A stretch of 64,000 bases of DNA from Bdellovibrionales bacterium GWA1_52_35 (GTDB lineage Bacteria > Bdellovibrionota > UBA1018): positions 41,623 to 105,622 of the forward strand of contig MEPO01000011.1 of NCBI GenBank assembly GCA_001769805.1. Reading direction: 5' to 3'. The notes under the pieces are model-generated. The model ran no database searches and had not been told where the DNA came from. It saw only the letters and a program-made list of their open reading frames with translations. Positions 1-64,000 of this stretch are shown here, in pieces. Every line of letters begins with the position of its first letter. Position 1 is the first letter of the stretch. A program made the position numbers and the translations under genes.

Positions 1-164
1 CGGCGGAACGTAAGGTTATAGATATAGGCGATTATTACAGCGATTTTTCGCTTATAGCTAAAGAACTGAACTGGGAACCGAAAGTTAATCTGAAATCTGG
101 GCTACATCGAACGATTACCTACTACCAAACACATCGTCGCCATTACTGGGGTGAGACCACATGA
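1..164 (+). CDS. 3' fragment of an upstream gene; C-terminus resembles NAD-dependent sugar epimerase/dehydratase family
   Basis: In-frame tail ...ELNWEPKVNLKSGLHRTITYYQTHRRHYW... ends in TGA at 162-164 and overlaps the ATG of the next gene (ATGA). The NWEPK..L..GL..T..W pattern is typical of GalE/RfbB-like C-termini. The window start truncates the gene. Confidence 0.4.
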   Translation, partial: AERKVIDIGDYYSDFSLIAKELNWEPKVNLKSGLHRTITYYQTHRRHYWGETT

Positions 165-1258
165 TTCAGATGAACGACTTTAAGTCAGAGCCGCAACAAT
201 TGCGCCAGGCAATGCTCGGCGCTGTACAGCGAGTACTAGAATCCGGCTGGTATGTACTCGGGAATGAAGTTATTGCTTTTGAAAAACAATGGGCCGCCGC
301 CTGTGGTGTTCCTTACGCTATTGGCGTGGGCAATGGAATGGACGCGATCGAGATTTCCTTGCGCGCACTAAAGATTGGACCAGGCGATGAGGTCATAACG
401 ACTCCGATGACCGCGTTTGCAACCGTGCTTGCAATTCTTCGCGCAGGAGCAACCCCCGTATTAGCGGATATAGACTCAGAAACAACCCTGCTGTCGATTG
501 AAAGTGCCGCACGATGCCTTACGTCCAAAACTAAAGCCGTCGTACTGGTGCATCTCTATGGACAGGTTCGCCAGATGGGCGCCTGGGTGGATTTCTGTGA
601 TGCACACAAAATAAACCTGATCGAGGATTGCGCACAAGCACATCTCGCCAGCTGGAAGGGCAAGTATGCCGGAAGTTTCGGAGCCACCGGCGCGTTCAGT
701 TTTTATCCAACAAAGAACCTGGGAGCACCGGGCGATGCCGGGATGATCGTTACCAGCAACGAAGAGGTAGCCAAGCTTGCGGCACGGCTTCGGAACTACG
801 GACAGAGTGTTCGCTATCATCATCCGGAAATCGGTATGAACAGCCGCTTGGACGAAATTCAGGCGGCAATTCTTGGAGAGCGGCTGAAATGGTTGCCAGA
901 ATTTTCAGAACGTCGCCGTCAAATTGTCGAATCCTACAAAAAAGGGATTTTAAATCCAATGGTTCGGTTACCCGCCCCACCGGAAGAACCAAGTGCCCAT
1001 GCATATCATCTTTTCGTACTGACGTGTGAACATCGCCCTGAACTGGAAGCACACTTGCAAAAGAATGGAGTACAATCACTTATTCATTATCCGATTCCCA
1101 TCCACAAGCAAACTTGTTGCGGATATCTAGCGCGGGATCGGCGGGGATTAACTAATAGCGAAAAACACGCGGCAACATGCCTTTCCCTGCCTTGTCATCC
1201 CCAGATGACGTCCAGTGACATTGCGACAGTCATTTCCGCAGTAAATTCATTTTCCTGA
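161..1258 (+). CDS. DegT/DnrJ/EryC1/StrS-family PLP-dependent sugar aminotransferase
   Basis: 365 aa. It has the family-typical N-terminus (..VLESGWYVLGNEV..FE..WA..CGVPYAIGVGNGMDAIE..), the ..SFYPTKNLGA.GDAG.. lysine region and the ..IHYPIPIH.Q.. motif. Confidence 0.85.
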   Translation: MIQMNDFKSEPQQLRQAMLGAVQRVLESGWYVLGNEVIAFEKQWAAACGVPYAIGVGNGMDAIEISLRALKIGPGDEVITTPMTAFATVLAILRAGATPVLADIDSETTLLSIESAARCLTSKTKAVVLVHLYGQVRQMGAWVDFCDAHKINLIEDCAQAHLASWKGKYAGSFGATGAFSFYPTKNLGAPGDAGMIVTSNEEVAKLAARLRNYGQSVRYHHPEIGMNSRLDEIQAAILGERLKWLPEFSERRRQIVESYKKGILNPMVRLPAPPEEPSAHAYHLFVLTCEHRPELEAHLQKNGVQSLIHYPIPIHKQTCCGYLARDRRGLTNSEKHAATCLSLPCHPQMTSSDIATVISAVNSFS

Positions 1259-1274
1259 AGAAACAATCCTTAAC

Positions 1275-2057
1275 TCATTTCTTTGGTCGGAAAAATAACT
1301 GAGATATTTTTCTAAGTGGCTTTAACACAACAGTCCACCACTTTGATTTTAATCCGTTCACTTCCCAGGCTTTCCGGTCATTACGGTTAGCTCTCCAGCG
1401 CGATTTCAACGAAGCCCCGCTTGCACCCCCCGTGCGCATTTTAACGAGCACCTGTGGGATGTATTCGCACCGAATTCGATTTTTAAATATGAATCGAAGC
1501 ATTAATTCATAATCCGCGGCCGTGCCCAAAGCCAAATTGAAAAGACCAAGGCGCTCGTAAACTCTCCGTTTTACAAAAAATGTTGGATGTGGCGGCATCC
1601 ATCCACTCAAGAATTTATCTACGTGTAGCGGACCGGCCCTCCAATACCGCACAACACTATCCTCGTTGGCAGACCTCACATAAACTAAGTCCCCATAACA
1701 GGCCTCGACCTCTTCGTCCGACAGTATTGAGCGCACCCATGTAAGAACACGGTCGTCCGCGTAATAGTCGTCTGAATTCAGAATTCCGATAATATTGCCG
1801 CGTGCAGCGATAATTCCAGAATTCATTGCAGCATAAATTCCTTTTGGTGGTTCAGAAATTATTCGAACCGATTTCGAGGACATTGACTCCACAGCAGTAA
1901 TAGTTCCGTCTGTAGATTGTCCATCAATAATCAAATGTTCCAGATCTGCTATTTTTTGAACAGCCACGCTTCTGATACAATCGCGAATCGTTTTTTCGCC
2001 ATTCTTGACTGCCGTAATGATTGAAATACTTGGACTATGATTCATTTGTATTGCCAT
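1275..2057 (-). CDS. Family 2 glycosyltransferase (soluble, WcaA-like)
   Basis: 260 aa. It has an N-terminal ISIITAVKNGEKTI...LIIDGQSTDGT GT-A fold signature, a DxD-like SDD and no long hydrophobic tail. Confidence 0.75.
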   Translation of the reverse strand: MAIQMNHSPSISIITAVKNGEKTIRDCIRSVAVQKIADLEHLIIDGQSTDGTITAVESMSSKSVRIISEPPKGIYAAMNSGIIAARGNIIGILNSDDYYADDRVLTWVRSILSDEEVEACYGDLVYVRSANEDSVVRYWRAGPLHVDKFLSGWMPPHPTFFVKRRVYERLGLFNLALGTAADYELMLRFIFKNRIRCEYIPQVLVKMRTGGASGASLKSRWRANRNDRKAWEVNGLKSKWWTVVLKPLRKISQLFFRPKK

Positions 2058-2814
2058 GACTATCGGTCAATCTGAAAAAAATCATAGAAATGCTGAGACC
2101 GGCACCGATAATGGCCGCCACTAGCACAAACATGCACAACCTCATGAACGTTGGCGGGGGCGTGACTCGCGGTTTATCGAGCAGGCGGGTAGGATAAGAT
2201 TCATTGGGACTGAGCAGCGCCTTTATCTGGTGCTGTCTGAATTTTAGAATTCCGACGTTCGAAAGCAACTCAACAGAAGCGAGTCTTGAATTCGGCATTC
2301 TCTTTTCTAAATCTGTAACAATTCTGTCAATATCTCGAAGGGCCGCCCTCGTCTCGCTCAGTTGCAAATCTGCCATTATCTTATGTTCCTGGATGATCAG
2401 TTCTGCAGCTCCCGAAAGGAATGCCTCAACCACTTCGCCCGACCGAGCGCGTGCAATCAATTCAATCCTTTCAGCGGGGTGCAGAACAGAAACAAATGAT
2501 TCCTGCAGCAACTGAATATCCTTACGATCTAGCCCTACTTTAAGACCGCTTATTATCCGCTCGCTAAACTCTTTCCTGCCGATCTTTGCCATAACATTAT
2601 GGGGCGAATCAACCGAACGAGAGGCAAAACCCTGCTCGAGTGTACCAGATCGACCGAGCACTAGAACAAGACTTCCAATATACATTGGCCGATATAACAG
2701 CACTGAAACACAACTGAATAATGCAAACACCAGCGCGATTCCAAAAATCCACCTTTTTCTGGAAATAATTGCCAGTACGAAATCACGCAACAAGGGCATC
2801 TCCTTTTTTGTCAA
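2035..2814 (-). CDS. Wzz-like polysaccharide chain-length determinant (short form)
   Basis: 259 aa with one N-terminal TM (IALVFALFSCVSVLLY) and one C-terminal TM (LCMFVLVAAIIGAGLSI). A predicted coiled-coil periplasmic middle lies between them. The gene sits beside wzy/wzx. Confidence 0.5.
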   Translation of the reverse strand: MTKKEMPLLRDFVLAIISRKRWIFGIALVFALFSCVSVLLYRPMYIGSLVLVLGRSGTLEQGFASRSVDSPHNVMAKIGRKEFSERIISGLKVGLDRKDIQLLQESFVSVLHPAERIELIARARSGEVVEAFLSGAAELIIQEHKIMADLQLSETRAALRDIDRIVTDLEKRMPNSRLASVELLSNVGILKFRQHQIKALLSPNESYPTRLLDKPRVTPPPTFMRLCMFVLVAAIIGAGLSISMIFFRLTDSHGNTNES

Positions 2815-4027
2815 TCAAATCGAAATCGGCCGCAAGCGCAACCGTGGCAAAAGAAAAATACCAGAAGTGTGGCGATAAGAACAAGGCGCCAGAAAGCATG
2901 GAATCAATTAGATATTGGAGGTATAGAATGGCAACCCATGCGGACTCGGAATGGCCCCGCACCGACTTAAGTGCCGACCCAACACCAATCGCAATCAATA
3001 TCATCATACAAATTCCGGATATCACACCGCCAGCCAAGAAACTTTCTATCAGAATATTATGAGGATATGTTCTGGAATTTTTTTCTACAAGGGCGCTCCC
3101 CAAGATGGGGGCACCCAGCGCTTGTTCAACTGAATTACGCAAAAGGTCTGACCGAATTGCATTCGAGGCATCCTGAGAAACTCCAGTCACCCGAATTATC
3201 GGCTTATAAATCGTATTCTGGTTTACAACCCACAGTATACCCAAAAGCAACCCACACACCGAAAAGGCCAACCCAATTCGCAAGACGAGTGGTTTACGAT
3301 TCCAGTATATCGATAGCAAAAAAGTGCACAGAACAAAAGCTAGCACGGGACCCTTGGAAGCAGCCATGGCTGTCGTCAACATTCCGCCCAAAAGGAAAGC
3401 AGAAGCAAGAACAAGCCTCCACCAACGCCAACCATCAAAACTGTCGAGAATTAATGTGAACAAAATCAAAAAAAAAGAAACCGACAAGTGACCTAACGAA
3501 ATAGGATTCAACACTTGAGTGGACATCCTACCAATCCACGGACTCTCAGCTTTAATGACAAAAACAATCCACCAGACAGCAACAATTGATATAGCTGAAA
3601 CCAGAAGCGTCATTTTGCGCGCTAAACGCAGCTCTTCAAAGCTAGAATTTATAAATGCCAAGGCAGGAATCCAGGCTACGGCCAGACCGTACATCAAGTA
3701 ATCTGAGGCACTCGGGACCATTGACACCCCTGCTACCCAGCCGTCCCAGATTAAACGCAGCAGAAGAATTGACCAAAAGAACAAAGCTAGGGCAGCAAAC
3801 CCCCGGCACCCGATCACTTGTATGGTCTTGAACCTATGCGTAATCAAGGCGCCTGATATAAGAAGAAACAACAACCTAAAAGTAATTGATATTGGACGAG
3901 AATCTTCAAAATGTAATAAAATACAGAGAGAAGAAAACAGGGGATAACCGGCTATTGCTAACGAATACAACAATGGAGTCAACCACAGGGACACCCCGGC
4001 ACGTCGCTGAATTTTTGCCGTAATCAT
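2783..4027 (-). CDS. wzy: O-antigen polymerase/ligase family membrane protein (Wzy_C-type)
   Basis: 414 aa with at least 10 TM segments. The large periplasmic loop contains ..RTYPHNILIESFLAGG.., matching the Wzy_C H-N-x-x-L-E motif. The gene is adjacent to wzx and wzz. Confidence 0.6.
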   Translation of the reverse strand: MITAKIQRRAGVSLWLTPLLYSLAIAGYPLFSSLCILLHFEDSRPISITFRLLFLLISGALITHRFKTIQVIGCRGFAALALFFWSILLLRLIWDGWVAGVSMVPSASDYLMYGLAVAWIPALAFINSSFEELRLARKMTLLVSAISIVAVWWIVFVIKAESPWIGRMSTQVLNPISLGHLSVSFFLILFTLILDSFDGWRWWRLVLASAFLLGGMLTTAMAASKGPVLAFVLCTFLLSIYWNRKPLVLRIGLAFSVCGLLLGILWVVNQNTIYKPIIRVTGVSQDASNAIRSDLLRNSVEQALGAPILGSALVEKNSRTYPHNILIESFLAGGVISGICMMILIAIGVGSALKSVRGHSESAWVAILYLQYLIDSMLSGALFLSPHFWYFSFATVALAADFDLIDKKGDALVA

Positions 4028-4158
4028 AAGACCCCGCTATAGCTGTGGCCGACTCGCATTTCAATTACCGCTAAGCAAGTGACTTGCAAAATCCCAGTCT
4101 TCCCCGCAATTTAAGGTTGATATCCGTTCAATTTCAGCTTAAAGGCAAATAAACACGA

Positions 4159-5487
4159 ATGCCTACTAAGTTCAACGCTATCTTTCAAGCACTCGGTAAA
4201 TTGTTACCACAAAGTGCTTTCGCTAAAAGCGTATCCATCATAGCCGGAAGCACCACCCTTTCCCAAATAATCGCATTCGCAGCCGCCCCCGCACTCACGC
4301 GACTGTATACGCCCAACGATTTCGGCCTTTTCCAGGCGTATTTATCGATTATCGTGTTCGGAACTGTTACGGCATCCTTCCGTTATGAACTAGCGATTTT
4401 TATACCTGAAAAGGACCGCGACGCCATTCAGCTCCTCGCTCTCTCGATTGGACTCACAATTCTGTCTTCGTCTTTATTTTTCGTTTTTCTTCGATTTCTT
4501 CAATGGGCATCTCTCATACCCGAAAAATATCAACCGTTAGCGTCATATTTTTGGATCGGCGCGCTTGCCGTGTGCGGGTTTGGAATATTCCAGGCACTCA
4601 ATAACTGGGCCTTGAGGAAAAAGGCATTCTCAGTCGTGGCAACTACTAAAATATATCAAACGATCAGCATGTTAGCTGTACAGCTGGTGGCCGGTTTTTA
4701 TGGCAAACCAACAGTCTCTTACCTGCTTGCTGGTGATTTAATTGGACGCATTACCAGCGTGTTTTCGCTTTTACGCACACACCGTAAAGAAAGCAGATCC
4801 CTAATCTCTGAAGTGAACGCTCAAGCAGTCCTTTGTCAAAGCCGACGGTATTTTAAATTTCCACTCGTCTCCACTCCATCAGCGCTCCTGAACGCGGCCG
4901 GAATATACCTCCCGATGCTGCTTTTGGGTGAATATTTCGGGTCATCAACCCTGGGTCATTTTGCTCTCGTAGAGCGCGTAATGGGGGCCCCCACAATATT
5001 AATAGGAGGCGCCATCGCTCAGGTTTATATGGAAAAAGTTGCACGCCTCGGAAAAGACAACCCCAAAGAGCTTCATCGCCTTTTTCTATCCACATGCTGG
5101 AAACTTCTAAAGCTCGGGATAATCCCCTATACGCTTGCGGCAATACTGGGTCCGTGGTTTTTTCGGACCGTCTTTGGTGCGCCGTGGAGTGAGTCTGGGC
5201 AATTCGCAATGATTCTGGCTCCGGCCTATTTAGTCGCTTTTGTTCTCTGGCCGTTGCTTTCGACGCTATCAATCCTGGAACACCAGTCTTGGCAGCTCGC
5301 ATGGGACATTTCGCGAATGGTTTTTACGTTAGGTGGGTTATGGATATGTCATCGGCTGAACGTAAAACCTACAATAGCGATTTTCATCTATGGAATGACT
5401 CTGAGCCTTTTTTATATGGTTCACGCACTCCTGTCTCAAGTGGCAATTAGGAAACGAATGCTCCTCTTCCTGGCAGCAAATAATTAA
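4159..5487 (+). CDS. wzx: Wzx-type oligosaccharide flippase (polysaccharide biosynthesis protein, MOP superfamily)
   Basis: 442 aa and about 12 TM segments. The N-terminal ..GKLLPQSAFAKSVSIIAGSTTLSQIIAFAAAPALTRLYTP..FG.. is typical of O-unit flippases. Confidence 0.75.
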   Translation: MPTKFNAIFQALGKLLPQSAFAKSVSIIAGSTTLSQIIAFAAAPALTRLYTPNDFGLFQAYLSIIVFGTVTASFRYELAIFIPEKDRDAIQLLALSIGLTILSSSLFFVFLRFLQWASLIPEKYQPLASYFWIGALAVCGFGIFQALNNWALRKKAFSVVATTKIYQTISMLAVQLVAGFYGKPTVSYLLAGDLIGRITSVFSLLRTHRKESRSLISEVNAQAVLCQSRRYFKFPLVSTPSALLNAAGIYLPMLLLGEYFGSSTLGHFALVERVMGAPTILIGGAIAQVYMEKVARLGKDNPKELHRLFLSTCWKLLKLGIIPYTLAAILGPWFFRTVFGAPWSESGQFAMILAPAYLVAFVLWPLLSTLSILEHQSWQLAWDISRMVFTLGGLWICHRLNVKPTIAIFIYGMTLSLFYMVHALLSQVAIRKRMLLFLAANN

Positions 5488-5616
5488 TTATTCGTATTAA
5501 GGCATATTTATTCAGCCCATTTCAAGAACACGACCGAGCGGTGAATAACTTCTTGTATAGTTAGACCTTTTACAGTATTTCGTTCCGTATATTCCCGAAC
5601 TTTAATTGGTGATGAC

Positions 5617-6579
5617 GTGGATCAACTTGCCCCAAATAACCGAACCCTCTCCATTGTCGTTCCCCTCTATAACGAGGAAGAAACCCTAGCCTATACTCAT
5701 CAGCGCCTTGCTCGGCTGTGCCTGAGTGAAAAACTGTCTGATATTTGTAAAATTGAAATCATCTATGTCGATGATGGTAGTGAGGATTCCTCCCCGGAGA
5801 TCCTGAAAGCAATTATAAATAGCAACACACCCGCGCTGGAGGCTCGGCATATCCGTTTTTCGAGGAATTTTGGACATTCTGCCGCCGTATTTGCCGGTTT
5901 AGAATTCGCAAAAGGAGATGTCATTGCGATTATTGATGCGGATTTGCAGGATCCACCGGAACTCATCCCACTCATGTATGAGCAGTTATGCAAGGGCGCT
6001 GATGTTATTTATGGCCAGCGGATAACCCGCGAGAGCGAGACACCGATCAAGCGGCTTACAGCATGGCTATTTTACAGAGTATTAGCTCTACTAACGGGCG
6101 TTAACATACCAAAAGATACTGGCGATTTTCGGATTATGGTTCGCGAAGTGGCGGAAGCGGTTCTCTCCTGTAAAGAGCATGAGCCATTTCTGCGCGGGCT
6201 GGTTGCCTGGGTAGGCTATCGTCAACGAGCATTCCAATACACTCGCGAAGGGCGCAAATATGGAACTACTAAATACCCATTTAAGAAGATGTTCCGCTTT
6301 GCTGCATTGGCCTTGGTAAGCTTTAGCTCTTTACCACTACGACTCGCACTTTACACAGGAGCGTTAGGATTAATTTTAAGTCTGGTATTTTTCCTTTGGG
6401 CGATTTTTGAGAGAGTTCACGGGCAGACGGTGCCAGGCTGGGCGTCTCTCTTTGTAGCGTTTACCTTTGGTCATTCGATGACATTGATGTTGGTCGGAAT
6501 AGTTGGAATCTACATTGGTCGACTCCATACTGAAACACAGGGACGGCCACGGTACATTGTGCGCCGAAGCCGCGGATAA
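5617..6579 (+). CDS. GtrB/ArnC-like polyprenyl-phosphate hexose synthase (GT2 with C-terminal TM pair)
   Basis: Has LSIVVPLYNEEETL, YVDDGSEDSS and IIDADLQDPPELI, matching the ArnC/GtrB DADLQ.PPE motif. Two C-terminal TM helices are present (ALVSFSSLPL..., LMLVGIVGIYIG). Confidence 0.8.
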   Translation: MDQLAPNNRTLSIVVPLYNEEETLAYTHQRLARLCLSEKLSDICKIEIIYVDDGSEDSSPEILKAIINSNTPALEARHIRFSRNFGHSAAVFAGLEFAKGDVIAIIDADLQDPPELIPLMYEQLCKGADVIYGQRITRESETPIKRLTAWLFYRVLALLTGVNIPKDTGDFRIMVREVAEAVLSCKEHEPFLRGLVAWVGYRQRAFQYTREGRKYGTTKYPFKKMFRFAALALVSFSSLPLRLALYTGALGLILSLVFFLWAIFERVHGQTVPGWASLFVAFTFGHSMTLMLVGIVGIYIGRLHTETQGRPRYIVRRSRG

Positions 6580-6613
6580 AGCATTCCCTCATTAAGGCAC
6601 TTGGAGGTGTTTT

Positions 6614-7369
6614 TTGAACAAGATTAAAGCTGAACCGACCGGGCTTCACGAGAGACTTTCTGAATTCGACGAGTATGCCGGTGATTACAATGCCGGAATG
6701 GAAAACCCGATCAAGCGACTCTTGGGCTCATCGGCGGACGACTACATTGACGTAAAGGCGAAATGGCTGATCAGGTATCTTGAAAAAGACAACAGAGGCC
6801 TGCCCGACAAACCGATGCGTATGCTCGATTTTGGTTGCGGACTTGGCGTATTGTTGCGCGCAGTACACCGACGCGGCTTTAAAGGTTCTTTGCATGGCTG
6901 CGATGTCTCGGAGCAGATGTTACAGCGCGCCGAAAAAATGGTGGGCTCCATAGCTGATTTTACCTTGATCAGCGAAAACGAGGTGCCGTTTCAGGATGAT
7001 ACTTTTGATGTCGTAGTTGCTAGTTCTGTTCTTCACCACATTCCCTCTGCCGACCGGGATAGATATTATAAAGAACTTATTCGCATCTTAGCGCCTGGGG
7101 GCGCCTTGGTAGTTTTTGAGCATAATCCCAGAAACCCCCTTGTTCGATGGGTAGTAAGTCGAACACCCATTGATAAGAACGCAGTTTTACTGGATTCATC
7201 CGAAGTACAACAGGCGTTTAAACACTTTCAAATGCTCAACGTGGACTGCCAATATATTTTATTCATGCCTCCGAGATTCAAGTGTATGCAGTCATTAGAG
7301 CGCCATCTAATACAAGTTCCTCTTGGTGGGCAATATGCCGTTTCTGGCTTGAAGCCTCCGATACGATAG
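6614..7369 (+). CDS. Class I SAM-dependent methyltransferase
   Basis: TTG start 6 nt after a GGAGGTG RBS. Motif I is MLDFGCGLGVLL. The acidic post-I CDVSE and motif IV-like LAPGGALVV are present. Confidence 0.75.
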   Translation: MNKIKAEPTGLHERLSEFDEYAGDYNAGMENPIKRLLGSSADDYIDVKAKWLIRYLEKDNRGLPDKPMRMLDFGCGLGVLLRAVHRRGFKGSLHGCDVSEQMLQRAEKMVGSIADFTLISENEVPFQDDTFDVVVASSVLHHIPSADRDRYYKELIRILAPGGALVVFEHNPRNPLVRWVVSRTPIDKNAVLLDSSEVQQAFKHFQMLNVDCQYILFMPPRFKCMQSLERHLIQVPLGGQYAVSGLKPPIR

Positions 7370-7377
7370 GTTCATAT

Positions 7378-8952
7378 ATGGAATTCAAAAAATGGCATTA
7401 CCTTTGGATTCTCGCACTATCGCTAACTGTTACCGTCTACTGTTTTGGCCCCAATATGAATGCAAGATGGTGGGGCGTAGATGACCACGAGATTATGGAC
7501 TTCTTGGGGCCAGCGCAAACAGTTAAGATCCGCGACATTCCCCAATTGTTAGTCACTAAAACAGAGGTCGGACAACCGGGATCCAACCTTAGGTATCGTC
7601 CATCATATTATATTATCAAGCTGCTGCAGGCGTCGTTTTTTGGTCTAGAACCCCAGCTGTGGTACGCATACAACCTGATCGTTTCATTTACGTTCTTCAC
7701 CGTTATTTTCTATTTGCTGATGGCTTGGATCGGCCCCGCCCTGGGGACGCTCTGCTGGATATGGATCGTGAGTCCGTATTATTGGTCAGACATATTTTCA
7801 CGTCTTGGTCCGGGAGAAATTCATGCGGCGCTTGGGGCCGCTCTCTTTTCATTCGGCTTTTATCACAGCTGGAATAGCACTAAACATAATATTAAAGTTG
7901 ATGTTGTTTGGCTTTTGACTGTCACAGGTGCCATTGTTGCTGCCGGTTCCAAAGAAAATTTCGTCCTTTTGCTTATCCCATTATTGCTGCTCCTTTATCG
8001 CACCCGGAAGAAAAAGCTCTTAACACCGCTCCGACTCATATCCCTGGGAGCTGCGATCATGTACATCGTCGGCATTGCATCTGTAGTTGTTATGGCATTG
8101 GTTCGTGCAAAGCATGACTTTTATGCAAATGCCGTGGGACCCGGAGATCGGTTATATTTACTCTTACACTATTTTACAAATTTGACGGAACACGCATTTT
8201 TAGTTTGCCTGACCTTAACCTTCAGCTTGGCGGCCTATGCTACCGGCTTTTTTTCAGAAAAATTTTACATTAGGCCGGAATTATCAAGACTCCGTCAGAT
8301 CTTCGGCCCGATTTTTGTGTTTCAATGCGTACTGCTTTCCATCTCTTTATCCCAATATGTATTCTATAATGGAAGCTGGCCCACTCAGATGCGATATGAC
8401 TTCCCGGGGGGAATGCTGCCAGCTCTTGGAGTTTTTGCAATTTTCCGGGGAACTGTAATTTTTTTCGAGGCCTCGAAAAGACATTGGAAATATTTGGCAC
8501 ATTTTGCCGCCGCTATATTGACACTCGCCGTCATCGCAAAGGAAAAACCCCAGAGGCTTCGGCTGGCAGCCCTAGAGAACGTTCAACGCACTTCAGTTTT
8601 TACCAAGTCAATCGAATCTATTCGCGATAAGATCAGCGGTAGGTTTGGAGTTCCGCTCGTGTTCTCTTCTCATTCTGTATGGGATTATGAGCTTACTTTC
8701 TCTATTCAAAGATTTTTAAATGTATATGGTGTAAGCAATCCAATGGCCTTAGAATTAGTTAAATATAAACCGGACACATTCCCAACTGGTTCCCTAGAAA
8801 GAAGCTTGAGCCAGCGATTAAAGGGGATTTCTGAAGTCGGCGGTTCTGGGTTTATTTCTAGCAAAACTGCAAAAAGCTCCGCTCCTTGCTTCGGTGTTGG
8901 CCTTAGTGGTCCTGCCGGTAAGGCTTGCGAAGATCTAGGACGGGCTTGGTAA
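7378..8952 (+). CDS. Large polytopic membrane protein (candidate GT-C-fold glycosyltransferase)
   Basis: About 525 aa from the internal ATG at 7378; the track ORF at 7282 overlaps the preceding methyltransferase. It has at least 11 hydrophobic segments and an extracytoplasmic loop with DHEIMDF near the first TM. It follows a GtrB-like GT2 and a methyltransferase. Confidence 0.5.
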   Translation: MEFKKWHYLWILALSLTVTVYCFGPNMNARWWGVDDHEIMDFLGPAQTVKIRDIPQLLVTKTEVGQPGSNLRYRPSYYIIKLLQASFFGLEPQLWYAYNLIVSFTFFTVIFYLLMAWIGPALGTLCWIWIVSPYYWSDIFSRLGPGEIHAALGAALFSFGFYHSWNSTKHNIKVDVVWLLTVTGAIVAAGSKENFVLLLIPLLLLLYRTRKKKLLTPLRLISLGAAIMYIVGIASVVVMALVRAKHDFYANAVGPGDRLYLLLHYFTNLTEHAFLVCLTLTFSLAAYATGFFSEKFYIRPELSRLRQIFGPIFVFQCVLLSISLSQYVFYNGSWPTQMRYDFPGGMLPALGVFAIFRGTVIFFEASKRHWKYLAHFAAAILTLAVIAKEKPQRLRLAALENVQRTSVFTKSIESIRDKISGRFGVPLVFSSHSVWDYELTFSIQRFLNVYGVSNPMALELVKYKPDTFPTGSLERSLSQRLKGISEVGGSGFISSKTAKSSAPCFGVGLSGPAGKACEDLGRAW

Positions 8953-8953
8953 A

Positions 8954-9886
8954 ATGATGAATACTACGGACTTGAACATTGCTGTCTTGATTCCCTGTTA
9001 CAACGAAGATCCCACGATTGAGGGCGTAATCACTGATTTTAGAAAGCATTTACCGAACGCTTTAATTTATGTTTTTGACAACAACTCTAAGGACAAAACG
9101 GCCGAAGTGGCGCAACGCGCCGGGGCAAACGTTATCCAATCTAAACAGCAAGGAAAGGGCCATGTCGTTCGCCATATGTTCGATTTGGTTGAAGCTGATT
9201 ATTACGTAATGGCTGACGGAGATTCCACCTATCCAGCCGACGCTGCCCCAGGGCTGATCAAGCTGGCGGTCGACTCTGGTGCCGATATGATTGTTGGCCA
9301 AAGACTTGAGCAGCACACCTTGGCCTCATTTAGGCGCTTTCATAAATTTGGGAATCATCTGATCAGTAAGATTATTAGACTACTATTCCAAGTGTCTGTA
9401 ACCGATGTTCTGTCCGGTTATCGGGTACTGTCACGACGGTTCGTCAAGAGTGTACCCCTTATTTCAAAGGGCTTTGAGGTCGAGACAGAGCTAACTTTGC
9501 AGGCGGCAATCAAGCGCTTTTTAATTCTTGAAACTCCGGTTCGCTACAAAGATCGGCCAGCAGGTAGCGTTTCAAAGCTCAACACTTTCAGCGATGGTAT
9601 TTTGATATTTAGAACGATTTTCTTCATTTTTAGGTATTACAGGCCATTTATATTTTTTGGATTTTGTAGCGCCTTATTGGCGCTAATATCGGTTGTTTTA
9701 GGCACCCCCGCGATTTTGGACTATATTAACAAGCAGTATGTATATCATCTGCCAAGTGCGGTACTAGCTGCCGCATTTGGTATTCTGTCGGTTTTGATGT
9801 TTTGCGTAGGCATGGTTCTCGAAACCGTTCACCGATATCATCAGGAGACTTTTTTATTGTGGAAGAGACTTCTCAATCTAAAATAA
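8954..9886 (+). CDS. Membrane-anchored family 2 glycosyltransferase (DPM1/GtrB-like)
   Basis: Has AVLIPCYNEDPTI, FDNNSKDKT and MADGDSTYP (DxD region). Two C-terminal TM helices are present (FIFFGFCSALLALISVVLG, VLAAAFGILSVLMFCVGMVL). Confidence 0.75.
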   Translation: MMNTTDLNIAVLIPCYNEDPTIEGVITDFRKHLPNALIYVFDNNSKDKTAEVAQRAGANVIQSKQQGKGHVVRHMFDLVEADYYVMADGDSTYPADAAPGLIKLAVDSGADMIVGQRLEQHTLASFRRFHKFGNHLISKIIRLLFQVSVTDVLSGYRVLSRRFVKSVPLISKGFEVETELTLQAAIKRFLILETPVRYKDRPAGSVSKLNTFSDGILIFRTIFFIFRYYRPFIFFGFCSALLALISVVLGTPAILDYINKQYVYHLPSAVLAAAFGILSVLMFCVGMVLETVHRYHQETFLLWKRLLNLK

Positions 9887-9921
9887 ATACTGCTTATAGC
9901 GGCGTAGATAATCTTGAAACC

Positions 9922-10581
9922 ATGAAATATGCCGTTAATTACAACGCGTATTTGTTAAGAAATATTTTCAGCGGCTGCGACAGCGCTGATTACGTATGCC
10001 TTGACTTCGGAGCTGGAAATGGTTTTTTTGCAAATGAGGTGCGCAAATCAGGTAAACGCCTTGTCTGTGTGGAAAAAGACGACACACTTCGGCAAGAACT
10101 CAGGGAGTCCTCCTTTGAAGTAAAAATGAGTCTCCAAGAAGTAGGGACAGAGGAAGTAGACTATGTCTATTCCTTAAACGTGTTGGAGCATATTGAAGAT
10201 GATTCACACATATTAGCTGAACTGTTTAGAGTCTTAAAACATGGGAAGCGCGCATTTATATATGTCCCTGCAATGACGATGCTTTATTCATCAATGGATC
10301 GCAAAGTCGGGCACATTCGTCGATATAGTCGTGACGAGCTTATAAGAAAGGTGAAGTCAGCTGGATTTCGCCTTGAGCACTGTACTTACTGCGACACCGT
10401 CGGTTTTGTGTCCACCTTGGTTTATAAATTCCTTGGTAACACGGATGGAAGCATTAATAGACGAACGGTGGTATTTTTTGATAGAGTATTGTTTCCGCTC
10501 AATAGATTCTTAGATTGGGTATTTGGAAATTGGCTTGGAAAAAATATTATTGTATTAGCACGAAAAGACGCCCCACTCTAA
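9922..10581 (+). CDS. Class I SAM-dependent methyltransferase
   Basis: The true start is taken as the ATG at 9922, after the stop of the upstream GT2; the track ORF at 9802 overlaps that gene. Has motif I VCLDFGAGNGFFA, then LVCVEKD and LKHGKRAFIYVP. Confidence 0.7.
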   Translation: MKYAVNYNAYLLRNIFSGCDSADYVCLDFGAGNGFFANEVRKSGKRLVCVEKDDTLRQELRESSFEVKMSLQEVGTEEVDYVYSLNVLEHIEDDSHILAELFRVLKHGKRAFIYVPAMTMLYSSMDRKVGHIRRYSRDELIRKVKSAGFRLEHCTYCDTVGFVSTLVYKFLGNTDGSINRRTVVFFDRVLFPLNRFLDWVFGNWLGKNIIVLARKDAPL

Positions 10582-12470
10582 AGCTTAAAGAGGTAGTTAT
10601 TCCCGTTCCCTTCCAGTCGGATTGCTGATTTTGAAATGACTTCGTCTATATGAATCATCAATGCAAGACTGTCTCTTTCGTCTTTGGTCAGGTTTTTAAT
10701 CCTAACAAGCCAGTCTTTTCTCCAGTCAACCGTTTGAGTATTGGTAAGCCAATAATATATCCCTTTTTTTCTAAGATGATCTTTTATTTGGTTATAGTCC
10801 GGCTTTCCCGAAAGTGTGTGAAGCTGAAGCTGTCTCCCATTCCGTAAAAATTCGTAATCATCGAAATATCGGAGACTTATTAGTTCAAACATATACCCAC
10901 ACTCGCGTGACAGTATTCGTCTAGACGATTTAAACACCGCAAGCGGATAATCGTGGAGGCTCTGCGTCAAGTAATCTGTAACTTTATTCGGATTAAGAAT
11001 ATACTGTGTAACTGCTAACGGCTCGCGGCCATTTTGAAGATATGCAAAACAAAAAATCGCGGCAGCCAAAAGCGATTTCCACTGGAATCTAAAGAAATAC
11101 AGAAATACCCCGGTAAGCAACACCCCAAGATAAAATGTCGACAAAATGTAGCGGGCCTGATGAGAACCCGTCCAAAAGTTGATGGTCAGAGCAAGAAAAT
11201 AGAAGATGGCCAGAAAGAGCAGGTCCTTCCTTTGATAAAGGCCCTTAAAGAACAGCACACATATTGAAAAAAATGCTCCAAATTCCGCGAGACGATAATT
11301 CATGACGCCACGTAAAGAGAAAGTAGATATTGCGTAGTTTTCAAAGTTTCCTGACAAGAGACGATATGGAGTCAATAAATAATTAATGAGAGTTCTCGGA
11401 AAAGTGAAGTGAGCCAAATTATCGTATACCAATTGCAGATACTCGGCATCGGGCATCCCCCTGTGCCCTAAATAGAACGGCCATACCGGGTTGCCAAATA
11501 AAATTAGATTTTTTGCATACCAAAACAAAGCAGGAACAATACCAACGATAATAGACAGGACCAAAGGTCTAACTTTCGTTGCATTTTTATGCCTGTCTGA
11601 AAACATGGCAAAGGACAGTGCAACAGAAAACGTAATCGCCGCGGGGATTAGTGCAGTATACTTAATCGCCAGAGCACCACCAGCCCCCAAACACAGAAGG
11701 CGGAAGAACGTTGGATCAGCCGTTCGGATCCAGAGGGCGCAACTTAAAATGGAAATCATCTCCATGCATGCTGCGCCGACATCAACGTAACAAGTATGCG
11801 CGATTTCGAAGCTAAAATGGTAAACCAGCACCAACAAGGCAACTAGCCGTGCAATTTTTGGAGTAGTTAATATTTTAAACGCGGAAAACACAAAAAGTGC
11901 CATTGCCACGAGATGGGACACGTGAAACAGCTTCGAAAGTGTGTAGTCGCTCGTTAAAGCATGGCCAAACCAATAAATAATATCCAGCCCTTTTGGCAGG
12001 GCACCGTAAAAATTCGGTTTTGTACTAAGCTCGTAATTTTTGGTAAGTGGCAAGTGATAAGCTAAAGCATCCCAACTAACCTCTGGAAGGGCCGCACGCA
12101 GGCAATGAATCGCCACAAAAAAACCGAACAGCACCGTGAACCAATTGAAATGAGCATATTCTCGGATAAACCTAATCGGCGATACGCCCCGCCTCGAAAC
12201 CAACAACATGACCACGGAGGCCGCAAGTATCAGGAAAAATATCAACGTCGCATTTGCCGAATTTAATTGAGCAAGCGTAACAGACGGAATGAGAATAATG
12301 GATAAAGTAATATTTCCACAAACTATCGCGATGCCCAGATTCCCAATTTTAAACTGTTGGTGCTCCACCCTCAGCTGGAGAGCCCGAGAAACAATGGAAC
12401 CCATAATCGCCGTAGTACTTACAACAAACAGCGATACCCCCAATATGGCCAATTGATAATGATAATTCAT
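10578..12470 (-). CDS. Large polytopic membrane protein (630 aa; candidate GT-C-fold glycosyltransferase, ArnT/PMT-like topology)
   Basis: At least 13 hydrophobic segments in the N-terminal 470 aa, then a soluble domain of about 150 aa. Its stop overlaps the stop of the convergent methyltransferase. Confidence 0.5.
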   Translation of the reverse strand: MNYHYQLAILGVSLFVVSTTAIMGSIVSRALQLRVEHQQFKIGNLGIAIVCGNITLSIILIPSVTLAQLNSANATLIFFLILAASVVMLLVSRRGVSPIRFIREYAHFNWFTVLFGFFVAIHCLRAALPEVSWDALAYHLPLTKNYELSTKPNFYGALPKGLDIIYWFGHALTSDYTLSKLFHVSHLVAMALFVFSAFKILTTPKIARLVALLVLVYHFSFEIAHTCYVDVGAACMEMISILSCALWIRTADPTFFRLLCLGAGGALAIKYTALIPAAITFSVALSFAMFSDRHKNATKVRPLVLSIIVGIVPALFWYAKNLILFGNPVWPFYLGHRGMPDAEYLQLVYDNLAHFTFPRTLINYLLTPYRLLSGNFENYAISTFSLRGVMNYRLAEFGAFFSICVLFFKGLYQRKDLLFLAIFYFLALTINFWTGSHQARYILSTFYLGVLLTGVFLYFFRFQWKSLLAAAIFCFAYLQNGREPLAVTQYILNPNKVTDYLTQSLHDYPLAVFKSSRRILSRECGYMFELISLRYFDDYEFLRNGRQLQLHTLSGKPDYNQIKDHLRKKGIYYWLTNTQTVDWRKDWLVRIKNLTKDERDSLALMIHIDEVISKSAIRLEGNGNNYLFKL

Positions 12471-12753
12471 ATGCGCGCTTTATACTAGTATACCGTCGAT
12501 CCATAGTTCACAAATAGTAGACTCTCTACTCCTATCGCGTACGGGCTGCTTAGCCCAGCCAAAACCGTGGCAACCCCTCCGCAACAAATGCCCCGCCCTA
12601 CTCGTTACATTCACAATAATGAGCGGAAACGTTTGCAAATATGGGACAGCGACTGCAATATGTCTAATTTCGCAATATCAGGAATCGAATGATCAACTGC
12701 GAACCATCTAACGCTCTAACACTGTCCCGACAAATTCGGCTGGACACTATTTT

Positions 12754-14391
12754 ATGAGACGACCCCATTACGGCACGCTCCGCTTTACCGATATCATTTC
12801 AGGCGTGATTACGAGATCAGTTGCACTATTTCTGGTGTTCTGGGGGACTGCCTACTTTATTCACGAGCCCATATTGGGTCACAATTCTCTTACAAATCTG
12901 ATTATGGGCGCCGCCCCGCTACATGGCATGGGCGCTCCTTATCGAGATTACTGGGACATTTATCCGCCAGGCATTTATATTATATATGGTCTTCTCGAAT
13001 TTCTTTTTAGCGGAAATATTTTAGCGTATAAACTGCTACACATAGGAACAGTATTGGCCGTCTGTGAAATGGCTTCCGGTTTAGTGCGGACGCGCATCGG
13101 CAATACGATTGGGTCGGCTGCGGACCGTATTGCTTACATCTTCTTTTCGGCAATCACATGCTTAATGCTGAACTCGCCCCACCTGAATACAATATTTTTT
13201 TCTAATGTATTGATCTGTGTTCTTATTTCGGTCGCCGGACTTTCTTTTTTTATCTATTCCCGCTCGCTTTTTTTTTGTTACGGTCTAAGTACATTCTTGT
13301 TTACTTTTTCCGGATTTGTAAAAGACCCGTTTATATTTACAGCGGTGCTCCCGGCCCTCTTTATTTTTCGTGAATTCAAGAGTAAAAACCGAACAATAAA
13401 AGCACTCGTCTGGACCTTTCTGGGCGCCACCGCGGCGGTTTTGATAAACGGTGCCTATCTCGTTAAACTTAATATCGCTGGTTCATACCTAGAGGTGTTT
13501 AAGTTTAAATATGACTACTTTATTAAAGATAAAACAGTGGGCGCCGGCGAAGGAAAGCCGCTTGATTTCCTCAGTGAGTATTTTGAATACACATTTTATT
13601 ATTCGGACGTAATTATTTATCTGATGTTTGCAGTATTTGGGATTTCAATAATTTTAGCTTTACGACAGTACTCGAAAAATTCTCGTTGTTCGTGTGACTA
13701 CTTGATATATCCAGCATTTTTTTTGTTAAACTATATTGGGTTTAAAGCACAGGGGCGCATAATCGGAACTTATTGTTTGCAAATGACAGTACCAACTGTA
13801 CTTGTTTGTTGTCAGATTTTTGTACTTTTTCGGAAAATTACTTTTAATGTTCAGTTCGGTTCGTTTGTTGCTCTGCTGACGCTGTTCGCCTTTTTACCGC
13901 AAAGAGAGGTTTTTGCTTCCTTCTTTAAACAGGAATTCCCTGCTCCAAGAGAGTACTACGAAGGCTTACGTGTCAAACGGGCTCAAGCGCCCGAAATCTA
14001 TTCTCCGCTACTAAAGCAACTCCTAAGCGAAGATAAGTCCATGTTGGCTCTTTACGGATGGGGCACACCAACTTATTACTATAAATTTAATGTTAAACCG
14101 TTTTCTAGATTTTTTGTTGTTCATCCGAATATCTTGGGTGACCACCAGCTAAAAGAGTGGGTAACGGCTTTTAAAAGCAAGCTCCCACGGGTTGTAATGT
14201 ATTTGTCAGATCCCCAGAATGCTGACATGGATGTTGAACTTTTCGAGAGGCAAACAATTAATATCGGAAAGCTTTTAAAAGATTGTTACAAGAATGTTGA
14301 TACTAAATTCTACGTTCTTCCCGCCGGCAAGTGCGCTTTGTTTGATTTAGATATTGGGGCATATATTAACCCAAAATACGTTAACAATTAA
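12754..14391 (+). CDS. Polytopic membrane protein, AT-rich, Phe-rich (function unknown; glycan-locus associated)
   Basis: 545 aa with at least 12 TM segments and a C-terminal soluble part of about 130 aa. Codon usage is very AT-biased, with several T8-T9 runs. Confidence 0.45.
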   Translation: MRRPHYGTLRFTDIISGVITRSVALFLVFWGTAYFIHEPILGHNSLTNLIMGAAPLHGMGAPYRDYWDIYPPGIYIIYGLLEFLFSGNILAYKLLHIGTVLAVCEMASGLVRTRIGNTIGSAADRIAYIFFSAITCLMLNSPHLNTIFFSNVLICVLISVAGLSFFIYSRSLFFCYGLSTFLFTFSGFVKDPFIFTAVLPALFIFREFKSKNRTIKALVWTFLGATAAVLINGAYLVKLNIAGSYLEVFKFKYDYFIKDKTVGAGEGKPLDFLSEYFEYTFYYSDVIIYLMFAVFGISIILALRQYSKNSRCSCDYLIYPAFFLLNYIGFKAQGRIIGTYCLQMTVPTVLVCCQIFVLFRKITFNVQFGSFVALLTLFAFLPQREVFASFFKQEFPAPREYYEGLRVKRAQAPEIYSPLLKQLLSEDKSMLALYGWGTPTYYYKFNVKPFSRFFVVHPNILGDHQLKEWVTAFKSKLPRVVMYLSDPQNADMDVELFERQTINIGKLLKDCYKNVDTKFYVLPAGKCALFDLDIGAYINPKYVNN

Positions 14392-14436
14392 TGACAATCA
14401 CCGGATTTTTCCAAAAAAAGCAGAACGCAATGAAGC

Positions 14437-15996
14437 CTACTTGTGGATCATATCTGACGCAGATACCTTGCGTTTAGCTCGCGAATTTTCAAGTTGCCTA
14501 ATGGCAGCTCTGAAGAAACCACTGACGAGAACTCTATGCTCGATATTAATATCTTCGGCGATTTGCCTCGGAAGAAACTTCCAATGAGCATTACTCCTGG
14601 AATCGGCAAGGGCTATCTGATCAATCAACTGCCCAGAAACATCTGCTTTTTGTATTAAGGGGATTTTTAGAATATTGCCGGGTTCATTTAGTGGATTTCT
14701 CCAAGTCAGGTGAGATCGTAGATGAGTACTGGGATTATTAATAGTGATGGCATACTCGGAAATACCAAATTCGATCGCCGTTTGGTGCACCAGCGCCTCA
14801 ATCTCTGAAAAATTTGCGGCAACCGTAAGGCGCGAAATCTGAAGAGCTGCAAAGTGGTTAGCAATGATAAAATGCGGTCGGCTATCGCGAAAACGCTTCG
14901 TGGTAAAGCCGCGGAGGTAGCCGCAGTAATGGAGCAAAATCCCCATAAGGGCTCCAGATAGCAAAAGCAGCCAGGCCGCTGCTCCCCGTGTATATGCCAG
15001 ATTAACCCAAAGAACACTACCAGCCACGAGTGAAACCACTGCGGCAGCTAACGAAATATTCGCCGCAGTCCAGGAATTTGCGAGTAATTTGTGATGGATG
15101 TGGCTTTGGTCCGCACTGCCAATAGGCTTACCCTTCAAAATTCGCCGTAGGACAGAAAGCATTACTTCAAGGACTGGGTAGAAAGCAATGAGGCTTGCTG
15201 CTGGTACATGAAATAAGAAAGGTTCCTGCTGTAAAGACGGCGAAAAACCCAGGTGACTAAATCGCATCGGGGATTTTGTTCCAAGCGAGATCAGCAGACA
15301 AGAAATAAACACACCGAGCCCCATGCTTCCAGAGTCGCCCAGGTATATTTTGGCGGGCCGCCAATTCAGCAGCAAAAAGCCTGAGAGAGCCCCAAATCCG
15401 GCGGAAGCAAGCGCAAGTCCTGTTTTGTCCCCTAAAATAGATGCGCTAATAGCAATAGATAAAAGTATGACAGCGGCGACACTGCCAGCAAGGCCGTCCA
15501 CCCCGTCGATTAGGTTTATTCCATTTGTAATGGTCAGAATCCAGAGAACTGTAAAGGGTACCTCAAGCACACCCAACAATAAGGGATCGATCCCGGGGAT
15601 TCGCACTACCTCAAAACGCCATGCAAAAACCGAAAACATTAACGCAAGAATAACCTGACCCAAGAGTTTATAGCGGGCGCGAATCTGAAATTTGTCATCA
15701 AGCAATCCAAGAATTGCTGCAGCACTGCTGATGCCGATAATCCAAAAAAGCTTGCCGCTTTCTATTTCAGAAAAGGAAACAGAATGGGTCTGACTAAAAA
15801 AACAGCCGCTTACGAAAATCCCCAAAAAAATTGCGCCGCCCCCCAGGAAAGGGATGGATTTCTCATGGATCTTCCGGTGGGCCGGTCGGTCTAATAAATC
15901 CAATCGAATCGCAAGCCTCATAATCAGGGGCAGTACCAATAGGGTAGATAAAAAAGCGATCACCGCAAATATGGAATAGGACCAAAACCCTGTCAT
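14437..15996 (-). CDS. WecA/WbpL/MraY-family polyprenyl-phosphate N-acetylhexosamine-1-phosphate transferase with about 170-aa C-terminal cytoplasmic extension
   Basis: Has ..GLLDDKFQI.. (DD motif), ..NGINLIDGVDGLAGSVA.. (the N-x-x-D-G-x-D-G-L signature) and ..GDSGSMGLG... There are 10-11 TM segments, followed by a soluble tail. Confidence 0.8.
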   Translation of the reverse strand: MTGFWSYSIFAVIAFLSTLLVLPLIMRLAIRLDLLDRPAHRKIHEKSIPFLGGGAIFLGIFVSGCFFSQTHSVSFSEIESGKLFWIIGISSAAAILGLLDDKFQIRARYKLLGQVILALMFSVFAWRFEVVRIPGIDPLLLGVLEVPFTVLWILTITNGINLIDGVDGLAGSVAAVILLSIAISASILGDKTGLALASAGFGALSGFLLLNWRPAKIYLGDSGSMGLGVFISCLLISLGTKSPMRFSHLGFSPSLQQEPFLFHVPAASLIAFYPVLEVMLSVLRRILKGKPIGSADQSHIHHKLLANSWTAANISLAAAVVSLVAGSVLWVNLAYTRGAAAWLLLLSGALMGILLHYCGYLRGFTTKRFRDSRPHFIIANHFAALQISRLTVAANFSEIEALVHQTAIEFGISEYAITINNPSTHLRSHLTWRNPLNEPGNILKIPLIQKADVSGQLIDQIALADSRSNAHWKFLPRQIAEDINIEHRVLVSGFFRAAIRQLENSRAKRKVSASDMIHK

Positions 15997-16167
15997 AAGA
16001 GTTTTTATTTTCTACCAAAGTTCCCACAAAAAGGCTATTGGAGCTTTCCCATATCTGATCTGTACCGACCGAGATATTTGCTCGGGACTAGACCGTCTTG
16101 TTCGGAAGTACCTTCAAAAATCATCCTCTTGCCAACTCCTAGAGATCTCTAGTAAACCATAGATTAT

Positions 16168-17172
16168 ATGAAACGCGCACTGATTACCGGCATTACCGGT
16201 CAAGACGGATCCTATTTGGCTGAGCTACTCTTAGAGAAAGGCTATGAAGTTCATGGCATTATTCGGCGCTCAAGCTCGTTCAATACAGACAGAATTGACC
16301 ATCTTTACAAAGACCCCCATTATAAAGATGCTCGCCTTTTTCTCCATTATGGCGACTTATCGGATTCGACGGGTTTAAACAGAACCCTTCGGCAAATTAA
16401 ACCTGCCGAAATTTACCACCTAGGCGCCCAGAGTCATGTCCGAGTCAGTTTCGATATTCCCGAATACACCGGAGACGTAACCGGACTGGGGACAATTCGT
16501 TTGCTGGACGCAATCTTAGATACCGGAATCGAAACCCGCTTTTATCAGGCATCCAGCTCTGAAATGTTCGGAAAAGTACTTGAAGTCCCCCAAAAAGAAA
16601 CTACTCCGTTTTATCCCCGCAGTCCCTACGGCTGCGCCAAAGTGTACGCCTACTGGATTACGGTTAATTATCGTGAGGGCTATAACCTGCATGCCTCTAA
16701 TGGGATCCTGTTTAATCACGAGTCCCCACGTCGCGGCGAAACTTTCGTTACGCGCAAAATTACCCGCGCCCTGGCCCGGATCCTCACTGGAAAGCAGAGC
16801 GAGCTATTTCTAGGTAACCTCGATGCGAAACGCGATTGGGGCTATGCTAAAGACTATGTTGAAGCCATGTGGATGATGCTTCAAACACCAAAAGGCGATG
16901 ATTATGTGATCGCCACGGGGGAAACGCATTCAATTAAGGACTTTTTAGATCTCTCCTTTGGTCTTGTCGATCGTGATTGGGCAGACTACGTCAAAATTGA
17001 CCCCAAATATTACCGCCCAACCGAAGTAGACCTCCTGATTGGTGATCCTTCCAAGGCGAAAAGCCAGCTGGGTTGGAAACCAAAATGCAGTTTTTCAGAG
17101 CTCGTTCGACTGATGGTCACTGAGGATCTGAAACTGGAGGGTTTGGATCCTGAAAAATGGATTAAGAAATGA
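16168..17172 (+). CDS. gmd: GDP-mannose 4,6-dehydratase
   Basis: [40 protein letters not shown] (YxxxK) and [18 protein letters not shown] are all present. These are near-canonical Gmd sequences. Confidence 0.95.
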
Positions 17173-18137
17173 GCAAACTTTCCATTATGGGACCTGATAG
17201 TCGGGTTTTTGTTGCCGGCCACTGCGGTTTGGTGGGGTCAGCGCTTGTACGATGTCTTGAGAAGAAACAATACACAAACATCGTAGTCCGTAAACGCGAT
17301 GAACTCGATCTCCTTAACCAATCAGCGGTAAATAAATTTTTTGCTGAGAATCAGATTGAGTTTGTATTTTTAGCCGCAGCCAAGGTCGGTGGCATTCAGG
17401 CAAACAACACCTACCCTGCCGATTTTTTGTACGAAAACTTAGTCATTGAGACGAACGTTATCCATGCAGCAGCAAGTCACAAAGTTTCAAAACTCCTTTT
17501 TCTGGGAAGTTCTTGTATTTATCCTCGTGAGGCGCCTCGGCCCATTCGAGAAGAGAGCCTTCTAACGGGGCCGCTTGAGTTTACCAATGAGGCATATGCA
17601 ATTGCTAAAATTGCAGGGCTTAAGATGTGTGAAACGTACAAACGCCAGTACGGCCACAGATTTATTTCAGCTATGCCCACCAACCTTTATGGGCCTTTCG
17701 ATAATTTTCATCCGGTAAATTCGCATGTCATTCCTGGGATGATGCGCAGATTTCATGAAGCAAAAATAGCGCGCGCCCCCACTGTTTCAGTCTGGGGTTC
17801 TGGGCTGCCCTTGCGTGAGTTTCTCCACGTAGATGAACTGGCCGATGCTCTTTACCTGCTGATGCAAAAATACGAAGCGCCCGAAACCATTAACGTTGGC
17901 ACTGGTGAGGACTGCAGCATTAGCGAACTAGCCGCAAAAATGAAAGCCGCCGTGGAGTACACCGGGGAAGTGATTTTTGACCCCTCCAAACCCGATGGAA
18001 CTTTTAGAAAAGTGCTTGAAATTTCGAAGATCAAGAGCCTTGGGTGGACTCCTCGTATTGCCCTCAGTAGCGGGTTAAGAGATACCTACCAATGGGCCCT
18101 CCGATCGGGCGTATTTAGCCTAACCAGCACCCAATGA
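17169..18137 (+). CDS. fcl: GDP-L-fucose synthase (GDP-4-keto-6-deoxymannose 3,5-epimerase/4-reductase)
   Basis: [14 protein letters not shown] and [16 protein letters not shown] are present. The start overlaps the gmd stop (ATGA). PTNLYGP.DNFHP matches the classic Fcl motif. Confidence 0.9.
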
Positions 18138-19411
18138 ATGCCTCAGTTACACTACTCTTAGTATTGGGGATGCTTCCTTCATTTACGGCATTATCGCAAT
18201 CGCTCGCAAAGACTCTTCCAGTTATCGGTCAATACCTTGGCCCCATTAACCCGTTAAAAATTTTTTTTCCGGTTCTGCTTTGGTTTGTTTGGAAAAACAG
18301 GGGGCTGATACCAAAACGCAACTGGACTCTACTGGGCCTGACACTTGGACTCGGGTCGGCTGGTACTTTGGTTGCTGCGATAAGTTGCTCCTTTCCTCCT
18401 GATCTCATTCGCGAATGGGCTGTGATCTGTATCGGGATTGCTGGAGCGCTGTCCCTTGCCGTTTTGCCTCAATCCCAATTTAGAAAAGTCATAATTTGTT
18501 GGAGCGTAATCATCTTCGGTTCAGTTGTCCTAAATCTCGTATTTCCAGAAGCACTCAATTTTATCAATGCTCACTTGTTTGACCCCATTCGACAAGTGCC
18601 CGATGATCCGAATAATATCAATTTTTTGATGGGTTTTTTCGACACTGCTTCTTTGGCAAAACTTCTCGTTTGGATTCCCTGGTTGCTCATGTGGAGCGAT
18701 TCTCGTCTTGAGACATCACCAGGCTACCGGCGAGTGCTCTTTTATCTCTCGATCCTTGGAGTTTGTGCAATATTGGCGCTAACCACAACTCAGCGCGGGC
18801 CTTTTGTTGGTTTGCTTGCTGGTGCTGTAGCCTTTTTGATCCATATTGCGCTGGTAGGACGCCGTTATCACCTTTTGAAACAAAGCGGGATCATTTTACT
18901 ACTTGCGCTGGCGTTAATACCTGTTTTTGTCCCAAAAAATGTTCTTATTTACCGCGTCTTTCCGCTGATTCACAAATCTAACCCCACTCTGTCCAACCCT
19001 GCCACTGCCTCGATCACCCAACGAGAACGGCACCTTAAGCTTGCATTTGAAACGATACGCGGAAATCCGTTGGGGTATCCCTGCATTGCTCCTGAAGAGT
19101 ACGCAAGACGACAAATCGCAGTCCCAGGGCATTCACATAATATTATTCTGGAACAGTTTCGTTCTCGTGGATGGATCTTTGGTCTATGGCATTTTGGAAT
19201 CTGGCTTTTCGCACTTCTGATCTACTGGCGAAGTCCCTCGTTACGACATTCTGCTCTGCTGGGTGGAGTGGTCACAACCTTGGTGCTAGGACTTGCCGAT
19301 CATCCTTGGTTCGTGATTAATCACGCTCTGGTTCTAGGAACATTCCTTTTTGGTTATATAAGACAGGATAAATCGCAACGTCCTCTAATCGATAGTGGTA
19401 GTGCCGTTTAA
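18134..19411 (+). CDS. O-antigen ligase-like membrane protein (Wzy_C domain)
   Basis: 425 aa with about 10 TM segments. The periplasmic loop carries ..HSHNIILEQFRSRGWIFGL.., matching the WaaL/Wzy_C H..N..LE signature. ATGA overlap with fcl. Confidence 0.6.
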   Translation: MNASVTLLLVLGMLPSFTALSQSLAKTLPVIGQYLGPINPLKIFFPVLLWFVWKNRGLIPKRNWTLLGLTLGLGSAGTLVAAISCSFPPDLIREWAVICIGIAGALSLAVLPQSQFRKVIICWSVIIFGSVVLNLVFPEALNFINAHLFDPIRQVPDDPNNINFLMGFFDTASLAKLLVWIPWLLMWSDSRLETSPGYRRVLFYLSILGVCAILALTTTQRGPFVGLLAGAVAFLIHIALVGRRYHLLKQSGIILLLALALIPVFVPKNVLIYRVFPLIHKSNPTLSNPATASITQRERHLKLAFETIRGNPLGYPCIAPEEYARRQIAVPGHSHNIILEQFRSRGWIFGLWHFGIWLFALLIYWRSPSLRHSALLGGVVTTLVLGLADHPWFVINHALVLGTFLFGYIRQDKSQRPLIDSGSAV

Positions 19412-19440
19412 TCAGCAGCAATCTATCTTCGCATAGTCCC

Positions 19441-20316
19441 ATGATAGAGCTGACAGTTAAGAAAAATATGGGAATCAACCTCGTTGATGCAAAACTAATT
19501 TTAGAAATTTTCGGCGAGCGGAAGAACCGCTTTGATCGAGTCCTGACCCTCGGACGTCAACAGCTGTTCTTTAATCCTCGCCGATTTGCTCACTGGGCTC
19601 AAAAGCACACAAATTGCGGAATCGGACGCGTCACAAATTTTTTAAACGAAGCTCAGGACGGAGGAGTGGCAGATCCTCTATTTAAGCTCTTGGGCGTCGG
19701 TCGTGTGGAGTCTTTGGACTATTCTTCATATGAAGGAGCTAGTATTTGCCACGACCTGAATAGGCCGATTCCTGATTCATTGAAGTCTCAGTTTGATCTG
19801 GTTTTTGATGGTGGAACACTGGAACACGTTTTTAATTTTCCTGTCGCCCTCAAGAACGCGATGGAACTCGTGCGACCAGGTGGATTTCTTCTTTCCATTC
19901 TTCCAGGCAATAATCAGGTAGGACATGGTTTTTATCAATTTAGCCCGGAGCTTTTCCACAATGCCCTTAACAAAGTGAATGGCTTTGAGCTACTCGAGCT
20001 TATTGCGATTGAGCTTTCGCCGTTTCATCGATGCTATCGGGTTACGGACCCGGCTACCTTGGGTGAGCGCGTAACCTTGACGAACCGCTGGCCTGTGAAC
20101 CTATTTATTCTGGCCGAAAAGATTTCTGACCAGCCCGTTTTTGCAACGCCTCCCCTTCAGTCCGATTATCAGCTTAAATGGAAGAACCAGAACCCAAGGG
20201 AGGCAACCTCCCCAGGCATGATGCGCCGGATTTTGAGGAAACTTTTTGGACTGTTCAGACCTGAAGGATCGGGCTTTCGAAATCCTCAACACTTTACGCG
20301 CATTCATTTGAAATAA
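19441..20316 (+). CDS. Putative SAM-dependent methyltransferase (class I-like)
   Basis: Has ..FDLVFDGGTLEHVFNF... and LVRPGGFLL.. like Methyltransf_11/23 members. Motif I is weak. Confidence 0.4.
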   Translation: MIELTVKKNMGINLVDAKLILEIFGERKNRFDRVLTLGRQQLFFNPRRFAHWAQKHTNCGIGRVTNFLNEAQDGGVADPLFKLLGVGRVESLDYSSYEGASICHDLNRPIPDSLKSQFDLVFDGGTLEHVFNFPVALKNAMELVRPGGFLLSILPGNNQVGHGFYQFSPELFHNALNKVNGFELLELIAIELSPFHRCYRVTDPATLGERVTLTNRWPVNLFILAEKISDQPVFATPPLQSDYQLKWKNQNPREATSPGMMRRILRKLFGLFRPEGSGFRNPQHFTRIHLK

Positions 20317-20343
20317 TGGGGTAAACATCATATCTCTCGTTCT

Positions 20344-21336
20344 ATGCGCTACCTCCAATATTCCAGTATTGATCTCGCAAACGGCTTGGGCGGCGTTGAG
20401 GTTCACGCACGATCGCTTGCACGAGAACTCAAACTTTTGGGCGTGGAAGCAGCGCTCTCATCCCGGCCGCACGATTTAGCTGGGAACTGGGACGTGATTC
20501 ACACACACGGTAGCGCACCGCTGCCTCTTGCTTTTAAGCGTTCTCATAAACGTACGATCTTGGTTCACACACTTCATGGCACGACTTTGGGCCGGATGGC
20601 TGCTTGTGGTGAATGGCTTTGGCCTGGCGGTTATCTTGCGTCACTCAGGGAACTTTGGGGGGTTTTAAGAGCTGATATCGTGCTCGCAGTGCATGGCGAT
20701 CTTTGGCTTTTCCGACTGGCTTGCGTTTTGGGGATCATTTCCCGGAAAAAGGCTGTTGTCTGCTGGAACGGCTGGGATTCTGACGGAGTGGCAGGAGATT
20801 TGACTGCGGATGTTGAATCGCGTCTGCCGGCTGAGCCTTTCTGGCTTTTCCTGGGCCGGGGAGAGGATCCGATGAAAGGGACCTACAGGATTGACGCCCT
20901 GTTAAATTCCTGTCCCAAGCTCAAGCTTGTTGCCGCTCCTGGGGACGGGTTTACGGCGTCTGCCCAGATCACGCTCACGGGTCGGCTAAATTCCGGACAA
21001 GTCCACTCGCTCCTAAAAAGGGCACGAGGGTTGTTGATTCCCTCTCTTTATGAAGGACTGCCCCTGGTTCTTCTTGAGGCATTGAGCGAAGGAACTCCCG
21101 TAATTGCAACTCCAGCAGGAGGCACACCCTTACTTCCAAAGGGGTTGGAGGGGTTTTTCTGTTTTCCCAATAATCGAGATGTTGATCTAGTTCCTGCGGT
21201 GACAGCGATTGAAGCAAACTACCCCATTTCTGAGAGCGCCCGCGAACTCCGAGCCAAACACAATCGCGCACTCCTTCCCTCGTGGAAGAATGTCGCCGAA
21301 ACAGTACTCAAAGCAGTCCAGGAGTATCGAAGATGA
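20344..21336 (+). CDS. GT-B fold glycosyltransferase (GT4 family)
   Basis: The C-terminal EX7E region PSLYEGLPLVLLEALSEGTPVIATPAGG is present. Confidence 0.75.
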   Translation: MRYLQYSSIDLANGLGGVEVHARSLARELKLLGVEAALSSRPHDLAGNWDVIHTHGSAPLPLAFKRSHKRTILVHTLHGTTLGRMAACGEWLWPGGYLASLRELWGVLRADIVLAVHGDLWLFRLACVLGIISRKKAVVCWNGWDSDGVAGDLTADVESRLPAEPFWLFLGRGEDPMKGTYRIDALLNSCPKLKLVAAPGDGFTASAQITLTGRLNSGQVHSLLKRARGLLIPSLYEGLPLVLLEALSEGTPVIATPAGGTPLLPKGLEGFFCFPNNRDVDLVPAVTAIEANYPISESARELRAKHNRALLPSWKNVAETVLKAVQEYRR

Positions 21337-22103
21337 CAAAGTCGGATACCCTTTACTCGCAGAATCTCTGGGATCGGGGATACGAAAACCTGAATTTCGA
21401 GAAAGTATCCCACGACGACATAGTCGCCCAATGGCTCACGGCTTCGGTCCCTTCAGCTATAGCGAACTCTTCGGATAAAAAACCGTCGTGTCTGGAGATT
21501 GGTTGTTTCCCTGGTCGCTATTTGGCGCTGATGGGAGATCGGGGCTTTGAGTTAAACGGGGTAGATCTCACCCCGCGCACGGACATAGAAATGGCCACCT
21601 GGCTTCGTGACTCTGGATATGTGACTGGACAGCTGGTACGTGAGGACTTTTTCACCTGGAATCCCGGGCGACAATTTGACCTGGTTTATTCGAACGGTTT
21701 CGTAGAACATTTTGAAGACTGGAAGAAAGTTCTCCTGCGTCATGCAGCGCTTGTAAGCCCAGGGGGGACTTTGCTGGTTGCGGTACCGAATTTCGCCGGG
21801 ACAGCGCAGCGATTCCTTCATCAGAAATTGGACGAAGAAAATTTTGCCCGACACTTTATTCCATCAATGGATCCAGCTCTCTGGGCCCGCGAACTGGGTC
21901 CTGAGTTTGAAATAGTCTGGCAAGGATATTTCGGGTCGTTCTATTTTTGGATAGGCGAGCAGAGGCGGACCTTGTTACAGAAATTGGCATTTTGGAGCGT
22001 GCGGGCGGCGATTCCTTTGCTTTCACGTTTACTCCCTAAAGGTCATCCGAGCTTCGCACCGTACTGTGGGTTGGTGGCGAAGAAGATTGCTATTAGGGGT
22101 TGA
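21333..22103 (+). CDS. Class I SAM-dependent methyltransferase
   Basis: Start taken at the internal ATG that overlaps the GT4 stop. Has motif I CLEIGCFPGRYLALM and then GVDL. LVSPGGTLLVAVPN is also present. Confidence 0.7.
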   Translation: MTKSDTLYSQNLWDRGYENLNFEKVSHDDIVAQWLTASVPSAIANSSDKKPSCLEIGCFPGRYLALMGDRGFELNGVDLTPRTDIEMATWLRDSGYVTGQLVREDFFTWNPGRQFDLVYSNGFVEHFEDWKKVLLRHAALVSPGGTLLVAVPNFAGTAQRFLHQKLDEENFARHFIPSMDPALWARELGPEFEIVWQGYFGSFYFWIGEQRRTLLQKLAFWSVRAAIPLLSRLLPKGHPSFAPYCGLVAKKIAIRG

Positions 22104-22583
22104 TCTGCTGGAGATCCGAGTCTTCGGTCGGCATCAACACTCACTTAAGCTTATGTCATCATTGCATTATTTAAATTACATGAAAACTCGGTGCTCGGAA
22201 CCGAATTTTCATGAACTACATTGATCGCTTCGAAGACCCAATGTTGGCAATATGTGCCGATGCTCAATGCGTTGTTATCGACGAAATGCAGAGACGTCCG
22301 ATTGAGGGGTCGCACTCTTGAGACGATTTAGGAATGCGTTTGGCTGACCAAATAAGTCGCCTTCGGGCGTAATAAGCGCAATGGTTTGGTCGGGTATGCT
22401 AACCATTTTTATCCCATTTACGTTTATCCCAACTTTATAAAAGAACTTCGCGATAACGGAAAAGTCCGTTCCAGTTCGAGCCTGCATTTGATCACATTTT
22501 CTTTCATTCTCTCTGGCGCACAACACACCCCGAAAGCAGGAGCTAGCAATTTGGTTGCTTAAATACAGTAAGTAGATCTTGAA

Positions 22584-23162
22584 TTGCACCGTCGTTCAGA
22601 AGATTCTAGTTTAATGAGCAAAACGTCGCCGTACGCCCTAAAAGATAGTGGACTCTTCGTTCCATCATCACCGCAGGAATTTTTTAAAACAGAAGTTAGA
22701 ACTGTTGATCAAGGGTATTTTGGCGTGTTTGCGATAGAGCAAATACCACAAGGAGCAATAATCGGGATAGACGGTGGCACAGTTGTGAGCTCAGTTGAAG
22801 ATGTTCCACCTGAGAAAAGGTACGCCGTTCTTATTACCGAGGGTCTTTTCTTGGCTCCTAACGACTATGAACATCTAGAGAACTTTTGGTATCTGAATCA
22901 CTCCTGTACCGCAAATGTTGCGAGAATCGGCGGCCTTGTCTTTGTCGCAAAGAAAATGATTACAATCGGCGAGCAACTTACAATTGACTACGCCCCTCTG
23001 ATAGCCGGCGTACCACAATGGACTATGGATTGTCTTTGCAAAGCACCGTCGTGCAGAGGACGAATATCCGGAGAAGACTGGCGCGATCCAAAAATAGCAG
23101 ATCATTTATGGCACGAATGGCTTCCATTTATCCAAAAACGAATTCTAGCGAATCGCTCATGA
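22584..23162 (+). CDS. SET-domain protein (putative protein-lysine methyltransferase)
   Basis: Has a GxG-rich N-SET region, NHSCTANV (the NHSC motif), EQLTIDYA (the ELxxDY motif) and a post-SET CLCKAPSC cysteine cluster. 192 aa. Confidence 0.8.
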   Translation: MHRRSEDSSLMSKTSPYALKDSGLFVPSSPQEFFKTEVRTVDQGYFGVFAIEQIPQGAIIGIDGGTVVSSVEDVPPEKRYAVLITEGLFLAPNDYEHLENFWYLNHSCTANVARIGGLVFVAKKMITIGEQLTIDYAPLIAGVPQWTMDCLCKAPSCRGRISGEDWRDPKIADHLWHEWLPFIQKRILANRS

Positions 23163-25429
23163 TTTCGGCATACATTTTTGGGGCACTTTTTCTTGCTGTT
23201 CCAGTTCTCGGCACAATTATATTTCCGGCGCAAAAAGATCTTATAATTGCAACTCACGAACTGATTTCAGAGGGGACCTTTGCTGCTATTCTTTTGTTCG
23301 CATATTTGAAACTTCAAAAAATAGCTTGGGGAAATTTTACTTGGATTGCTTTTGCTCTTATTGCATTGTTCATCTCTGATTCGCTGTATAGTGCTGGCGT
23401 TATTCGTGGCAACGGTCTTCCACCTCTTTTGGGCAACTTAAGCGAGTTCGGATACACGTTCTTTATGGTTTCTGCGCTTGGATTTTTTGCAGGCAAACGG
23501 AAGCTCATACTTAATGATCCAATTGCAAAATATATTTTTATCACCTGCCTGCTTGGGCATTTTTTGCTTTCCTATAAGTTTATACTTTCCGCGTTCTATA
23601 GCAGAGAAAGCACGCCAAGCGTATTTAACCTGCTCAACAGCACTATTTACGCCATTGCCAGCTCGCTGGTATTTGCGTTCTTAATTCCATTTATTTTGCG
23701 AATTTCAAAACGTTCCGAATACTGGTTTTTACAGTCTTTTCTGCTGCTGCTAATTTCTGATTTTGCAATTCGTTACCAATCAGCTTTCGTTTCGGAGAGC
23801 ATATTTTCTTTTGCGGAAAGCGGGTGGGCAGTCGCAACAGGGATATTCATGCTCGTGCTGTTTTTCAATAAACGAGCACCACAAGAGCTCTTTGCTCGAC
23901 TTTCCATACTACCCAGAATAATCAGCGTTAGGGTTATGCTGACTCTCGCAATTTCTAGCGCAAGTTTATTTCTCCTGGGCGGAGTGATTTTGATCAATAT
24001 ATTTTCGGTTCGAAACGCATTTCACCTAACGAATGCTTTATTTCTGATTTATGCGATCTGGGTAATTTCTAATGCGCTCGCTATCAAGGTATCTGAAGCA
24101 CTTTTGGAAGTTAGGAATCTAATGTTTTCTGGTGCTAACTCTGCGAGAGGGAGTACCAACTTAGAGGCGCTATCTGTCATCAACAAGCGCTTGGACCTGG
24201 CGGAAGTTGACCAACTTATCCTCGGCTATAACGATTTGGTCGGGGAGACCAATATTTTAATCACCGAATTAATTAACAAGGAACGGCTGGCAGCAATGGC
24301 AAATGTCGCCGCCCAAGTCGCCCACGACATTCGCTCGCCTCTGGCTGCGCTCGGTGCAATCGAGAAGGACCTTGTTCAAGTTCCGGAGAACACCCGTCAG
24401 ATTGTACGGCAGGCTGTGGGGCGAATACGCGACATCGCGAATAACCTGATAGAACAGCATGCAAAAGCTCCCAGTCGCGATCGGGGAAATTCGGAAGCCA
24501 AAGCATCTGGGATCCAAGAGCACGCGTCCACAGAGATGCCCACAGGCTTAGGCGTCAGTGATCAACATTTAGCCGAGCGCTGTCTCATTTCTACCTTGAT
24601 TGACGGACTGGTCACAGAGAAACGCCTCCAATATCGGGATCGTGCCGGGATAGAGATTGTCTTTGAACAGGATCGGGCAGGGTATGGACTATTTGCTGAT
24701 GTGGAGCTTGCCGAGTTCAAACGCGCGCTTTCAAATATCATTAACAACTCTGTCGAGGCGATCACTGGAGCAGGTCAAGTTTTGATCCGCACACACCCCG
24801 ATGGCGAACAGATCCAGATTCGAGTGATTGATAACGGACGCGGGATTCCCGCCAAGCTGCTTTCACGCTTAGGTGAGCGCGGGGCAACTTACGGCAAAGA
24901 GGGCGGCTCCGGACTTGGGCTTTTCCATGCAAAATCGGCATTAATAAAATGGCGCGGGACACTTTCTATTGAATCCAAGGAGGGTCACGGCACCACCGTC
25001 TCCTTGCACCTGCCCAAGGCTCCTACGCCACCTTGGTTTACAGAAAGGCTTCTGATTCCAAAGTCCGGGATTGTCGTTTCTTTGGATGACGACGTTTCAA
25101 TACATCATGTCTGGAAAGGCCGCCTGGAATCTGCCCGTGCACACGAGCAGGGCGTCACCCATCAGCAGTTCTTCACCCCTAAAGATTTCAAAACCTGGGT
25201 GCTGGGCAACATGCTTGATGTCGATCGCACCATATTTTTGGTGGATTACGAACTGCTGGGATTTAAGGAAACTGGACTTGATTTGCTCGAAGATCTCGCG
25301 ATTGGCGAACGGAGCATTCTTGTCACCAGCCGCTTTGAAGAGCACAGCCTGCTTGCGCGCGCGACACGATTGGGCGTACGTATCTTGCCCAAATCCATGG
25401 CCGGCTTTGTGCCGATCGAATCAGCCTGA
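23159..25429 (+). CDS. Hybrid sensor histidine kinase: about 10-TM membrane sensor, then HisKA, HATPase_c and a C-terminal receiver-like domain
   Basis: Start taken at the ATG that overlaps the SET stop (ATGA); the track ORF at 23018 lies inside SET. H-box AQVAHDIRSPLAAL. N/G boxes NNSVEAI, DNGRGIP and GGSGLGL. C-terminal VVSLDDDVSI...IFLVDYEL..., which is REC-like. Confidence 0.85.
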   Translation: MISAYIFGALFLAVPVLGTIIFPAQKDLIIATHELISEGTFAAILLFAYLKLQKIAWGNFTWIAFALIALFISDSLYSAGVIRGNGLPPLLGNLSEFGYTFFMVSALGFFAGKRKLILNDPIAKYIFITCLLGHFLLSYKFILSAFYSRESTPSVFNLLNSTIYAIASSLVFAFLIPFILRISKRSEYWFLQSFLLLLISDFAIRYQSAFVSESIFSFAESGWAVATGIFMLVLFFNKRAPQELFARLSILPRIISVRVMLTLAISSASLFLLGGVILINIFSVRNAFHLTNALFLIYAIWVISNALAIKVSEALLEVRNLMFSGANSARGSTNLEALSVINKRLDLAEVDQLILGYNDLVGETNILITELINKERLAAMANVAAQVAHDIRSPLAALGAIEKDLVQVPENTRQIVRQAVGRIRDIANNLIEQHAKAPSRDRGNSEAKASGIQEHASTEMPTGLGVSDQHLAERCLISTLIDGLVTEKRLQYRDRAGIEIVFEQDRAGYGLFADVELAEFKRALSNIINNSVEAITGAGQVLIRTHPDGEQIQIRVIDNGRGIPAKLLSRLGERGATYGKEGGSGLGLFHAKSALIKWRGTLSIESKEGHGTTVSLHLPKAPTPPWFTERLLIPKSGIVVSLDDDVSIHHVWKGRLESARAHEQGVTHQQFFTPKDFKTWVLGNMLDVDRTIFLVDYELLGFKETGLDLLEDLAIGERSILVTSRFEEHSLLARATRLGVRILPKSMAGFVPIESA

Positions 25430-25629
25430 ATCAGCCTGGAAACAAACCTCATAATTTCATTATGTTAGATTTATCGCCGGGAGTACCGTCATTTTTCTTG
25501 GAAATTTGACGACACTCCCGACAGTAAGCGCGGCCTTATCAGAAATATTTCGGCACCTCTGATTTGCCCACCTCGTTGCTGAGCTGATTAAAATTTGCCC
25601 CTCACCCGTTCTTATGCGAAACCCTGTAT

Positions 25630-27039
25630 ATGCCATTAGCTTTTGGAACTAGCGGGATCAGGGGACTTGCAACGGATTTTACAACCGATGAATGTGCGTG
25701 GCTCGTCCGCGCGTTCATCAAACACCTGGAGGCGATTGGAACTCCGGCTCGGGAGATTCTGATTGCCGGGGATTTCAGGGAGAGTACGCCCCGGCTTCTG
25801 GCGCAGATTGAAGCGGCACTTCGGGCGTCAGGCTGCGCATCCACTTACTGCGGACTGATCCCCACTCCTGCACTGGCTTATGCCTGCATCGTCGAGCAGA
25901 AGCCCGGGATCATGGTCACCGGGAGCCACATACCGGCCGACCGAAATGGAATTAAGTTCTATTTTGATTCAGGCGAAATTCTGAAAAAAGACGAAGCCGC
26001 GATTTTCGATTATTACCAGAAATTCAAATCTCAGCTCGAGACCCCCGCGCTCGAACTCCGCTCACTTTGCAAAGTGAACCCTTTCGCGTCGCAAGGTTTC
26101 GTCCAGCGCTACGTCGATATGTTCGGCCCGGGCGCGCTTGCCGGGGTGCGCACCTTGTTCTTCGAACATTCCAGTGCCGCAAAACACCTCCTGCCAGAAA
26201 TCCTGGAAAAACTCGGAGCCACGGTTGTGCGCTTCGGAGCAACCGCGCACTTCACACCGGTCGACACGGAGAACGTCGAAAATGTTGACGAACTCAAAGC
26301 CCAGCTTGCCGGCGCTTCGGCTGACGCCCTCATCAGCACTGACGGAGACGCGGATCGCCCGATGATGGTGGCAGAAAATGGCGAACTTATTCCGGGAGAT
26401 CTCATTGGACTGATTGCCGCGCGCGCGCTCGGAGCCCGCGAAATCGTCGTTCCGGTGAGTTGCAATACCGCGCTTGAGATGTCCGGACACTTTGAAAAGG
26501 TCCATCGCACGCGCATCGGATCGCCGTATGTACTTGAGAAAATGCTGGAGCGCGGGGCCGGTAAAAACAGCTCTGCCGGGATAGTCATAGGTTTTGAGGC
26601 GAACGGTGGATTTTTCCACGCCCCCCTTCTCACGCGTGATTCGATATTGCCGATTTTACTGGTTCTAGCAGAAATTAAACGCCAGGGCCGGCCACTTTCC
26701 CAGATTTTGGCCGATCTACCCCCGCGCTTCACTGCGAGCGGTTTAATCCGCAACGTTCCGGCCGAAAGCAGTCGTAAGATTTTGGAAAAGCTCGGCAACG
26801 CAAAGATTGGAAATGCGCTCGCTCCTGAACTTGCGGGTTTTGGGGCAGTCATGTCAGTGGACCGCACCGATGGCCTGAGGTTCACCCTCGCAAAATCCCC
26901 GCAGAGCGCGGTCGCGGGTGGCATTGTTCACTTTAGGCCCTCGGGGAATGCCCCGGAGTTCCGGGTTTATGCCGAAAGCTCAACGCGCGAAGAGGCGCGG
27001 GCACTCTGCCAGGCGGCGCTCATGTTTTTGGGGAAATAA
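25630..27039 (+). CDS. Phosphomannomutase/phosphoglucomutase (alpha-D-phosphohexomutase family)
   Basis: Has active-site-like TGSHIPADRNGIKF (compare TASHNP..NG), metal loop STDGDADRPMMV and the sugar-binding GFEANGG. Confidence 0.85.
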   Translation: MPLAFGTSGIRGLATDFTTDECAWLVRAFIKHLEAIGTPAREILIAGDFRESTPRLLAQIEAALRASGCASTYCGLIPTPALAYACIVEQKPGIMVTGSHIPADRNGIKFYFDSGEILKKDEAAIFDYYQKFKSQLETPALELRSLCKVNPFASQGFVQRYVDMFGPGALAGVRTLFFEHSSAAKHLLPEILEKLGATVVRFGATAHFTPVDTENVENVDELKAQLAGASADALISTDGDADRPMMVAENGELIPGDLIGLIAARALGAREIVVPVSCNTALEMSGHFEKVHRTRIGSPYVLEKMLERGAGKNSSAGIVIGFEANGGFFHAPLLTRDSILPILLVLAEIKRQGRPLSQILADLPPRFTASGLIRNVPAESSRKILEKLGNAKIGNALAPELAGFGAVMSVDRTDGLRFTLAKSPQSAVAGGIVHFRPSGNAPEFRVYAESSTREEARALCQAALMFLGK

Positions 27040-27089
27040 CTTATTTACTGTAGCAACGGAGTCCTGTTCGAGGCTAGTGGTTTAAGTTT

Positions 27090-28229
27090 TTAGACAAGAC
27101 CCTCATTTTTGCAGAAGACTGAAAACGGCAGAATCTCAACGCGATCCATGGGGCTTCGGTGTAATTTCCCCAAATGCACTTGGTAGAATTTTGGGATTGG
27201 GGTGCGCTCCAGAAAATATGGAATATGCGGCGATAGCTGCTTCTCGCCCGTTTTACATTCCACTGCAAAAACCGGTTTTTGATCTTTTAAGACGACGAAG
27301 TCGACTTCTCGTTTGTTAACATCTCGCAAAAAGCGCAGTTCCATCCGATGACCTTCGGTATCTTCCAGATAATGGCAGTACTTTAAAAGGTGGCTGGCAA
27401 CAAGGTTTTCAAATCGCGGCCCGGGAGCTATGACTTGACTCCAATCCCAAAGATAAAGCTTCTGCTCTTTCTTTACAGCCCGGAGCTTGGGTGCGCCATA
27501 AGGCGGAATACGATAGGCAAAGTATACGTTTTCGAGAAGACCGATCCATCGCTGAGCAGTTTTGAAATCAACTTCGAGATCACGCGCAAGATTTTTGACC
27601 GATAGAGGTGCCCCCACCCGATCGGGCAAAGCCTCGGCCAGGCGCTCAAGCAGTGACGCCTCCCTGACTCGCTCAAGATCCAGTAAATCCTGGTGAATCA
27701 CTCGATCCATCCTTTGAAGATGCCAGCGGCGCAGCTCTTTTTCACTTTGACCTAAAAATGGTTCAGGGAAACCACCAAATCGTAGAAGTCCGCTGAGTGC
27801 ACCTGGCTCATAACCCACCTCAGGAAGTGAAAGCGGATGCATGCGATAGTAGTGATATCGGCCCAGGAGAGAATCCCCCCCTCTTCTGTAGTGATTTAGA
27901 CGTGCTGAGCCGGTCACCAGGAAGGTATGAGTCTGCTTCTGGGTATCGTAAAATCCCTTTAGCAAGCCACGCCAACGCGCGTACTTGTGAACCTCGTCCA
28001 AAACGATAAGCCGCTCGGTTGTTGGCCAGTTTTTGTTGAGAATACTGCGTCGCTGTTCCAGATCATCCCAGTTCAGATAAGCCGGGTGTCCCGCATTGTA
28101 TTTGTGCAACAGCCCTTGGCAAAAGGTGGTTTTTCCCACTTGGCGCGGGCCACCGAGAAATACCATCTTCTTCTTCAGATCATCAATCACCGGAGTCTTC
28201 AGATAGCGTTCTAGTAGTAAAGTGGACAT
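27090..28229 (-). CDS. AAA-family ATPase with C-terminal DUF4143-like domain
   Basis: Walker A is GGPRQVGKTT and Walker B is LIVLDEV. 379 aa with an architecture typical of the widespread ATPase/DUF4143 proteins. Confidence 0.7.
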   Translation of the reverse strand: MSTLLLERYLKTPVIDDLKKKMVFLGGPRQVGKTTFCQGLLHKYNAGHPAYLNWDDLEQRRSILNKNWPTTERLIVLDEVHKYARWRGLLKGFYDTQKQTHTFLVTGSARLNHYRRGGDSLLGRYHYYRMHPLSLPEVGYEPGALSGLLRFGGFPEPFLGQSEKELRRWHLQRMDRVIHQDLLDLERVREASLLERLAEALPDRVGAPLSVKNLARDLEVDFKTAQRWIGLLENVYFAYRIPPYGAPKLRAVKKEQKLYLWDWSQVIAPGPRFENLVASHLLKYCHYLEDTEGHRMELRFLRDVNKREVDFVVLKDQKPVFAVECKTGEKQLSPHIPYFLERTPIPKFYQVHLGKLHRSPMDRVEILPFSVFCKNEGLV

Positions 28230-28285
28230 AAGTCTACTTTACTACGAACCAAAGTGGAGTCAAGTCCACTTTAGTATCAAAGGGA

Positions 28286-29233
28286 TCACTGCCCCACGGC
28301 CCGGTCGATCCGTTGCTCCTGCAGCTTTTGGGCGTCTTGGACTTTTTTCAAATAATAATTCCCAGAACTTTTACCTGCTGCCCCAGGCCCGGCAGAGGAA
28401 GGTGCGGAGTTCAGAGGCTCACTGAATGCCTCGGGCAAGGGTTTTTCCAGAAGTAAATTCATATCGGGCTGCTGAATCGAGAGTTGCTGCAAGTACTGGT
28501 CGGGATTGTAAGACTGAGGAGCAGGCAGCGTCGCTTGGCCTTGCGTAACGGTGACAAACTGGTTGCGATCCACCGTCACGAAATCCACCCCGGGCCGCCC
28601 CTCCGCCTTTCTCAAACGCTTGGGATCAAGGCCCACATCAACCTGGCCGGAGATCGCGTGCAGCTCAAAGCGCTGGTCAACGGGTGAAGCCACAACAAAA
28701 TCAGTGCCGCGCACACCCAGTACAGCCGCCCGGGTTTTGACCACGAAACGATAACGTTTGCGCATATTCATCATTCCGCTCTTACGCACTACAAAACGGA
28801 TCTGACCGTGCACCAGCTCGCCCCCCTGAACATCGTTTGAGCTTTGCCTGGACGGGAGGTGAACGACATAAAATTTACTGGACCTGCCGATGACCGCAAT
28901 CGACCCATCGGGATAGATTACGCGTGCCGACACTGATGGCCCCGTCTGAAGCAGATCATCTGATTGAAGTTTCGCCCCAGCCTTGAGCTCGACGGATTTT
29001 TGATCAGTTTTCCCGGCTGGGTTCACAAAAGTGCGTCGGATCGTAATCGTCTTTGCGCCCTGAATTGAATCCAGAATAAATGCACCGCCGTTAGCCCATG
29101 CCGCAGCCGGTAATCCCAGTAATCCCAGCAATCCAAGACAAACACCAATGGCACAGCGCCTCCTCGCGCGGCAGATCGAAATCAGAAGCGAAATAATGGT
29201 GCGCCACCCATTCGACAAATTCGTTTGTGCCAT
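28286..29233 (-). CDS. Secreted FecR-domain protein
   Basis: Has an N-terminal signal/TM (CLGLLGLLGLPAAAWA). The FecR-type beta-rich domain contains ..RAAVLGVRGTDFVVAS... Confidence 0.55.
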   Translation of the reverse strand: MAQTNLSNGWRTIISLLISICRARRRCAIGVCLGLLGLLGLPAAAWANGGAFILDSIQGAKTITIRRTFVNPAGKTDQKSVELKAGAKLQSDDLLQTGPSVSARVIYPDGSIAVIGRSSKFYVVHLPSRQSSNDVQGGELVHGQIRFVVRKSGMMNMRKRYRFVVKTRAAVLGVRGTDFVVASPVDQRFELHAISGQVDVGLDPKRLRKAEGRPGVDFVTVDRNQFVTVTQGQATLPAPQSYNPDQYLQQLSIQQPDMNLLLEKPLPEAFSEPLNSAPSSAGPGAAGKSSGNYYLKKVQDAQKLQEQRIDRAVGQ

Positions 29234-29324
29234 GTTCTTGATCCTACCATTTCATAATGGGAAATCCATCGCGCTGCCTTGAATATATGATGTCAACGGC
29301 ACGGCTTTCGAATAAAACTTCCTG

Positions 29325-29708
29325 ATGCGCTATCTTCACACGATGCTTCGGGTCATCAATTTGGACAAATCACTGCACTTCTACACCGAAGGCCTCGGCT
29401 TCGAGCTCGTCAGCCGCTCCGATTACGAAAAAGATCGCTTCACTCTGGCATTTTTGAAATCCAAAGATGATCCTTCGGGCGGCCCACTGATCGAACTGAC
29501 TCATAACTGGGACACTGACGCCTACACCCGGGGCGATGCTTTCGGACACCTGGCCTACAGTGTTGGCTCAATCGATGAAATTCAAAAAAGACTGCGACAG
29601 CACGGATATGACCTGAGCTGGGGACCGGGGTTGACCCCGAACGGCAAAACAAAAATGGCGTTTGTCGATGATCCCGACGGCTACGAAATTGAATTACTGG
29701 AAAAATGA
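29325..29708 (+). CDS. gloA: Lactoylglutathione lyase (glyoxalase I)
   Basis: LHTMLRV.NLDKSL.FYTE.LGF.L and ..GHLAY.V..ID... are present. 127 aa, VOC fold. Confidence 0.8.
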   Translation: MRYLHTMLRVINLDKSLHFYTEGLGFELVSRSDYEKDRFTLAFLKSKDDPSGGPLIELTHNWDTDAYTRGDAFGHLAYSVGSIDEIQKRLRQHGYDLSWGPGLTPNGKTKMAFVDDPDGYEIELLEK

Positions 29709-29718
29709 GGAAATACGA

Positions 29719-30771
29719 ATGATCAAAACTTTGGGTTATGCAGCCATGAATTCAAAATCTCCCCTGGCTCCCTTTCAATTTGAAAGAAGAGAAATCGGAG
29801 CGACGGATGTTCAAATTGATATTCTGTATTGCGGTGTCTGCCATTCCGATATTCATCAGGTACGGGATGAGTGGGGCGGTTCGATTTTCCCGATGGTGCC
29901 CGGGCATGAAATTGTCGGAAAAGTCCTGAAAGTGGGTCCTAAGGTAACGCGGTTCAAGCCAGGGGATCTGGCTGGAGTGGGATGTCTCGTTGATTCGTGC
30001 CGGACCTGCGATAATTGCAAAGATGGGCTTGAGCAGTTCTGCCTGAATGGCTGGGTTGGGACCTACAATAGCGTTGAGAAAGACGGGGCTCCAACCTACG
30101 GCGGCTACTCCAAAACAGTTGTCGTCAAAGAAGATTTCACTCTGAAGATTTCGCCCAAAATGGATCTGGCCAGGACCGCCCCCCTTCTCTGCGCGGGCAT
30201 CACCACCTATTCGCCTCTTCGCCATTGGAAAGTACAGGCTGGTCAACGCGTCGGAGTCGTCGGCTTAGGCGGTCTAGGACATATGGGAGTCAAGTTCGCG
30301 AAGTCTTTCGGAGCCAATGTCACTGTTTTCACCACCTCGAGTGCGAAGAAGGCGGATGCGCTGAAGCTTGGGGCGCACGAGGTGATTGTCACTACGGGAC
30401 CAGAGGCGCAAAAAGAGTTTGCCTCTCACTCCGGAGCATTTGATTTTATTTTGGATACCGTGTCGGCTCCACATGACCTGAACGCGTACCTTCAGCTTCT
30501 CAAACGGGACGGGTCCATGGTCTTGGTCGGAGCGCCTCCCAAGGCGCCGGAGGTCGCGGCCTTCAGCCTCATCATGAATCGCAGACAGCTCGGCGGCTCA
30601 CTCATCGGTGGTCTTCCCGAAACGCAAGAGATGCTGGACTACTGTGCCGAGCACGGGATTGCTTCGGATGTGGAAATCATTCCCATTCAGAAAGTGAACG
30701 AAGCGTACGAGCGGATGTTGCGCGGGGACGTGAAGTACCGGTTCGTGATTGATCTGGGGTCGTTGAAGTAA
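29719..30771 (+). CDS. Zinc-dependent alcohol dehydrogenase (YahK/cinnamyl-ADH-like, NADP-type)
   Basis: Start at the ATG after the gloA stop, with GAGG upstream. Has CGVCHSD, GHEIVGKV and Rossmann GVVGLGGLGHMGVKFAK. Confidence 0.85.
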   Translation: MIKTLGYAAMNSKSPLAPFQFERREIGATDVQIDILYCGVCHSDIHQVRDEWGGSIFPMVPGHEIVGKVLKVGPKVTRFKPGDLAGVGCLVDSCRTCDNCKDGLEQFCLNGWVGTYNSVEKDGAPTYGGYSKTVVVKEDFTLKISPKMDLARTAPLLCAGITTYSPLRHWKVQAGQRVGVVGLGGLGHMGVKFAKSFGANVTVFTTSSAKKADALKLGAHEVIVTTGPEAQKEFASHSGAFDFILDTVSAPHDLNAYLQLLKRDGSMVLVGAPPKAPEVAAFSLIMNRRQLGGSLIGGLPETQEMLDYCAEHGIASDVEIIPIQKVNEAYERMLRGDVKYRFVIDLGSLK

Positions 30772-30780
30772 AGCGGAGCA

Positions 30781-32001
30781 TTAGGACTTCGCCTTTAGAT
30801 ACGCTTCCATCTTCCCCAATCCATAGGTCTGGATCGCTTGCCATTGATTGTGATGCCGGCAGAGCAGTCTCAGGTTTTCGGGGTCTTTTGAACTTCCGCC
30901 GAGTGCGTGGGGTTTGCAGTGCTCGATTTCGAGTCCAAAAGTCGAGTTGCAACGTCTTCCGGTCTCAGCGCTGATGAATGCACAGCGGCCACCGTACTGC
31001 TTCCAGATCTGGGTACGCACAGAAGCGGGGATCGCGCGCGAGGTCTGGGCGACGATTCCCCTCTCTCCCTGGCTCCCGACTGAAACCGCCGTTGCCTCCG
31101 ACGTAATAAGCGCAACGTTTTGGTCGACTTTTAGCGAGACTGAACCCGCCGCTCGATTGTCCGATTCAACTTCTGATTCATTTTCTGGTTCTTTCTTCTG
31201 TTCTTTTTGATGAGTCTTCCGCTCCCGCACGACCTTCCTCAATGGATCAATTTCATCGAGAGTCACCTCACTCATCAGCTCAACCAGTTCGGGGTAAGAC
31301 CCGGGATTCCGGAGCCTGGCGGCACTCAGATCTCTCACCCGATGAATTTTATTCAGTTGCCCGGCATCCACGATGAAGCGAATCTCTGTTCGATCTTCGG
31401 TGATGACGCGTTCTTTTTGGACCTTGAGAGCCAAAGGCGAAATGGCGGCCAGCTCCCGCGTGACCTCTCGTGAGCTCTTGTTCTCACACTGGGCAAAGAG
31501 GGCGGAAGTCTCAGACTTGGTATATGTTTTGTGAGCTTGCTCACGCTCGGCCTTCAGGAAACCCTGAATCTGGCTGACGGCCGAAACTGAAAGAACTCCG
31601 CGCTCGATCTTGCCCTGAATTTCTGGATGGGTTTTGAGTGCCCGCATGGCAGAAATCCTCCGGTAAGCCGCAGCCTCCGAGTACTTCAGCTCCTTGATCG
31701 CGTAGTCCCAAAGACTGGGGTACCCGAGCCGGGCATAGGCTCGCCGCTTTTCGATTTCCGCCAAGTGATGCAGAATTTGGATCGTAATCCGCCTTTCAGT
31801 TTCCGCCAAGTTCCGCGTTTTGGACAAGAGCTCGTCAATTGATAAGCGCGAAACCTGCCCGGGAGCGGTGGAACCTGAAAACCCCTGACTTTTATCATCC
31901 GTCGAGTGCTGCATGAGTGACTCCTTTTGACCCGTCTGGGTGCAAATCAGGCGCCCACTATCAAAAGGTGGCAAAAGGTGGGGACCACCATTTTCCGGCA
32001 C
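30781..32001 (-). CDS. DUF222 + HNH endonuclease-domain protein
   Basis: The C-terminal ..GGRCAFISAETGRRCNSTFGLEIEHCKPHALGGSSKDPENLRLLCRHHN.. carries the H-N-H and Cys4 motifs. The N-terminal part is like the DUF222 / 13E12-repeat family. Confidence 0.75.
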   Translation of the reverse strand: MPENGGPHLLPPFDSGRLICTQTGQKESLMQHSTDDKSQGFSGSTAPGQVSRLSIDELLSKTRNLAETERRITIQILHHLAEIEKRRAYARLGYPSLWDYAIKELKYSEAAAYRRISAMRALKTHPEIQGKIERGVLSVSAVSQIQGFLKAEREQAHKTYTKSETSALFAQCENKSSREVTRELAAISPLALKVQKERVITEDRTEIRFIVDAGQLNKIHRVRDLSAARLRNPGSYPELVELMSEVTLDEIDPLRKVVRERKTHQKEQKKEPENESEVESDNRAAGSVSLKVDQNVALITSEATAVSVGSQGERGIVAQTSRAIPASVRTQIWKQYGGRCAFISAETGRRCNSTFGLEIEHCKPHALGGSSKDPENLRLLCRHHNQWQAIQTYGLGKMEAYLKAKS

Positions 32002-32038
32002 TTGCCCCCCCGTAGCCTTTCAGGTAAACCCGACTTCT

Positions 32039-33088
32039 ATGACATCAACTTCAAGAAATCTCCTGGTCACAGGAGCCTGTGGTTTCATTGGCAGCAACTT
32101 CGTCAGACAGCGCGTAGCCGAAGGTCACAACGTGACCGTGCTTGATGCCCTGACCTATGCCGGACATAAGGAAAATCTCGACGGAATCTCAGGCCCGGGC
32201 TCAGTGGAACTCGTGGTTGGCAATATCTGTAACGGGCCGCTTGTCGCCGAGCTTCTCACCCGCAACAAGATCAATGGTCTGATCAACTTCGCTGCCGAAT
32301 CCCATGTCGATCGCTCGATTGATGCACCCTCAGCTTTCATCGAGACGAACATCAACGGGACCTTCACTCTTTTGAATGCTTCTTACGAGTATTGGAAGAC
32401 GCTTCCGGAGAGTGAAAAGAATCAGTTCCGCTACGTTCAAATTTCGACTGACGAAGTGTACGGATCTCTGGGCACGACCGGAAAATTCCACGAGAAGCTT
32501 CCTTACGAACCGAACTCACCCTATTCCGCCTCCAAAGCCGCCGCAGATCACCTCGTGCGCGCCTGGCATCATACCTATGGCCTGCCCACGGTGACGACCA
32601 ACTGTTCAAATAACTACGGACCCCGCCAATTCCCGGAAAAGCTGATTCCTCATATGATTTTCTGCGCTTTGAACGGCAAACCCCTTCCCGTATACGGAGA
32701 CGGCGGAAATATCCGCGATTGGATCCACGTCGAAGACCACTGCAACGGGATCTGGCTCGCCCTGACCAAAGGCAAGCCCGGCGGGACTTACTGCTTCGGC
32801 GGAAATTCCGAACGCAATAACCTCGACGTCGTCCGCAACATCTGCCGAGCGCTGGACAAGCTCAGCCCCCGCAAAGACGGCAAATCGCATGACACTTCGA
32901 TCACCTTTGTTAAAGACCGCCTCGGCCATGACAGGCGGTATGCAATCGATGATTCCCTGGCTCAGCGAGAACTCGGATTCACGCGCGTCTATAAAGATTT
33001 CGAAGCCGGATTGGGCGCCACGATTCAGTGGTATCTCGAAAATGGCGCCTGGGTGCGTGCTGTAACGGGAAAGGCGGCCACAAAATGA
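32039..33088 (+). CDS. rfbB: dTDP-glucose 4,6-dehydratase
   Basis: Start at the ATG in frame with the track ORF but downstream of the HNH start. Has [15 protein letters not shown] and ..[13 protein letters not shown]... [13 protein letters not shown] is also present. Confidence 0.9.
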
Positions 33089-33969
33089 AAGGCATCATCC
33101 TCGCTGGCGGAAGTGGAACCCGGCTTTATCCTCTGACCCGGTGCTTGAGCAAACAGCTCCTGCCGGTTTATGACAAGCCGACGATTTACTATCCCCTCTC
33201 GACTTTGATGCTTTCGGGAATCCGCGAGATCCTGATCATCAGCACCCCTCGCGATCTACCCATGATTCGCGATCTTCTGGGCGATGGTAGTGAGCTGGGG
33301 CTCCGGCTCGAGTACGCCGAGCAGCCTAAACCTGCGGGCATTGCCCAGGCCTTCACTATTGGTGCGAACTTCATTGGCAAAGACGCCGTCTGTCTGATCC
33401 TCGGCGATAATATTTTCTATGGCCATGATCTGGTAACCTCGCTCGGCAGATCAGCGAAGCTGACACGTGGCGCCGAAGTGTATGCCTACCATGTGCAGGA
33501 CCCTGAACGGTATGGCGTCGTGGAATTCGATCAAAAAGGGCTGGCCATCAGTGTGGAAGAAAAGCCTAAAAAGCCGCGCTCCAACTGGGCCATTACCGGA
33601 CTTTATTTTTATGACAACGAAGTGGTCGAGATCGCAAAAAATCTGAAGCCCTCCGCCCGTGGTGAGCTGGAAATCACGGATATCAATCTCACGTACATGA
33701 AAAGAAATCAGCTCCAGGTGAAAAAAATGGGTCGAGGCGTAGCCTGGCTTGACAGCGGCACCTACGATTCATTGCTGGCCGCCTCGCAATTCGTACAAAC
33801 AATTGAGCTCAGGCAGGGCCTCAAAATCGCCTGTATTGAAGAGATCGCCTATACTCAGGGCTATATCGGGTCTGCGCAGATGGAGAAGCTTGCGGAAGTC
33901 TACAACAAGAGCTCCTACGGCGCGTACCTCAAGCAGGTTCTGCTGGAAAACCCTGATCGGCAATCATAA
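33085..33969 (+). CDS. rfbA: Glucose-1-phosphate thymidylyltransferase
   Basis: [26 protein letters not shown] and ..[17 protein letters not shown]... are present. ATGA overlap with rfbB. Confidence 0.95.
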
Positions 33970-33972
33970 GGA

Positions 33973-34896
33973 TTGAGCGTGATGACCTTGTCTCACCTGC
34001 AGCTTCCAGGAAAAATAGTGGTCTTTGGCACCTCAGGACAGGTCGGGGGCTCTCTTTTGAAGCTACTTGGGGAAAGAGGCATCGGCCTGGATTACCCTCA
34101 AGTGGATCTCTCCAAGCCTGAATCGCTAGCCCAGCATCTGGATCGCCTTCAACCAGACGCTGTCATCAATGCGGCGGCTTACACGCAAGTCGACAAGGCC
34201 GAGACCGAAGAGAAGCTTGCATATCTGATCAATGCCGAATCGCCCGGCGCTATCGCCCGGTGGTGCGCCGAAAAGAAAATTCCTTTTATTCATTATTCCA
34301 CCGATTACGTTTTTTCTGGAGAAGGGGAGCGGGCTTGGAATGAGGAAGACGAACCGCACCCCCTGAACAAGTATGGCCTGAGCAAACTCTTGGGTGAACA
34401 GGCGATCGCAAAGGCCGGCGGACAATGGCTTTTATTCCGGACTTCATGGATCTACGGAGCAACCGGCGTCAATTTTTTTAAAACAATGTTAAAGTGCGGA
34501 GCAGAACGAGAGGACCTTCGGATCGTCAATGACCAGTACGGTTCCCCGACCTATGCCCCTGAGCTTGCCGAAGCAACACTCAAGGGCCTTCACACTGCGC
34601 TGCTACAGAAGAGTGCAGGACCAGGAAGTACTTTTCCATCCGGAATTTATCATCTGACCGGGTCAGGCGTCACAACCTGGTTTGATTTTGCGAATGCTAT
34701 TTTCGAAGAGGCCAGAGTTTTTAAAATACCGTTGAAAATCCAAAAGCTGGTACCCATAACCTCAGCGGAGTACCCTACCCCGGCCCGCCGCCCTAGAAAT
34801 TCGCGTATGAACAACGAAAAAGCCCGTGGGGTCCTCGGCGTCAGCCTGCCGCACTGGAAAACGAGTCTGATCGAGTGTATGCTGCATTTCCAATGA
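33973..34896 (+). CDS. rfbD: dTDP-4-dehydrorhamnose reductase
   Basis: IVVFGTSGQVGGSL, ..NAAAYTQVDKAE.. and ..YGLSKLLGEQA.. (YxxxK) are present. Confidence 0.85.
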   Translation: MSVMTLSHLQLPGKIVVFGTSGQVGGSLLKLLGERGIGLDYPQVDLSKPESLAQHLDRLQPDAVINAAAYTQVDKAETEEKLAYLINAESPGAIARWCAEKKIPFIHYSTDYVFSGEGERAWNEEDEPHPLNKYGLSKLLGEQAIAKAGGQWLLFRTSWIYGATGVNFFKTMLKCGAEREDLRIVNDQYGSPTYAPELAEATLKGLHTALLQKSAGPGSTFPSGIYHLTGSGVTTWFDFANAIFEEARVFKIPLKIQKLVPITSAEYPTPARRPRNSRMNNEKARGVLGVSLPHWKTSLIECMLHFQ

Positions 34897-35453
34897 AAAT
34901 CACACCTCTCAAGCCAGTCGGTCTGGCCCTGATTGAACTCTCCCTTTATGGTGACGAGCGCGGATTTTTTGTTGAAAGATTTCATGAAGAGCGCTTCCAT
35001 GATGCCGGACTTTTCGCCCATTTTGTTCAGGACAATCACTCCCGCTCCGCCCCGGGTGTTTTGCGCGGTTTGCATTATCAGGTAAGCCCCCCACAAGGGA
35101 AGCTGGTCGGTGTGGTCCGCGGCGCGATCTGGGATGTTGTGGTGGATATTCGCCCTGAATCACCCACCTTCGGACAGCACTACGGAGTCGAACTCAGTGA
35201 TATGAATGGCCGACTCCTCTGGATTCCTGCCGGTTTTGCCCATGGTTTTTGCGTTCTCGGCGAGAGCCCCGCTGATGTCCTTTATAAAACAGACGGAATT
35301 TATAACGCAAGTACGGAGGGCGGGATTACCTGGAACGATCCCGAGCTGAAACTCCCATGGCCAATTGCCAACCCCATCGTTTCCAAACGAGATCAGGAGC
35401 AACCCTCATTTTCTGAGTACCGCAAGAAGGCGCCGAAATGGGCGCTCCTTTGA
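34893..35453 (+). CDS. rfbC: dTDP-4-dehydrorhamnose 3,5-epimerase
   Basis: Start at the ATG overlapping the rfbD stop. ..DERGFF.E.F.. and ..RGLHYQ.. are present. ..LWIPAGFAHGF.. is the RmlC signature. Confidence 0.9.
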   Translation: MKITPLKPVGLALIELSLYGDERGFFVERFHEERFHDAGLFAHFVQDNHSRSAPGVLRGLHYQVSPPQGKLVGVVRGAIWDVVVDIRPESPTFGQHYGVELSDMNGRLLWIPAGFAHGFCVLGESPADVLYKTDGIYNASTEGGITWNDPELKLPWPIANPIVSKRDQEQPSFSEYRKKAPKWALL

Positions 35454-36808
35454 TCCGGCTTCTTAAGTCGAACCGACCTTTTTTTGCTCTGCTGCTCGGG
35501 ATTACCGTTTTGATCGCGCTCCGGAATCTGCCGGTTTTTCACCAGATCAGCTTCTGGGCGGAAGATGCGGACGAGTTCTTTATTGGTTCTCTGAATCTGG
35601 GGCTGAAAAGTCTGATTACTCCGATTTACGGATATCACTTTCTGCTAGGCCGCACCCTTGCTTACATAATCAGCTTGCTCCCGCTTGCTTGGGCGCCACT
35701 CCTGTATGCAGTGATTGCAATGTTTTTGAACGCATTAGTCCTCAGCTATTTTTCCCGGGAAGGTTTTGCCTGGATTATCGAATCACAGAGGGCGCGAATC
35801 CTCGTTTGTATTTTGCTCGTTTTTGCTCCGGGCTCTCCTGAGGTCTTCCTGAATCTGGTGAACTTGAGTACCCCCTTGGGATTTTTCGCGCTTTTACTGC
35901 TCCTGGAAAAGCCATTCCGTCCAAGCGCTTTGAAGATCGCGTTTTTTGGCCTGCTGGTCCTTTCCTCGGGCCAGGTTTTCCTTTTCACACCTCTGGTTGC
36001 GTATCTCTGGTTCGTCACCCGCCAAAGCCGTTATCTGTATCTACTTGGAATCATTCTGCCGGTCACGGCCATCAATTTCCTGGGTAATCACTCGATCGGG
36101 CAGAAGACAGGACTCCTCAATTACGACCACGTCTTCAGCGCCCCAAAAATAATCTGGGAACAGGGCTTTATTCGGTTTTTCTTTGCGCCTTTGCTGGGTT
36201 CCGGACTGACCGAGCACCTGATGCAAATGCCTGGACTCCTGTTCTGGCCGCTATCGATTGGAATAACCAGCCTGTTTTTCCATACTCTCGTGAAGAAGAC
36301 GATAGCCAGCCGGGAGCAGATGATCACGCTGACATTGGCTTACCTCTGTTGTGCAGCCAGCTTCGGCGTCATCGCTATTACCCGGAGCTATGCCTTCGGT
36401 CAGGTCTCCCGCGAATCGGGCTATGTTGGGTGGGATGGACGCTATGCTTTCCTGACCGGTGCACTCGCACTGGTAATCTGGTCCTCGCTCTTCAGCAAGG
36501 TCGTGAAGAGTCCATTCAGAATGGGCTCTAAAAAAAACCGCTTGGTCCAGGCGGCCTTGCTTCTGATTGTGTTTCATCACTTGGGGCACTTCAATACACG
36601 GAACATGCGCCCCGATCCCGAGTTTGACTTCAAAGCGGCGCAGCTCGAAGCCGCTATTTATACGGTCAAGCAGCGCTCGACAACTTTGACTTTGACGACA
36701 GATCCGTTCCTGGTTGGACCAGAATACTACCACCACAGTCAAATGACGGTCTTGGTCCATCCCGATGGGTCCATTACGTCCACAGGCAAGAATGATCCGC
36801 CGCGTTAA
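35438..36808 (+). CDS. Polytopic membrane protein (456 aa; candidate GT-C-fold glycosyltransferase)
   Basis: About 11 hydrophobic segments, a soluble tail of about 90 aa and a periplasmic-loop WAEDADEFF near TM1. Confidence 0.45.
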   Translation: MGAPLIRLLKSNRPFFALLLGITVLIALRNLPVFHQISFWAEDADEFFIGSLNLGLKSLITPIYGYHFLLGRTLAYIISLLPLAWAPLLYAVIAMFLNALVLSYFSREGFAWIIESQRARILVCILLVFAPGSPEVFLNLVNLSTPLGFFALLLLLEKPFRPSALKIAFFGLLVLSSGQVFLFTPLVAYLWFVTRQSRYLYLLGIILPVTAINFLGNHSIGQKTGLLNYDHVFSAPKIIWEQGFIRFFFAPLLGSGLTEHLMQMPGLLFWPLSIGITSLFFHTLVKKTIASREQMITLTLAYLCCAASFGVIAITRSYAFGQVSRESGYVGWDGRYAFLTGALALVIWSSLFSKVVKSPFRMGSKKNRLVQAALLLIVFHHLGHFNTRNMRPDPEFDFKAAQLEAAIYTVKQRSTTLTLTTDPFLVGPEYYHHSQMTVLVHPDGSITSTGKNDPPR

Positions 36809-37152
<344 letters not shown>

Positions 37153-38403
37153 ATGTATCAGGAAATAAATAAATGCAGAATCTGCGGCAACACGGAACTC
37201 ATTCCGGTTCTGAATCTCGGAAGTCAGGCTTTGACTGGCATTTTCCCGGAAACCAAAGAGCGCTCGGTAGGAACAATGCCGCTTGTGCTCGTCAAATGCC
37301 TGGACAAGGATCACGCGGACCGCTGCGGGCTTTTGCAGCTAAAGCATACCGGTAATCTCACTGAACTTTACGGCAAGGATTACGGCTACCGTTCTGGTCT
37401 GAACCGCTCGATGGTTCTCCACCTGCATGGTAAGGTGAAAAAAATCCTCGCTCAGACCCGCCTTACGAAAGACGATCTGGTCATCGACATTGGAAGCAAT
37501 GACAGCTCCCTTCTTCAGGCTTATCCGAACGAAGGCCTTAACCTCGTCGGGATTGATCCTACAGGCGTGAAGTTCAGCAAATATTATCCCGCTCATATCC
37601 AGCTTATCCCGGATTTTTTCTCAGCCGCCAAGGTTCAGGAAACTTTTGGAAACCGTAAAGCCAAAATCGTCACTTCCTGCTCGATGTTCTATGACCTGGA
37701 AGATCCGATGGCCTTCATGCAGCAAGTTCACGACGTCCTGGACGAACAGGGAGTTTGGGTCTTTGAACAGAGCTACATGCCGACGATGCTCGAACGCAAC
37801 TCGTACGATACCGTCTGCCATGAGCACCTCGAATATTACGCTCTGAAGCAGATTCAGTGGATGGCAGAGCGCGTGGGGCTCAAAATCCTGGATGTCGAAT
37901 TCAACGACATCAATGGCGGCAGTTTCTCGGTTACGGTTGCGAAGAAGGGTTCGGCCACCCAGCCCAACTCCGCCCGGATCAAGCAGATCCTGCAGCAGGA
38001 GCACGAGCTGGGCCTGCACACCCTGAAGCCTTACGAGGAATTCAAGACCCGCGCTTACAAACAACGTGATGAACTTCTGGCTTTTATCCGAAAGGCCAGT
38101 GCCGAGGGTAAAACTGTCTTCGGCTACGGCGCCTCAACCAAAGGTAATGTGCTTCTTCAGTTCTGCGGTCTTTCGGAAAAGGACCTTCCCTGTATCGCTG
38201 AAGTGAATCCGGATAAGTTCGGCTGTTTCACGCCGGGCACCCTGATTCCCATCACCTCCGAGCAGGAAGCCAAGAAAATGAATCCCGATTACTTTCTGGT
38301 CCTGCCGTGGCATTTCCGGGACAATATTCTGGCTCGTGAACAGGAATACCGCAACAATGGCGGTCAGTTTCTTTTCCCCCTGCCGCACGTCGAAGCCGTT
38401 TAA
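37153..38403 (+). CDS. NDP-hexose C-methyltransferase (TylCIII/EvaC-like: Zn-ribbon, SAM-MTase and C-terminal C-methyltransferase domain)
   Basis: Has an N-terminal CRICGN..(x)..C..C zinc-ribbon, a central VIDIGSNDSSLL..LVGIDP SAM fold and a C-terminal ..VFGYGASTKGNVLLQF... (Methyltransf_14-like). 416 aa. Confidence 0.75.
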   Translation: MYQEINKCRICGNTELIPVLNLGSQALTGIFPETKERSVGTMPLVLVKCLDKDHADRCGLLQLKHTGNLTELYGKDYGYRSGLNRSMVLHLHGKVKKILAQTRLTKDDLVIDIGSNDSSLLQAYPNEGLNLVGIDPTGVKFSKYYPAHIQLIPDFFSAAKVQETFGNRKAKIVTSCSMFYDLEDPMAFMQQVHDVLDEQGVWVFEQSYMPTMLERNSYDTVCHEHLEYYALKQIQWMAERVGLKILDVEFNDINGGSFSVTVAKKGSATQPNSARIKQILQQEHELGLHTLKPYEEFKTRAYKQRDELLAFIRKASAEGKTVFGYGASTKGNVLLQFCGLSEKDLPCIAEVNPDKFGCFTPGTLIPITSEQEAKKMNPDYFLVLPWHFRDNILAREQEYRNNGGQFLFPLPHVEAV

Positions 38404-38406
38404 GTC

Positions 38407-39369
38407 ATGAGAACCGCCCTGATTACCGGCAGCCAAGGACAGGACGGCAAGCTTCTGTTCGAGCTTCTCAAGAGCAAGGGTTATGGCGTGCTTGGCCTCG
38501 ACCTGAATAAAACGGAGGCACATGGAGTTCAAATTCCACTACCTGCCTCAACTGATCTGACCATCAGCAAAGAGGTAATTGCCCTGGTTGCACAATTCCA
38601 ACCGGATGAAATCTACCACCTTGCAGCGGTACATCATTCTTCGGAGGAAAACTCCTCCGAGAATGCCTCGGCATTCCGCCGGGCTTATGAGGTCAATTTT
38701 TTTGCGCTGATTAACCTGCTTGAGGGTGTGCGCCTGCATTCACCGCAGACCCATGTTTTCTACGCTGCGTCTTCACATATTTTTGGCCATTCTGAAGCGG
38801 ATATCCAGGACGAATCCACCCCGCTCAATCCTGACTCGCCTTACGCATTTTCAAAAGTCGATGGACTTCAGGCCAGTCGACTTTACCGCAGCAAGTATGG
38901 AATTCATGCCTCAGTCGGTATTTTGTACAATCACGAATCAGAATATCGGGCTTCAAAATTTCTATCCAAAAAAATCACCTCCGCCGTCGTTAGAATTAAT
39001 AACGGAAGCAACGAGAAATTGACGCTAGGCGATCTTTCGGCGGTGATCGACTGGGGCTACGCCCGGGACTATGTGGAGGCAATGCACAGAATCAACACAC
39101 TCACGGAATCACCGGAGTCCGATGATTTCATTGTTGCTAGCGGCACGCGGCACACCGTCGAGGACTTTGTACAAACGGCCTTTCGTCATGCCGGTCTGGA
39201 TTGGCGCTCGCATGTTGTTGAAAACCCTTCTTTGCTTGGCCGCCGTAATCCGCTCCGAATTGGCAACCCTGTAAAATTAATGAAGCGGACAGGCTGGACG
39301 CCTTCCGTATCCTTCGAGCAGATGATCAAATTGCTGTTGATATCCGAAGGACTTCCAATTGATAAATGA
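38407..39369 (+). CDS. Gmd/Rmd-family short-chain dehydrogenase (GDP-4-keto-6-deoxyhexose reductase-like)
   Basis: ALITGSQGQDGKLLFELLKSKGY is Gmd-like. SPYAFSKVDG..LY is the YxxxK region. YNHESEYRASKF is present and no dehydratase-type insertion is seen. 320 aa. Confidence 0.75.
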   Translation: MRTALITGSQGQDGKLLFELLKSKGYGVLGLDLNKTEAHGVQIPLPASTDLTISKEVIALVAQFQPDEIYHLAAVHHSSEENSSENASAFRRAYEVNFFALINLLEGVRLHSPQTHVFYAASSHIFGHSEADIQDESTPLNPDSPYAFSKVDGLQASRLYRSKYGIHASVGILYNHESEYRASKFLSKKITSAVVRINNGSNEKLTLGDLSAVIDWGYARDYVEAMHRINTLTESPESDDFIVASGTRHTVEDFVQTAFRHAGLDWRSHVVENPSLLGRRNPLRIGNPVKLMKRTGWTPSVSFEQMIKLLLISEGLPIDK

Positions 39370-39382
39370 AACTGAGCGCCCT

Positions 39383-40855
39383 ATGAAAAATCCACTCGTT
39401 TTTGTTCCCACTTACAATGAAAGTGAAAATGTTCGCACCCTTTGCGCGCAATTACTGGATTTGAACACAGACCTCGATATTCTTTTCATGGATGACAACT
39501 CTCCGGATGGTACCGGCAAGGTGCTTGAGGAACTCTCAAGTCAGCACCCGAATGTCAAAGTCGTCCATCGCCCGGGCAAGCTTGGTGTCGGAAGCGCGCA
39601 TTTCGACGGTATTCAATGGGCTTATGCGAACGGCTATCAGCGACTCATCACCATGGATTGTGACTTCACCCACCCCCCTCATTACATCCTGGACATCATC
39701 AAAGTTGAGAATGCCGATATCGTAGTGGGCTCCCGTTATTTGAAAGAAAAAAGCCTCCGTGGCTGGAACCTGCTCCGGAAGACCTTGACGAGAACCGGGC
39801 ACTTTTTGACCAAGACCCTTCTGGGTATGGACTATGATGCGACCGGCGGCTTCAGGATGTACAGGCTGGACCGGCTGCCACGGGGCTTGTTTTCTCTGGT
39901 CGGTTCCAAAGGGTATTCGTTTTTTTTCGAGAGCCTTTATGTGATTCACTTCAACAAATTCCTGATCTGCGAAATTCCGATTTCGCTCCCGCCCCGTACT
40001 TACGGCCACTCCAAAATGACCCTTGCCGAAGTTAAACGGAGTGTGAAACTTCTGTTTTCCATTTTCATGAACCAGCTTCTTTATCCCGAGCGCTTTCTGC
40101 TTGCAGGCGGTGTGGACGTCGCCGTCAACCCGGCCTTGAATGACCCCCAGGGTTGGGAAGAGTACTGGAAGGCGCAAAAAATTTCGACCGGTGGAATTGT
40201 GTATGATTCAATCGCCGCATTCTACCGGAAATTTATTATCAAACGCACGCTGAACTATTTTGTTCGCAAGTATTTTACCAAAGGCTCAAGGATTCTTCAT
40301 GCCGGGTGCGGCAGTGGCCAGGTCGACACAGATATTTCAAAGCACGTGTCGATTACCGGCATGGATATCTCGGTCAACGCCCTCCGTTATTACGGAAAAC
40401 TGAATCAGAACTGTGCAACCCTGCACGGAAGCATTTTCAGCATCCCGCTACCGGATCGCTCCGTGGATGGTATTTACAATCTTGGGGTCATGGAGCATTT
40501 CACGGAGAAGGAAATTTCCGAGATTTTTTCGGAATTCAAACGGGTACTGAAAGACGATGGTCGCATGATCATCTTCTGGCCTCCTGAATTCGGAGCCAGC
40601 GTGATTTTTCTCAAAGGCGTCAAATGGGGGCTTGAAAATATTTTTGGCAAAAAAGGTGTTAAAATTCATCCCGACGAGATCACCCGGGTACAATCCAAAG
40701 AACACGTGGCCCGCCTTTTTCAAAAAGGTGGATTCATGGTGACAAAATACTATTTTGGTCCGATGGACTTCTTTACGTACTCCGTGATCATTGCCGACAA
40801 GCACTCGCTGTCGACTGCAAAAGAGCCGCTGGTTGCACTCGGCCCTACGGTTTAA
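39383..40855 (+). CDS. Fusion protein: polyprenyl-phosphate mannose synthase (DPM1/Ppm1-like GT2) N-domain plus class I SAM methyltransferase C-domain
   Basis: The N-domain has VFVPTYNESENV, FMDDNSPDGT and ITMDCDFTHPP (the DPM1 signature; compare MDADLSHHP). The C-domain has ILHAGCGSGQVD...GMDIS (motif I) and ..LKDDGRMIIF... No TM segments. Confidence 0.75.
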   Translation: MKNPLVFVPTYNESENVRTLCAQLLDLNTDLDILFMDDNSPDGTGKVLEELSSQHPNVKVVHRPGKLGVGSAHFDGIQWAYANGYQRLITMDCDFTHPPHYILDIIKVENADIVVGSRYLKEKSLRGWNLLRKTLTRTGHFLTKTLLGMDYDATGGFRMYRLDRLPRGLFSLVGSKGYSFFFESLYVIHFNKFLICEIPISLPPRTYGHSKMTLAEVKRSVKLLFSIFMNQLLYPERFLLAGGVDVAVNPALNDPQGWEEYWKAQKISTGGIVYDSIAAFYRKFIIKRTLNYFVRKYFTKGSRILHAGCGSGQVDTDISKHVSITGMDISVNALRYYGKLNQNCATLHGSIFSIPLPDRSVDGIYNLGVMEHFTEKEISEIFSEFKRVLKDDGRMIIFWPPEFGASVIFLKGVKWGLENIFGKKGVKIHPDEITRVQSKEHVARLFQKGGFMVTKYYFGPMDFFTYSVIIADKHSLSTAKEPLVALGPTV

Positions 40856-42323
40856 GATTAATTCCAGAATAACAGCTGTAAGCCGGACGCCCCGGGCCCG
40901 CTGCAAAGTCGCGTCTTTTCTCAAATGATTCAGGATGGCTCCGCTCTGAATCTTTGGCCCAGCAACCCGCCTGCTTTTTGCCTGTAGGATCGAAGTACGG
41001 AACCGGCTTCCAGTCCGACCAAAGTGAATTCAATGCAAGTCGGTTCTTGGAATAGAATTTAAGCGGCCAATAGCTTGCGTAACCATCAGAGTAGGCCACA
41101 CAAGTGCCAGACGGACACTCATCCATTAGCCAGGCAGCCGCAGGCTTGAGTGGGTCTTCTTGCTTTGCGAATTGGACAAGAGGCAAAGCCAATCGCACAA
41201 GAAAAAACAAAAACAGACCTCCAAGGACCACCCAAGCGCGAAGTCCTTCGATTGTGAAGCGTTGCCGTGCCCGGAAAAGCAAATCGCTCTGCAGGAAAAT
41301 CCATCCGGGAAGTAAAGATAGAAAATATCGCTCAGTTCCAAGATCCATCAAGGTCCGTCCACGGTAGCACATAAACAGTAGAAACAACGTTCCGGCGCCA
41401 GTTGCGAGTCCGTGGTGCAAGAAATGCCGGTCGAGGCGATTTGTGCGTCCTTTCACGAGTACGCTGAAATGCCAGACAAAAGCGCCGATCAGCAGGATTA
41501 AGAACCCCACGAGAAGAAACACAGGCGCTGCATCCTTTGTAAGCATGAACCTGAAAGGTTGATGACCGCTGAGGATGTTCAGAAAACTTCGTACCTCGAT
41601 ATACCAATGCACTCCCGGAGTCGCCGATATGGGTAAGGGGAAATTCCGCATAACCGGCCAAGCGAGACCAATCAGAAGCGCCAGCCCGAGCGCAAAGTGG
41701 TGAAAGCGTCGCCGGGCACCGGCAACAAGATGTCTCAGTACTGGAAGGAATATGGCTCCAAGCCCAACGACTGCTGTGATATGTGCCTCAATTGCAAGTC
41801 CAGCAAGTAATGCGATCCTTAGCCACCGGACTTCCGAGGTTCGGTGAACCCGGAGAGCTTCCGCAAAGAGCACCAAGAACAATCCCAGCATAAAGGATTG
41901 TGGAAAAGCCACGCGCGAAAAAACAAGAACCATTGGACTGATCGACAGAACAAAGGCAAAACTGCTTTTACGTTCGGGAAACTGCTGCTCAATTTCACGG
42001 TAGAGAACCCAAGCCCCCCAGGTGACGGCAATCAGCGGCACAGCCCTGAAGAGCCATGGGCTGGGATTCATGCCCAGGATCGAATGAAATATTGTAAAAA
42101 TAGAGCCCAGAATCCAAAAATCCAAAGGACCTTCGTAGGGAACCAAGGGGTTCAGAGCCGGCCATTGGCCGTGCGTGATCTTGCCAAGCTCTTCCACGAT
42201 CAGCTGATACAGGGTTTCGTCAGCATTCAGGCTCATAATATTAAGAGTGAGCACCTGAAACACAAGTACGACTACCGGCGCGAAGAGCGCCCAGCGCCAA
42301 GGATCCATTTTCAACTTCTTCAT
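40845..42323 (-). CDS. Polytopic membrane protein (492 aa; candidate GT-C-fold glycosyltransferase)
   Basis: At least 11 hydrophobic segments and a soluble C-terminal domain of about 110 aa. The first periplasmic loop carries ..SLNADETLY... Confidence 0.45.
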   Translation of the reverse strand: MKKLKMDPWRWALFAPVVVLVFQVLTLNIMSLNADETLYQLIVEELGKITHGQWPALNPLVPYEGPLDFWILGSIFTIFHSILGMNPSPWLFRAVPLIAVTWGAWVLYREIEQQFPERKSSFAFVLSISPMVLVFSRVAFPQSFMLGLFLVLFAEALRVHRTSEVRWLRIALLAGLAIEAHITAVVGLGAIFLPVLRHLVAGARRRFHHFALGLALLIGLAWPVMRNFPLPISATPGVHWYIEVRSFLNILSGHQPFRFMLTKDAAPVFLLVGFLILLIGAFVWHFSVLVKGRTNRLDRHFLHHGLATGAGTLFLLFMCYRGRTLMDLGTERYFLSLLPGWIFLQSDLLFRARQRFTIEGLRAWVVLGGLFLFFLVRLALPLVQFAKQEDPLKPAAAWLMDECPSGTCVAYSDGYASYWPLKFYSKNRLALNSLWSDWKPVPYFDPTGKKQAGCWAKDSERSHPESFEKRRDFAAGPGRPAYSCYSGINLKP

Positions 42324-42395
42324 TAGTAATTTTTGCCATCGCGGCTTGAGGATTACAATTAGTATCCACAGGTTAGCTCGATTTTAGGTTGGAAT

Positions 42396-44300
42396 TTGAG
42401 AACACGTGCAGTAGCTTTTGTATTCCAGATGAAACCCAAGAACCTCTCTCCTTCTCGCGAATTTTTCGTCTTCCTCTCAGGAGTCGTGCTGATTCTGGCC
42501 TACTGGATTTTGGTCAAACCCTTGAATCCGGGACCCGGGTACTTTGAGGACTTCTGTATCGAAATGAGTCGACGGGCCATGTCCGATTCAATCGAGCGCT
42601 TCGGGAAACCCACATTTGTTACAGACCTCTTCATGGCACCGTTCGGGATGCCGGTTCCCTTTTTCTCCTGGTCCATTGAGCGCGACTGGATGGGTGCGTG
42701 GTTTTGGAAATGGAATAAGTTCTTTCCTTTTATTTGGGCTTACTTCCTCGCCTCCCTGTTTCTCACGTATGCAGCGCTCGGCTATATTTTCAAGAAAATG
42801 AAACTGAGTGCCAGCTGGGCTTGGGCGATCGCAGCGCTGATTTGTGTCTTCAATATTCCGCGGCACTTCAAAATTTGGTACCACATCGAATATCTGGCGC
42901 AACATTGGCTGGTGATTTCCATTTTCCTCGACGCCTGGATCTGGGCCAAATGGACTCGCGAACGCAAATGGTCCTGGATTCTGGAACTCTGGCGGGCTTT
43001 CCTGATCCTGGCGGTCTTGGGTACGCCGGGCTACTTTTGGGCCATGTCCGCTCTCGTCTGGATGATCTTGCGTCTGAGCATGCTCCTTTCACTCCGAAAA
43101 CCTCAGGGAATGTCACTGCAGATCGAAGGCTCCTGGAGAGCGGCGATTCTTCCTTCGGTGCTTTGCCTGCTTTGGCTGTCATTTGAGCTGCGCTGGTTTA
43201 TTCCTCTCATCACCGAAATGCGGAAGCTCGGAACGGTTTCGCAGGGGCTCGGTTGGTGGGCAAACATCGGGTATGTATTCAGACCTCTTTGGCTTGATAT
43301 TTTAGCGGGCCCTCTGGCTTTCAGTCATATCCTGGCACCTCTGGACAGGCCCGAGACTGTTGTAACCGCCGGATGGTTCTATTGGGTTCCTGCCGTCACC
43401 GCCTTGGTTTTGCTTCGAAAAAAAGCGGGTGGTTCCGGATTAAAGACAGTTTTTCCTTTCGTCCTGCTCTTGGTTTTGACCATCGCCTACTTTGCATCCG
43501 AGCCGATCTTCAAGCAAGTGCGCTGGCTGATTCACTGGCCCATGCAGCATCTTGTGCCATTCATGTCGTTCTTTCGCGCGACGAGTCGCTGGGGAATTGT
43601 TCTGCCCTATTTTCTTGGTGCGATCATCATTCTGAGCTGGCCGGAGCTTTCTGCCTGGGCGAAGGCGCTGTATAAAAGACGGCCTAAAATGGTCAACGCT
43701 GTCGTTGCCGTATTCGCCTTGTCTTCAATTGCGGAAGCGGCATGGCTATTCCACCCCGTGATGATGCAACCGCCTCTGGCTTCTTCCATGGTATCGCTTC
43801 TTGATCAGGTTCGCGCGAAACCGGGTACCACCGTGCTTGACATGCCTTTCTGTGTCGCGGGCGGAAACGGCGTCTGCACCGCTGAGCAATGTCCGAATTA
43901 CCCCCTGTCCACCGTTTCTGGATGCCTGAGCAGCTGGCACGACAAGAAAATATACGGGCTTTATCAGGCGCGTCTTGCCCCCGAACAATGTCAATATTAC
44001 GGAAAAGCACCATTCACTCACTGGTTCTCCGCCTGGAAAGAACAGCGCTGCCTGAGCGATGACGAGTGGCAGGAGTTCTGTACCTATCTCGAGGGACAGC
44101 CCGACATTTCTTCCATCCTGATTTATCCCGATATCTGGAAAGCTGCGGGCCACCCCGCCTGCCGAGCTGAAATTGAACAGCGCTTGGGCGCACCTTTGGC
44201 CGAGTCAGTATTTCTCGCCCGTCCCACGCGAGGCGGTGCGGGTTCTGATCCTTCCAGAATCTGGCTATTCCCCGGGAAATGCTCGACTCAGGCGCGTTGA
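42396..44300 (+). CDS. Polytopic membrane protein with C-terminal Cys-rich extracytoplasmic domain (paralogue A)
   Basis: 634 aa. It has about 11 TM segments and a C-terminal domain of about 170 aa with 8 Cys (PFCVAGGNGVCTAEQCPNYP...SGCLSSWH..QCQYY...QRCL...EFCTYL...HPAC). It aligns along its whole length with 50881-52788. Confidence 0.55.
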   Translation: MRTRAVAFVFQMKPKNLSPSREFFVFLSGVVLILAYWILVKPLNPGPGYFEDFCIEMSRRAMSDSIERFGKPTFVTDLFMAPFGMPVPFFSWSIERDWMGAWFWKWNKFFPFIWAYFLASLFLTYAALGYIFKKMKLSASWAWAIAALICVFNIPRHFKIWYHIEYLAQHWLVISIFLDAWIWAKWTRERKWSWILELWRAFLILAVLGTPGYFWAMSALVWMILRLSMLLSLRKPQGMSLQIEGSWRAAILPSVLCLLWLSFELRWFIPLITEMRKLGTVSQGLGWWANIGYVFRPLWLDILAGPLAFSHILAPLDRPETVVTAGWFYWVPAVTALVLLRKKAGGSGLKTVFPFVLLLVLTIAYFASEPIFKQVRWLIHWPMQHLVPFMSFFRATSRWGIVLPYFLGAIIILSWPELSAWAKALYKRRPKMVNAVVAVFALSSIAEAAWLFHPVMMQPPLASSMVSLLDQVRAKPGTTVLDMPFCVAGGNGVCTAEQCPNYPLSTVSGCLSSWHDKKIYGLYQARLAPEQCQYYGKAPFTHWFSAWKEQRCLSDDEWQEFCTYLEGQPDISSILIYPDIWKAAGHPACRAEIEQRLGAPLAESVFLARPTRGGAGSDPSRIWLFPGKCSTQAR

Positions 44301-44308
44301 AGTCTTGC

Positions 44309-45937
44309 TCAGTTCTTGACGAGCAAGACGACGTCTTTTCCAGAAAGCCGGTCCACGGCAATGGCGCTGCGGGTACAATTTTCTGAGACTTCCTGCCAAC
44401 TCGGCCCGTTCACGGAAGGCTCAGAGGTCATTTTTTCGATCATGCCCCGGACCTGCTCGGGATTCATTTCCCACCTGGAAATCGTTGGCGTGAGTAAAAG
44501 ATAATTGATCGACTTCCACATGGAATGAGTCGGTGGTGGAAATTTTTCGCTCAAGATCGTTTCTTCAAAGCCGGTCTCTCCAAAAGGCGTCCGTAGTACC
44601 CCAATCAGCGCGGGCGAGACAATCCCTTTGGCATTTGAACTGGGTAAGCATTTCAGAAGTGCCTGCGTATGGGATCGAAGATCTTGGGCAGCCGAAGAGG
44701 GAACGGTAAAAAACGGCGCACCACTCCCGAGAGCCAGAACCGAGAATAACAACCAGCTCCGCTTCCCCGGCATGAGTGCGACCGCAAGCCAAAAGCCGCC
44801 GAGCAAAGATGCGGAGTAATAATTCACAAGTGTTGCAGGCTGCCCGCCTAAAGTGGCCAGGACTGCTGCAATCGGAAGCACCCAGAACCAAAAGCGGGCT
44901 TTAAGTGAAACCCAGGGAGCAAATATCAAAAGCGAAAGCCAAGGTCGTGAAACAAGAAAAAATGCGATTTTTCGCAAGACAGAAGTAATATCCAGATCAA
45001 CGGCCCGGAGATACGGCATTGCCGAAGGAAGCTGCACAGCCATTCCCGAAAATTCCTGAACTCCCCATTCTCCTGTACTGAAGCGACGGATGGATAGAAA
45101 CAAAACCGTACTGATAGCTGATCCCAGCAAGATCGCCGCCACTGATGAAAAGAGTTGTGTCTTCGCGCGTTTTTGCCAGACACTTGCTGCAAACCAGAGA
45201 AGGACCGGGAATAAAATAAAAGGCGCATCCACCTTGGTCCCAAAGCCAAGGAGAATCCCGGCCATCCACGCCCAGTGGCGTAGCTTCCCATCGGCGACTC
45301 CCAATCCCCAACAAGTCAGCAAAACAGAAAATGGATAAACGACCTCAGGGTGAACATCGTAACCCAGGATTCGCCCCACCTGCGTGGACGACAGGAAACA
45401 GAACGCAACAATCCAGGCACCCAGCGGTCCCCACAAGGGTTTGGCCAAATTGGCAAGAACCACAGCAGCAAACGCGAGTGCAAGCGGTGCCAGAAGCAGT
45501 GCTGTTAATGTGGACCCGAAAAGCCACGTCAGCGGCAGAAATCCATAAAGGCTCCAGAAAGGATGAACGGCTCCATGCTGCATGAGCCCCGTCGTTTGTG
45601 GAGCAAAGTGAGTGAGAAATGGCACTCCTTTAACGAGGCTCCTGAGCATGTCCTCAAAAAGCCAGAAATCCTGCGCGTTGAGTGTAAGGGAGTACCATTG
45701 CAAAAATTTCTGAAAAGCTCCTATTGCGGAAAATGCCAGGGCGAGAATCCAGACGCTCGCATGGAAGTGGCTTTGAAGGGCTTTTGAAGCCCGCTCTTCC
45801 CAAGCAGTCCGGAGCGAACCGAGGCGGGTACGCAAGGCTTCGGGAGCGAAACGACTGGCCAGAACCACGCAAGCAAGAGCAATAGCCCCGGCCCACAAGA
45901 TCCACCGCAAACGAAGTTCGAGCTCAACGAGATTCAT
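44309..45937 (-). CDS. Polytopic membrane protein (about 542 aa; candidate GT-C-fold glycosyltransferase)
   Basis: Start taken at the internal ATG (MNLVELELRL...) to avoid overlap with the divergent gene. At least 12 hydrophobic segments and a soluble C-terminal region of about 110 aa. Confidence 0.45.
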   Translation of the reverse strand: MNLVELELRLRWILWAGAIALACVVLASRFAPEALRTRLGSLRTAWEERASKALQSHFHASVWILALAFSAIGAFQKFLQWYSLTLNAQDFWLFEDMLRSLVKGVPFLTHFAPQTTGLMQHGAVHPFWSLYGFLPLTWLFGSTLTALLLAPLALAFAAVVLANLAKPLWGPLGAWIVAFCFLSSTQVGRILGYDVHPEVVYPFSVLLTCWGLGVADGKLRHWAWMAGILLGFGTKVDAPFILFPVLLWFAASVWQKRAKTQLFSSVAAILLGSAISTVLFLSIRRFSTGEWGVQEFSGMAVQLPSAMPYLRAVDLDITSVLRKIAFFLVSRPWLSLLIFAPWVSLKARFWFWVLPIAAVLATLGGQPATLVNYYSASLLGGFWLAVALMPGKRSWLLFSVLALGSGAPFFTVPSSAAQDLRSHTQALLKCLPSSNAKGIVSPALIGVLRTPFGETGFEETILSEKFPPPTHSMWKSINYLLLTPTISRWEMNPEQVRGMIEKMTSEPSVNGPSWQEVSENCTRSAIAVDRLSGKDVVLLVKN

Positions 45938-46028
45938 AGGTATTATCGGCGATCTAACCACAACGAAGCATCTTTTAAAATGAAATTGACTAGACGCGGC
46001 GACCACTGCAACAGTAGCGAGAACGGCT

Positions 46029-47681
46029 ATGAAGAAATATTCAGCTCTCCTATTTGACGTGGTGATCGCGGTCCTGCTCGGGCTGTCTCTGAGTGGAGGC
46101 ATCGAGTGGGACGGTAGAACGATCCTGCGCCATGCGGCCGATCCGCGTCGCGCAGCCCTGATTCTGCTGGGCCTCGGGTATTTCTTTGTTCAGGAATTTA
46201 AAGTGCGAAGCATCTTCCTTCGTCTGGCCTCGCTTCTGATTCACAAACTCTCGACGATTCCTCATTGGCGTTGGGGATTTTTTGGCGCGGCATTTCTGCT
46301 CGCGGAAACGCTGTCGATCCTGCAGGTCCTGGCGCTCCGGGTTCGCCTTTATGACGTTGGGATTTTTCACCAGATTCTCTGGAGTCTGACTGAAGGTCTT
46401 GGCTTCCACAGTACGATCAGTGGGGCTGGCAATTTCTTGCTGGATCACTCAGCGGTATCGGTCGCACTCCTCGCGCCCTTTGCCTGGTTATCCGGGAATT
46501 CACCGCTATTTCTGCCCATCTTGCAACCCGTACTGCTATTCGGCGGGGCCGCTGCGTGGATCAGACTTGCCGAAAGATTGCCCGCTGTTTCGATCGAAAT
46601 TCGTGGTCGAATCGCAGCATATACGTTACTTGTGGTCGTCAGCTTTCAAAGCATCTGGGGAAATATTGAGTGGGGTTTCCACGAAAATGCCATCGCCTTC
46701 TTTTCACTCTCCTGGGCTTTCACGTGGATGTACCTGGGGAAGAACACCTGGGTCACGGGTCTGTTGCTGCTGATTGCCGCCGGTTCTAAAGAGATCTTGC
46801 TGGTCAGTGTCGGTTTTGGATTTTTCTTCTGGGCCTCTCTGAGCTGGAAAGACCGGGCCCGGGCCTGGCCGGGCATGCTTTCTAAGGTCGTAACGGGGAT
46901 TCTTTTAATCGCGCTCTTTGTGTTCTTCGAGAAACTTCCGCACCCGGCGGATAAAAATTATTTTCTCCGTTATTATTCATATCTGGGAACGGGACTCACT
47001 GATTTCTTCAAAACCCTTCTGCTGAATCCCTTCAGTGTCGTGCAAAACGTCGGAGCAGTGGAGCTGGCGAACTATTTTAAGACCGTTTTTCTTCCCTGGC
47101 TTGGAATCCCCCTGCTGCTCTCGGTTTGGCCGCGCGCACGGCCCGTCCGAAAATGGGGAGGACTCCTGCTTGTTATCCTTCCCTCTTTTGCAAGTGCCGC
47201 AATCGCGACTTACCCACCGCTTCGAGGCATAAATTATCATTATGTTCTGGAGCTCTGGCCTGCTTTGGCGGTCAGCACTTTAATTGGAATTTCATTTTTC
47301 AGAGAAAGTGCCATTCGGCGTATTCTGCAGATCTGGCTACTCCTTGCCCTTCTGGGGCTTGACTTCGATCCGATTTCCTCGATTCGGGAGAACTTCTCAG
47401 GTGCGATCCGTCAGAGTGACGCCCGCCAGGCCATGAGCAACATTCCAAACGAGAGCACGGTCATGGCAGACGAATTGGCCGGAACCTGGGTGGCGGGACG
47501 CAGGATCGTCACCCGATGGCCGGATCTCCATTTCCTGGAAAATGGCTGTCCCGATTGGCTCGTGCTTGAACGATCACAGGATAAAGACAACCAGAAGTCG
47601 CAAATATTCACTTGCCCGAACAATCGCAAACCGGTGCTTCAGTGGGAGCACGGCGATTGGGCCGCGTACCGGCTGCTCTGA
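46029..47681 (+). CDS. Polytopic membrane protein (550 aa; candidate GT-C-fold glycosyltransferase)
   Basis: About 12 hydrophobic segments and a soluble C-terminal domain of about 100 aa. Confidence 0.45.
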   Translation: MKKYSALLFDVVIAVLLGLSLSGGIEWDGRTILRHAADPRRAALILLGLGYFFVQEFKVRSIFLRLASLLIHKLSTIPHWRWGFFGAAFLLAETLSILQVLALRVRLYDVGIFHQILWSLTEGLGFHSTISGAGNFLLDHSAVSVALLAPFAWLSGNSPLFLPILQPVLLFGGAAAWIRLAERLPAVSIEIRGRIAAYTLLVVVSFQSIWGNIEWGFHENAIAFFSLSWAFTWMYLGKNTWVTGLLLLIAAGSKEILLVSVGFGFFFWASLSWKDRARAWPGMLSKVVTGILLIALFVFFEKLPHPADKNYFLRYYSYLGTGLTDFFKTLLLNPFSVVQNVGAVELANYFKTVFLPWLGIPLLLSVWPRARPVRKWGGLLLVILPSFASAAIATYPPLRGINYHYVLELWPALAVSTLIGISFFRESAIRRILQIWLLLALLGLDFDPISSIRENFSGAIRQSDARQAMSNIPNESTVMADELAGTWVAGRRIVTRWPDLHFLENGCPDWLVLERSQDKDNQKSQIFTCPNNRKPVLQWEHGDWAAYRLL

Positions 47682-47684
47682 ATT

Positions 47685-48701
47685 TTACCAATAATGAGAT
47701 TGATGCTGGCGGTAATAGTCATGAGTTCGCTCAATTCCATCTGCCAGCTGTATCTGGGGATTCCAGGCCAGAACTTTCTTGAGCTTGGTAATATCTGAAA
47801 CATAGTCGCCGGTCTCAACATTGATGTAGGCCTCGGGCCAGGGCACGAATTGCACCTGGCCTTTGCGGACGACTTTCACGATGGTTTCGACCATCTCCTT
47901 GAAGTGGGTCCCGATTCCGCTACCGAGATTGAAGACCTCGCCAAAGCACCCCTCGGTGACTGCGCTTTGAATCATGGCATCGGCAAGATCGTCAACATAG
48001 ATATAATCTCGCACCTGCTCACCTGTCCCAAAGACTTTCAAGGTATGACCTTCCATCGCCTGACGAATAAACCAGTTGATCATCGAATATTTGTTATGTC
48101 GCATCTGCGAGCGCGGTCCATAGGGATTGGCGATCCGGAAGAGGACACAGCGGATGCCATGAATCTGGTGGTAAAAGAGGTAACTGTTTTCGGCCGCTGT
48201 CTTGTTCAGGGCATACGGCGTGCGGGGGCGGAGTGGATGCTTTTCGTCGACCGGATTGTATTCGATCTTGCCGAACTGAAGTCTCGAGCCCGAATGGATG
48301 ATGACCGCCTCCGGGCTGTGGCGACGCACATTTTCCAGGACATTCAGATGCCCGATATAATTGATATCGGCATCGAGCGCGGGATTCTGCATACTATCGT
48401 TATGGCTGACTTGCGCGGCAAGATTGAAGATGATGTCCTTGCCTTGCACCAGGGCCTTCATGGCTTCGGTGTCACGAATATCACAAACGCTGACGGTCAC
48501 CTGCTCACGAATTCCTTCGATATTAAAAAGATTCGCACCGTAAACAGCACTGTTCACGTCCGCGAGCGTGACGTTCGCCCCACCCTGGACCAGCTTCCTG
48601 GCAATAGTGGTGCCGATCATTCCGAGCCCGCCGGTGATCAGAACGTTCTTTGACCGGAATTTATCGCCAATCGGATGCATCACGGGCTTTTCCCTGAACA
48701 A
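47685..48701 (-). CDS. NAD-dependent epimerase/dehydratase (extended SDR)
   Basis: Rossmann VLITGGLGMIGTTIARKL and catalytic ..TPYALNKTAAE..Y (YxxxK) are present. 338 aa; the first ATG may be internal at MHPIG. Confidence 0.75.
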   Translation of the reverse strand: MFREKPVMHPIGDKFRSKNVLITGGLGMIGTTIARKLVQGGANVTLADVNSAVYGANLFNIEGIREQVTVSVCDIRDTEAMKALVQGKDIIFNLAAQVSHNDSMQNPALDADINYIGHLNVLENVRRHSPEAVIIHSGSRLQFGKIEYNPVDEKHPLRPRTPYALNKTAAENSYLFYHQIHGIRCVLFRIANPYGPRSQMRHNKYSMINWFIRQAMEGHTLKVFGTGEQVRDYIYVDDLADAMIQSAVTEGCFGEVFNLGSGIGTHFKEMVETIVKVVRKGQVQFVPWPEAYINVETGDYVSDITKLKKVLAWNPQIQLADGIERTHDYYRQHQSHYW

Positions 48702-49674
48702 CGTTCAGCTTGGTTTTCACGATATACTTGGGCCGCTGTTTCACTTCATCGTAAATTCGAGCAATGTACTCACCGATGATGCCGATAGCGACAAGCTGCA
48801 GCCCCGAAAGAAAAAGGACTGCAACGGTGAGATAAGCCCAGCCCGGTACATCCGGAATATGTCCGGTCAATTTGCCGTAAACAATCCGGATACTTTCTTC
48901 GATACTGAGAATTGCAACCAGTACCCCGATAAAAGTCACGTACTTCAGCGGTTTGTATGAAAAAGAAAAAATTCCGTTGAAAGCGAGTTCGAAATATTTA
49001 TTGAGACTATACCCGGATTCGTCAGCAAAACGCGCGCAGCGCTCGTACTCGACTCCAGTCTGTTTGAACCCGGACCAGGCCCGCATTCCGCGCAGGTACC
49101 GGTTGTTCTCCGGCATGGAGACCAGGATTTCGCGAACACGAGCGGACATCACGCAAAAATCACCGGCATCGTTCGGAATCTTGGTATCCATCAACAATCC
49201 CGAAATCCGGTAAAAAAGGCGGTAAAGGGCGCGGTGAACCAAAGAACGCTTCCGCTTTCGGCGCACGCCATAGACCACATCAAACCCTTCCCGCGCTTTT
49301 GCTACAAACTGGGGAAGAATTTCTGGCGGGTCTTCCAGGTCATCGTCAATGATGGCAACCCATTTTCCGCGAGCGTGATTCAGGCCTGCCGTCAAGGCGG
49401 CCTGGTGACCAAAATTTCTGGAAAATTCGAGCACTTTCAGCCTGGAATCCTGAGCTGCGCGTGCGCTGATCACCTCGAAAGAAGCATCACGGCAGCCATC
49501 CAAAACGGCAATGATTTCAAAAGTTGAGAAGGCCGGCTCCAGAGCGGTAATCAGTCGCTTGTAGAGTTCCGGAAAAATATTTGCTGAATTATAGATCGGC
49601 ACAATGACCGAAAAGTCAGGCGAAATTTCGGAGTGGGAGGCACTGTTCGGCTGGAGTTCATCGGAAGTTGCCAT
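48661..49674 (-). CDS. GtrB/ArnC-like polyprenyl-phosphate hexose synthase (GT2 with C-terminal TM pair)
   Basis: Has FSVIVPIYNSANIF, LDGCRDAS and AIIDDDLEDPPEIL. Two C-terminal TM helices are present (FIGVLVAILSI, LQLVAIGIIGEYIA). Confidence 0.8.
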   Translation of the reverse strand: MATSDELQPNSASHSEISPDFSVIVPIYNSANIFPELYKRLITALEPAFSTFEIIAVLDGCRDASFEVISARAAQDSRLKVLEFSRNFGHQAALTAGLNHARGKWVAIIDDDLEDPPEILPQFVAKAREGFDVVYGVRRKRKRSLVHRALYRLFYRISGLLMDTKIPNDAGDFCVMSARVREILVSMPENNRYLRGMRAWSGFKQTGVEYERCARFADESGYSLNKYFELAFNGIFSFSYKPLKYVTFIGVLVAILSIEESIRIVYGKLTGHIPDVPGWAYLTVAVLFLSGLQLVAIGIIGEYIARIYDEVKQRPKYIVKTKLNVVQGKARDASDWR

Positions 49675-49766
49675 AGGTTAAAACTGTTGAAATACTAATG
49701 ATATCGGTGAGTCAAAGTCAATCTTTAGTAGCAACCTGACTGAGTTTGCACTAGTTTTGAAACAGC

Positions 49767-50891
49767 ATGACCAACCAGGTGACCGTGATATTTCTGCTTT
49801 ACAACGCCGAGGATACAGTCCGGGCGCTCGTTGATTCAGCCCTGGGCCAAAAGTCCGCTCCCGAGAGCCCTCCTGCAACAATACTCTTTGTCGATGATTG
49901 CTCGAAGGACCGGACTCTGACTGTGCTCAAAGCTTATTTAGAAGAGAAGGGCAACCCAAAACATATCCGGTGGATTTCCCATGAACAGAATTTCGGGCTC
50001 TCACGCACTCTAAATGAAACTTTTGAGGCGCTCGAAACCCCTTACGCGCTGACCTGCCATTGCGACTGCTTTTTCGGGCGGGAGGATTACGTTGCCCAAA
50101 TGGTAACCCTGATGGACGCCCATCCCGAAGCCGCCACCATAACCGGCCAGCCGCAGATTTCTCCCACTGGCCGAATTCCTTTCGCCGAGAAGGTAAGCTT
50201 GACCGAAAACCTGATGGACATATTTCAAAAGCCGATTCCTCCCGGTGTCAGTCCCGAACAGTGGGTGATCCCCGTGGGCTTTGCCGAAGGGCGTTGTGAT
50301 ATTTTCCGTAAATCAGCACTCCAAGCAGTTGGCTATTATGATACGACGGTACGTCTTTCTGGCGAAGATCAACTGATTGCAGCCCGCATGCGGCAAAAGG
50401 GGTTTGCAATTTATCAGGCCCCCGCAATGCCTTACACCCTTTCTGTCTCTGATTCCCAAAACAGCACCTGGAAGTTGCTCAAGCATCAGCACCTGCTGGC
50501 GCGAACATCTCCTTACGTCATGTTCAAGAATCGCGAGACCCTGCAAGGAATGGTCGGGGAGACCGCTGGAAATAATCGCAAAAAACGAACCCTGCTCCGG
50601 CTTCATCATCTTTTCAGTTCTGTCGTTTACTGCTGGCTTGCCCTGTTTATGATTCTGGGCCTGAGCCCGCAACACAGAGCTTTCTGGATTCCACTATTGC
50701 TGGTGATTGCAATCAAGGCCTGGCTTTTTGCTGATCATTGCCCGGCAACGCGGATGAAACCACTGGATCTGGCTGGATTTGCGCTCCTGCAGCCTCCTTT
50801 TGACTTGATTTATACCGTCGGATTCACCCAAGGACTCTACGCAACTGCTCTCTTGAAAATTTTCCCCGACCGAAAGCACACTATTCAGTAG
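49767..50891 (+). CDS. Membrane-anchored family 2 glycosyltransferase
   Basis: Has VTVIFLLYNAEDTV and FVDDCSKDRT. C-terminal hydrophobic segments are present (LFSSVVYCWLALFMILGL, IPLLLVIAIKAWLF). Confidence 0.7.
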   Translation: MTNQVTVIFLLYNAEDTVRALVDSALGQKSAPESPPATILFVDDCSKDRTLTVLKAYLEEKGNPKHIRWISHEQNFGLSRTLNETFEALETPYALTCHCDCFFGREDYVAQMVTLMDAHPEAATITGQPQISPTGRIPFAEKVSLTENLMDIFQKPIPPGVSPEQWVIPVGFAEGRCDIFRKSALQAVGYYDTTVRLSGEDQLIAARMRQKGFAIYQAPAMPYTLSVSDSQNSTWKLLKHQHLLARTSPYVMFKNRETLQGMVGETAGNNRKKRTLLRLHHLFSSVVYCWLALFMILGLSPQHRAFWIPLLLVIAIKAWLFADHCPATRMKPLDLAGFALLQPPFDLIYTVGFTQGLYATALLKIFPDRKHTIQ

Positions 50892-52788
50892 CCGCTTTTC
50901 TGCATTTTGGAGCGTAATGCCAGATCCTTGCGGACTGCTCGCCCTCTCCGCCTCTGGGTCCCTTTCGCGTGGCTTCGGCAAAATAATAGCCCTGCTGGAC
51001 CGGAGCCCCCAGATGTTTTTCGAATTGCGCCACACAGGCCGGGGTTCCGGCCGCCTTCCAGATATCCGGATAAACCAGTACGGCTGAGGTCTCAGTATGG
51101 GTATCGAGATAACGGCAGAGTTCATCCCATTCCCCTTCGGCAAGACAGCGCTGGTCTTTCCAAGCTGAAAACCAGGACAAATACGGACTGCGATTGTAAA
51201 TCTGGCATTGAACATCAGTCAGGCGCGATTGATAGAGACCATAGACTTTCTTCTCATGCCAGCTGCTCAGACAGCCAGAAATAGTGGAATTCGGGTAATT
51301 GGGGCACTGTTCGGAAGTACAGACTCCATTTCCGCCCGCCACGCAGAACGGCATGTCCAGAACGGTTGTTCCAGGCATTTTCTGGATGTTTTTTAAAAGA
51401 GTTTGTGACGACTCTAGAAGCGGCGGTTGCATCAGCAGCGGCTCAAGAAGCCAGGTTAGCTCGACTGCTGCGATCAGAACAAAGCTTAGCAATACGGTTC
51501 TCGAGAAACGCCGATGAACTTTATGATTCCACTGGATCCTGATCCAGCCCGAAATTTCTGGCCAGGCCAGCACAATCATCACGGCGGCGAAATACGGCAG
51601 GAAATGTCCCCAACGTGAGGCCACACGGAAGAAAGTCATGAAGGGGATCAGCGTCCGAACCGGCCAATGGACCAAAGGAAAGGGACCAAAACCAAAATAG
51701 GCAATCGCAAGAAGCGTCAAAAATACAAAGGGCCCGATGACTTTGATTCCGGGTCCGCCTTTTTTACGCCTTAACAGATAAGCCCCGAGCAAAGCCGGGA
51801 GCCAGTAAACCCAACCAATCGTCACAACTGTTTCGGGTTTATTGATCGGAGGCCACCCGAGAGACATCCCGGACCACTCCAAGATCCGTTCCAGCCAAAG
51901 CGGGCGGATTACGTTCAAGGGATTGGCCCACCAACTCATCGGTTGGGGAATCGTGCCCAACTTTCTCATCTCGGTGACGAGCGGAATAAACCAGCGCAAC
52001 TCAAAGCTGATCCAGATCATGCAAAGAACGAGTGGCAAAACAGCATCACGCCAACGCCCCTCAATCAGAATTTCAGGCAGAATTTCAGATCGCCTCTTTC
52101 GCTGCCAGGCATAAGGCAGAAGCGCCAGCATGAAGCCACGCACTACGACCCATTCCAGAGCCATCGGGCCCCAAAAATATCCAGGCGAACCCAGCACCGC
52201 GACCAGGAGGAATATTCGCCAAAGTTCGAGGTTCCAGGACCATTTCTGATGCCGGATAAACCGCTGCCAGATCCAGGCATCCAGAAAAATACTGATGATC
52301 GCCCAGTGCTGGGACAGGTATTCAACGTGATACCAGGTGGCAAAATGCCGCGGCACATGAAAGGTGACGAAGAATGCAGAAAGCATCCAGGCCGGAAGCC
52401 GCTGAAGGCCCATTTTTGAAAGGATGAAACCCACACTCAAATATGACAGCAGGAGTGCCGCGAGATAATAGATCCAGATGAACGGAAACTCTTTCCATTG
52501 CCAGAAGTACGCGCCCAGCCAGTCCCGCTCAATGGACCAGGAAAAGAACGGAATCGACATTCCAAAAGGAGCCATGAACAAATCAGAGCTGAACTCCGGC
52601 TTTCCGAAACGAAAAAGATTGTCTGCCATTGCGCGGCGACTCATGTCCCAGCAAAAATCCTCGAGATAACCCGGGCCCATATTCAGAGGACGGACCCAGT
52701 ACCAATAGATCAGAACAAAAATCAGGCCCGTCAGGAATGGTAAAAGTGAACCAATCAATCCTCGAATTGCCAAGCTTCTCGAGCTCAA
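50881..52788 (-). CDS. Polytopic membrane protein with C-terminal Cys-rich extracytoplasmic domain (paralogue B)
   Basis: 635 aa and collinear with 42396-44300. Shared stretches include PLNxGPGYxEDFCxxMSRRAM, LFMAPFGM, FFSWSIERDW, ISIFLDAWIW and GTTVLDMPFCVAGGNGVCT.EQCPNYP. All 8 C-terminal Cys are conserved. Confidence 0.55.
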   Translation of the reverse strand: MSSRSLAIRGLIGSLLPFLTGLIFVLIYWYWVRPLNMGPGYLEDFCWDMSRRAMADNLFRFGKPEFSSDLFMAPFGMSIPFFSWSIERDWLGAYFWQWKEFPFIWIYYLAALLLSYLSVGFILSKMGLQRLPAWMLSAFFVTFHVPRHFATWYHVEYLSQHWAIISIFLDAWIWQRFIRHQKWSWNLELWRIFLLVAVLGSPGYFWGPMALEWVVVRGFMLALLPYAWQRKRRSEILPEILIEGRWRDAVLPLVLCMIWISFELRWFIPLVTEMRKLGTIPQPMSWWANPLNVIRPLWLERILEWSGMSLGWPPINKPETVVTIGWVYWLPALLGAYLLRRKKGGPGIKVIGPFVFLTLLAIAYFGFGPFPLVHWPVRTLIPFMTFFRVASRWGHFLPYFAAVMIVLAWPEISGWIRIQWNHKVHRRFSRTVLLSFVLIAAVELTWLLEPLLMQPPLLESSQTLLKNIQKMPGTTVLDMPFCVAGGNGVCTSEQCPNYPNSTISGCLSSWHEKKVYGLYQSRLTDVQCQIYNRSPYLSWFSAWKDQRCLAEGEWDELCRYLDTHTETSAVLVYPDIWKAAGTPACVAQFEKHLGAPVQQGYYFAEATRKGPRGGEGEQSARIWHYAPKCRKAATE

Positions 52789-52815
52789 GTAATCTCTCCT
52801 CTGGAAGGTCCGTAG

Positions 52816-54531
52816 ATGAACAATCTGAAAAGCAGTTTAAGACGGCGCTGGATTCAAAGCGACCTAAAAGTCAAATTGCTCAGCATCCTGCTTGGACTGA
52901 TCCCGGTGGGAATTGCGCTTTGGGTCTGGTTATCACCACTGGCTTTTGTTCCGGTGCCCTGGCCTGATGACTCAGCCTTCTATTTCGTCGGACGCGACTT
53001 TTTTCAGTGGCCCCCCCGCTGGGTAATGATTCCTCAAGCTCCGTTTGAACCCTCCTATCGGATTTTCAATTTCAATACGATGCCTCTTTACCCGATTCTG
53101 ATCGGATTGGGTCGCTTCGTTGGAATCGATGGAAGTTTTGGAATTAAATTCTGGCCACTTTGTGCCTGGGCTTTGACGGGCTCCCTCCTTTCTGTTGTGC
53201 TTTTTCGTTCAGGTCTTCCTATTCTCATTTCGGCACTCCTTGGGCTTGCGGTCGGTCTGGATCCGATCCTTCGTTGGGCCTCGGTCCTGGTGCGGCCCGA
53301 ATCTTTGATTGGTCTGATCGGGATGGCGTTGGTCCTGGGTCTGGCTTTAGGTATTCCTGCAAAATTCAGAACCAAAGGACTCTGGGATCCCGTCGCAGCC
53401 CTTCTGGCTTTGGCCGCTTATTCACATTTCAACGCCATTCATCTGCTTTTTCCGGTAATTGTTTTCCATTTCCTGGAACCCCTCCGTCTTTTTGCCATTG
53501 CCTGGCGCACGGCGCTCTACCTGCTACCCTGGCTGGTCCTTGTCCTGTGGCATTGGGGCTTGTTCGTTCATCAGATGACTACCCAGTGGACGCGACTGGC
53601 GGTTGCCAACAATTGGCTCGATTCAATCGCCTCGGCAATCAACGGCCTGCTTCAGAACCTTGGCAGTCCGGAAGCCTGGCCCGCTCAGATTTACTTGCTG
53701 GGAATGGGCCTCTGGCTCCTGATTTTTTGCGCGGCGGTTTTTGCTCTTTGCGATTTGTATCTGGCCTTCTGGAAACCAGAGCGCAGAACAACGCGGCGTC
53801 TCGCTCCAGCAGCAACCTGGGTGCTCAGCTCAGTCTGGCTCTGGCATACCAAGCCTGAAGTCTGGTTCGTCTATTACATCCATATTGCCCTTTGGTGCTT
53901 CGCGGGCCTTGTACTGCTGGAAGCATGGCGAAACCGGAAACAGTTTTTCGGAAAATTCACCTTTGCCGCAGGAGCCCTCCTCCTTGTCACGCTCACCTCC
54001 GTTTCCGGCTATGTCGACGGCGTGCAGTTTATAAAATTGCGCTCGTCTTCTTCCTGGAACAGGGACACCTACCACGAATTCATCAGCTGCATCGATCAGC
54101 GGCTCGAAGAGGAATGGCGGCGCGTTCGTGCAATATTGCCCGACAGAACTTTCACAGTCTGGAACCCGACTTTTCCCGATGTGACGGTCGAGCTTTCACG
54201 CAGACATCCCGACTGGGAGTTCACCCGCACGAACGACTTTTCAGAAAGAAGCCAGTTGGCTTTGCAGCACGGGCGGGACGTGGACGCAGTCGTCGTCTCG
54301 GAAACCCTGCAATGGCAGGAGCGCGACATTTCCGGTCCCCTTGAAGAGCATCCTGAGATCAGTTCCGTCTGGATGAACTGGGGTGGCTATTTTCTGAAGA
54401 CGTTGTGGACCGAAAAAGGATGGAAGCCGGTACGTTATTTATGCCAGAGAGGCCGCTGGCAGGCCTTCATGTTCATGAACGCACCCAGACCAAGGCTCTC
54501 CACTCATTCAGCTCCCGGCGAACAGGAGTAA
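52816..54531 (+). CDS. Polytopic membrane protein (571 aa; candidate GT-C-fold glycosyltransferase)
   Basis: About 12 hydrophobic segments, followed by a soluble domain of about 160 aa. The first loop carries PWPDDSAFYF. Confidence 0.45.
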   Translation: MNNLKSSLRRRWIQSDLKVKLLSILLGLIPVGIALWVWLSPLAFVPVPWPDDSAFYFVGRDFFQWPPRWVMIPQAPFEPSYRIFNFNTMPLYPILIGLGRFVGIDGSFGIKFWPLCAWALTGSLLSVVLFRSGLPILISALLGLAVGLDPILRWASVLVRPESLIGLIGMALVLGLALGIPAKFRTKGLWDPVAALLALAAYSHFNAIHLLFPVIVFHFLEPLRLFAIAWRTALYLLPWLVLVLWHWGLFVHQMTTQWTRLAVANNWLDSIASAINGLLQNLGSPEAWPAQIYLLGMGLWLLIFCAAVFALCDLYLAFWKPERRTTRRLAPAATWVLSSVWLWHTKPEVWFVYYIHIALWCFAGLVLLEAWRNRKQFFGKFTFAAGALLLVTLTSVSGYVDGVQFIKLRSSSSWNRDTYHEFISCIDQRLEEEWRRVRAILPDRTFTVWNPTFPDVTVELSRRHPDWEFTRTNDFSERSQLALQHGRDVDAVVVSETLQWQERDISGPLEEHPEISSVWMNWGGYFLKTLWTEKGWKPVRYLCQRGRWQAFMFMNAPRPRLSTHSAPGEQE

Positions 54532-55456
54532 ATCCCAGCAATTCTGAGAAGCGCGCTGAAACGGCTTCGAGATCTTTTTCGATCAGGCCAGAAAGAATCA
54601 AGACGCCCTTGGGGCTAAGCCGGTTCACGAGTTCCTCTGAAAATTGCAGGAGAACTGGTTTAAGGATATTTGCGATCACCATTCCAAATGGCCCGTTAGC
54701 ACCGTCCAGAGTGGTCTGAAAAGTAATCTGAGTTTCCAACTGGTTCAAACGCGCATTATCAAGCGCATTGTCAATCGCGAGAGTATCAATCTCCACAGCG
54801 GTGACTTTGGCACCCAGCTTGGCTGCCGCAATCGCGAGAATTCCAGATCCGCTGCCGAAGTCCAGAACCCCTGGCCAGGCGCGTGGTACCGCCAACCAGC
54901 AATCCGCAATTGCCCCAAGACATAGCTGGGTGGTCTCATGGGTTCCGGTTCCGAAACCCGCACCTGGATTGATTCGCAAAACACTCACGTCCGGATTTAC
55001 GGGCACGCTCGACCAAGGTGGCAATATCCTCCAGAACGGAGGCACCACTATGCCATCAGGCGTGTTCAGAAAGGACGCTTTCCATTTAGCATCCCAATCT
55101 TCGGGTCTCTGTTCGGTAATCCCCCCGATGACGAGACGCTCAATTCCGCTCAAGATCTCTGCTGCGCCGCGGGCATGGTCCTCAGAATCAAAATAGAGCT
55201 CCGCGGTAGTTTCTTTCTGAGATTCAATCCAATCACGTTCACGGGGTGCTTCTGCCGCATCCACCGTCCACGACTCGGTTTCCAGACCCTGCTCCGAAGC
55301 TTCCTCCGTAAGCATGGTGCCTTCATGAACCCCCAGCAAGCCTGCATGAGTAAAATTCTGCCAGATCCAGTCGAACATTTCCTCGCGACTCAGCCTTTTA
55401 TGATTGACCGATAAATCACGGGGTACCGTCACCTGAAGGCGAAAGGTCGAACTCAC
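54473..55456 (-). CDS. prmA: Ribosomal protein L11 methyltransferase
   Basis: Has the PrmA layout with an N-terminal substrate domain, motif I VLDFGSGSGILAIAAAKLGA and ..AVEID..A... Confidence 0.8.
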   Translation of the reverse strand: MSSTFRLQVTVPRDLSVNHKRLSREEMFDWIWQNFTHAGLLGVHEGTMLTEEASEQGLETESWTVDAAEAPRERDWIESQKETTAELYFDSEDHARGAAEILSGIERLVIGGITEQRPEDWDAKWKASFLNTPDGIVVPPFWRILPPWSSVPVNPDVSVLRINPGAGFGTGTHETTQLCLGAIADCWLAVPRAWPGVLDFGSGSGILAIAAAKLGAKVTAVEIDTLAIDNALDNARLNQLETQITFQTTLDGANGPFGMVIANILKPVLLQFSEELVNRLSPKGVLILSGLIEKDLEAVSARFSELLGFTPVRRELNEWRALVWVRS

Positions 55457-55459
55457 TTT

Positions 55460-58400
55460 TTACACCGGAGGCTGAGAATGCTCACCGCCACCGCCAGCGC
55501 CGCCGCCAGTGTCACCACCGGAATTGCCGCCAGCACCTGAGTCGCCCGATCCGCCATGGCCACCATGATTACCGGAGTCCTTGGGACTGATCACTCCGGA
55601 CCCTTCCTGACCCGGTCCTTGAGGTCCCCCAAAGTCTTTGCGATTATCTCTGCGAAATCGTCCGCCCCGTCGACCTCGGCGCTTGCGCGCATTGCGATCG
55701 CGGTCCTGATCACGGTCCCGGTTACGATCGCCTGGTTTACCGCCCGCCCCCCGGCCAGGCGCTGCAGCATTCGGACCACCAGCTGCTCCATGATATTTCG
55801 CCAGAGCCGCGTCCTGTGCTGCTTGCGCCCGCAGAAAAGCCAGTCTGTCCTCTTCGGTCATGTCATGATCCGGCTCCATGCGAGGCTGGATCACCATATT
55901 TCCTGGAGAAGTTTCTCCTTCAGGTCCTGGGCCTGCCTCTCGCGCGTGTTCGACTTCGCTTGGACGAACCGGCAGCGGTAACGGATGAGCCAGAGGTGTG
56001 ATCACACCTCTTGTGACCGGCTTTTCAGGTTTTTCGGGTTGACCCGCAATAACCGGTTGAATGATCACTCGAGCTTTCGGTTGACGCTGCTGTTCACGAT
56101 CGCGACCACCCCGGTCTCGGCCTCCGCGGCCACGATCCCGCTGTTCACGATGATCCGAGCGGTGATCGGAACCTTGCTCGCGGCTCTTCTCTGAGCGCGG
56201 GCCCTTGTCACCGACCACTTCAAACTGCTCGATATGAAACTCCGCTGCAGCCTGCAGATAGATTTGCTTGCGATAGCGGCGCTCCATATGATCCAGGGTT
56301 TCGCGCTCGTCAATGGCGAGCGTATCAATGACATCCGGATGAGCCTGGACCAGAATTTTACCGATGTCCTTTTCGATTCCTTCACGTTCCAGTTCGCGGA
56401 GCACCTCATAAGCAACCGTCTGTTTGCTCTTGATGTATCCCTTGCCCTCACAAACCGTACAGGACTCACAAAGCGTGCGGACCATCGTGTCCCGCGTTCG
56501 TTTGCGGGTCATCTCCACGAGTCCCAAATCAGAAATCTTCATGATCGTCGGACGTGCGCGATCTTTCTTCAGCGCCTCTTCGAGTGCCCGATAAACACGA
56601 TGCTTATTTTCTTCCTTTTCCATATCGATCAAATCGAGAATGATGATTCCACCGGCATTTCTCAACCTGAGCTGGTAGGCGATCTCCTCGACGGCTTCGA
56701 GGTTCGTCTTCAAAATCGTGTCTTCAAGGTTTTTCTTTCCAACAAAGCGGCCGGTATTGACGTCAATCGCGACCAGAGCTTCAGCTTGATCGATCACGAG
56801 ATAGCCGCCCGATTTCAGCCAGACCTTGCGTTCAAGAGCCCGGGCGAGTTCGGTCGAAATTCCATAAGCGTCAAAAACGGGGACGTCCCCGTGATAAAGA
56901 TCGATCTTTTGACGAAGTGACGGCATGAAGTGCGCGACAAAGCGTTGAATTTCATTAAAGTGATAACGGGAATCGACTACGATCTTGTCGATATCCTCGG
57001 TCACCCAGTCACGAATGGCACGCAGAACCGGATTGAGATCCTCGTAAACCATGGCCGGCGCTGTCACTTCCGCGGCTTTTTCCCGGATTTCAGTCCAGAG
57101 ACGTGCCAGGTAGTCGATATCCTGTTTGATGCGCTTTTCGGATTGTTGACGGCCGCTGGCCGTACGAACAATGAATCCCAGATTTTTGGGCCGGTAACGT
57201 TCAACATGCTCGCGCAGTTTGCGCCGTTCATCATCGCGTTCAATGCGGCGGGAAACCCCGACATGATCGATGGTGGGCATACAAACCAGGTGACGCCCCG
57301 GAAGGCTGATGTGACAGGTGAGTCGTGCCCCCTTGGTGGCAATGGGCTCTTTGGCAACCTGAACGAGGACTTCCTGACCTTCCTTTAAAAGATCCTGGAT
57401 ATTGACTTGGCCGCGAACCGAACGCTGAACCTTGGGCTTGATGCGGCGATCCCGAGAACGCGTTTCGCGGAATTCCGGGCGACGCCCTCCCTTTGAATCA
57501 ACGGGTTGGACCGGACTGGTCGCTTGAGCTTGCGGCTGCGCTTCTGTTGGACGATCTGCGGGAATACCAGCTGTTTCGCCTTCACTCATCATGGAAGAAC
57601 GATCCGAGCCAAGGTCACCACCGGTCTCGGCTACCTGTTCGACGTAATTTTCTGGGTAATCCGTTGAGGCGGCCTCAGTACCGGGAGCCGCTGCTGCATT
57701 TGGGCTGCGCTCCTTCCGGCGATAGCGCCCACCACGCCGTCCACGACGACCACGGCGAGATGCCCGATCACCCCCTTCACCTTCGGCTGAATCCTGACCT
57801 TCTCCGGCAGGAGAGACGTCTTTTGCTTCTTTAGATTCTTGGGATTCTTGGGATTCTCGAGATTCTGGCGACTGCTCGGGCGCGCTTGCTTCACGCTCGG
57901 GAGCAACAGTTCCTTCGGGAGTTCCTGATTTATCTTCAGGATCCTGTTCCATGCCAATGGGCCCATGGTCATCTTCATCTTCGGGATCTTCGTCGTCCTC
58001 TTCATCATCTGCATCATTCAGGAAATCCTGGGCAAGATTTTCTGCATCTTCTTTCTCTTGCCGGTCCCGATCAGCATCTGTAACGCTATCCGGAGCCTGT
58101 TCAGGTTCTGCTGAAACACTGCCCGAGGGCTCGTCCTGCACGGAGCCCGCAATTACTGCGGCAACTTGCACCACACCCTCTGCGCCGGATTCGGTATTCG
58201 GAGTGATCGTGCCTTCTGATCCTTCTGCCGTTTCCAACAAATCCTGAGTGCCTTCTTCTTCTTCCCAGATTTCCGAGTGCACAAAAACATCATCGACATA
58301 CAGGAAGGCAGCTTTTTCCAGTCCGATATCGACAAAAGCCGCCTGCATGCCGGGGAGAACACGGGTCACTCTCCCTTTATAAATATTTCCTGCCACTCCC

Positions 58401-58504
58401 TTACCCGAGGGGCGCTCAATGACCATGTCCTGAATCTCGCCATTTTCCATCAGCGCGATCCGGGTTTCCGGTAGTGAAGCATTAATTATCAATTCTGTAG
58501 ACAT
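55460..58504 (-). CDS. rne: RNase E/G-family endoribonuclease with about 330-aa acidic insertion in the S1 domain and Arg/Gly-rich C-terminal tail
   Basis: Has S1 start ..GNIYKGRVTRVLPGMQAAFVDIG..AFLYV... and, after the insert, ..LKEGQEVLVQVAKEPIATKGARLTCHISLPGRHLVCMP... Catalytic blocks GGIIILDLIDM, DLGLVEMTRKR and Zn-link CESCTVCEGKGY are present. C-terminal RDRGRGGRDRGGRD and G-rich tail. Confidence 0.9.
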   Translation of the reverse strand: MSTELIINASLPETRIALMENGEIQDMVIERPSGKGVAGNIYKGRVTRVLPGMQAAFVDIGLEKAAFLYVDDVFVHSEIWEEEEGTQDLLETAEGSEGTITPNTESGAEGVVQVAAVIAGSVQDEPSGSVSAEPEQAPDSVTDADRDRQEKEDAENLAQDFLNDADDEEDDEDPEDEDDHGPIGMEQDPEDKSGTPEGTVAPEREASAPEQSPESRESQESQESKEAKDVSPAGEGQDSAEGEGGDRASRRGRRGRRGGRYRRKERSPNAAAAPGTEAASTDYPENYVEQVAETGGDLGSDRSSMMSEGETAGIPADRPTEAQPQAQATSPVQPVDSKGGRRPEFRETRSRDRRIKPKVQRSVRGQVNIQDLLKEGQEVLVQVAKEPIATKGARLTCHISLPGRHLVCMPTIDHVGVSRRIERDDERRKLREHVERYRPKNLGFIVRTASGRQQSEKRIKQDIDYLARLWTEIREKAAEVTAPAMVYEDLNPVLRAIRDWVTEDIDKIVVDSRYHFNEIQRFVAHFMPSLRQKIDLYHGDVPVFDAYGISTELARALERKVWLKSGGYLVIDQAEALVAIDVNTGRFVGKKNLEDTILKTNLEAVEEIAYQLRLRNAGGIIILDLIDMEKEENKHRVYRALEEALKKDRARPTIMKISDLGLVEMTRKRTRDTMVRTLCESCTVCEGKGYIKSKQTVAYEVLRELEREGIEKDIGKILVQAHPDVIDTLAIDERETLDHMERRYRKQIYLQAAAEFHIEQFEVVGDKGPRSEKSREQGSDHRSDHREQRDRGRGGRDRGGRDREQQRQPKARVIIQPVIAGQPEKPEKPVTRGVITPLAHPLPLPVRPSEVEHAREAGPGPEGETSPGNMVIQPRMEPDHDMTEEDRLAFLRAQAAQDAALAKYHGAAGGPNAAAPGRGAGGKPGDRNRDRDQDRDRNARKRRGRRGGRFRRDNRKDFGGPQGPGQEGSGVISPKDSGNHGGHGGSGDSGAGGNSGGDTGGGAGGGGEHSQPPV
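57834..57869. repeat. Four degenerate 9-bp tandem repeats (gattcttgg-like) inside rne, encoding an ESQ/ESK repeat
   Basis: gattcttgg gattcttgg gattctcga gattctggc are read directly. They encode ..SRESQESQESKE.. on the minus strand. Confidence 0.6.
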
Positions 58505-58933
58505 ATCGACTCCCTATTGTTTTCCCAGCCAGCCGTCAGAGACGCCATCTGTTCAGCACGTTAGGGAAACTAAAGGCATCTGGTGACGCGAGAGGAGAAG
58601 AGAAGCCCGACAACCGGGCCCAGAATCAAACGATTTTCTGACTAAACGCTGCTCAAGAGTTCTGATCGAGTATGAAAACCCAGCGGCACCGGTGGCGCCT
58701 GTCCCGAGCTGCCAAAACCTGTTTGGCGAATGCTTTTCTAGCTGATCAAAAAAGGGCAACGTAAATGCTCCCAAAACCTTACCCACGGCAAATTTTCTTA
58801 CGCCGATGGTTTCCAAAAACGAATTTTTTAATTTGGCGCTCGCTTTTTCCTGCGCCGAAACTTTCTCCCATAAGACCCCCATCACAAGGGCCGAAGGTGC
58901 TCGAGTCTTCTATTCAGTCCGAGACTCAATCCG

Positions 58934-58957
58934 AAAGGGCTGCAAAAGCCGCCCTTT
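58934..58957 (+). terminator. Stem-loop (7-bp stem AAAGGGC/GCCCTTT, 10-nt loop) followed by a T-rich run; terminator-like on the plus strand
   Basis: aaagggc tgcaaaagcc gcccttt atTcTT. No plus-strand gene upstream is identified, so its role is unclear. Confidence 0.25.
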
Positions 58958-58963
58958 ATTCTT

Positions 58964-58979
58964 CCTATAGAACTATAGG
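58964..58979. promoter_or_regulatory. 16-bp palindrome CCTATAG-AA-CTATAGG about 77 bp upstream of deoC; candidate operator
   Basis: Perfect 7+7 inverted repeat read directly. It lies in the rne/deoC divergent intergenic region. Confidence 0.3.
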
Positions 58980-59055
58980 TTCCCACTTGACACTTCAAGC
59001 AAAAAGTAAAAACTCAATGGTTTCTCAGGTATTTCCTTGATACAGTAGGCATTAC

Positions 59056-59847
59056 ATGGCGCATCAAACCGCATTTGCATCAGTCGGCTTAGCTATAGAC
59101 CAGTTACTCAGTTCTCTGAAAAGCGGGGGGCTCGCGGTTCAAACACCTTCCGCATCCGGAAAGACCTTGCTGGAGAAAGAGGGGCTGGCGCGCATGATTG
59201 ATCACACCCTTCTGAAACCAGACGCGACTGCCACTGATATCCGGAAGCTCTGTGAAGAAGCTTGTGCTTACAAATTTGCAACCGTCTGCGTGAATTCATC
59301 CTGGATTCCACTCGCTGCGGAACTTCTGCGTGACTCTCAGACCCAGCCCATTGCTGTTGTGGGATTTCCGCTGGGAGCCTGTCTGACGAGCGCCAAAGCT
59401 TTTGAAACAAAAGAAGCGATTCACCTCGGAGCCCGTGAAATTGATATGGTCCTTCAGATTGGCGCATTGAAAGATGGCAATCATGCCGCAGTTTTCGAGG
59501 ATATCCAGCAGGTCGTCGCGGCAGCCGGTCCCATTCTTGTTAAAGTTATTTTGGAGACCGCCCTCTTGAGCCAGGAACAGAAGGTAGTCGCCTGTGCTCT
59601 AGCCAAGGCTGCGGGAGCCGCCTTCGTAAAAACCTCAACCGGGTTCGTGCCCGGAGGTGCCACCGTCGAAGATATTTCCCTCATGAGGCAGGTTGTAGGA
59701 CCGACCCTGGGTGTGAAGGCTTCGGGTGGAATTCGATCCCATACGGATGCAATAAAAATGATTGAGGCAGGAGCAACCCGCATTGGAGCCTCCGCAAGCA
59801 TCACCATTGTCACACAGACCGGCGCCGCCCAAGCGGGTCAATACTGA
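59056..59847 (+). CDS. deoC: Deoxyribose-phosphate aldolase
   Basis: ..[12 protein letters not shown].. and ..VCVN.. are present, with Schiff-base lysine context ..AFVKTSTGF... 263 aa (long DeoC form). Confidence 0.9.
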
Positions 59848-59858
59848 AAACCTTATCC

Positions 59859-61127
59859 ATGAATACAATAAACAAAGACTCTGAAATTTCCCTTTTTGAT
59901 CGCGTGATCTGGGTAGTTCTCGACGGCGTGGGGGCCGGAGAACTCCCAGACGCCAAACTCTATGGCGACCACGGCGCAAATACGCTCGGTAATCTTTCAC
60001 GCGCCCTGAAAACGCAAACCGGACGCCGCCTCGCGCTCCCGAATATGCAGGCTTGGGGTCTGGGCTCAATCACCTCGGTCGAAGGAATTGAACCCAAGCA
60101 CATCAGTTTCGGCGGCGAAGGCGCTTTCGGCCGCGCTCTCGAAAAGTCCCGAGGCAAAGATACTTCTTCCGGACACTGGGAAATGGCCGGACTCGTTGTC
60201 ATGAAACCATTTGCAACCTTTCCCAACGGCTTCTCGCAGGAAATCGTGGACCGCTGGGTGAAAGAAAACAATCTTCCCGGCGTTCTGGGCAACAAGGCTG
60301 CCAGTGGCACGGAGATCATCGAAGAACTCGGGCGGGAGCACCTCGAAACGGGCAAACCCATCCTGTATACCAGCGCGGACAGTGTCTGGCAGGTGGCGGC
60401 CCACGAAGAATTCTTCGGGCTCGAGCGGCTCTACTCCATTTGCAGATCGGCCCGAAAAATCTGTGATGAACTGCAGATCGGGCGCGTGATTGCCCGGCCC
60501 TTCATCGGGAATCCAGCGGAAGGCAAACCCTTCAAGCGCACTTATCACCGCAAAGATCTGTCCCAGCCCCCTTACAGTCCGACGTATCTGGACAAGCTCG
60601 TCAGCAATGGAATCCCCACTTTGGGCATTGGCAAGATTTCCGCGATTTTTGCGGGTCATGGCGTGGTCGACAATATCGATACCGCTGGAAATGCGGATGG
60701 CCTTCGCGTGCTGATTGAACAGCTGAAGATCGTGAAACGCGGCCTGATCTTCTGCAACCTCATCGATTTTGACATGCTCTATGGGCATCGCCGGGATGTT
60801 AAGGGTTTTGCCGAAGCCCTGGAGGAGTTTGACCGCGCCATTCCTGAAATCAAAGCCCAGATGAACCAACGCGATCTTCTGATTCTGGTTGCTGATCACG
60901 GCAATGATCCCACTTTTCGGGGGACGGACCATACGCGAGAATTTGCTCCGATTCTTGCTTACTCGCCGGTTCAGCAGGCTAAAGGACCCATTGATCTGGG
61001 AACCCGGGATACTTTCGCCGATCTCGGCGCGACAGTTTGTGAGGCGCTCTTGGGCAAAACCGGTCCGACCGAACTTGCGGGACGATCCTTTTTAAATGAG
61101 TTTTTGGGTGGAGCTTTGAATGATTAG
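59859..61127 (+). CDS. deoB: Phosphopentomutase
   Basis: Has ..[24 protein letters not shown].. and the metal site ..[11 protein letters not shown].. (DHG.DPT). 422 aa. Confidence 0.9.
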
Positions 61128-62448
61128 TCCAGTCTGGATCATCGAGAAAAAGAGAGACGGCAAAGAGCTGACTGGGGATGAAATCCGCGGCTTTGTTCAG
61201 GGTTTAAAAACCGGAGACACCACCGATTATCAGGCAACGGCTTTTCTGATGGCAGTTTATTTCAACGGCATGACGCTGCAGGAAACGGTCGCATTGACCG
61301 AAGCCATGCTCAACAGCGGAGAGCGCTACAAGCTTTCACATATTCCGGGAGCCAAGGTGGACAAGCATTCCACGGGTGGTGTCGGCGATAAGGTTTCCCT
61401 GATCCTCGCGCCACTGGCGGCAGCCTGTGGTCTGAAAGTTCCGATGATGTCCGGACGCGGCCTGGGCCATAGCGGGGGCACACTGGACAAACTCGAAGCC
61501 ATTGCTGGTTTCACCGTGAACCTTTCGCAGGATCGTTTCGAAAAAATTCTCGCGGACACGGGTGTTGCCATGATTGGCCAGAGCGACAAAATCGCTCCGA
61601 TTGACAAAAAGCTCTATGCCTTGCGAGATGTCACCGGAACCGTCGAATGCATCCCCCTGATTGTCGCCTCGATTCTTTCAAAGAAGCTTGCCGAGGGCAC
61701 TGAGGCGCTGGTGCTGGACGTGAAAACCGGAAGTGGCGCCTTCATGAAGACACGCGATCAGGCCAAAAAGCTCGCAAAAACCCTTATTCAGGTCGCAAGG
61801 AAAATGGATCTCCCCTCCCGGGCGCTCGTCACCAACATGGGTCAACCGCTGGGCTTCGCTGTCGGAAACTCCCTGGAGGTTCTGGAATCCATTCAGATTC
61901 TGCGAAACGAGAAGCAGGGCGACCTGGGTTCCGCAGACCTCAAGGAACTTACAATCCAGCTCTGTGCCCATATGCTGGATGTTGGCAAGGCGGTAAAGAA
62001 TCTGACTGAAGGCCGTGCGCTTGCGCGGAAGAAGCTGGCCAACGGGAGTGCCTGGAAGGTTTTCCAGGAAATGGTCAAAATCCAGGGCGGATCCCTGGAG
62101 CAGATTCACGATACGTCCCTCTTGCCTCTTGCGCCCAATGTTCTGCAGCTCAAGACCAAAAAGCGGGGCTACGTGAACACGATGGACACCGAAGTGATCG
62201 GCAAGATTCTGGTCGAGCTCGGTGGCGGACGCAAAAAGGCCTCCGACAAAGTCGATCCAGGTGTCGGCATGCTCTTTCACAAGAAGATGGGGGCACGAGT
62301 GCAACCCGGAGACACCTTGGTTACCCTCTACGCGGCAGACCGCACCAGCACTGACGAGATCGAGCAAATTCTGGATACGCTCGGTGGCGCCATTCACATT
62401 GGAGAACTTCGCAAACCCATTCCGAAATTGATTTTGGAAGTATTTTAA
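61120..62448 (+). CDS. deoA: Thymidine/pyrimidine-nucleoside phosphorylase
   Basis: Has ..[14 protein letters not shown].. (phosphate loop) and ..[16 protein letters not shown]... 442 aa. Confidence 0.9.
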
Positions 62449-62469
62449 AAAGCACGGAGAGCTTTTCAT

Positions 62470-63327
62470 ATGATTCATCCCGGCGTTTATCAAAAGATCA
62501 GAGAAGCGGTGGAAGCCATCCAGGAGCGGACCCCCATCAAGCCGGAAGTCGGCGTGATTCTGGGATCCGGCCTGGGAAGTGTTGCCGAGCAGGTGACCGA
62601 AGGGGTCACGATCGCTTACAATGAAATCCCTCATTTTCATGGAACCAGCATTGAAGGGCATGCGGGCCGCATGGTGGTTGGCAAGTTCAAAGGTGTTCCG
62701 ACGGTTTTTCTGCAGGGCCGCTTTCATCTTTATGAAGGTTACCCCATGGAAGACGTCGCCTTCCCGACCCGCGCCGTCTGCGGGCTGGGAATTCACACGA
62801 TCGTCCTGACCAATGCGGCGGGAGGGGTCAATCCGAATTTCAAATCGGGCGATCTGATGCTGATTCAGGATCACTTGAATCTCATGGGCGACAACCCCCT
62901 GAAGGGACCCAATCTTGCGCAACTCGGTCCACGGTTCCCAGATTTGACCGAAGCCTATCACCGGGACTGTCTCAAGATTCTCGAAGACTGCGCCCAGGAA
63001 ATCGGAATTCCGGTGAACAAGGGCATTTATGCCGGACTTCTCGGGCCCACGTACGAAACCCCTGCAGAAATCAGAATGTATCGAACGCTCGGGGCTGATG
63101 CGGTCGGAATGTCGACCGTGCCCGAAAGCATTGTCGCGAATCACCTCGGAGTGCGTGTTTGCGGAATCAGCTATATCTCCAATCTCGCCGCGGGGCTTTC
63201 GCCCGATAAACTCACGCACGAAGAAGTCATGCGGAACTCGAGTATCGGTGCCGGCAAACTATCCAGCCTTCTGCAACTCGCAATCCCGCGACTCACATTG
63301 AACCCAAAGACAAAGGGGGGCGTATGA
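62470..63327 (+). CDS. Purine nucleoside phosphorylase (trimeric PNP/PunA family)
   Basis: Has ..VILGSGLG.., ..GRFHLYEG.. and ..TNAAGG..; also ..VGMSTVPE... 285 aa. Confidence 0.85.
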   Translation: MIHPGVYQKIREAVEAIQERTPIKPEVGVILGSGLGSVAEQVTEGVTIAYNEIPHFHGTSIEGHAGRMVVGKFKGVPTVFLQGRFHLYEGYPMEDVAFPTRAVCGLGIHTIVLTNAAGGVNPNFKSGDLMLIQDHLNLMGDNPLKGPNLAQLGPRFPDLTEAYHRDCLKILEDCAQEIGIPVNKGIYAGLLGPTYETPAEIRMYRTLGADAVGMSTVPESIVANHLGVRVCGISYISNLAAGLSPDKLTHEEVMRNSSIGAGKLSSLLQLAIPRLTLNPKTKGGV

Positions 63328-63743
63328 AGAAAATGGCTCCTTCCATTCGCAAACTTTTTGACGCCGCCAAAAAAGCGCGTCTTCATTCCTACAGCCCCTA
63401 CAGCAATTGCAAGGTGGGTGCTGCGATCCGCACGAAGTCCGGAAAAATCTACGGCGGTTGCAACGTGGAAAACTCCTCTTACGGCGGGGCCATCTGTGCT
63501 GAACGCGGAGCGATCCAGACAGCAGTTGCCGCCGAGGGTAAAATACAAATTCGGGAGCTTCTGGTCGTTACGGATGCGAACCCACCCTGGCCGCCCTGCG
63601 GTTTGTGCCGACAGATCATTTCGGAATTTGCCGCTCCTGATCTGACCGTTCACCTGATGAACCTCAAGGGTCAGCAGATATCCGTCGCTTTTGACGCCAT
63701 CATGCCCCAGGCTTTCACTCCTGAACATTTGAACAAAGAATGA
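63324..63743 (+). CDS. cdd: Cytidine deaminase
   Basis: Zn ligands are CAERGAI and PCGLCRQ. 139 aa. ATGA overlap with the PNP stop. Confidence 0.9.
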   Translation: MKKMAPSIRKLFDAAKKARLHSYSPYSNCKVGAAIRTKSGKIYGGCNVENSSYGGAICAERGAIQTAVAAEGKIQIRELLVVTDANPPWPPCGLCRQIISEFAAPDLTVHLMNLKGQQISVAFDAIMPQAFTPEHLNKE

Positions 63744-64000
63744 AAACCCAGGAACAGTGGATTATCAACGGCACCCTGCTCACGCAGGACCAAAAACGCC
63801 GCGCGCTCAAGGCAAACCTTCAGCTCATCAACGGGCACATTGTGGCGATCACAAAGCGCCTGCCCCGTCGATCTGGAAGAACGACAATCATTGACGCCTC
63901 TGGGCTTACGATTCTTCCAGGTTTTGTCCAGGCGCATGTTCATCTCTGCCAAACGCTGTTTCGCAATCAGGCGGATGACATGGAGCTGCTCGACTGGCTT
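63740..64000 (+). CDS. Amidohydrolase-superfamily nucleobase/nucleoside deaminase (5' partial; guanine/adenosine-deaminase-like)
   Basis: Has ..LPGFVQAHVHLCQTLFRNQADDMELLDWL, which matches the N-terminal metal-binding HxH region of the TRZ/ATZ-SsnA/GuaD family. Truncated by the window end. Confidence 0.6.
   Translation, partial: MKTQEQWIINGTLLTQDQKRRALKANLQLINGHIVAITKRLPRRSGRTTIIDASGLTILPGFVQAHVHLCQTLFRNQADDMELLDWL

Follow-up and report, generated by a model that had tools for sequence, protein, structure and literature searches.

The 64-kb stretch of DNA analyzed here (the window) carries two related genes in inverted orientation, which we call paralogue A (42396..44300, + strand, 634 aa) and paralogue B (50881..52788, - strand, 635 aa). 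The host is an uncultured groundwater bacterium of the Bdellovibrionota. Both proteins have the predicted architecture of a membrane glycosyltransferase from an unnamed family, with a GT-C fold, about 11 transmembrane (TM) helices, and an N-in/C-out topology. The C-terminal periplasmic alpha/beta domain of A comprises residues 455-634 (43758..44297, + strand). In B, the TM part lies at about 51433-52788 and the soluble domain at 50884-51429, both on the - strand.

The genes enclosed by A and B match the description given in an earlier note on this DNA. Two encode DUF2079 membrane proteins: one at 44309..46102 (- strand; longest ORF 597 aa, or 542 aa from the gene callers' start; PF09852, E 1.5e-11) and one at 46029..47681 (+ strand; 550 aa; PF09852, E 1.6e-25). 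They are followed by an SDR nucleotide-sugar epimerase/dehydratase (47685..48701, - strand), which matches Pfam Epimerase and GDP_Man_Dehyd and, below cut-off in each case, the NCBIfam models for dTDP-glucose 4,6-dehydratase, LegB and GalE. A GtrB/ArnC/PgfS-like GT2 polyprenyl-phosphate sugar synthase with two C-terminal TM helices (48661..49674, - strand) has its NCBIfam matches to PgfS (E 1.6e-72; 244 bits against an equivalog cut-off of 500) and ArnC (E 1.5e-45), both sub-cut-off. The second GT2 (49767..50891, + strand, 374 aa; Pfam Glycos_transf_2 and Glyco_transf_21) also has C-terminal TM helices and converges on B with an overlap of 11 nt. The cassette is flanked by two further multi-TM proteins. 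MEM_492 (40845..42323, - strand) has a weak match to Agl23 (TIGR03663, E 0.004). MEM_571 (52816..54531, + strand) represents a second unnamed Bdellovibrionota family with more than 170 homologues and no Pfam match; it was considered as a remote relative of A and B and rejected at an hhalign probability of 2.5%.

The earlier note had also proposed that A and B are collinear products of an old duplication, and both parts of this proposal hold. Open reading frames are present at both positions, and BLASTP aligned the proteins over 622 aa, from TM1 to the C-terminus, with 55% of residues identical and 71% positive (E=0). This result excludes chance similarity. The genes are 58% identical in nucleotide sequence and 36% identical at third codon positions, and the longest run common to both is 17 nt. 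Synonymous sites are saturated (pS 0.82) and dN is 0.39. Together, these values indicate that the duplication is old and that the paralogues have been under purifying selection. The 64-kb window contains no third copy of the family. Most genomes sampled carry a single copy, and pairs of the A/B type, about 45-55% identical, recur in at least four MAGs. Of the 70 positions with a conservation of 95% or more, A retains all and B retains 69. Loss of K159, which is Ala in the B clade, and the deviation of A at G216/P217/E221 suggest that the two enzymes may differ in specificity.

A further suggestion, that the enclosed segment might be invertible, did not survive inspection. The inverted arms are 73-80% similar, are located within coding sequences and contain no long repeats. 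No recombinase gene is found in or beside the cassette, and its orientation is identical in four independent assemblies. Because recombinogenic repeats are missing and only one orientation occurs in these assemblies, we see no sign that the cassette inverts. We read the inverted arrangement as a fixed outcome of the old duplication, not as a switch.

Neither protein matched any model in Pfam (also at E≤10) or NCBIfam, where the ArnT, AftA, AftD and DUF2079 family HMMs gave no significant match, and the A/B profile matched no PDB sequence. The window's own DUF2079 proteins were not matched by the A1 profile (E 0.57). The Cys-rich C-terminal module was likewise blank in Pfam, NCBIfam and PDB sequences, as expected from the prior claim that it corresponds to no named domain; its sole sub-threshold match, to Pacifastin_I (E 0.1-0.2), was attributed to Cys spacing. 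A search of 1.84 billion representative proteins found some 250 relatives or clusters, all of them without a functional name. By fold, AftA is the top match of A and B, and AftD is the top match of the soluble domain; sequence identity is 8-12% to solved GT-C enzymes in general and was put at 10-13% for AftA (8if8) and AftD (6wbx). Both proteins have a multi-pass TM core with a GT-C fold and, judged by sequence position, conserved acidic residues in the first extracytoplasmic loop after TM1. The 'WWD' motif of the STT3/AglB/PglB (GT66) enzymes is absent from A and B, and neither has the Pfam PMT/PMT_2 match or the MIR domain of GT39/PMT proteins. A and B are members of a known superfamily, GT-C, and form a new family without a name.

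A scan of species representatives with two short peptide patterns found 25 family loci, all from MAGs or Bdellovibrionota strains. A link between the family and the mannosylated lipid A of Bdellovibrio bacteriovorus was considered; records under that species name were absent from these loci, which is a weak negative, because the scan relied on two short patterns. Literature searches turned up nothing relevant on GT-C enzymes together with Bdellovibrio, and no papers on DUF2079.

Conservation was assessed in a close-family alignment of 29 sequences, in which 52 columns are invariant, in samples of 85 or 89 homologues, and in a distant tier of 82 sequences, whose members score only 110-190 bits and carry the soluble-domain motif described below. 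A hand count on the model's secondary structure gave 11 TM helices, and loops 233-246, 343-347 and 425-432 fit the positive-inside rule. Fold, conservation and topology together predict a cytoplasmic N-terminus, which places all of the conserved polar residues on periplasmic loops. Directly after TM1, loop 1 carries E51-D52-F53-C54 (42546..42557, + strand), with D52 present in 84 of 85 sequences and E51 in 73 of 85; 'GxGDTxxWE' occupies the equivalent position in the distant tier. D52 is a candidate catalytic acid. Loop 1 ends in W92-S-I-E95-R-D97-W98 (42669..42689, + strand). W92 and E95 do not vary within the close family and are retained by 75 and 80 of the 82 distant relatives, respectively. 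A polar cluster, P155-R-H-F-K159...H163...H170-W171...D179-A180 (42858..42935, + strand), runs from loop 2 into the start of TM4 and is also kept at a distance (H170 and W171 81/82 each, D179 79/82, H163 73/82). Loop 5 contains P388-F-M-S-F-F-R394-A-T-S-R398 (43557..43589, + strand). Its two arginines occur in 82/82 distant sequences and P388 in 81/82, and all three are invariant in the close family. R394 and R398 are candidate phosphate ligands for a lipid-linked donor.

The fold weakly indicates that the soluble alpha/beta domain of about 180 aa sits in the periplasm atop the TM core, as in STT3, AglB and AftD. In 89 homologues, cysteines 486, 494, 499, 532, 552, 562, 589 and 629 never change or, for C494 and C532, change in one sequence each. 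The earlier note had listed eight conserved Cys, and all eight are indeed common to A and B and most are invariant; its 'GC' position, C510, is not a family-wide feature (68/89), and its pattern omitted the invariant C629 near the C-terminus and C54 in loop 1. The alignment also corrects the spacing between 'GC' and 'QCQ' from the proposed 30 to about 20 residues. C54 and C510 come and go together: among 85 sequences, 62 have both, 21 have neither and two are discordant. This co-variation suggests a fifth, inter-domain disulfide, and C54-C510 is the candidate bond joining the soluble domain to loop 1. C552 and C589 behave similarly in the distant tier (both in 57, neither in 22, discordant in 3; n=82). 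We propose, from invariance and co-variation rather than from geometry, that four disulfides form within the soluble domain and that the fifth ties it to loop 1 in most members. The conserved Cys and the C54-C510 co-variation would fit an oxidizing compartment.

Beyond its cysteines, the soluble domain is marked by the signature P484-F-C486-V-A-G489-G-N491-G...H515-x-K517...R526 (43845..43973, + strand). Among the 82 distant sequences, P484 is found in 82, C486 in 80, G490 in 76, N491 in 75, H515 in 80, K517 in 81 and R526 in 79. Because remote relatives retain this PFC-GGN / H-K / R motif, it more probably takes a direct part in binding substrate or in catalysis than marks a passive binding module. 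PFC-x2-GGN, H515-x-K517 and R526 may thus form part of the substrate site. The idea that the module is lectin- or CBM-like was rejected on the strength of its fold: we found neither a beta-sandwich, a beta-trefoil or another known CBM or lectin fold, nor a match to a CBM family. Most likely, the Cys-rich tail is the usual outer soluble domain of GT-C enzymes, stapled by disulfides, and a function in acceptor recognition is plausible.

Across the 25 loci, a recurring core order could be recognized: prmA, MEM_571, GT2, polyprenyl-phosphate GT2, family gene, MEM_492. Eleven of the 25 have a homologue of the polyprenyl-phosphate GT2, at 26% identity or more, no further than 10 kb from the family gene. 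The second GT2 adjoins the family gene in several loci (L001/L013, L006, L017, L021, L031), as does MEM_492 (L005, L018, L021, L030), and nine loci show synteny of MEM_571 with prmA and the family gene. Some loci (L003, L036) hold family members and no glycosylation genes. In the window itself, polysaccharide genes are abundant (Wzx, Wzy_C, WecA-like, rml, GMD), and up to seven GT-C-like membrane proteins are encoded in the locus. The ORFs of 100 aa or more at 35-55 kb included no GtrA, SMR or MATE flippase; a Wzx gene lies 38 kb upstream.

The combination of a GT-C enzyme, a lipid-linked donor and a GT2 synthase is a hallmark of periplasmic glycosylation (PMC11127046; compare the Pgf system below). 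We consider it probable that A and B arose by an ancient duplication within an unnamed GT-C family and act in the periplasm, where they would transfer sugar from a lipid carrier to an acceptor in the envelope. By gene context and analogy with other GT-C pathways, the adjoining GT2 (48661..49674) would supply the lipid-linked donor: the SDR enzyme would prepare a sugar, which the GT2 would load onto undecaprenyl phosphate at the cytoplasmic face. The lipid-linked sugar would then be flipped, and A and B would move the sugar to the acceptor. The most likely candidate acceptor is a surface polysaccharide or LPS produced by the window's large glycan locus. A bolder version, for which the odds are rather poor, would make A and B the founders of a new CAZy family in which the soluble domain, disulfide-locked to loop 1, provides catalytic or donor-phosphate residues (the PFC-GGN loop, H515, K517 and R526). 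Diverged pairs would act as heterodimers of the EmbA-EmbB or Pmt1-Pmt2 kind and would join five further GT-C-like proteins of the locus in an assembly line for periplasmic glycans, giving Bdellovibrionota a mycobacteria-like pathway.

Alternatively, A and B could be OST- or PMT-like protein glycosyltransferases whose soluble domain binds an acceptor peptide, as in STT3/AglB/PglB. We regard this as unlikely, because both proteins lack WWD(Y/W)G, a MIR domain and any Pfam STT3 or PMT match, their best fold match is a polysaccharide enzyme (with AftD best for the soluble domain), the surrounding genes are those of polysaccharide synthesis, and the neighboring GT2 falls well short of the PgfS equivalog cut-off. 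Even less probable is a GT-C-fold role as polymerase or ligase of Und-PP-linked glycans, or as a non-catalytic scaffold or flippase-associated subunit of a multi-GT-C complex. The crowd of GT-C-like proteins, with no recognizable dedicated flippase, would suit such a complex, as would the weak likeness of MEM_492 to the flippase-associated protein Agl23, and a (pyro)phosphate might be bound by the PFC-GGN loop, which comes after the first beta-strand in this Rossmann-like domain. Finally, a lectin- or CBM-like module on a gene pair bounding an invertible or variable cassette is scarcely credible: the domain is predicted to be extracytoplasmic and disulfide-rich, the genes are inverted to each other and certain GT-C enzymes are known to carry CBMs (EmbC, AftD, GT136; PMC11127046), but the fold, the missing long repeats and the single orientation largely refute it.

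Periplasmic transfer of a lipid-linked sugar, our preferred reading, overturns no concept. Its interest lies in a compact, sharply conserved family that has clear candidate catalytic residues, a soluble domain predicted to be unusually rich in disulfides, and no model in the libraries searched. GT-C families are still being founded, as with GT136 in 2024. Together with MEM_571 and other unannotated membrane proteins, A and B mark a probable pathway for envelope glycans that is typical of uncultured members of the Bdellovibrionota. Their characterization would extend CAZy and Pfam by a family and improve the annotation of Bdellovibrionota genomes.

Among known systems, the mycobacterial arabinofuranosyltransferases AftA (PDB 8if8) and AftD (PDB 6wbx) are GT-C enzymes that use decaprenyl-phosphate-arabinose. 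A and B come from a different phylum, lack Pfam AftA_N and GT-C_AftD matches as well as CBM domains, and carry a soluble domain that is predicted to be disulfide-stapled and whose PFC-GGN/H-K/R motif lies outside the definitions of those families. STT3/AglB/PglB enzymes have 13 TM helices rather than about 11, as well as the WWDYG motif and Pfam STT3 match that A and B lack, and they use an Und-PP-oligosaccharide, whereas the locus context here points to an Und-P-monosaccharide donor. The ED pair after TM1 recalls the PMT 'DE' motif as a resemblance only. Like the subunits of the Pmt1-Pmt2 (PDB 6p2r) and EmbA-EmbB heterodimers, A and B are diverged paralogues that are kept together, and two copies recur in at least four MAGs; most of the genomes sampled, however, show one copy. 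The cassette and its flanks also resemble the Streptococcus mutans Pgf system (PgfS GT-A, PgfE epimerase, and PgfM1/PgfM2 GT-C proteins of the YfhO family) in holding a PgfS-like GT2, an SDR epimerase and paired GT-C membrane proteins. Here, in contrast, the host is Gram-negative, the GT-C proteins belong to DUF2079 and an unnamed family instead of YfhO, the GT2 scores below the PgfS equivalog cut-off, and no Ser/Thr-rich adhesin genes were noticed. Compared with the GtrA/GtrB/GtrC, ArnC/ArnEF/ArnT and GT136 systems (PMC11127046), the cassette lacks a flippase gene of the GtrA, SMR or MATE type, there are several (up to seven) GT-C-like proteins in place of one, and the GT-C family falls outside those described. 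It nevertheless shares with these systems a GT2 synthase with two C-terminal TM helices that adjoins the GT-C enzymes, and a sugar-nucleotide-modifying enzyme within the cassette.

ORF A (42396-44300, + strand, 634 aa) and ORF B (50881-52788, - strand, 635 aa) are both open and encode paralogues that align end to end (55% identity, 71% positives, E=0). Their DNA is 58% identical, with only 36% identity at third codon positions. Because synonymous sites are saturated (proportion of differences 0.82), dN is 0.39 and the longest identical nucleotide run is 17, the duplication must be old and both copies under purifying selection. In a neighbour-joining tree, A groups with its orthologue P0002 (73% identity) and B with its orthologue P0004 (74% identity to B), and the two pairs form sister clades. 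This arrangement indicates that the duplication is confined to the present sub-lineage and older than a speciation. A retains 70 of the 70 positions with at least 95% family conservation and B retains 69, and each clade has departures of its own, seen in only two sequences per clade. K159 (numbering of A) of the loop-2 'PRHFK' motif, 94% conserved, is Ala in B and its orthologue, and in the A clade the family's G-P and E are replaced by A216-M217 and V221 (G216A, P217M, E221V). These sites are possible specificity determinants, and the two sequences per clade would fit a pair of active enzymes differing in specificity. K159 falls within 42858-42872 in A, with an equivalent in B.

Searches with both proteins against Pfam, NCBIfam and PDB-sequence models came up empty, even at E<=10. 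Predicted-model helices and the positive-inside rule point to 11 TM helices running from a cytoplasmic N-terminus to a C-terminus on the outside. Under this predicted topology, every conserved polar residue lies on a periplasmic loop or at its edge: E51-D52 and W92/E95/D97 on loop 1; R156-H157-x-K159, H163 and H170-W171 on loop 2, and D179 where TM4 begins; E320 on loop 4; and P388, R394 and R398 on loop 5. In GT-C enzymes, the classic site of the catalytic residue is an acidic motif right after TM1 (PMC11127046), and DXD is found in extramembrane loops. The earlier note had proposed a GT-C subfamily, and this proposal was right: A and B have a GT-C fold with conserved periplasmic loops, and the most fitting description of the pair is a new family, unnamed so far, inside the known GT-C superfamily.

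Only 254 hits came out of an exhaustive profile search that covered 1.84 billion representative proteins. About 50 full-length representatives form the close family, and those named by source come from Bdellovibrionota MAGs (Oligoflexia, Bacteriovoracia, Bdellovibrionales). A distant tier (110-190 bits, 590-1220 aa) is set apart below it by a clear gap in score, and here the profile match spans the TM part as well as the soluble domain; the tier's named sources are Leptospiraceae, Acidobacteriota and Oligoflexales MAGs. The distant tier contained no Pfam domain except an N-terminal TPR in one protein, and family members with a name in the source records are called 'hypothetical protein'.

Modelled alone, the C-terminal domain (pLDDT 89.5) is alternating beta/alpha and Rossmann-like, so the lectin or carbohydrate-binding module suggested earlier was not borne out. 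The model hints that this may be the membrane-proximal soluble domain typical of such GT-C enzymes, reinforced by disulfides. Its conservation is more telling than its fold. The close family shows no variation at P484-F-C486, G489-G-N491, H515, K517 or R526, and 75-82 of 82 remote relatives retain them; on this basis the motif probably marks an element involved in substrate binding or catalysis rather than a passive binding module. Eight cysteines are invariant or nearly so among 89 close-family sequences (C486, C494, C499, C532, C552, C562, C589 and C629, numbered as in A). The earlier list of eight had most of these positions, overlooked C629 and included C510, which is variable (68/89 sequences). 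C510 co-varies with C54, a first-periplasmic-loop residue two positions past the near-invariant E51-D52: both residues occur in 62 of 85 sequences and neither in 21, leaving 2 discordant, and the losses are scattered over several tree clades (Fisher P 6e-18, which is overstated since the sequences are related rather than independent). This joint presence or absence suggests an inter-domain disulfide tethering loop 1 to the soluble domain. Remote relatives keep C486 (80/82) and C499 (61/82), and C552 and C589 co-occur there (both 57, neither 22, discordant 3), whereas C494, C532, C562 and C629 are confined to the close family. All pairings are putative.

Domain matches and TM segments bore out the gene list drawn up earlier for the 6.6-kb A-B interval. 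It comprises two membrane proteins of the DUF2079 family, an SDR epimerase/dehydratase of nucleotide sugars, and two GT2 enzymes that both carry C-terminal TM helices. One of these, a polyprenyl-phosphate GT2 (48661-49674, -), has two such helices, and its best matches are PgfS (E 1.6e-72) and ArnC (E 1.5e-45); the other is GT2_374 (49767-50891, +). The idea that this cassette is invertible did not hold up, as we found no recombinogenic repeats or recombinase, and the window orientation is shared by all four independent assemblies of this organism from groundwater. Short contigs show the orthologue junctions to be kept, as MEM_492(-), A-orthologue, DUF2079a(-) and as MEM_571(-), B-orthologue, GT2_374(-), the latter including an 11-nt convergent overlap. 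The inverted layout appears to be a fixed gene order, not a switch. In the window, the convergent 3' ends of B and GT2_374 overlap at 50881-50891, as in the orthologous contig L031.

The recurring core, seen across 25 Bdellovibrionota loci in species-representative genomes, is prmA, MEM_571, (GT2_374), polyprenyl-phosphate GT2, family gene and MEM_492. The family gene is linked to a polyprenyl-phosphate GT2 homologue within 10 kb in 11/25 loci and to MEM_571 in 9/25. Some family members, among them those of L003 and the Leptospiraceae locus L036, lack glycosylation neighbours. Two diverged copies (45-52% identity) also occur in other MAGs, namely L020, JAMPXJ01 and JAYVOO01; they are intact and divergently arranged around the polyprenyl-phosphate GT2 and MEM_571 in L020 and lie on separate contigs in the others. 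Locus L025 (JBBCAV010000018.1, 'Bdellovibrionota bacterium FG-2') has prmA, MEM_571 and the family gene, and its strain-like name hints at an organism that may be in culture. MEM_571 itself (52816-54531, +) represents a second unnamed membrane-protein family with >170 homologues, nearly all in Bdellovibrionota, and is syntenic with prmA. It has no match in Pfam, NCBIfam or PDB, an invariant 'PVPWPDD' directly past TM1, a C-terminal soluble part and 55-60% conservation, above that of the A/B family; it is probably another GT-C-like enzyme.

The window is a very large glycan region. A Wzx/Wzy-type surface-polysaccharide locus (161-21336, 0-22 kb) encodes a DegT aminotransferase, Wzx, a WecA-like GT4, GMD, a fucose-synthase-like SDR, a Wzy_C/ligase-like protein and a GT1; three large multi-TM ORFs (7282-8952, 10578-12470, 12754-14391) have no Pfam match. 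Between histidine kinase/PGM genes and rmlB, the region is broken by a possibly inserted segment (27090-32001) with an AAA_14/DUF4143 ATPase, a FecR-domain protein, a zinc alcohol dehydrogenase and an HNH-endonuclease-like ORF. The region also holds rmlBADC (31940-35453), a C-methyltransferase and a GMD-like SDR. For a 416-aa ORF (37153-38403, +), the gene at the matching position (4758-6008) of an identical contig, L032, has Methyltransf_13/14 hits, which we take to mark sugar C-methyltransferases; as the ORF adjoins rmlBADC and the GMD-like SDR, it suggests a branched-chain deoxysugar. A similar gene accompanies the family member at locus L001. The GT2 domain of a GT2-class I SAM methyltransferase fusion (39359-40855, +) is weakly PpgS-, PgfS- and ArnC-like; PpgS is a polyprenyl-phospho-GalNAc synthase, and the fusion may act as a second synthase of polyprenyl-phosphate sugars and methylate as well. 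Farther downstream, a 1014-aa ORF (55460-58504, -), whose two ends carry very long low-complexity stretches, acidic and Arg/Gly-rich, looks from its translation alone like an RNase E/G-type protein.

We propose that a modified nucleotide sugar is the product of the SDR enzyme and that the polyprenyl-phosphate GT2 attaches it to undecaprenyl phosphate. Once the lipid-linked sugar is flipped, A and B would move it in the periplasm to an envelope glycan; protein is a less likely acceptor. The soluble domain, which disulfides would lock and, in the majority of members, also tether to loop 1, would supply part of the substrate site. The result is useful to annotation and glycobiology, and not surprising in kind. 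A and B are taken to work like the AftA/AftD-, ArnT-, Gtr- and PgfM-type GT-C enzymes, although they are not sequence members of any of these families, and they lack the hallmarks of OST and PMT. Up to seven multi-TM proteins with GT-C-like features lie at 35.4-54.5 kb: within 19 kb these are A, B, the two DUF2079 proteins, MEM_571, ORF456 (35438-36808, +; unannotated, with 'WAEDADEF' past TM1) and MEM_492 (40845-42323, -; unannotated, with weak matches to Agl23, E 0.004, and Alg9-like, E 0.44), alongside three GT2 enzymes. This GT-C-like/GT2 cluster is reminiscent of mycobacterial periplasmic glycan assembly.
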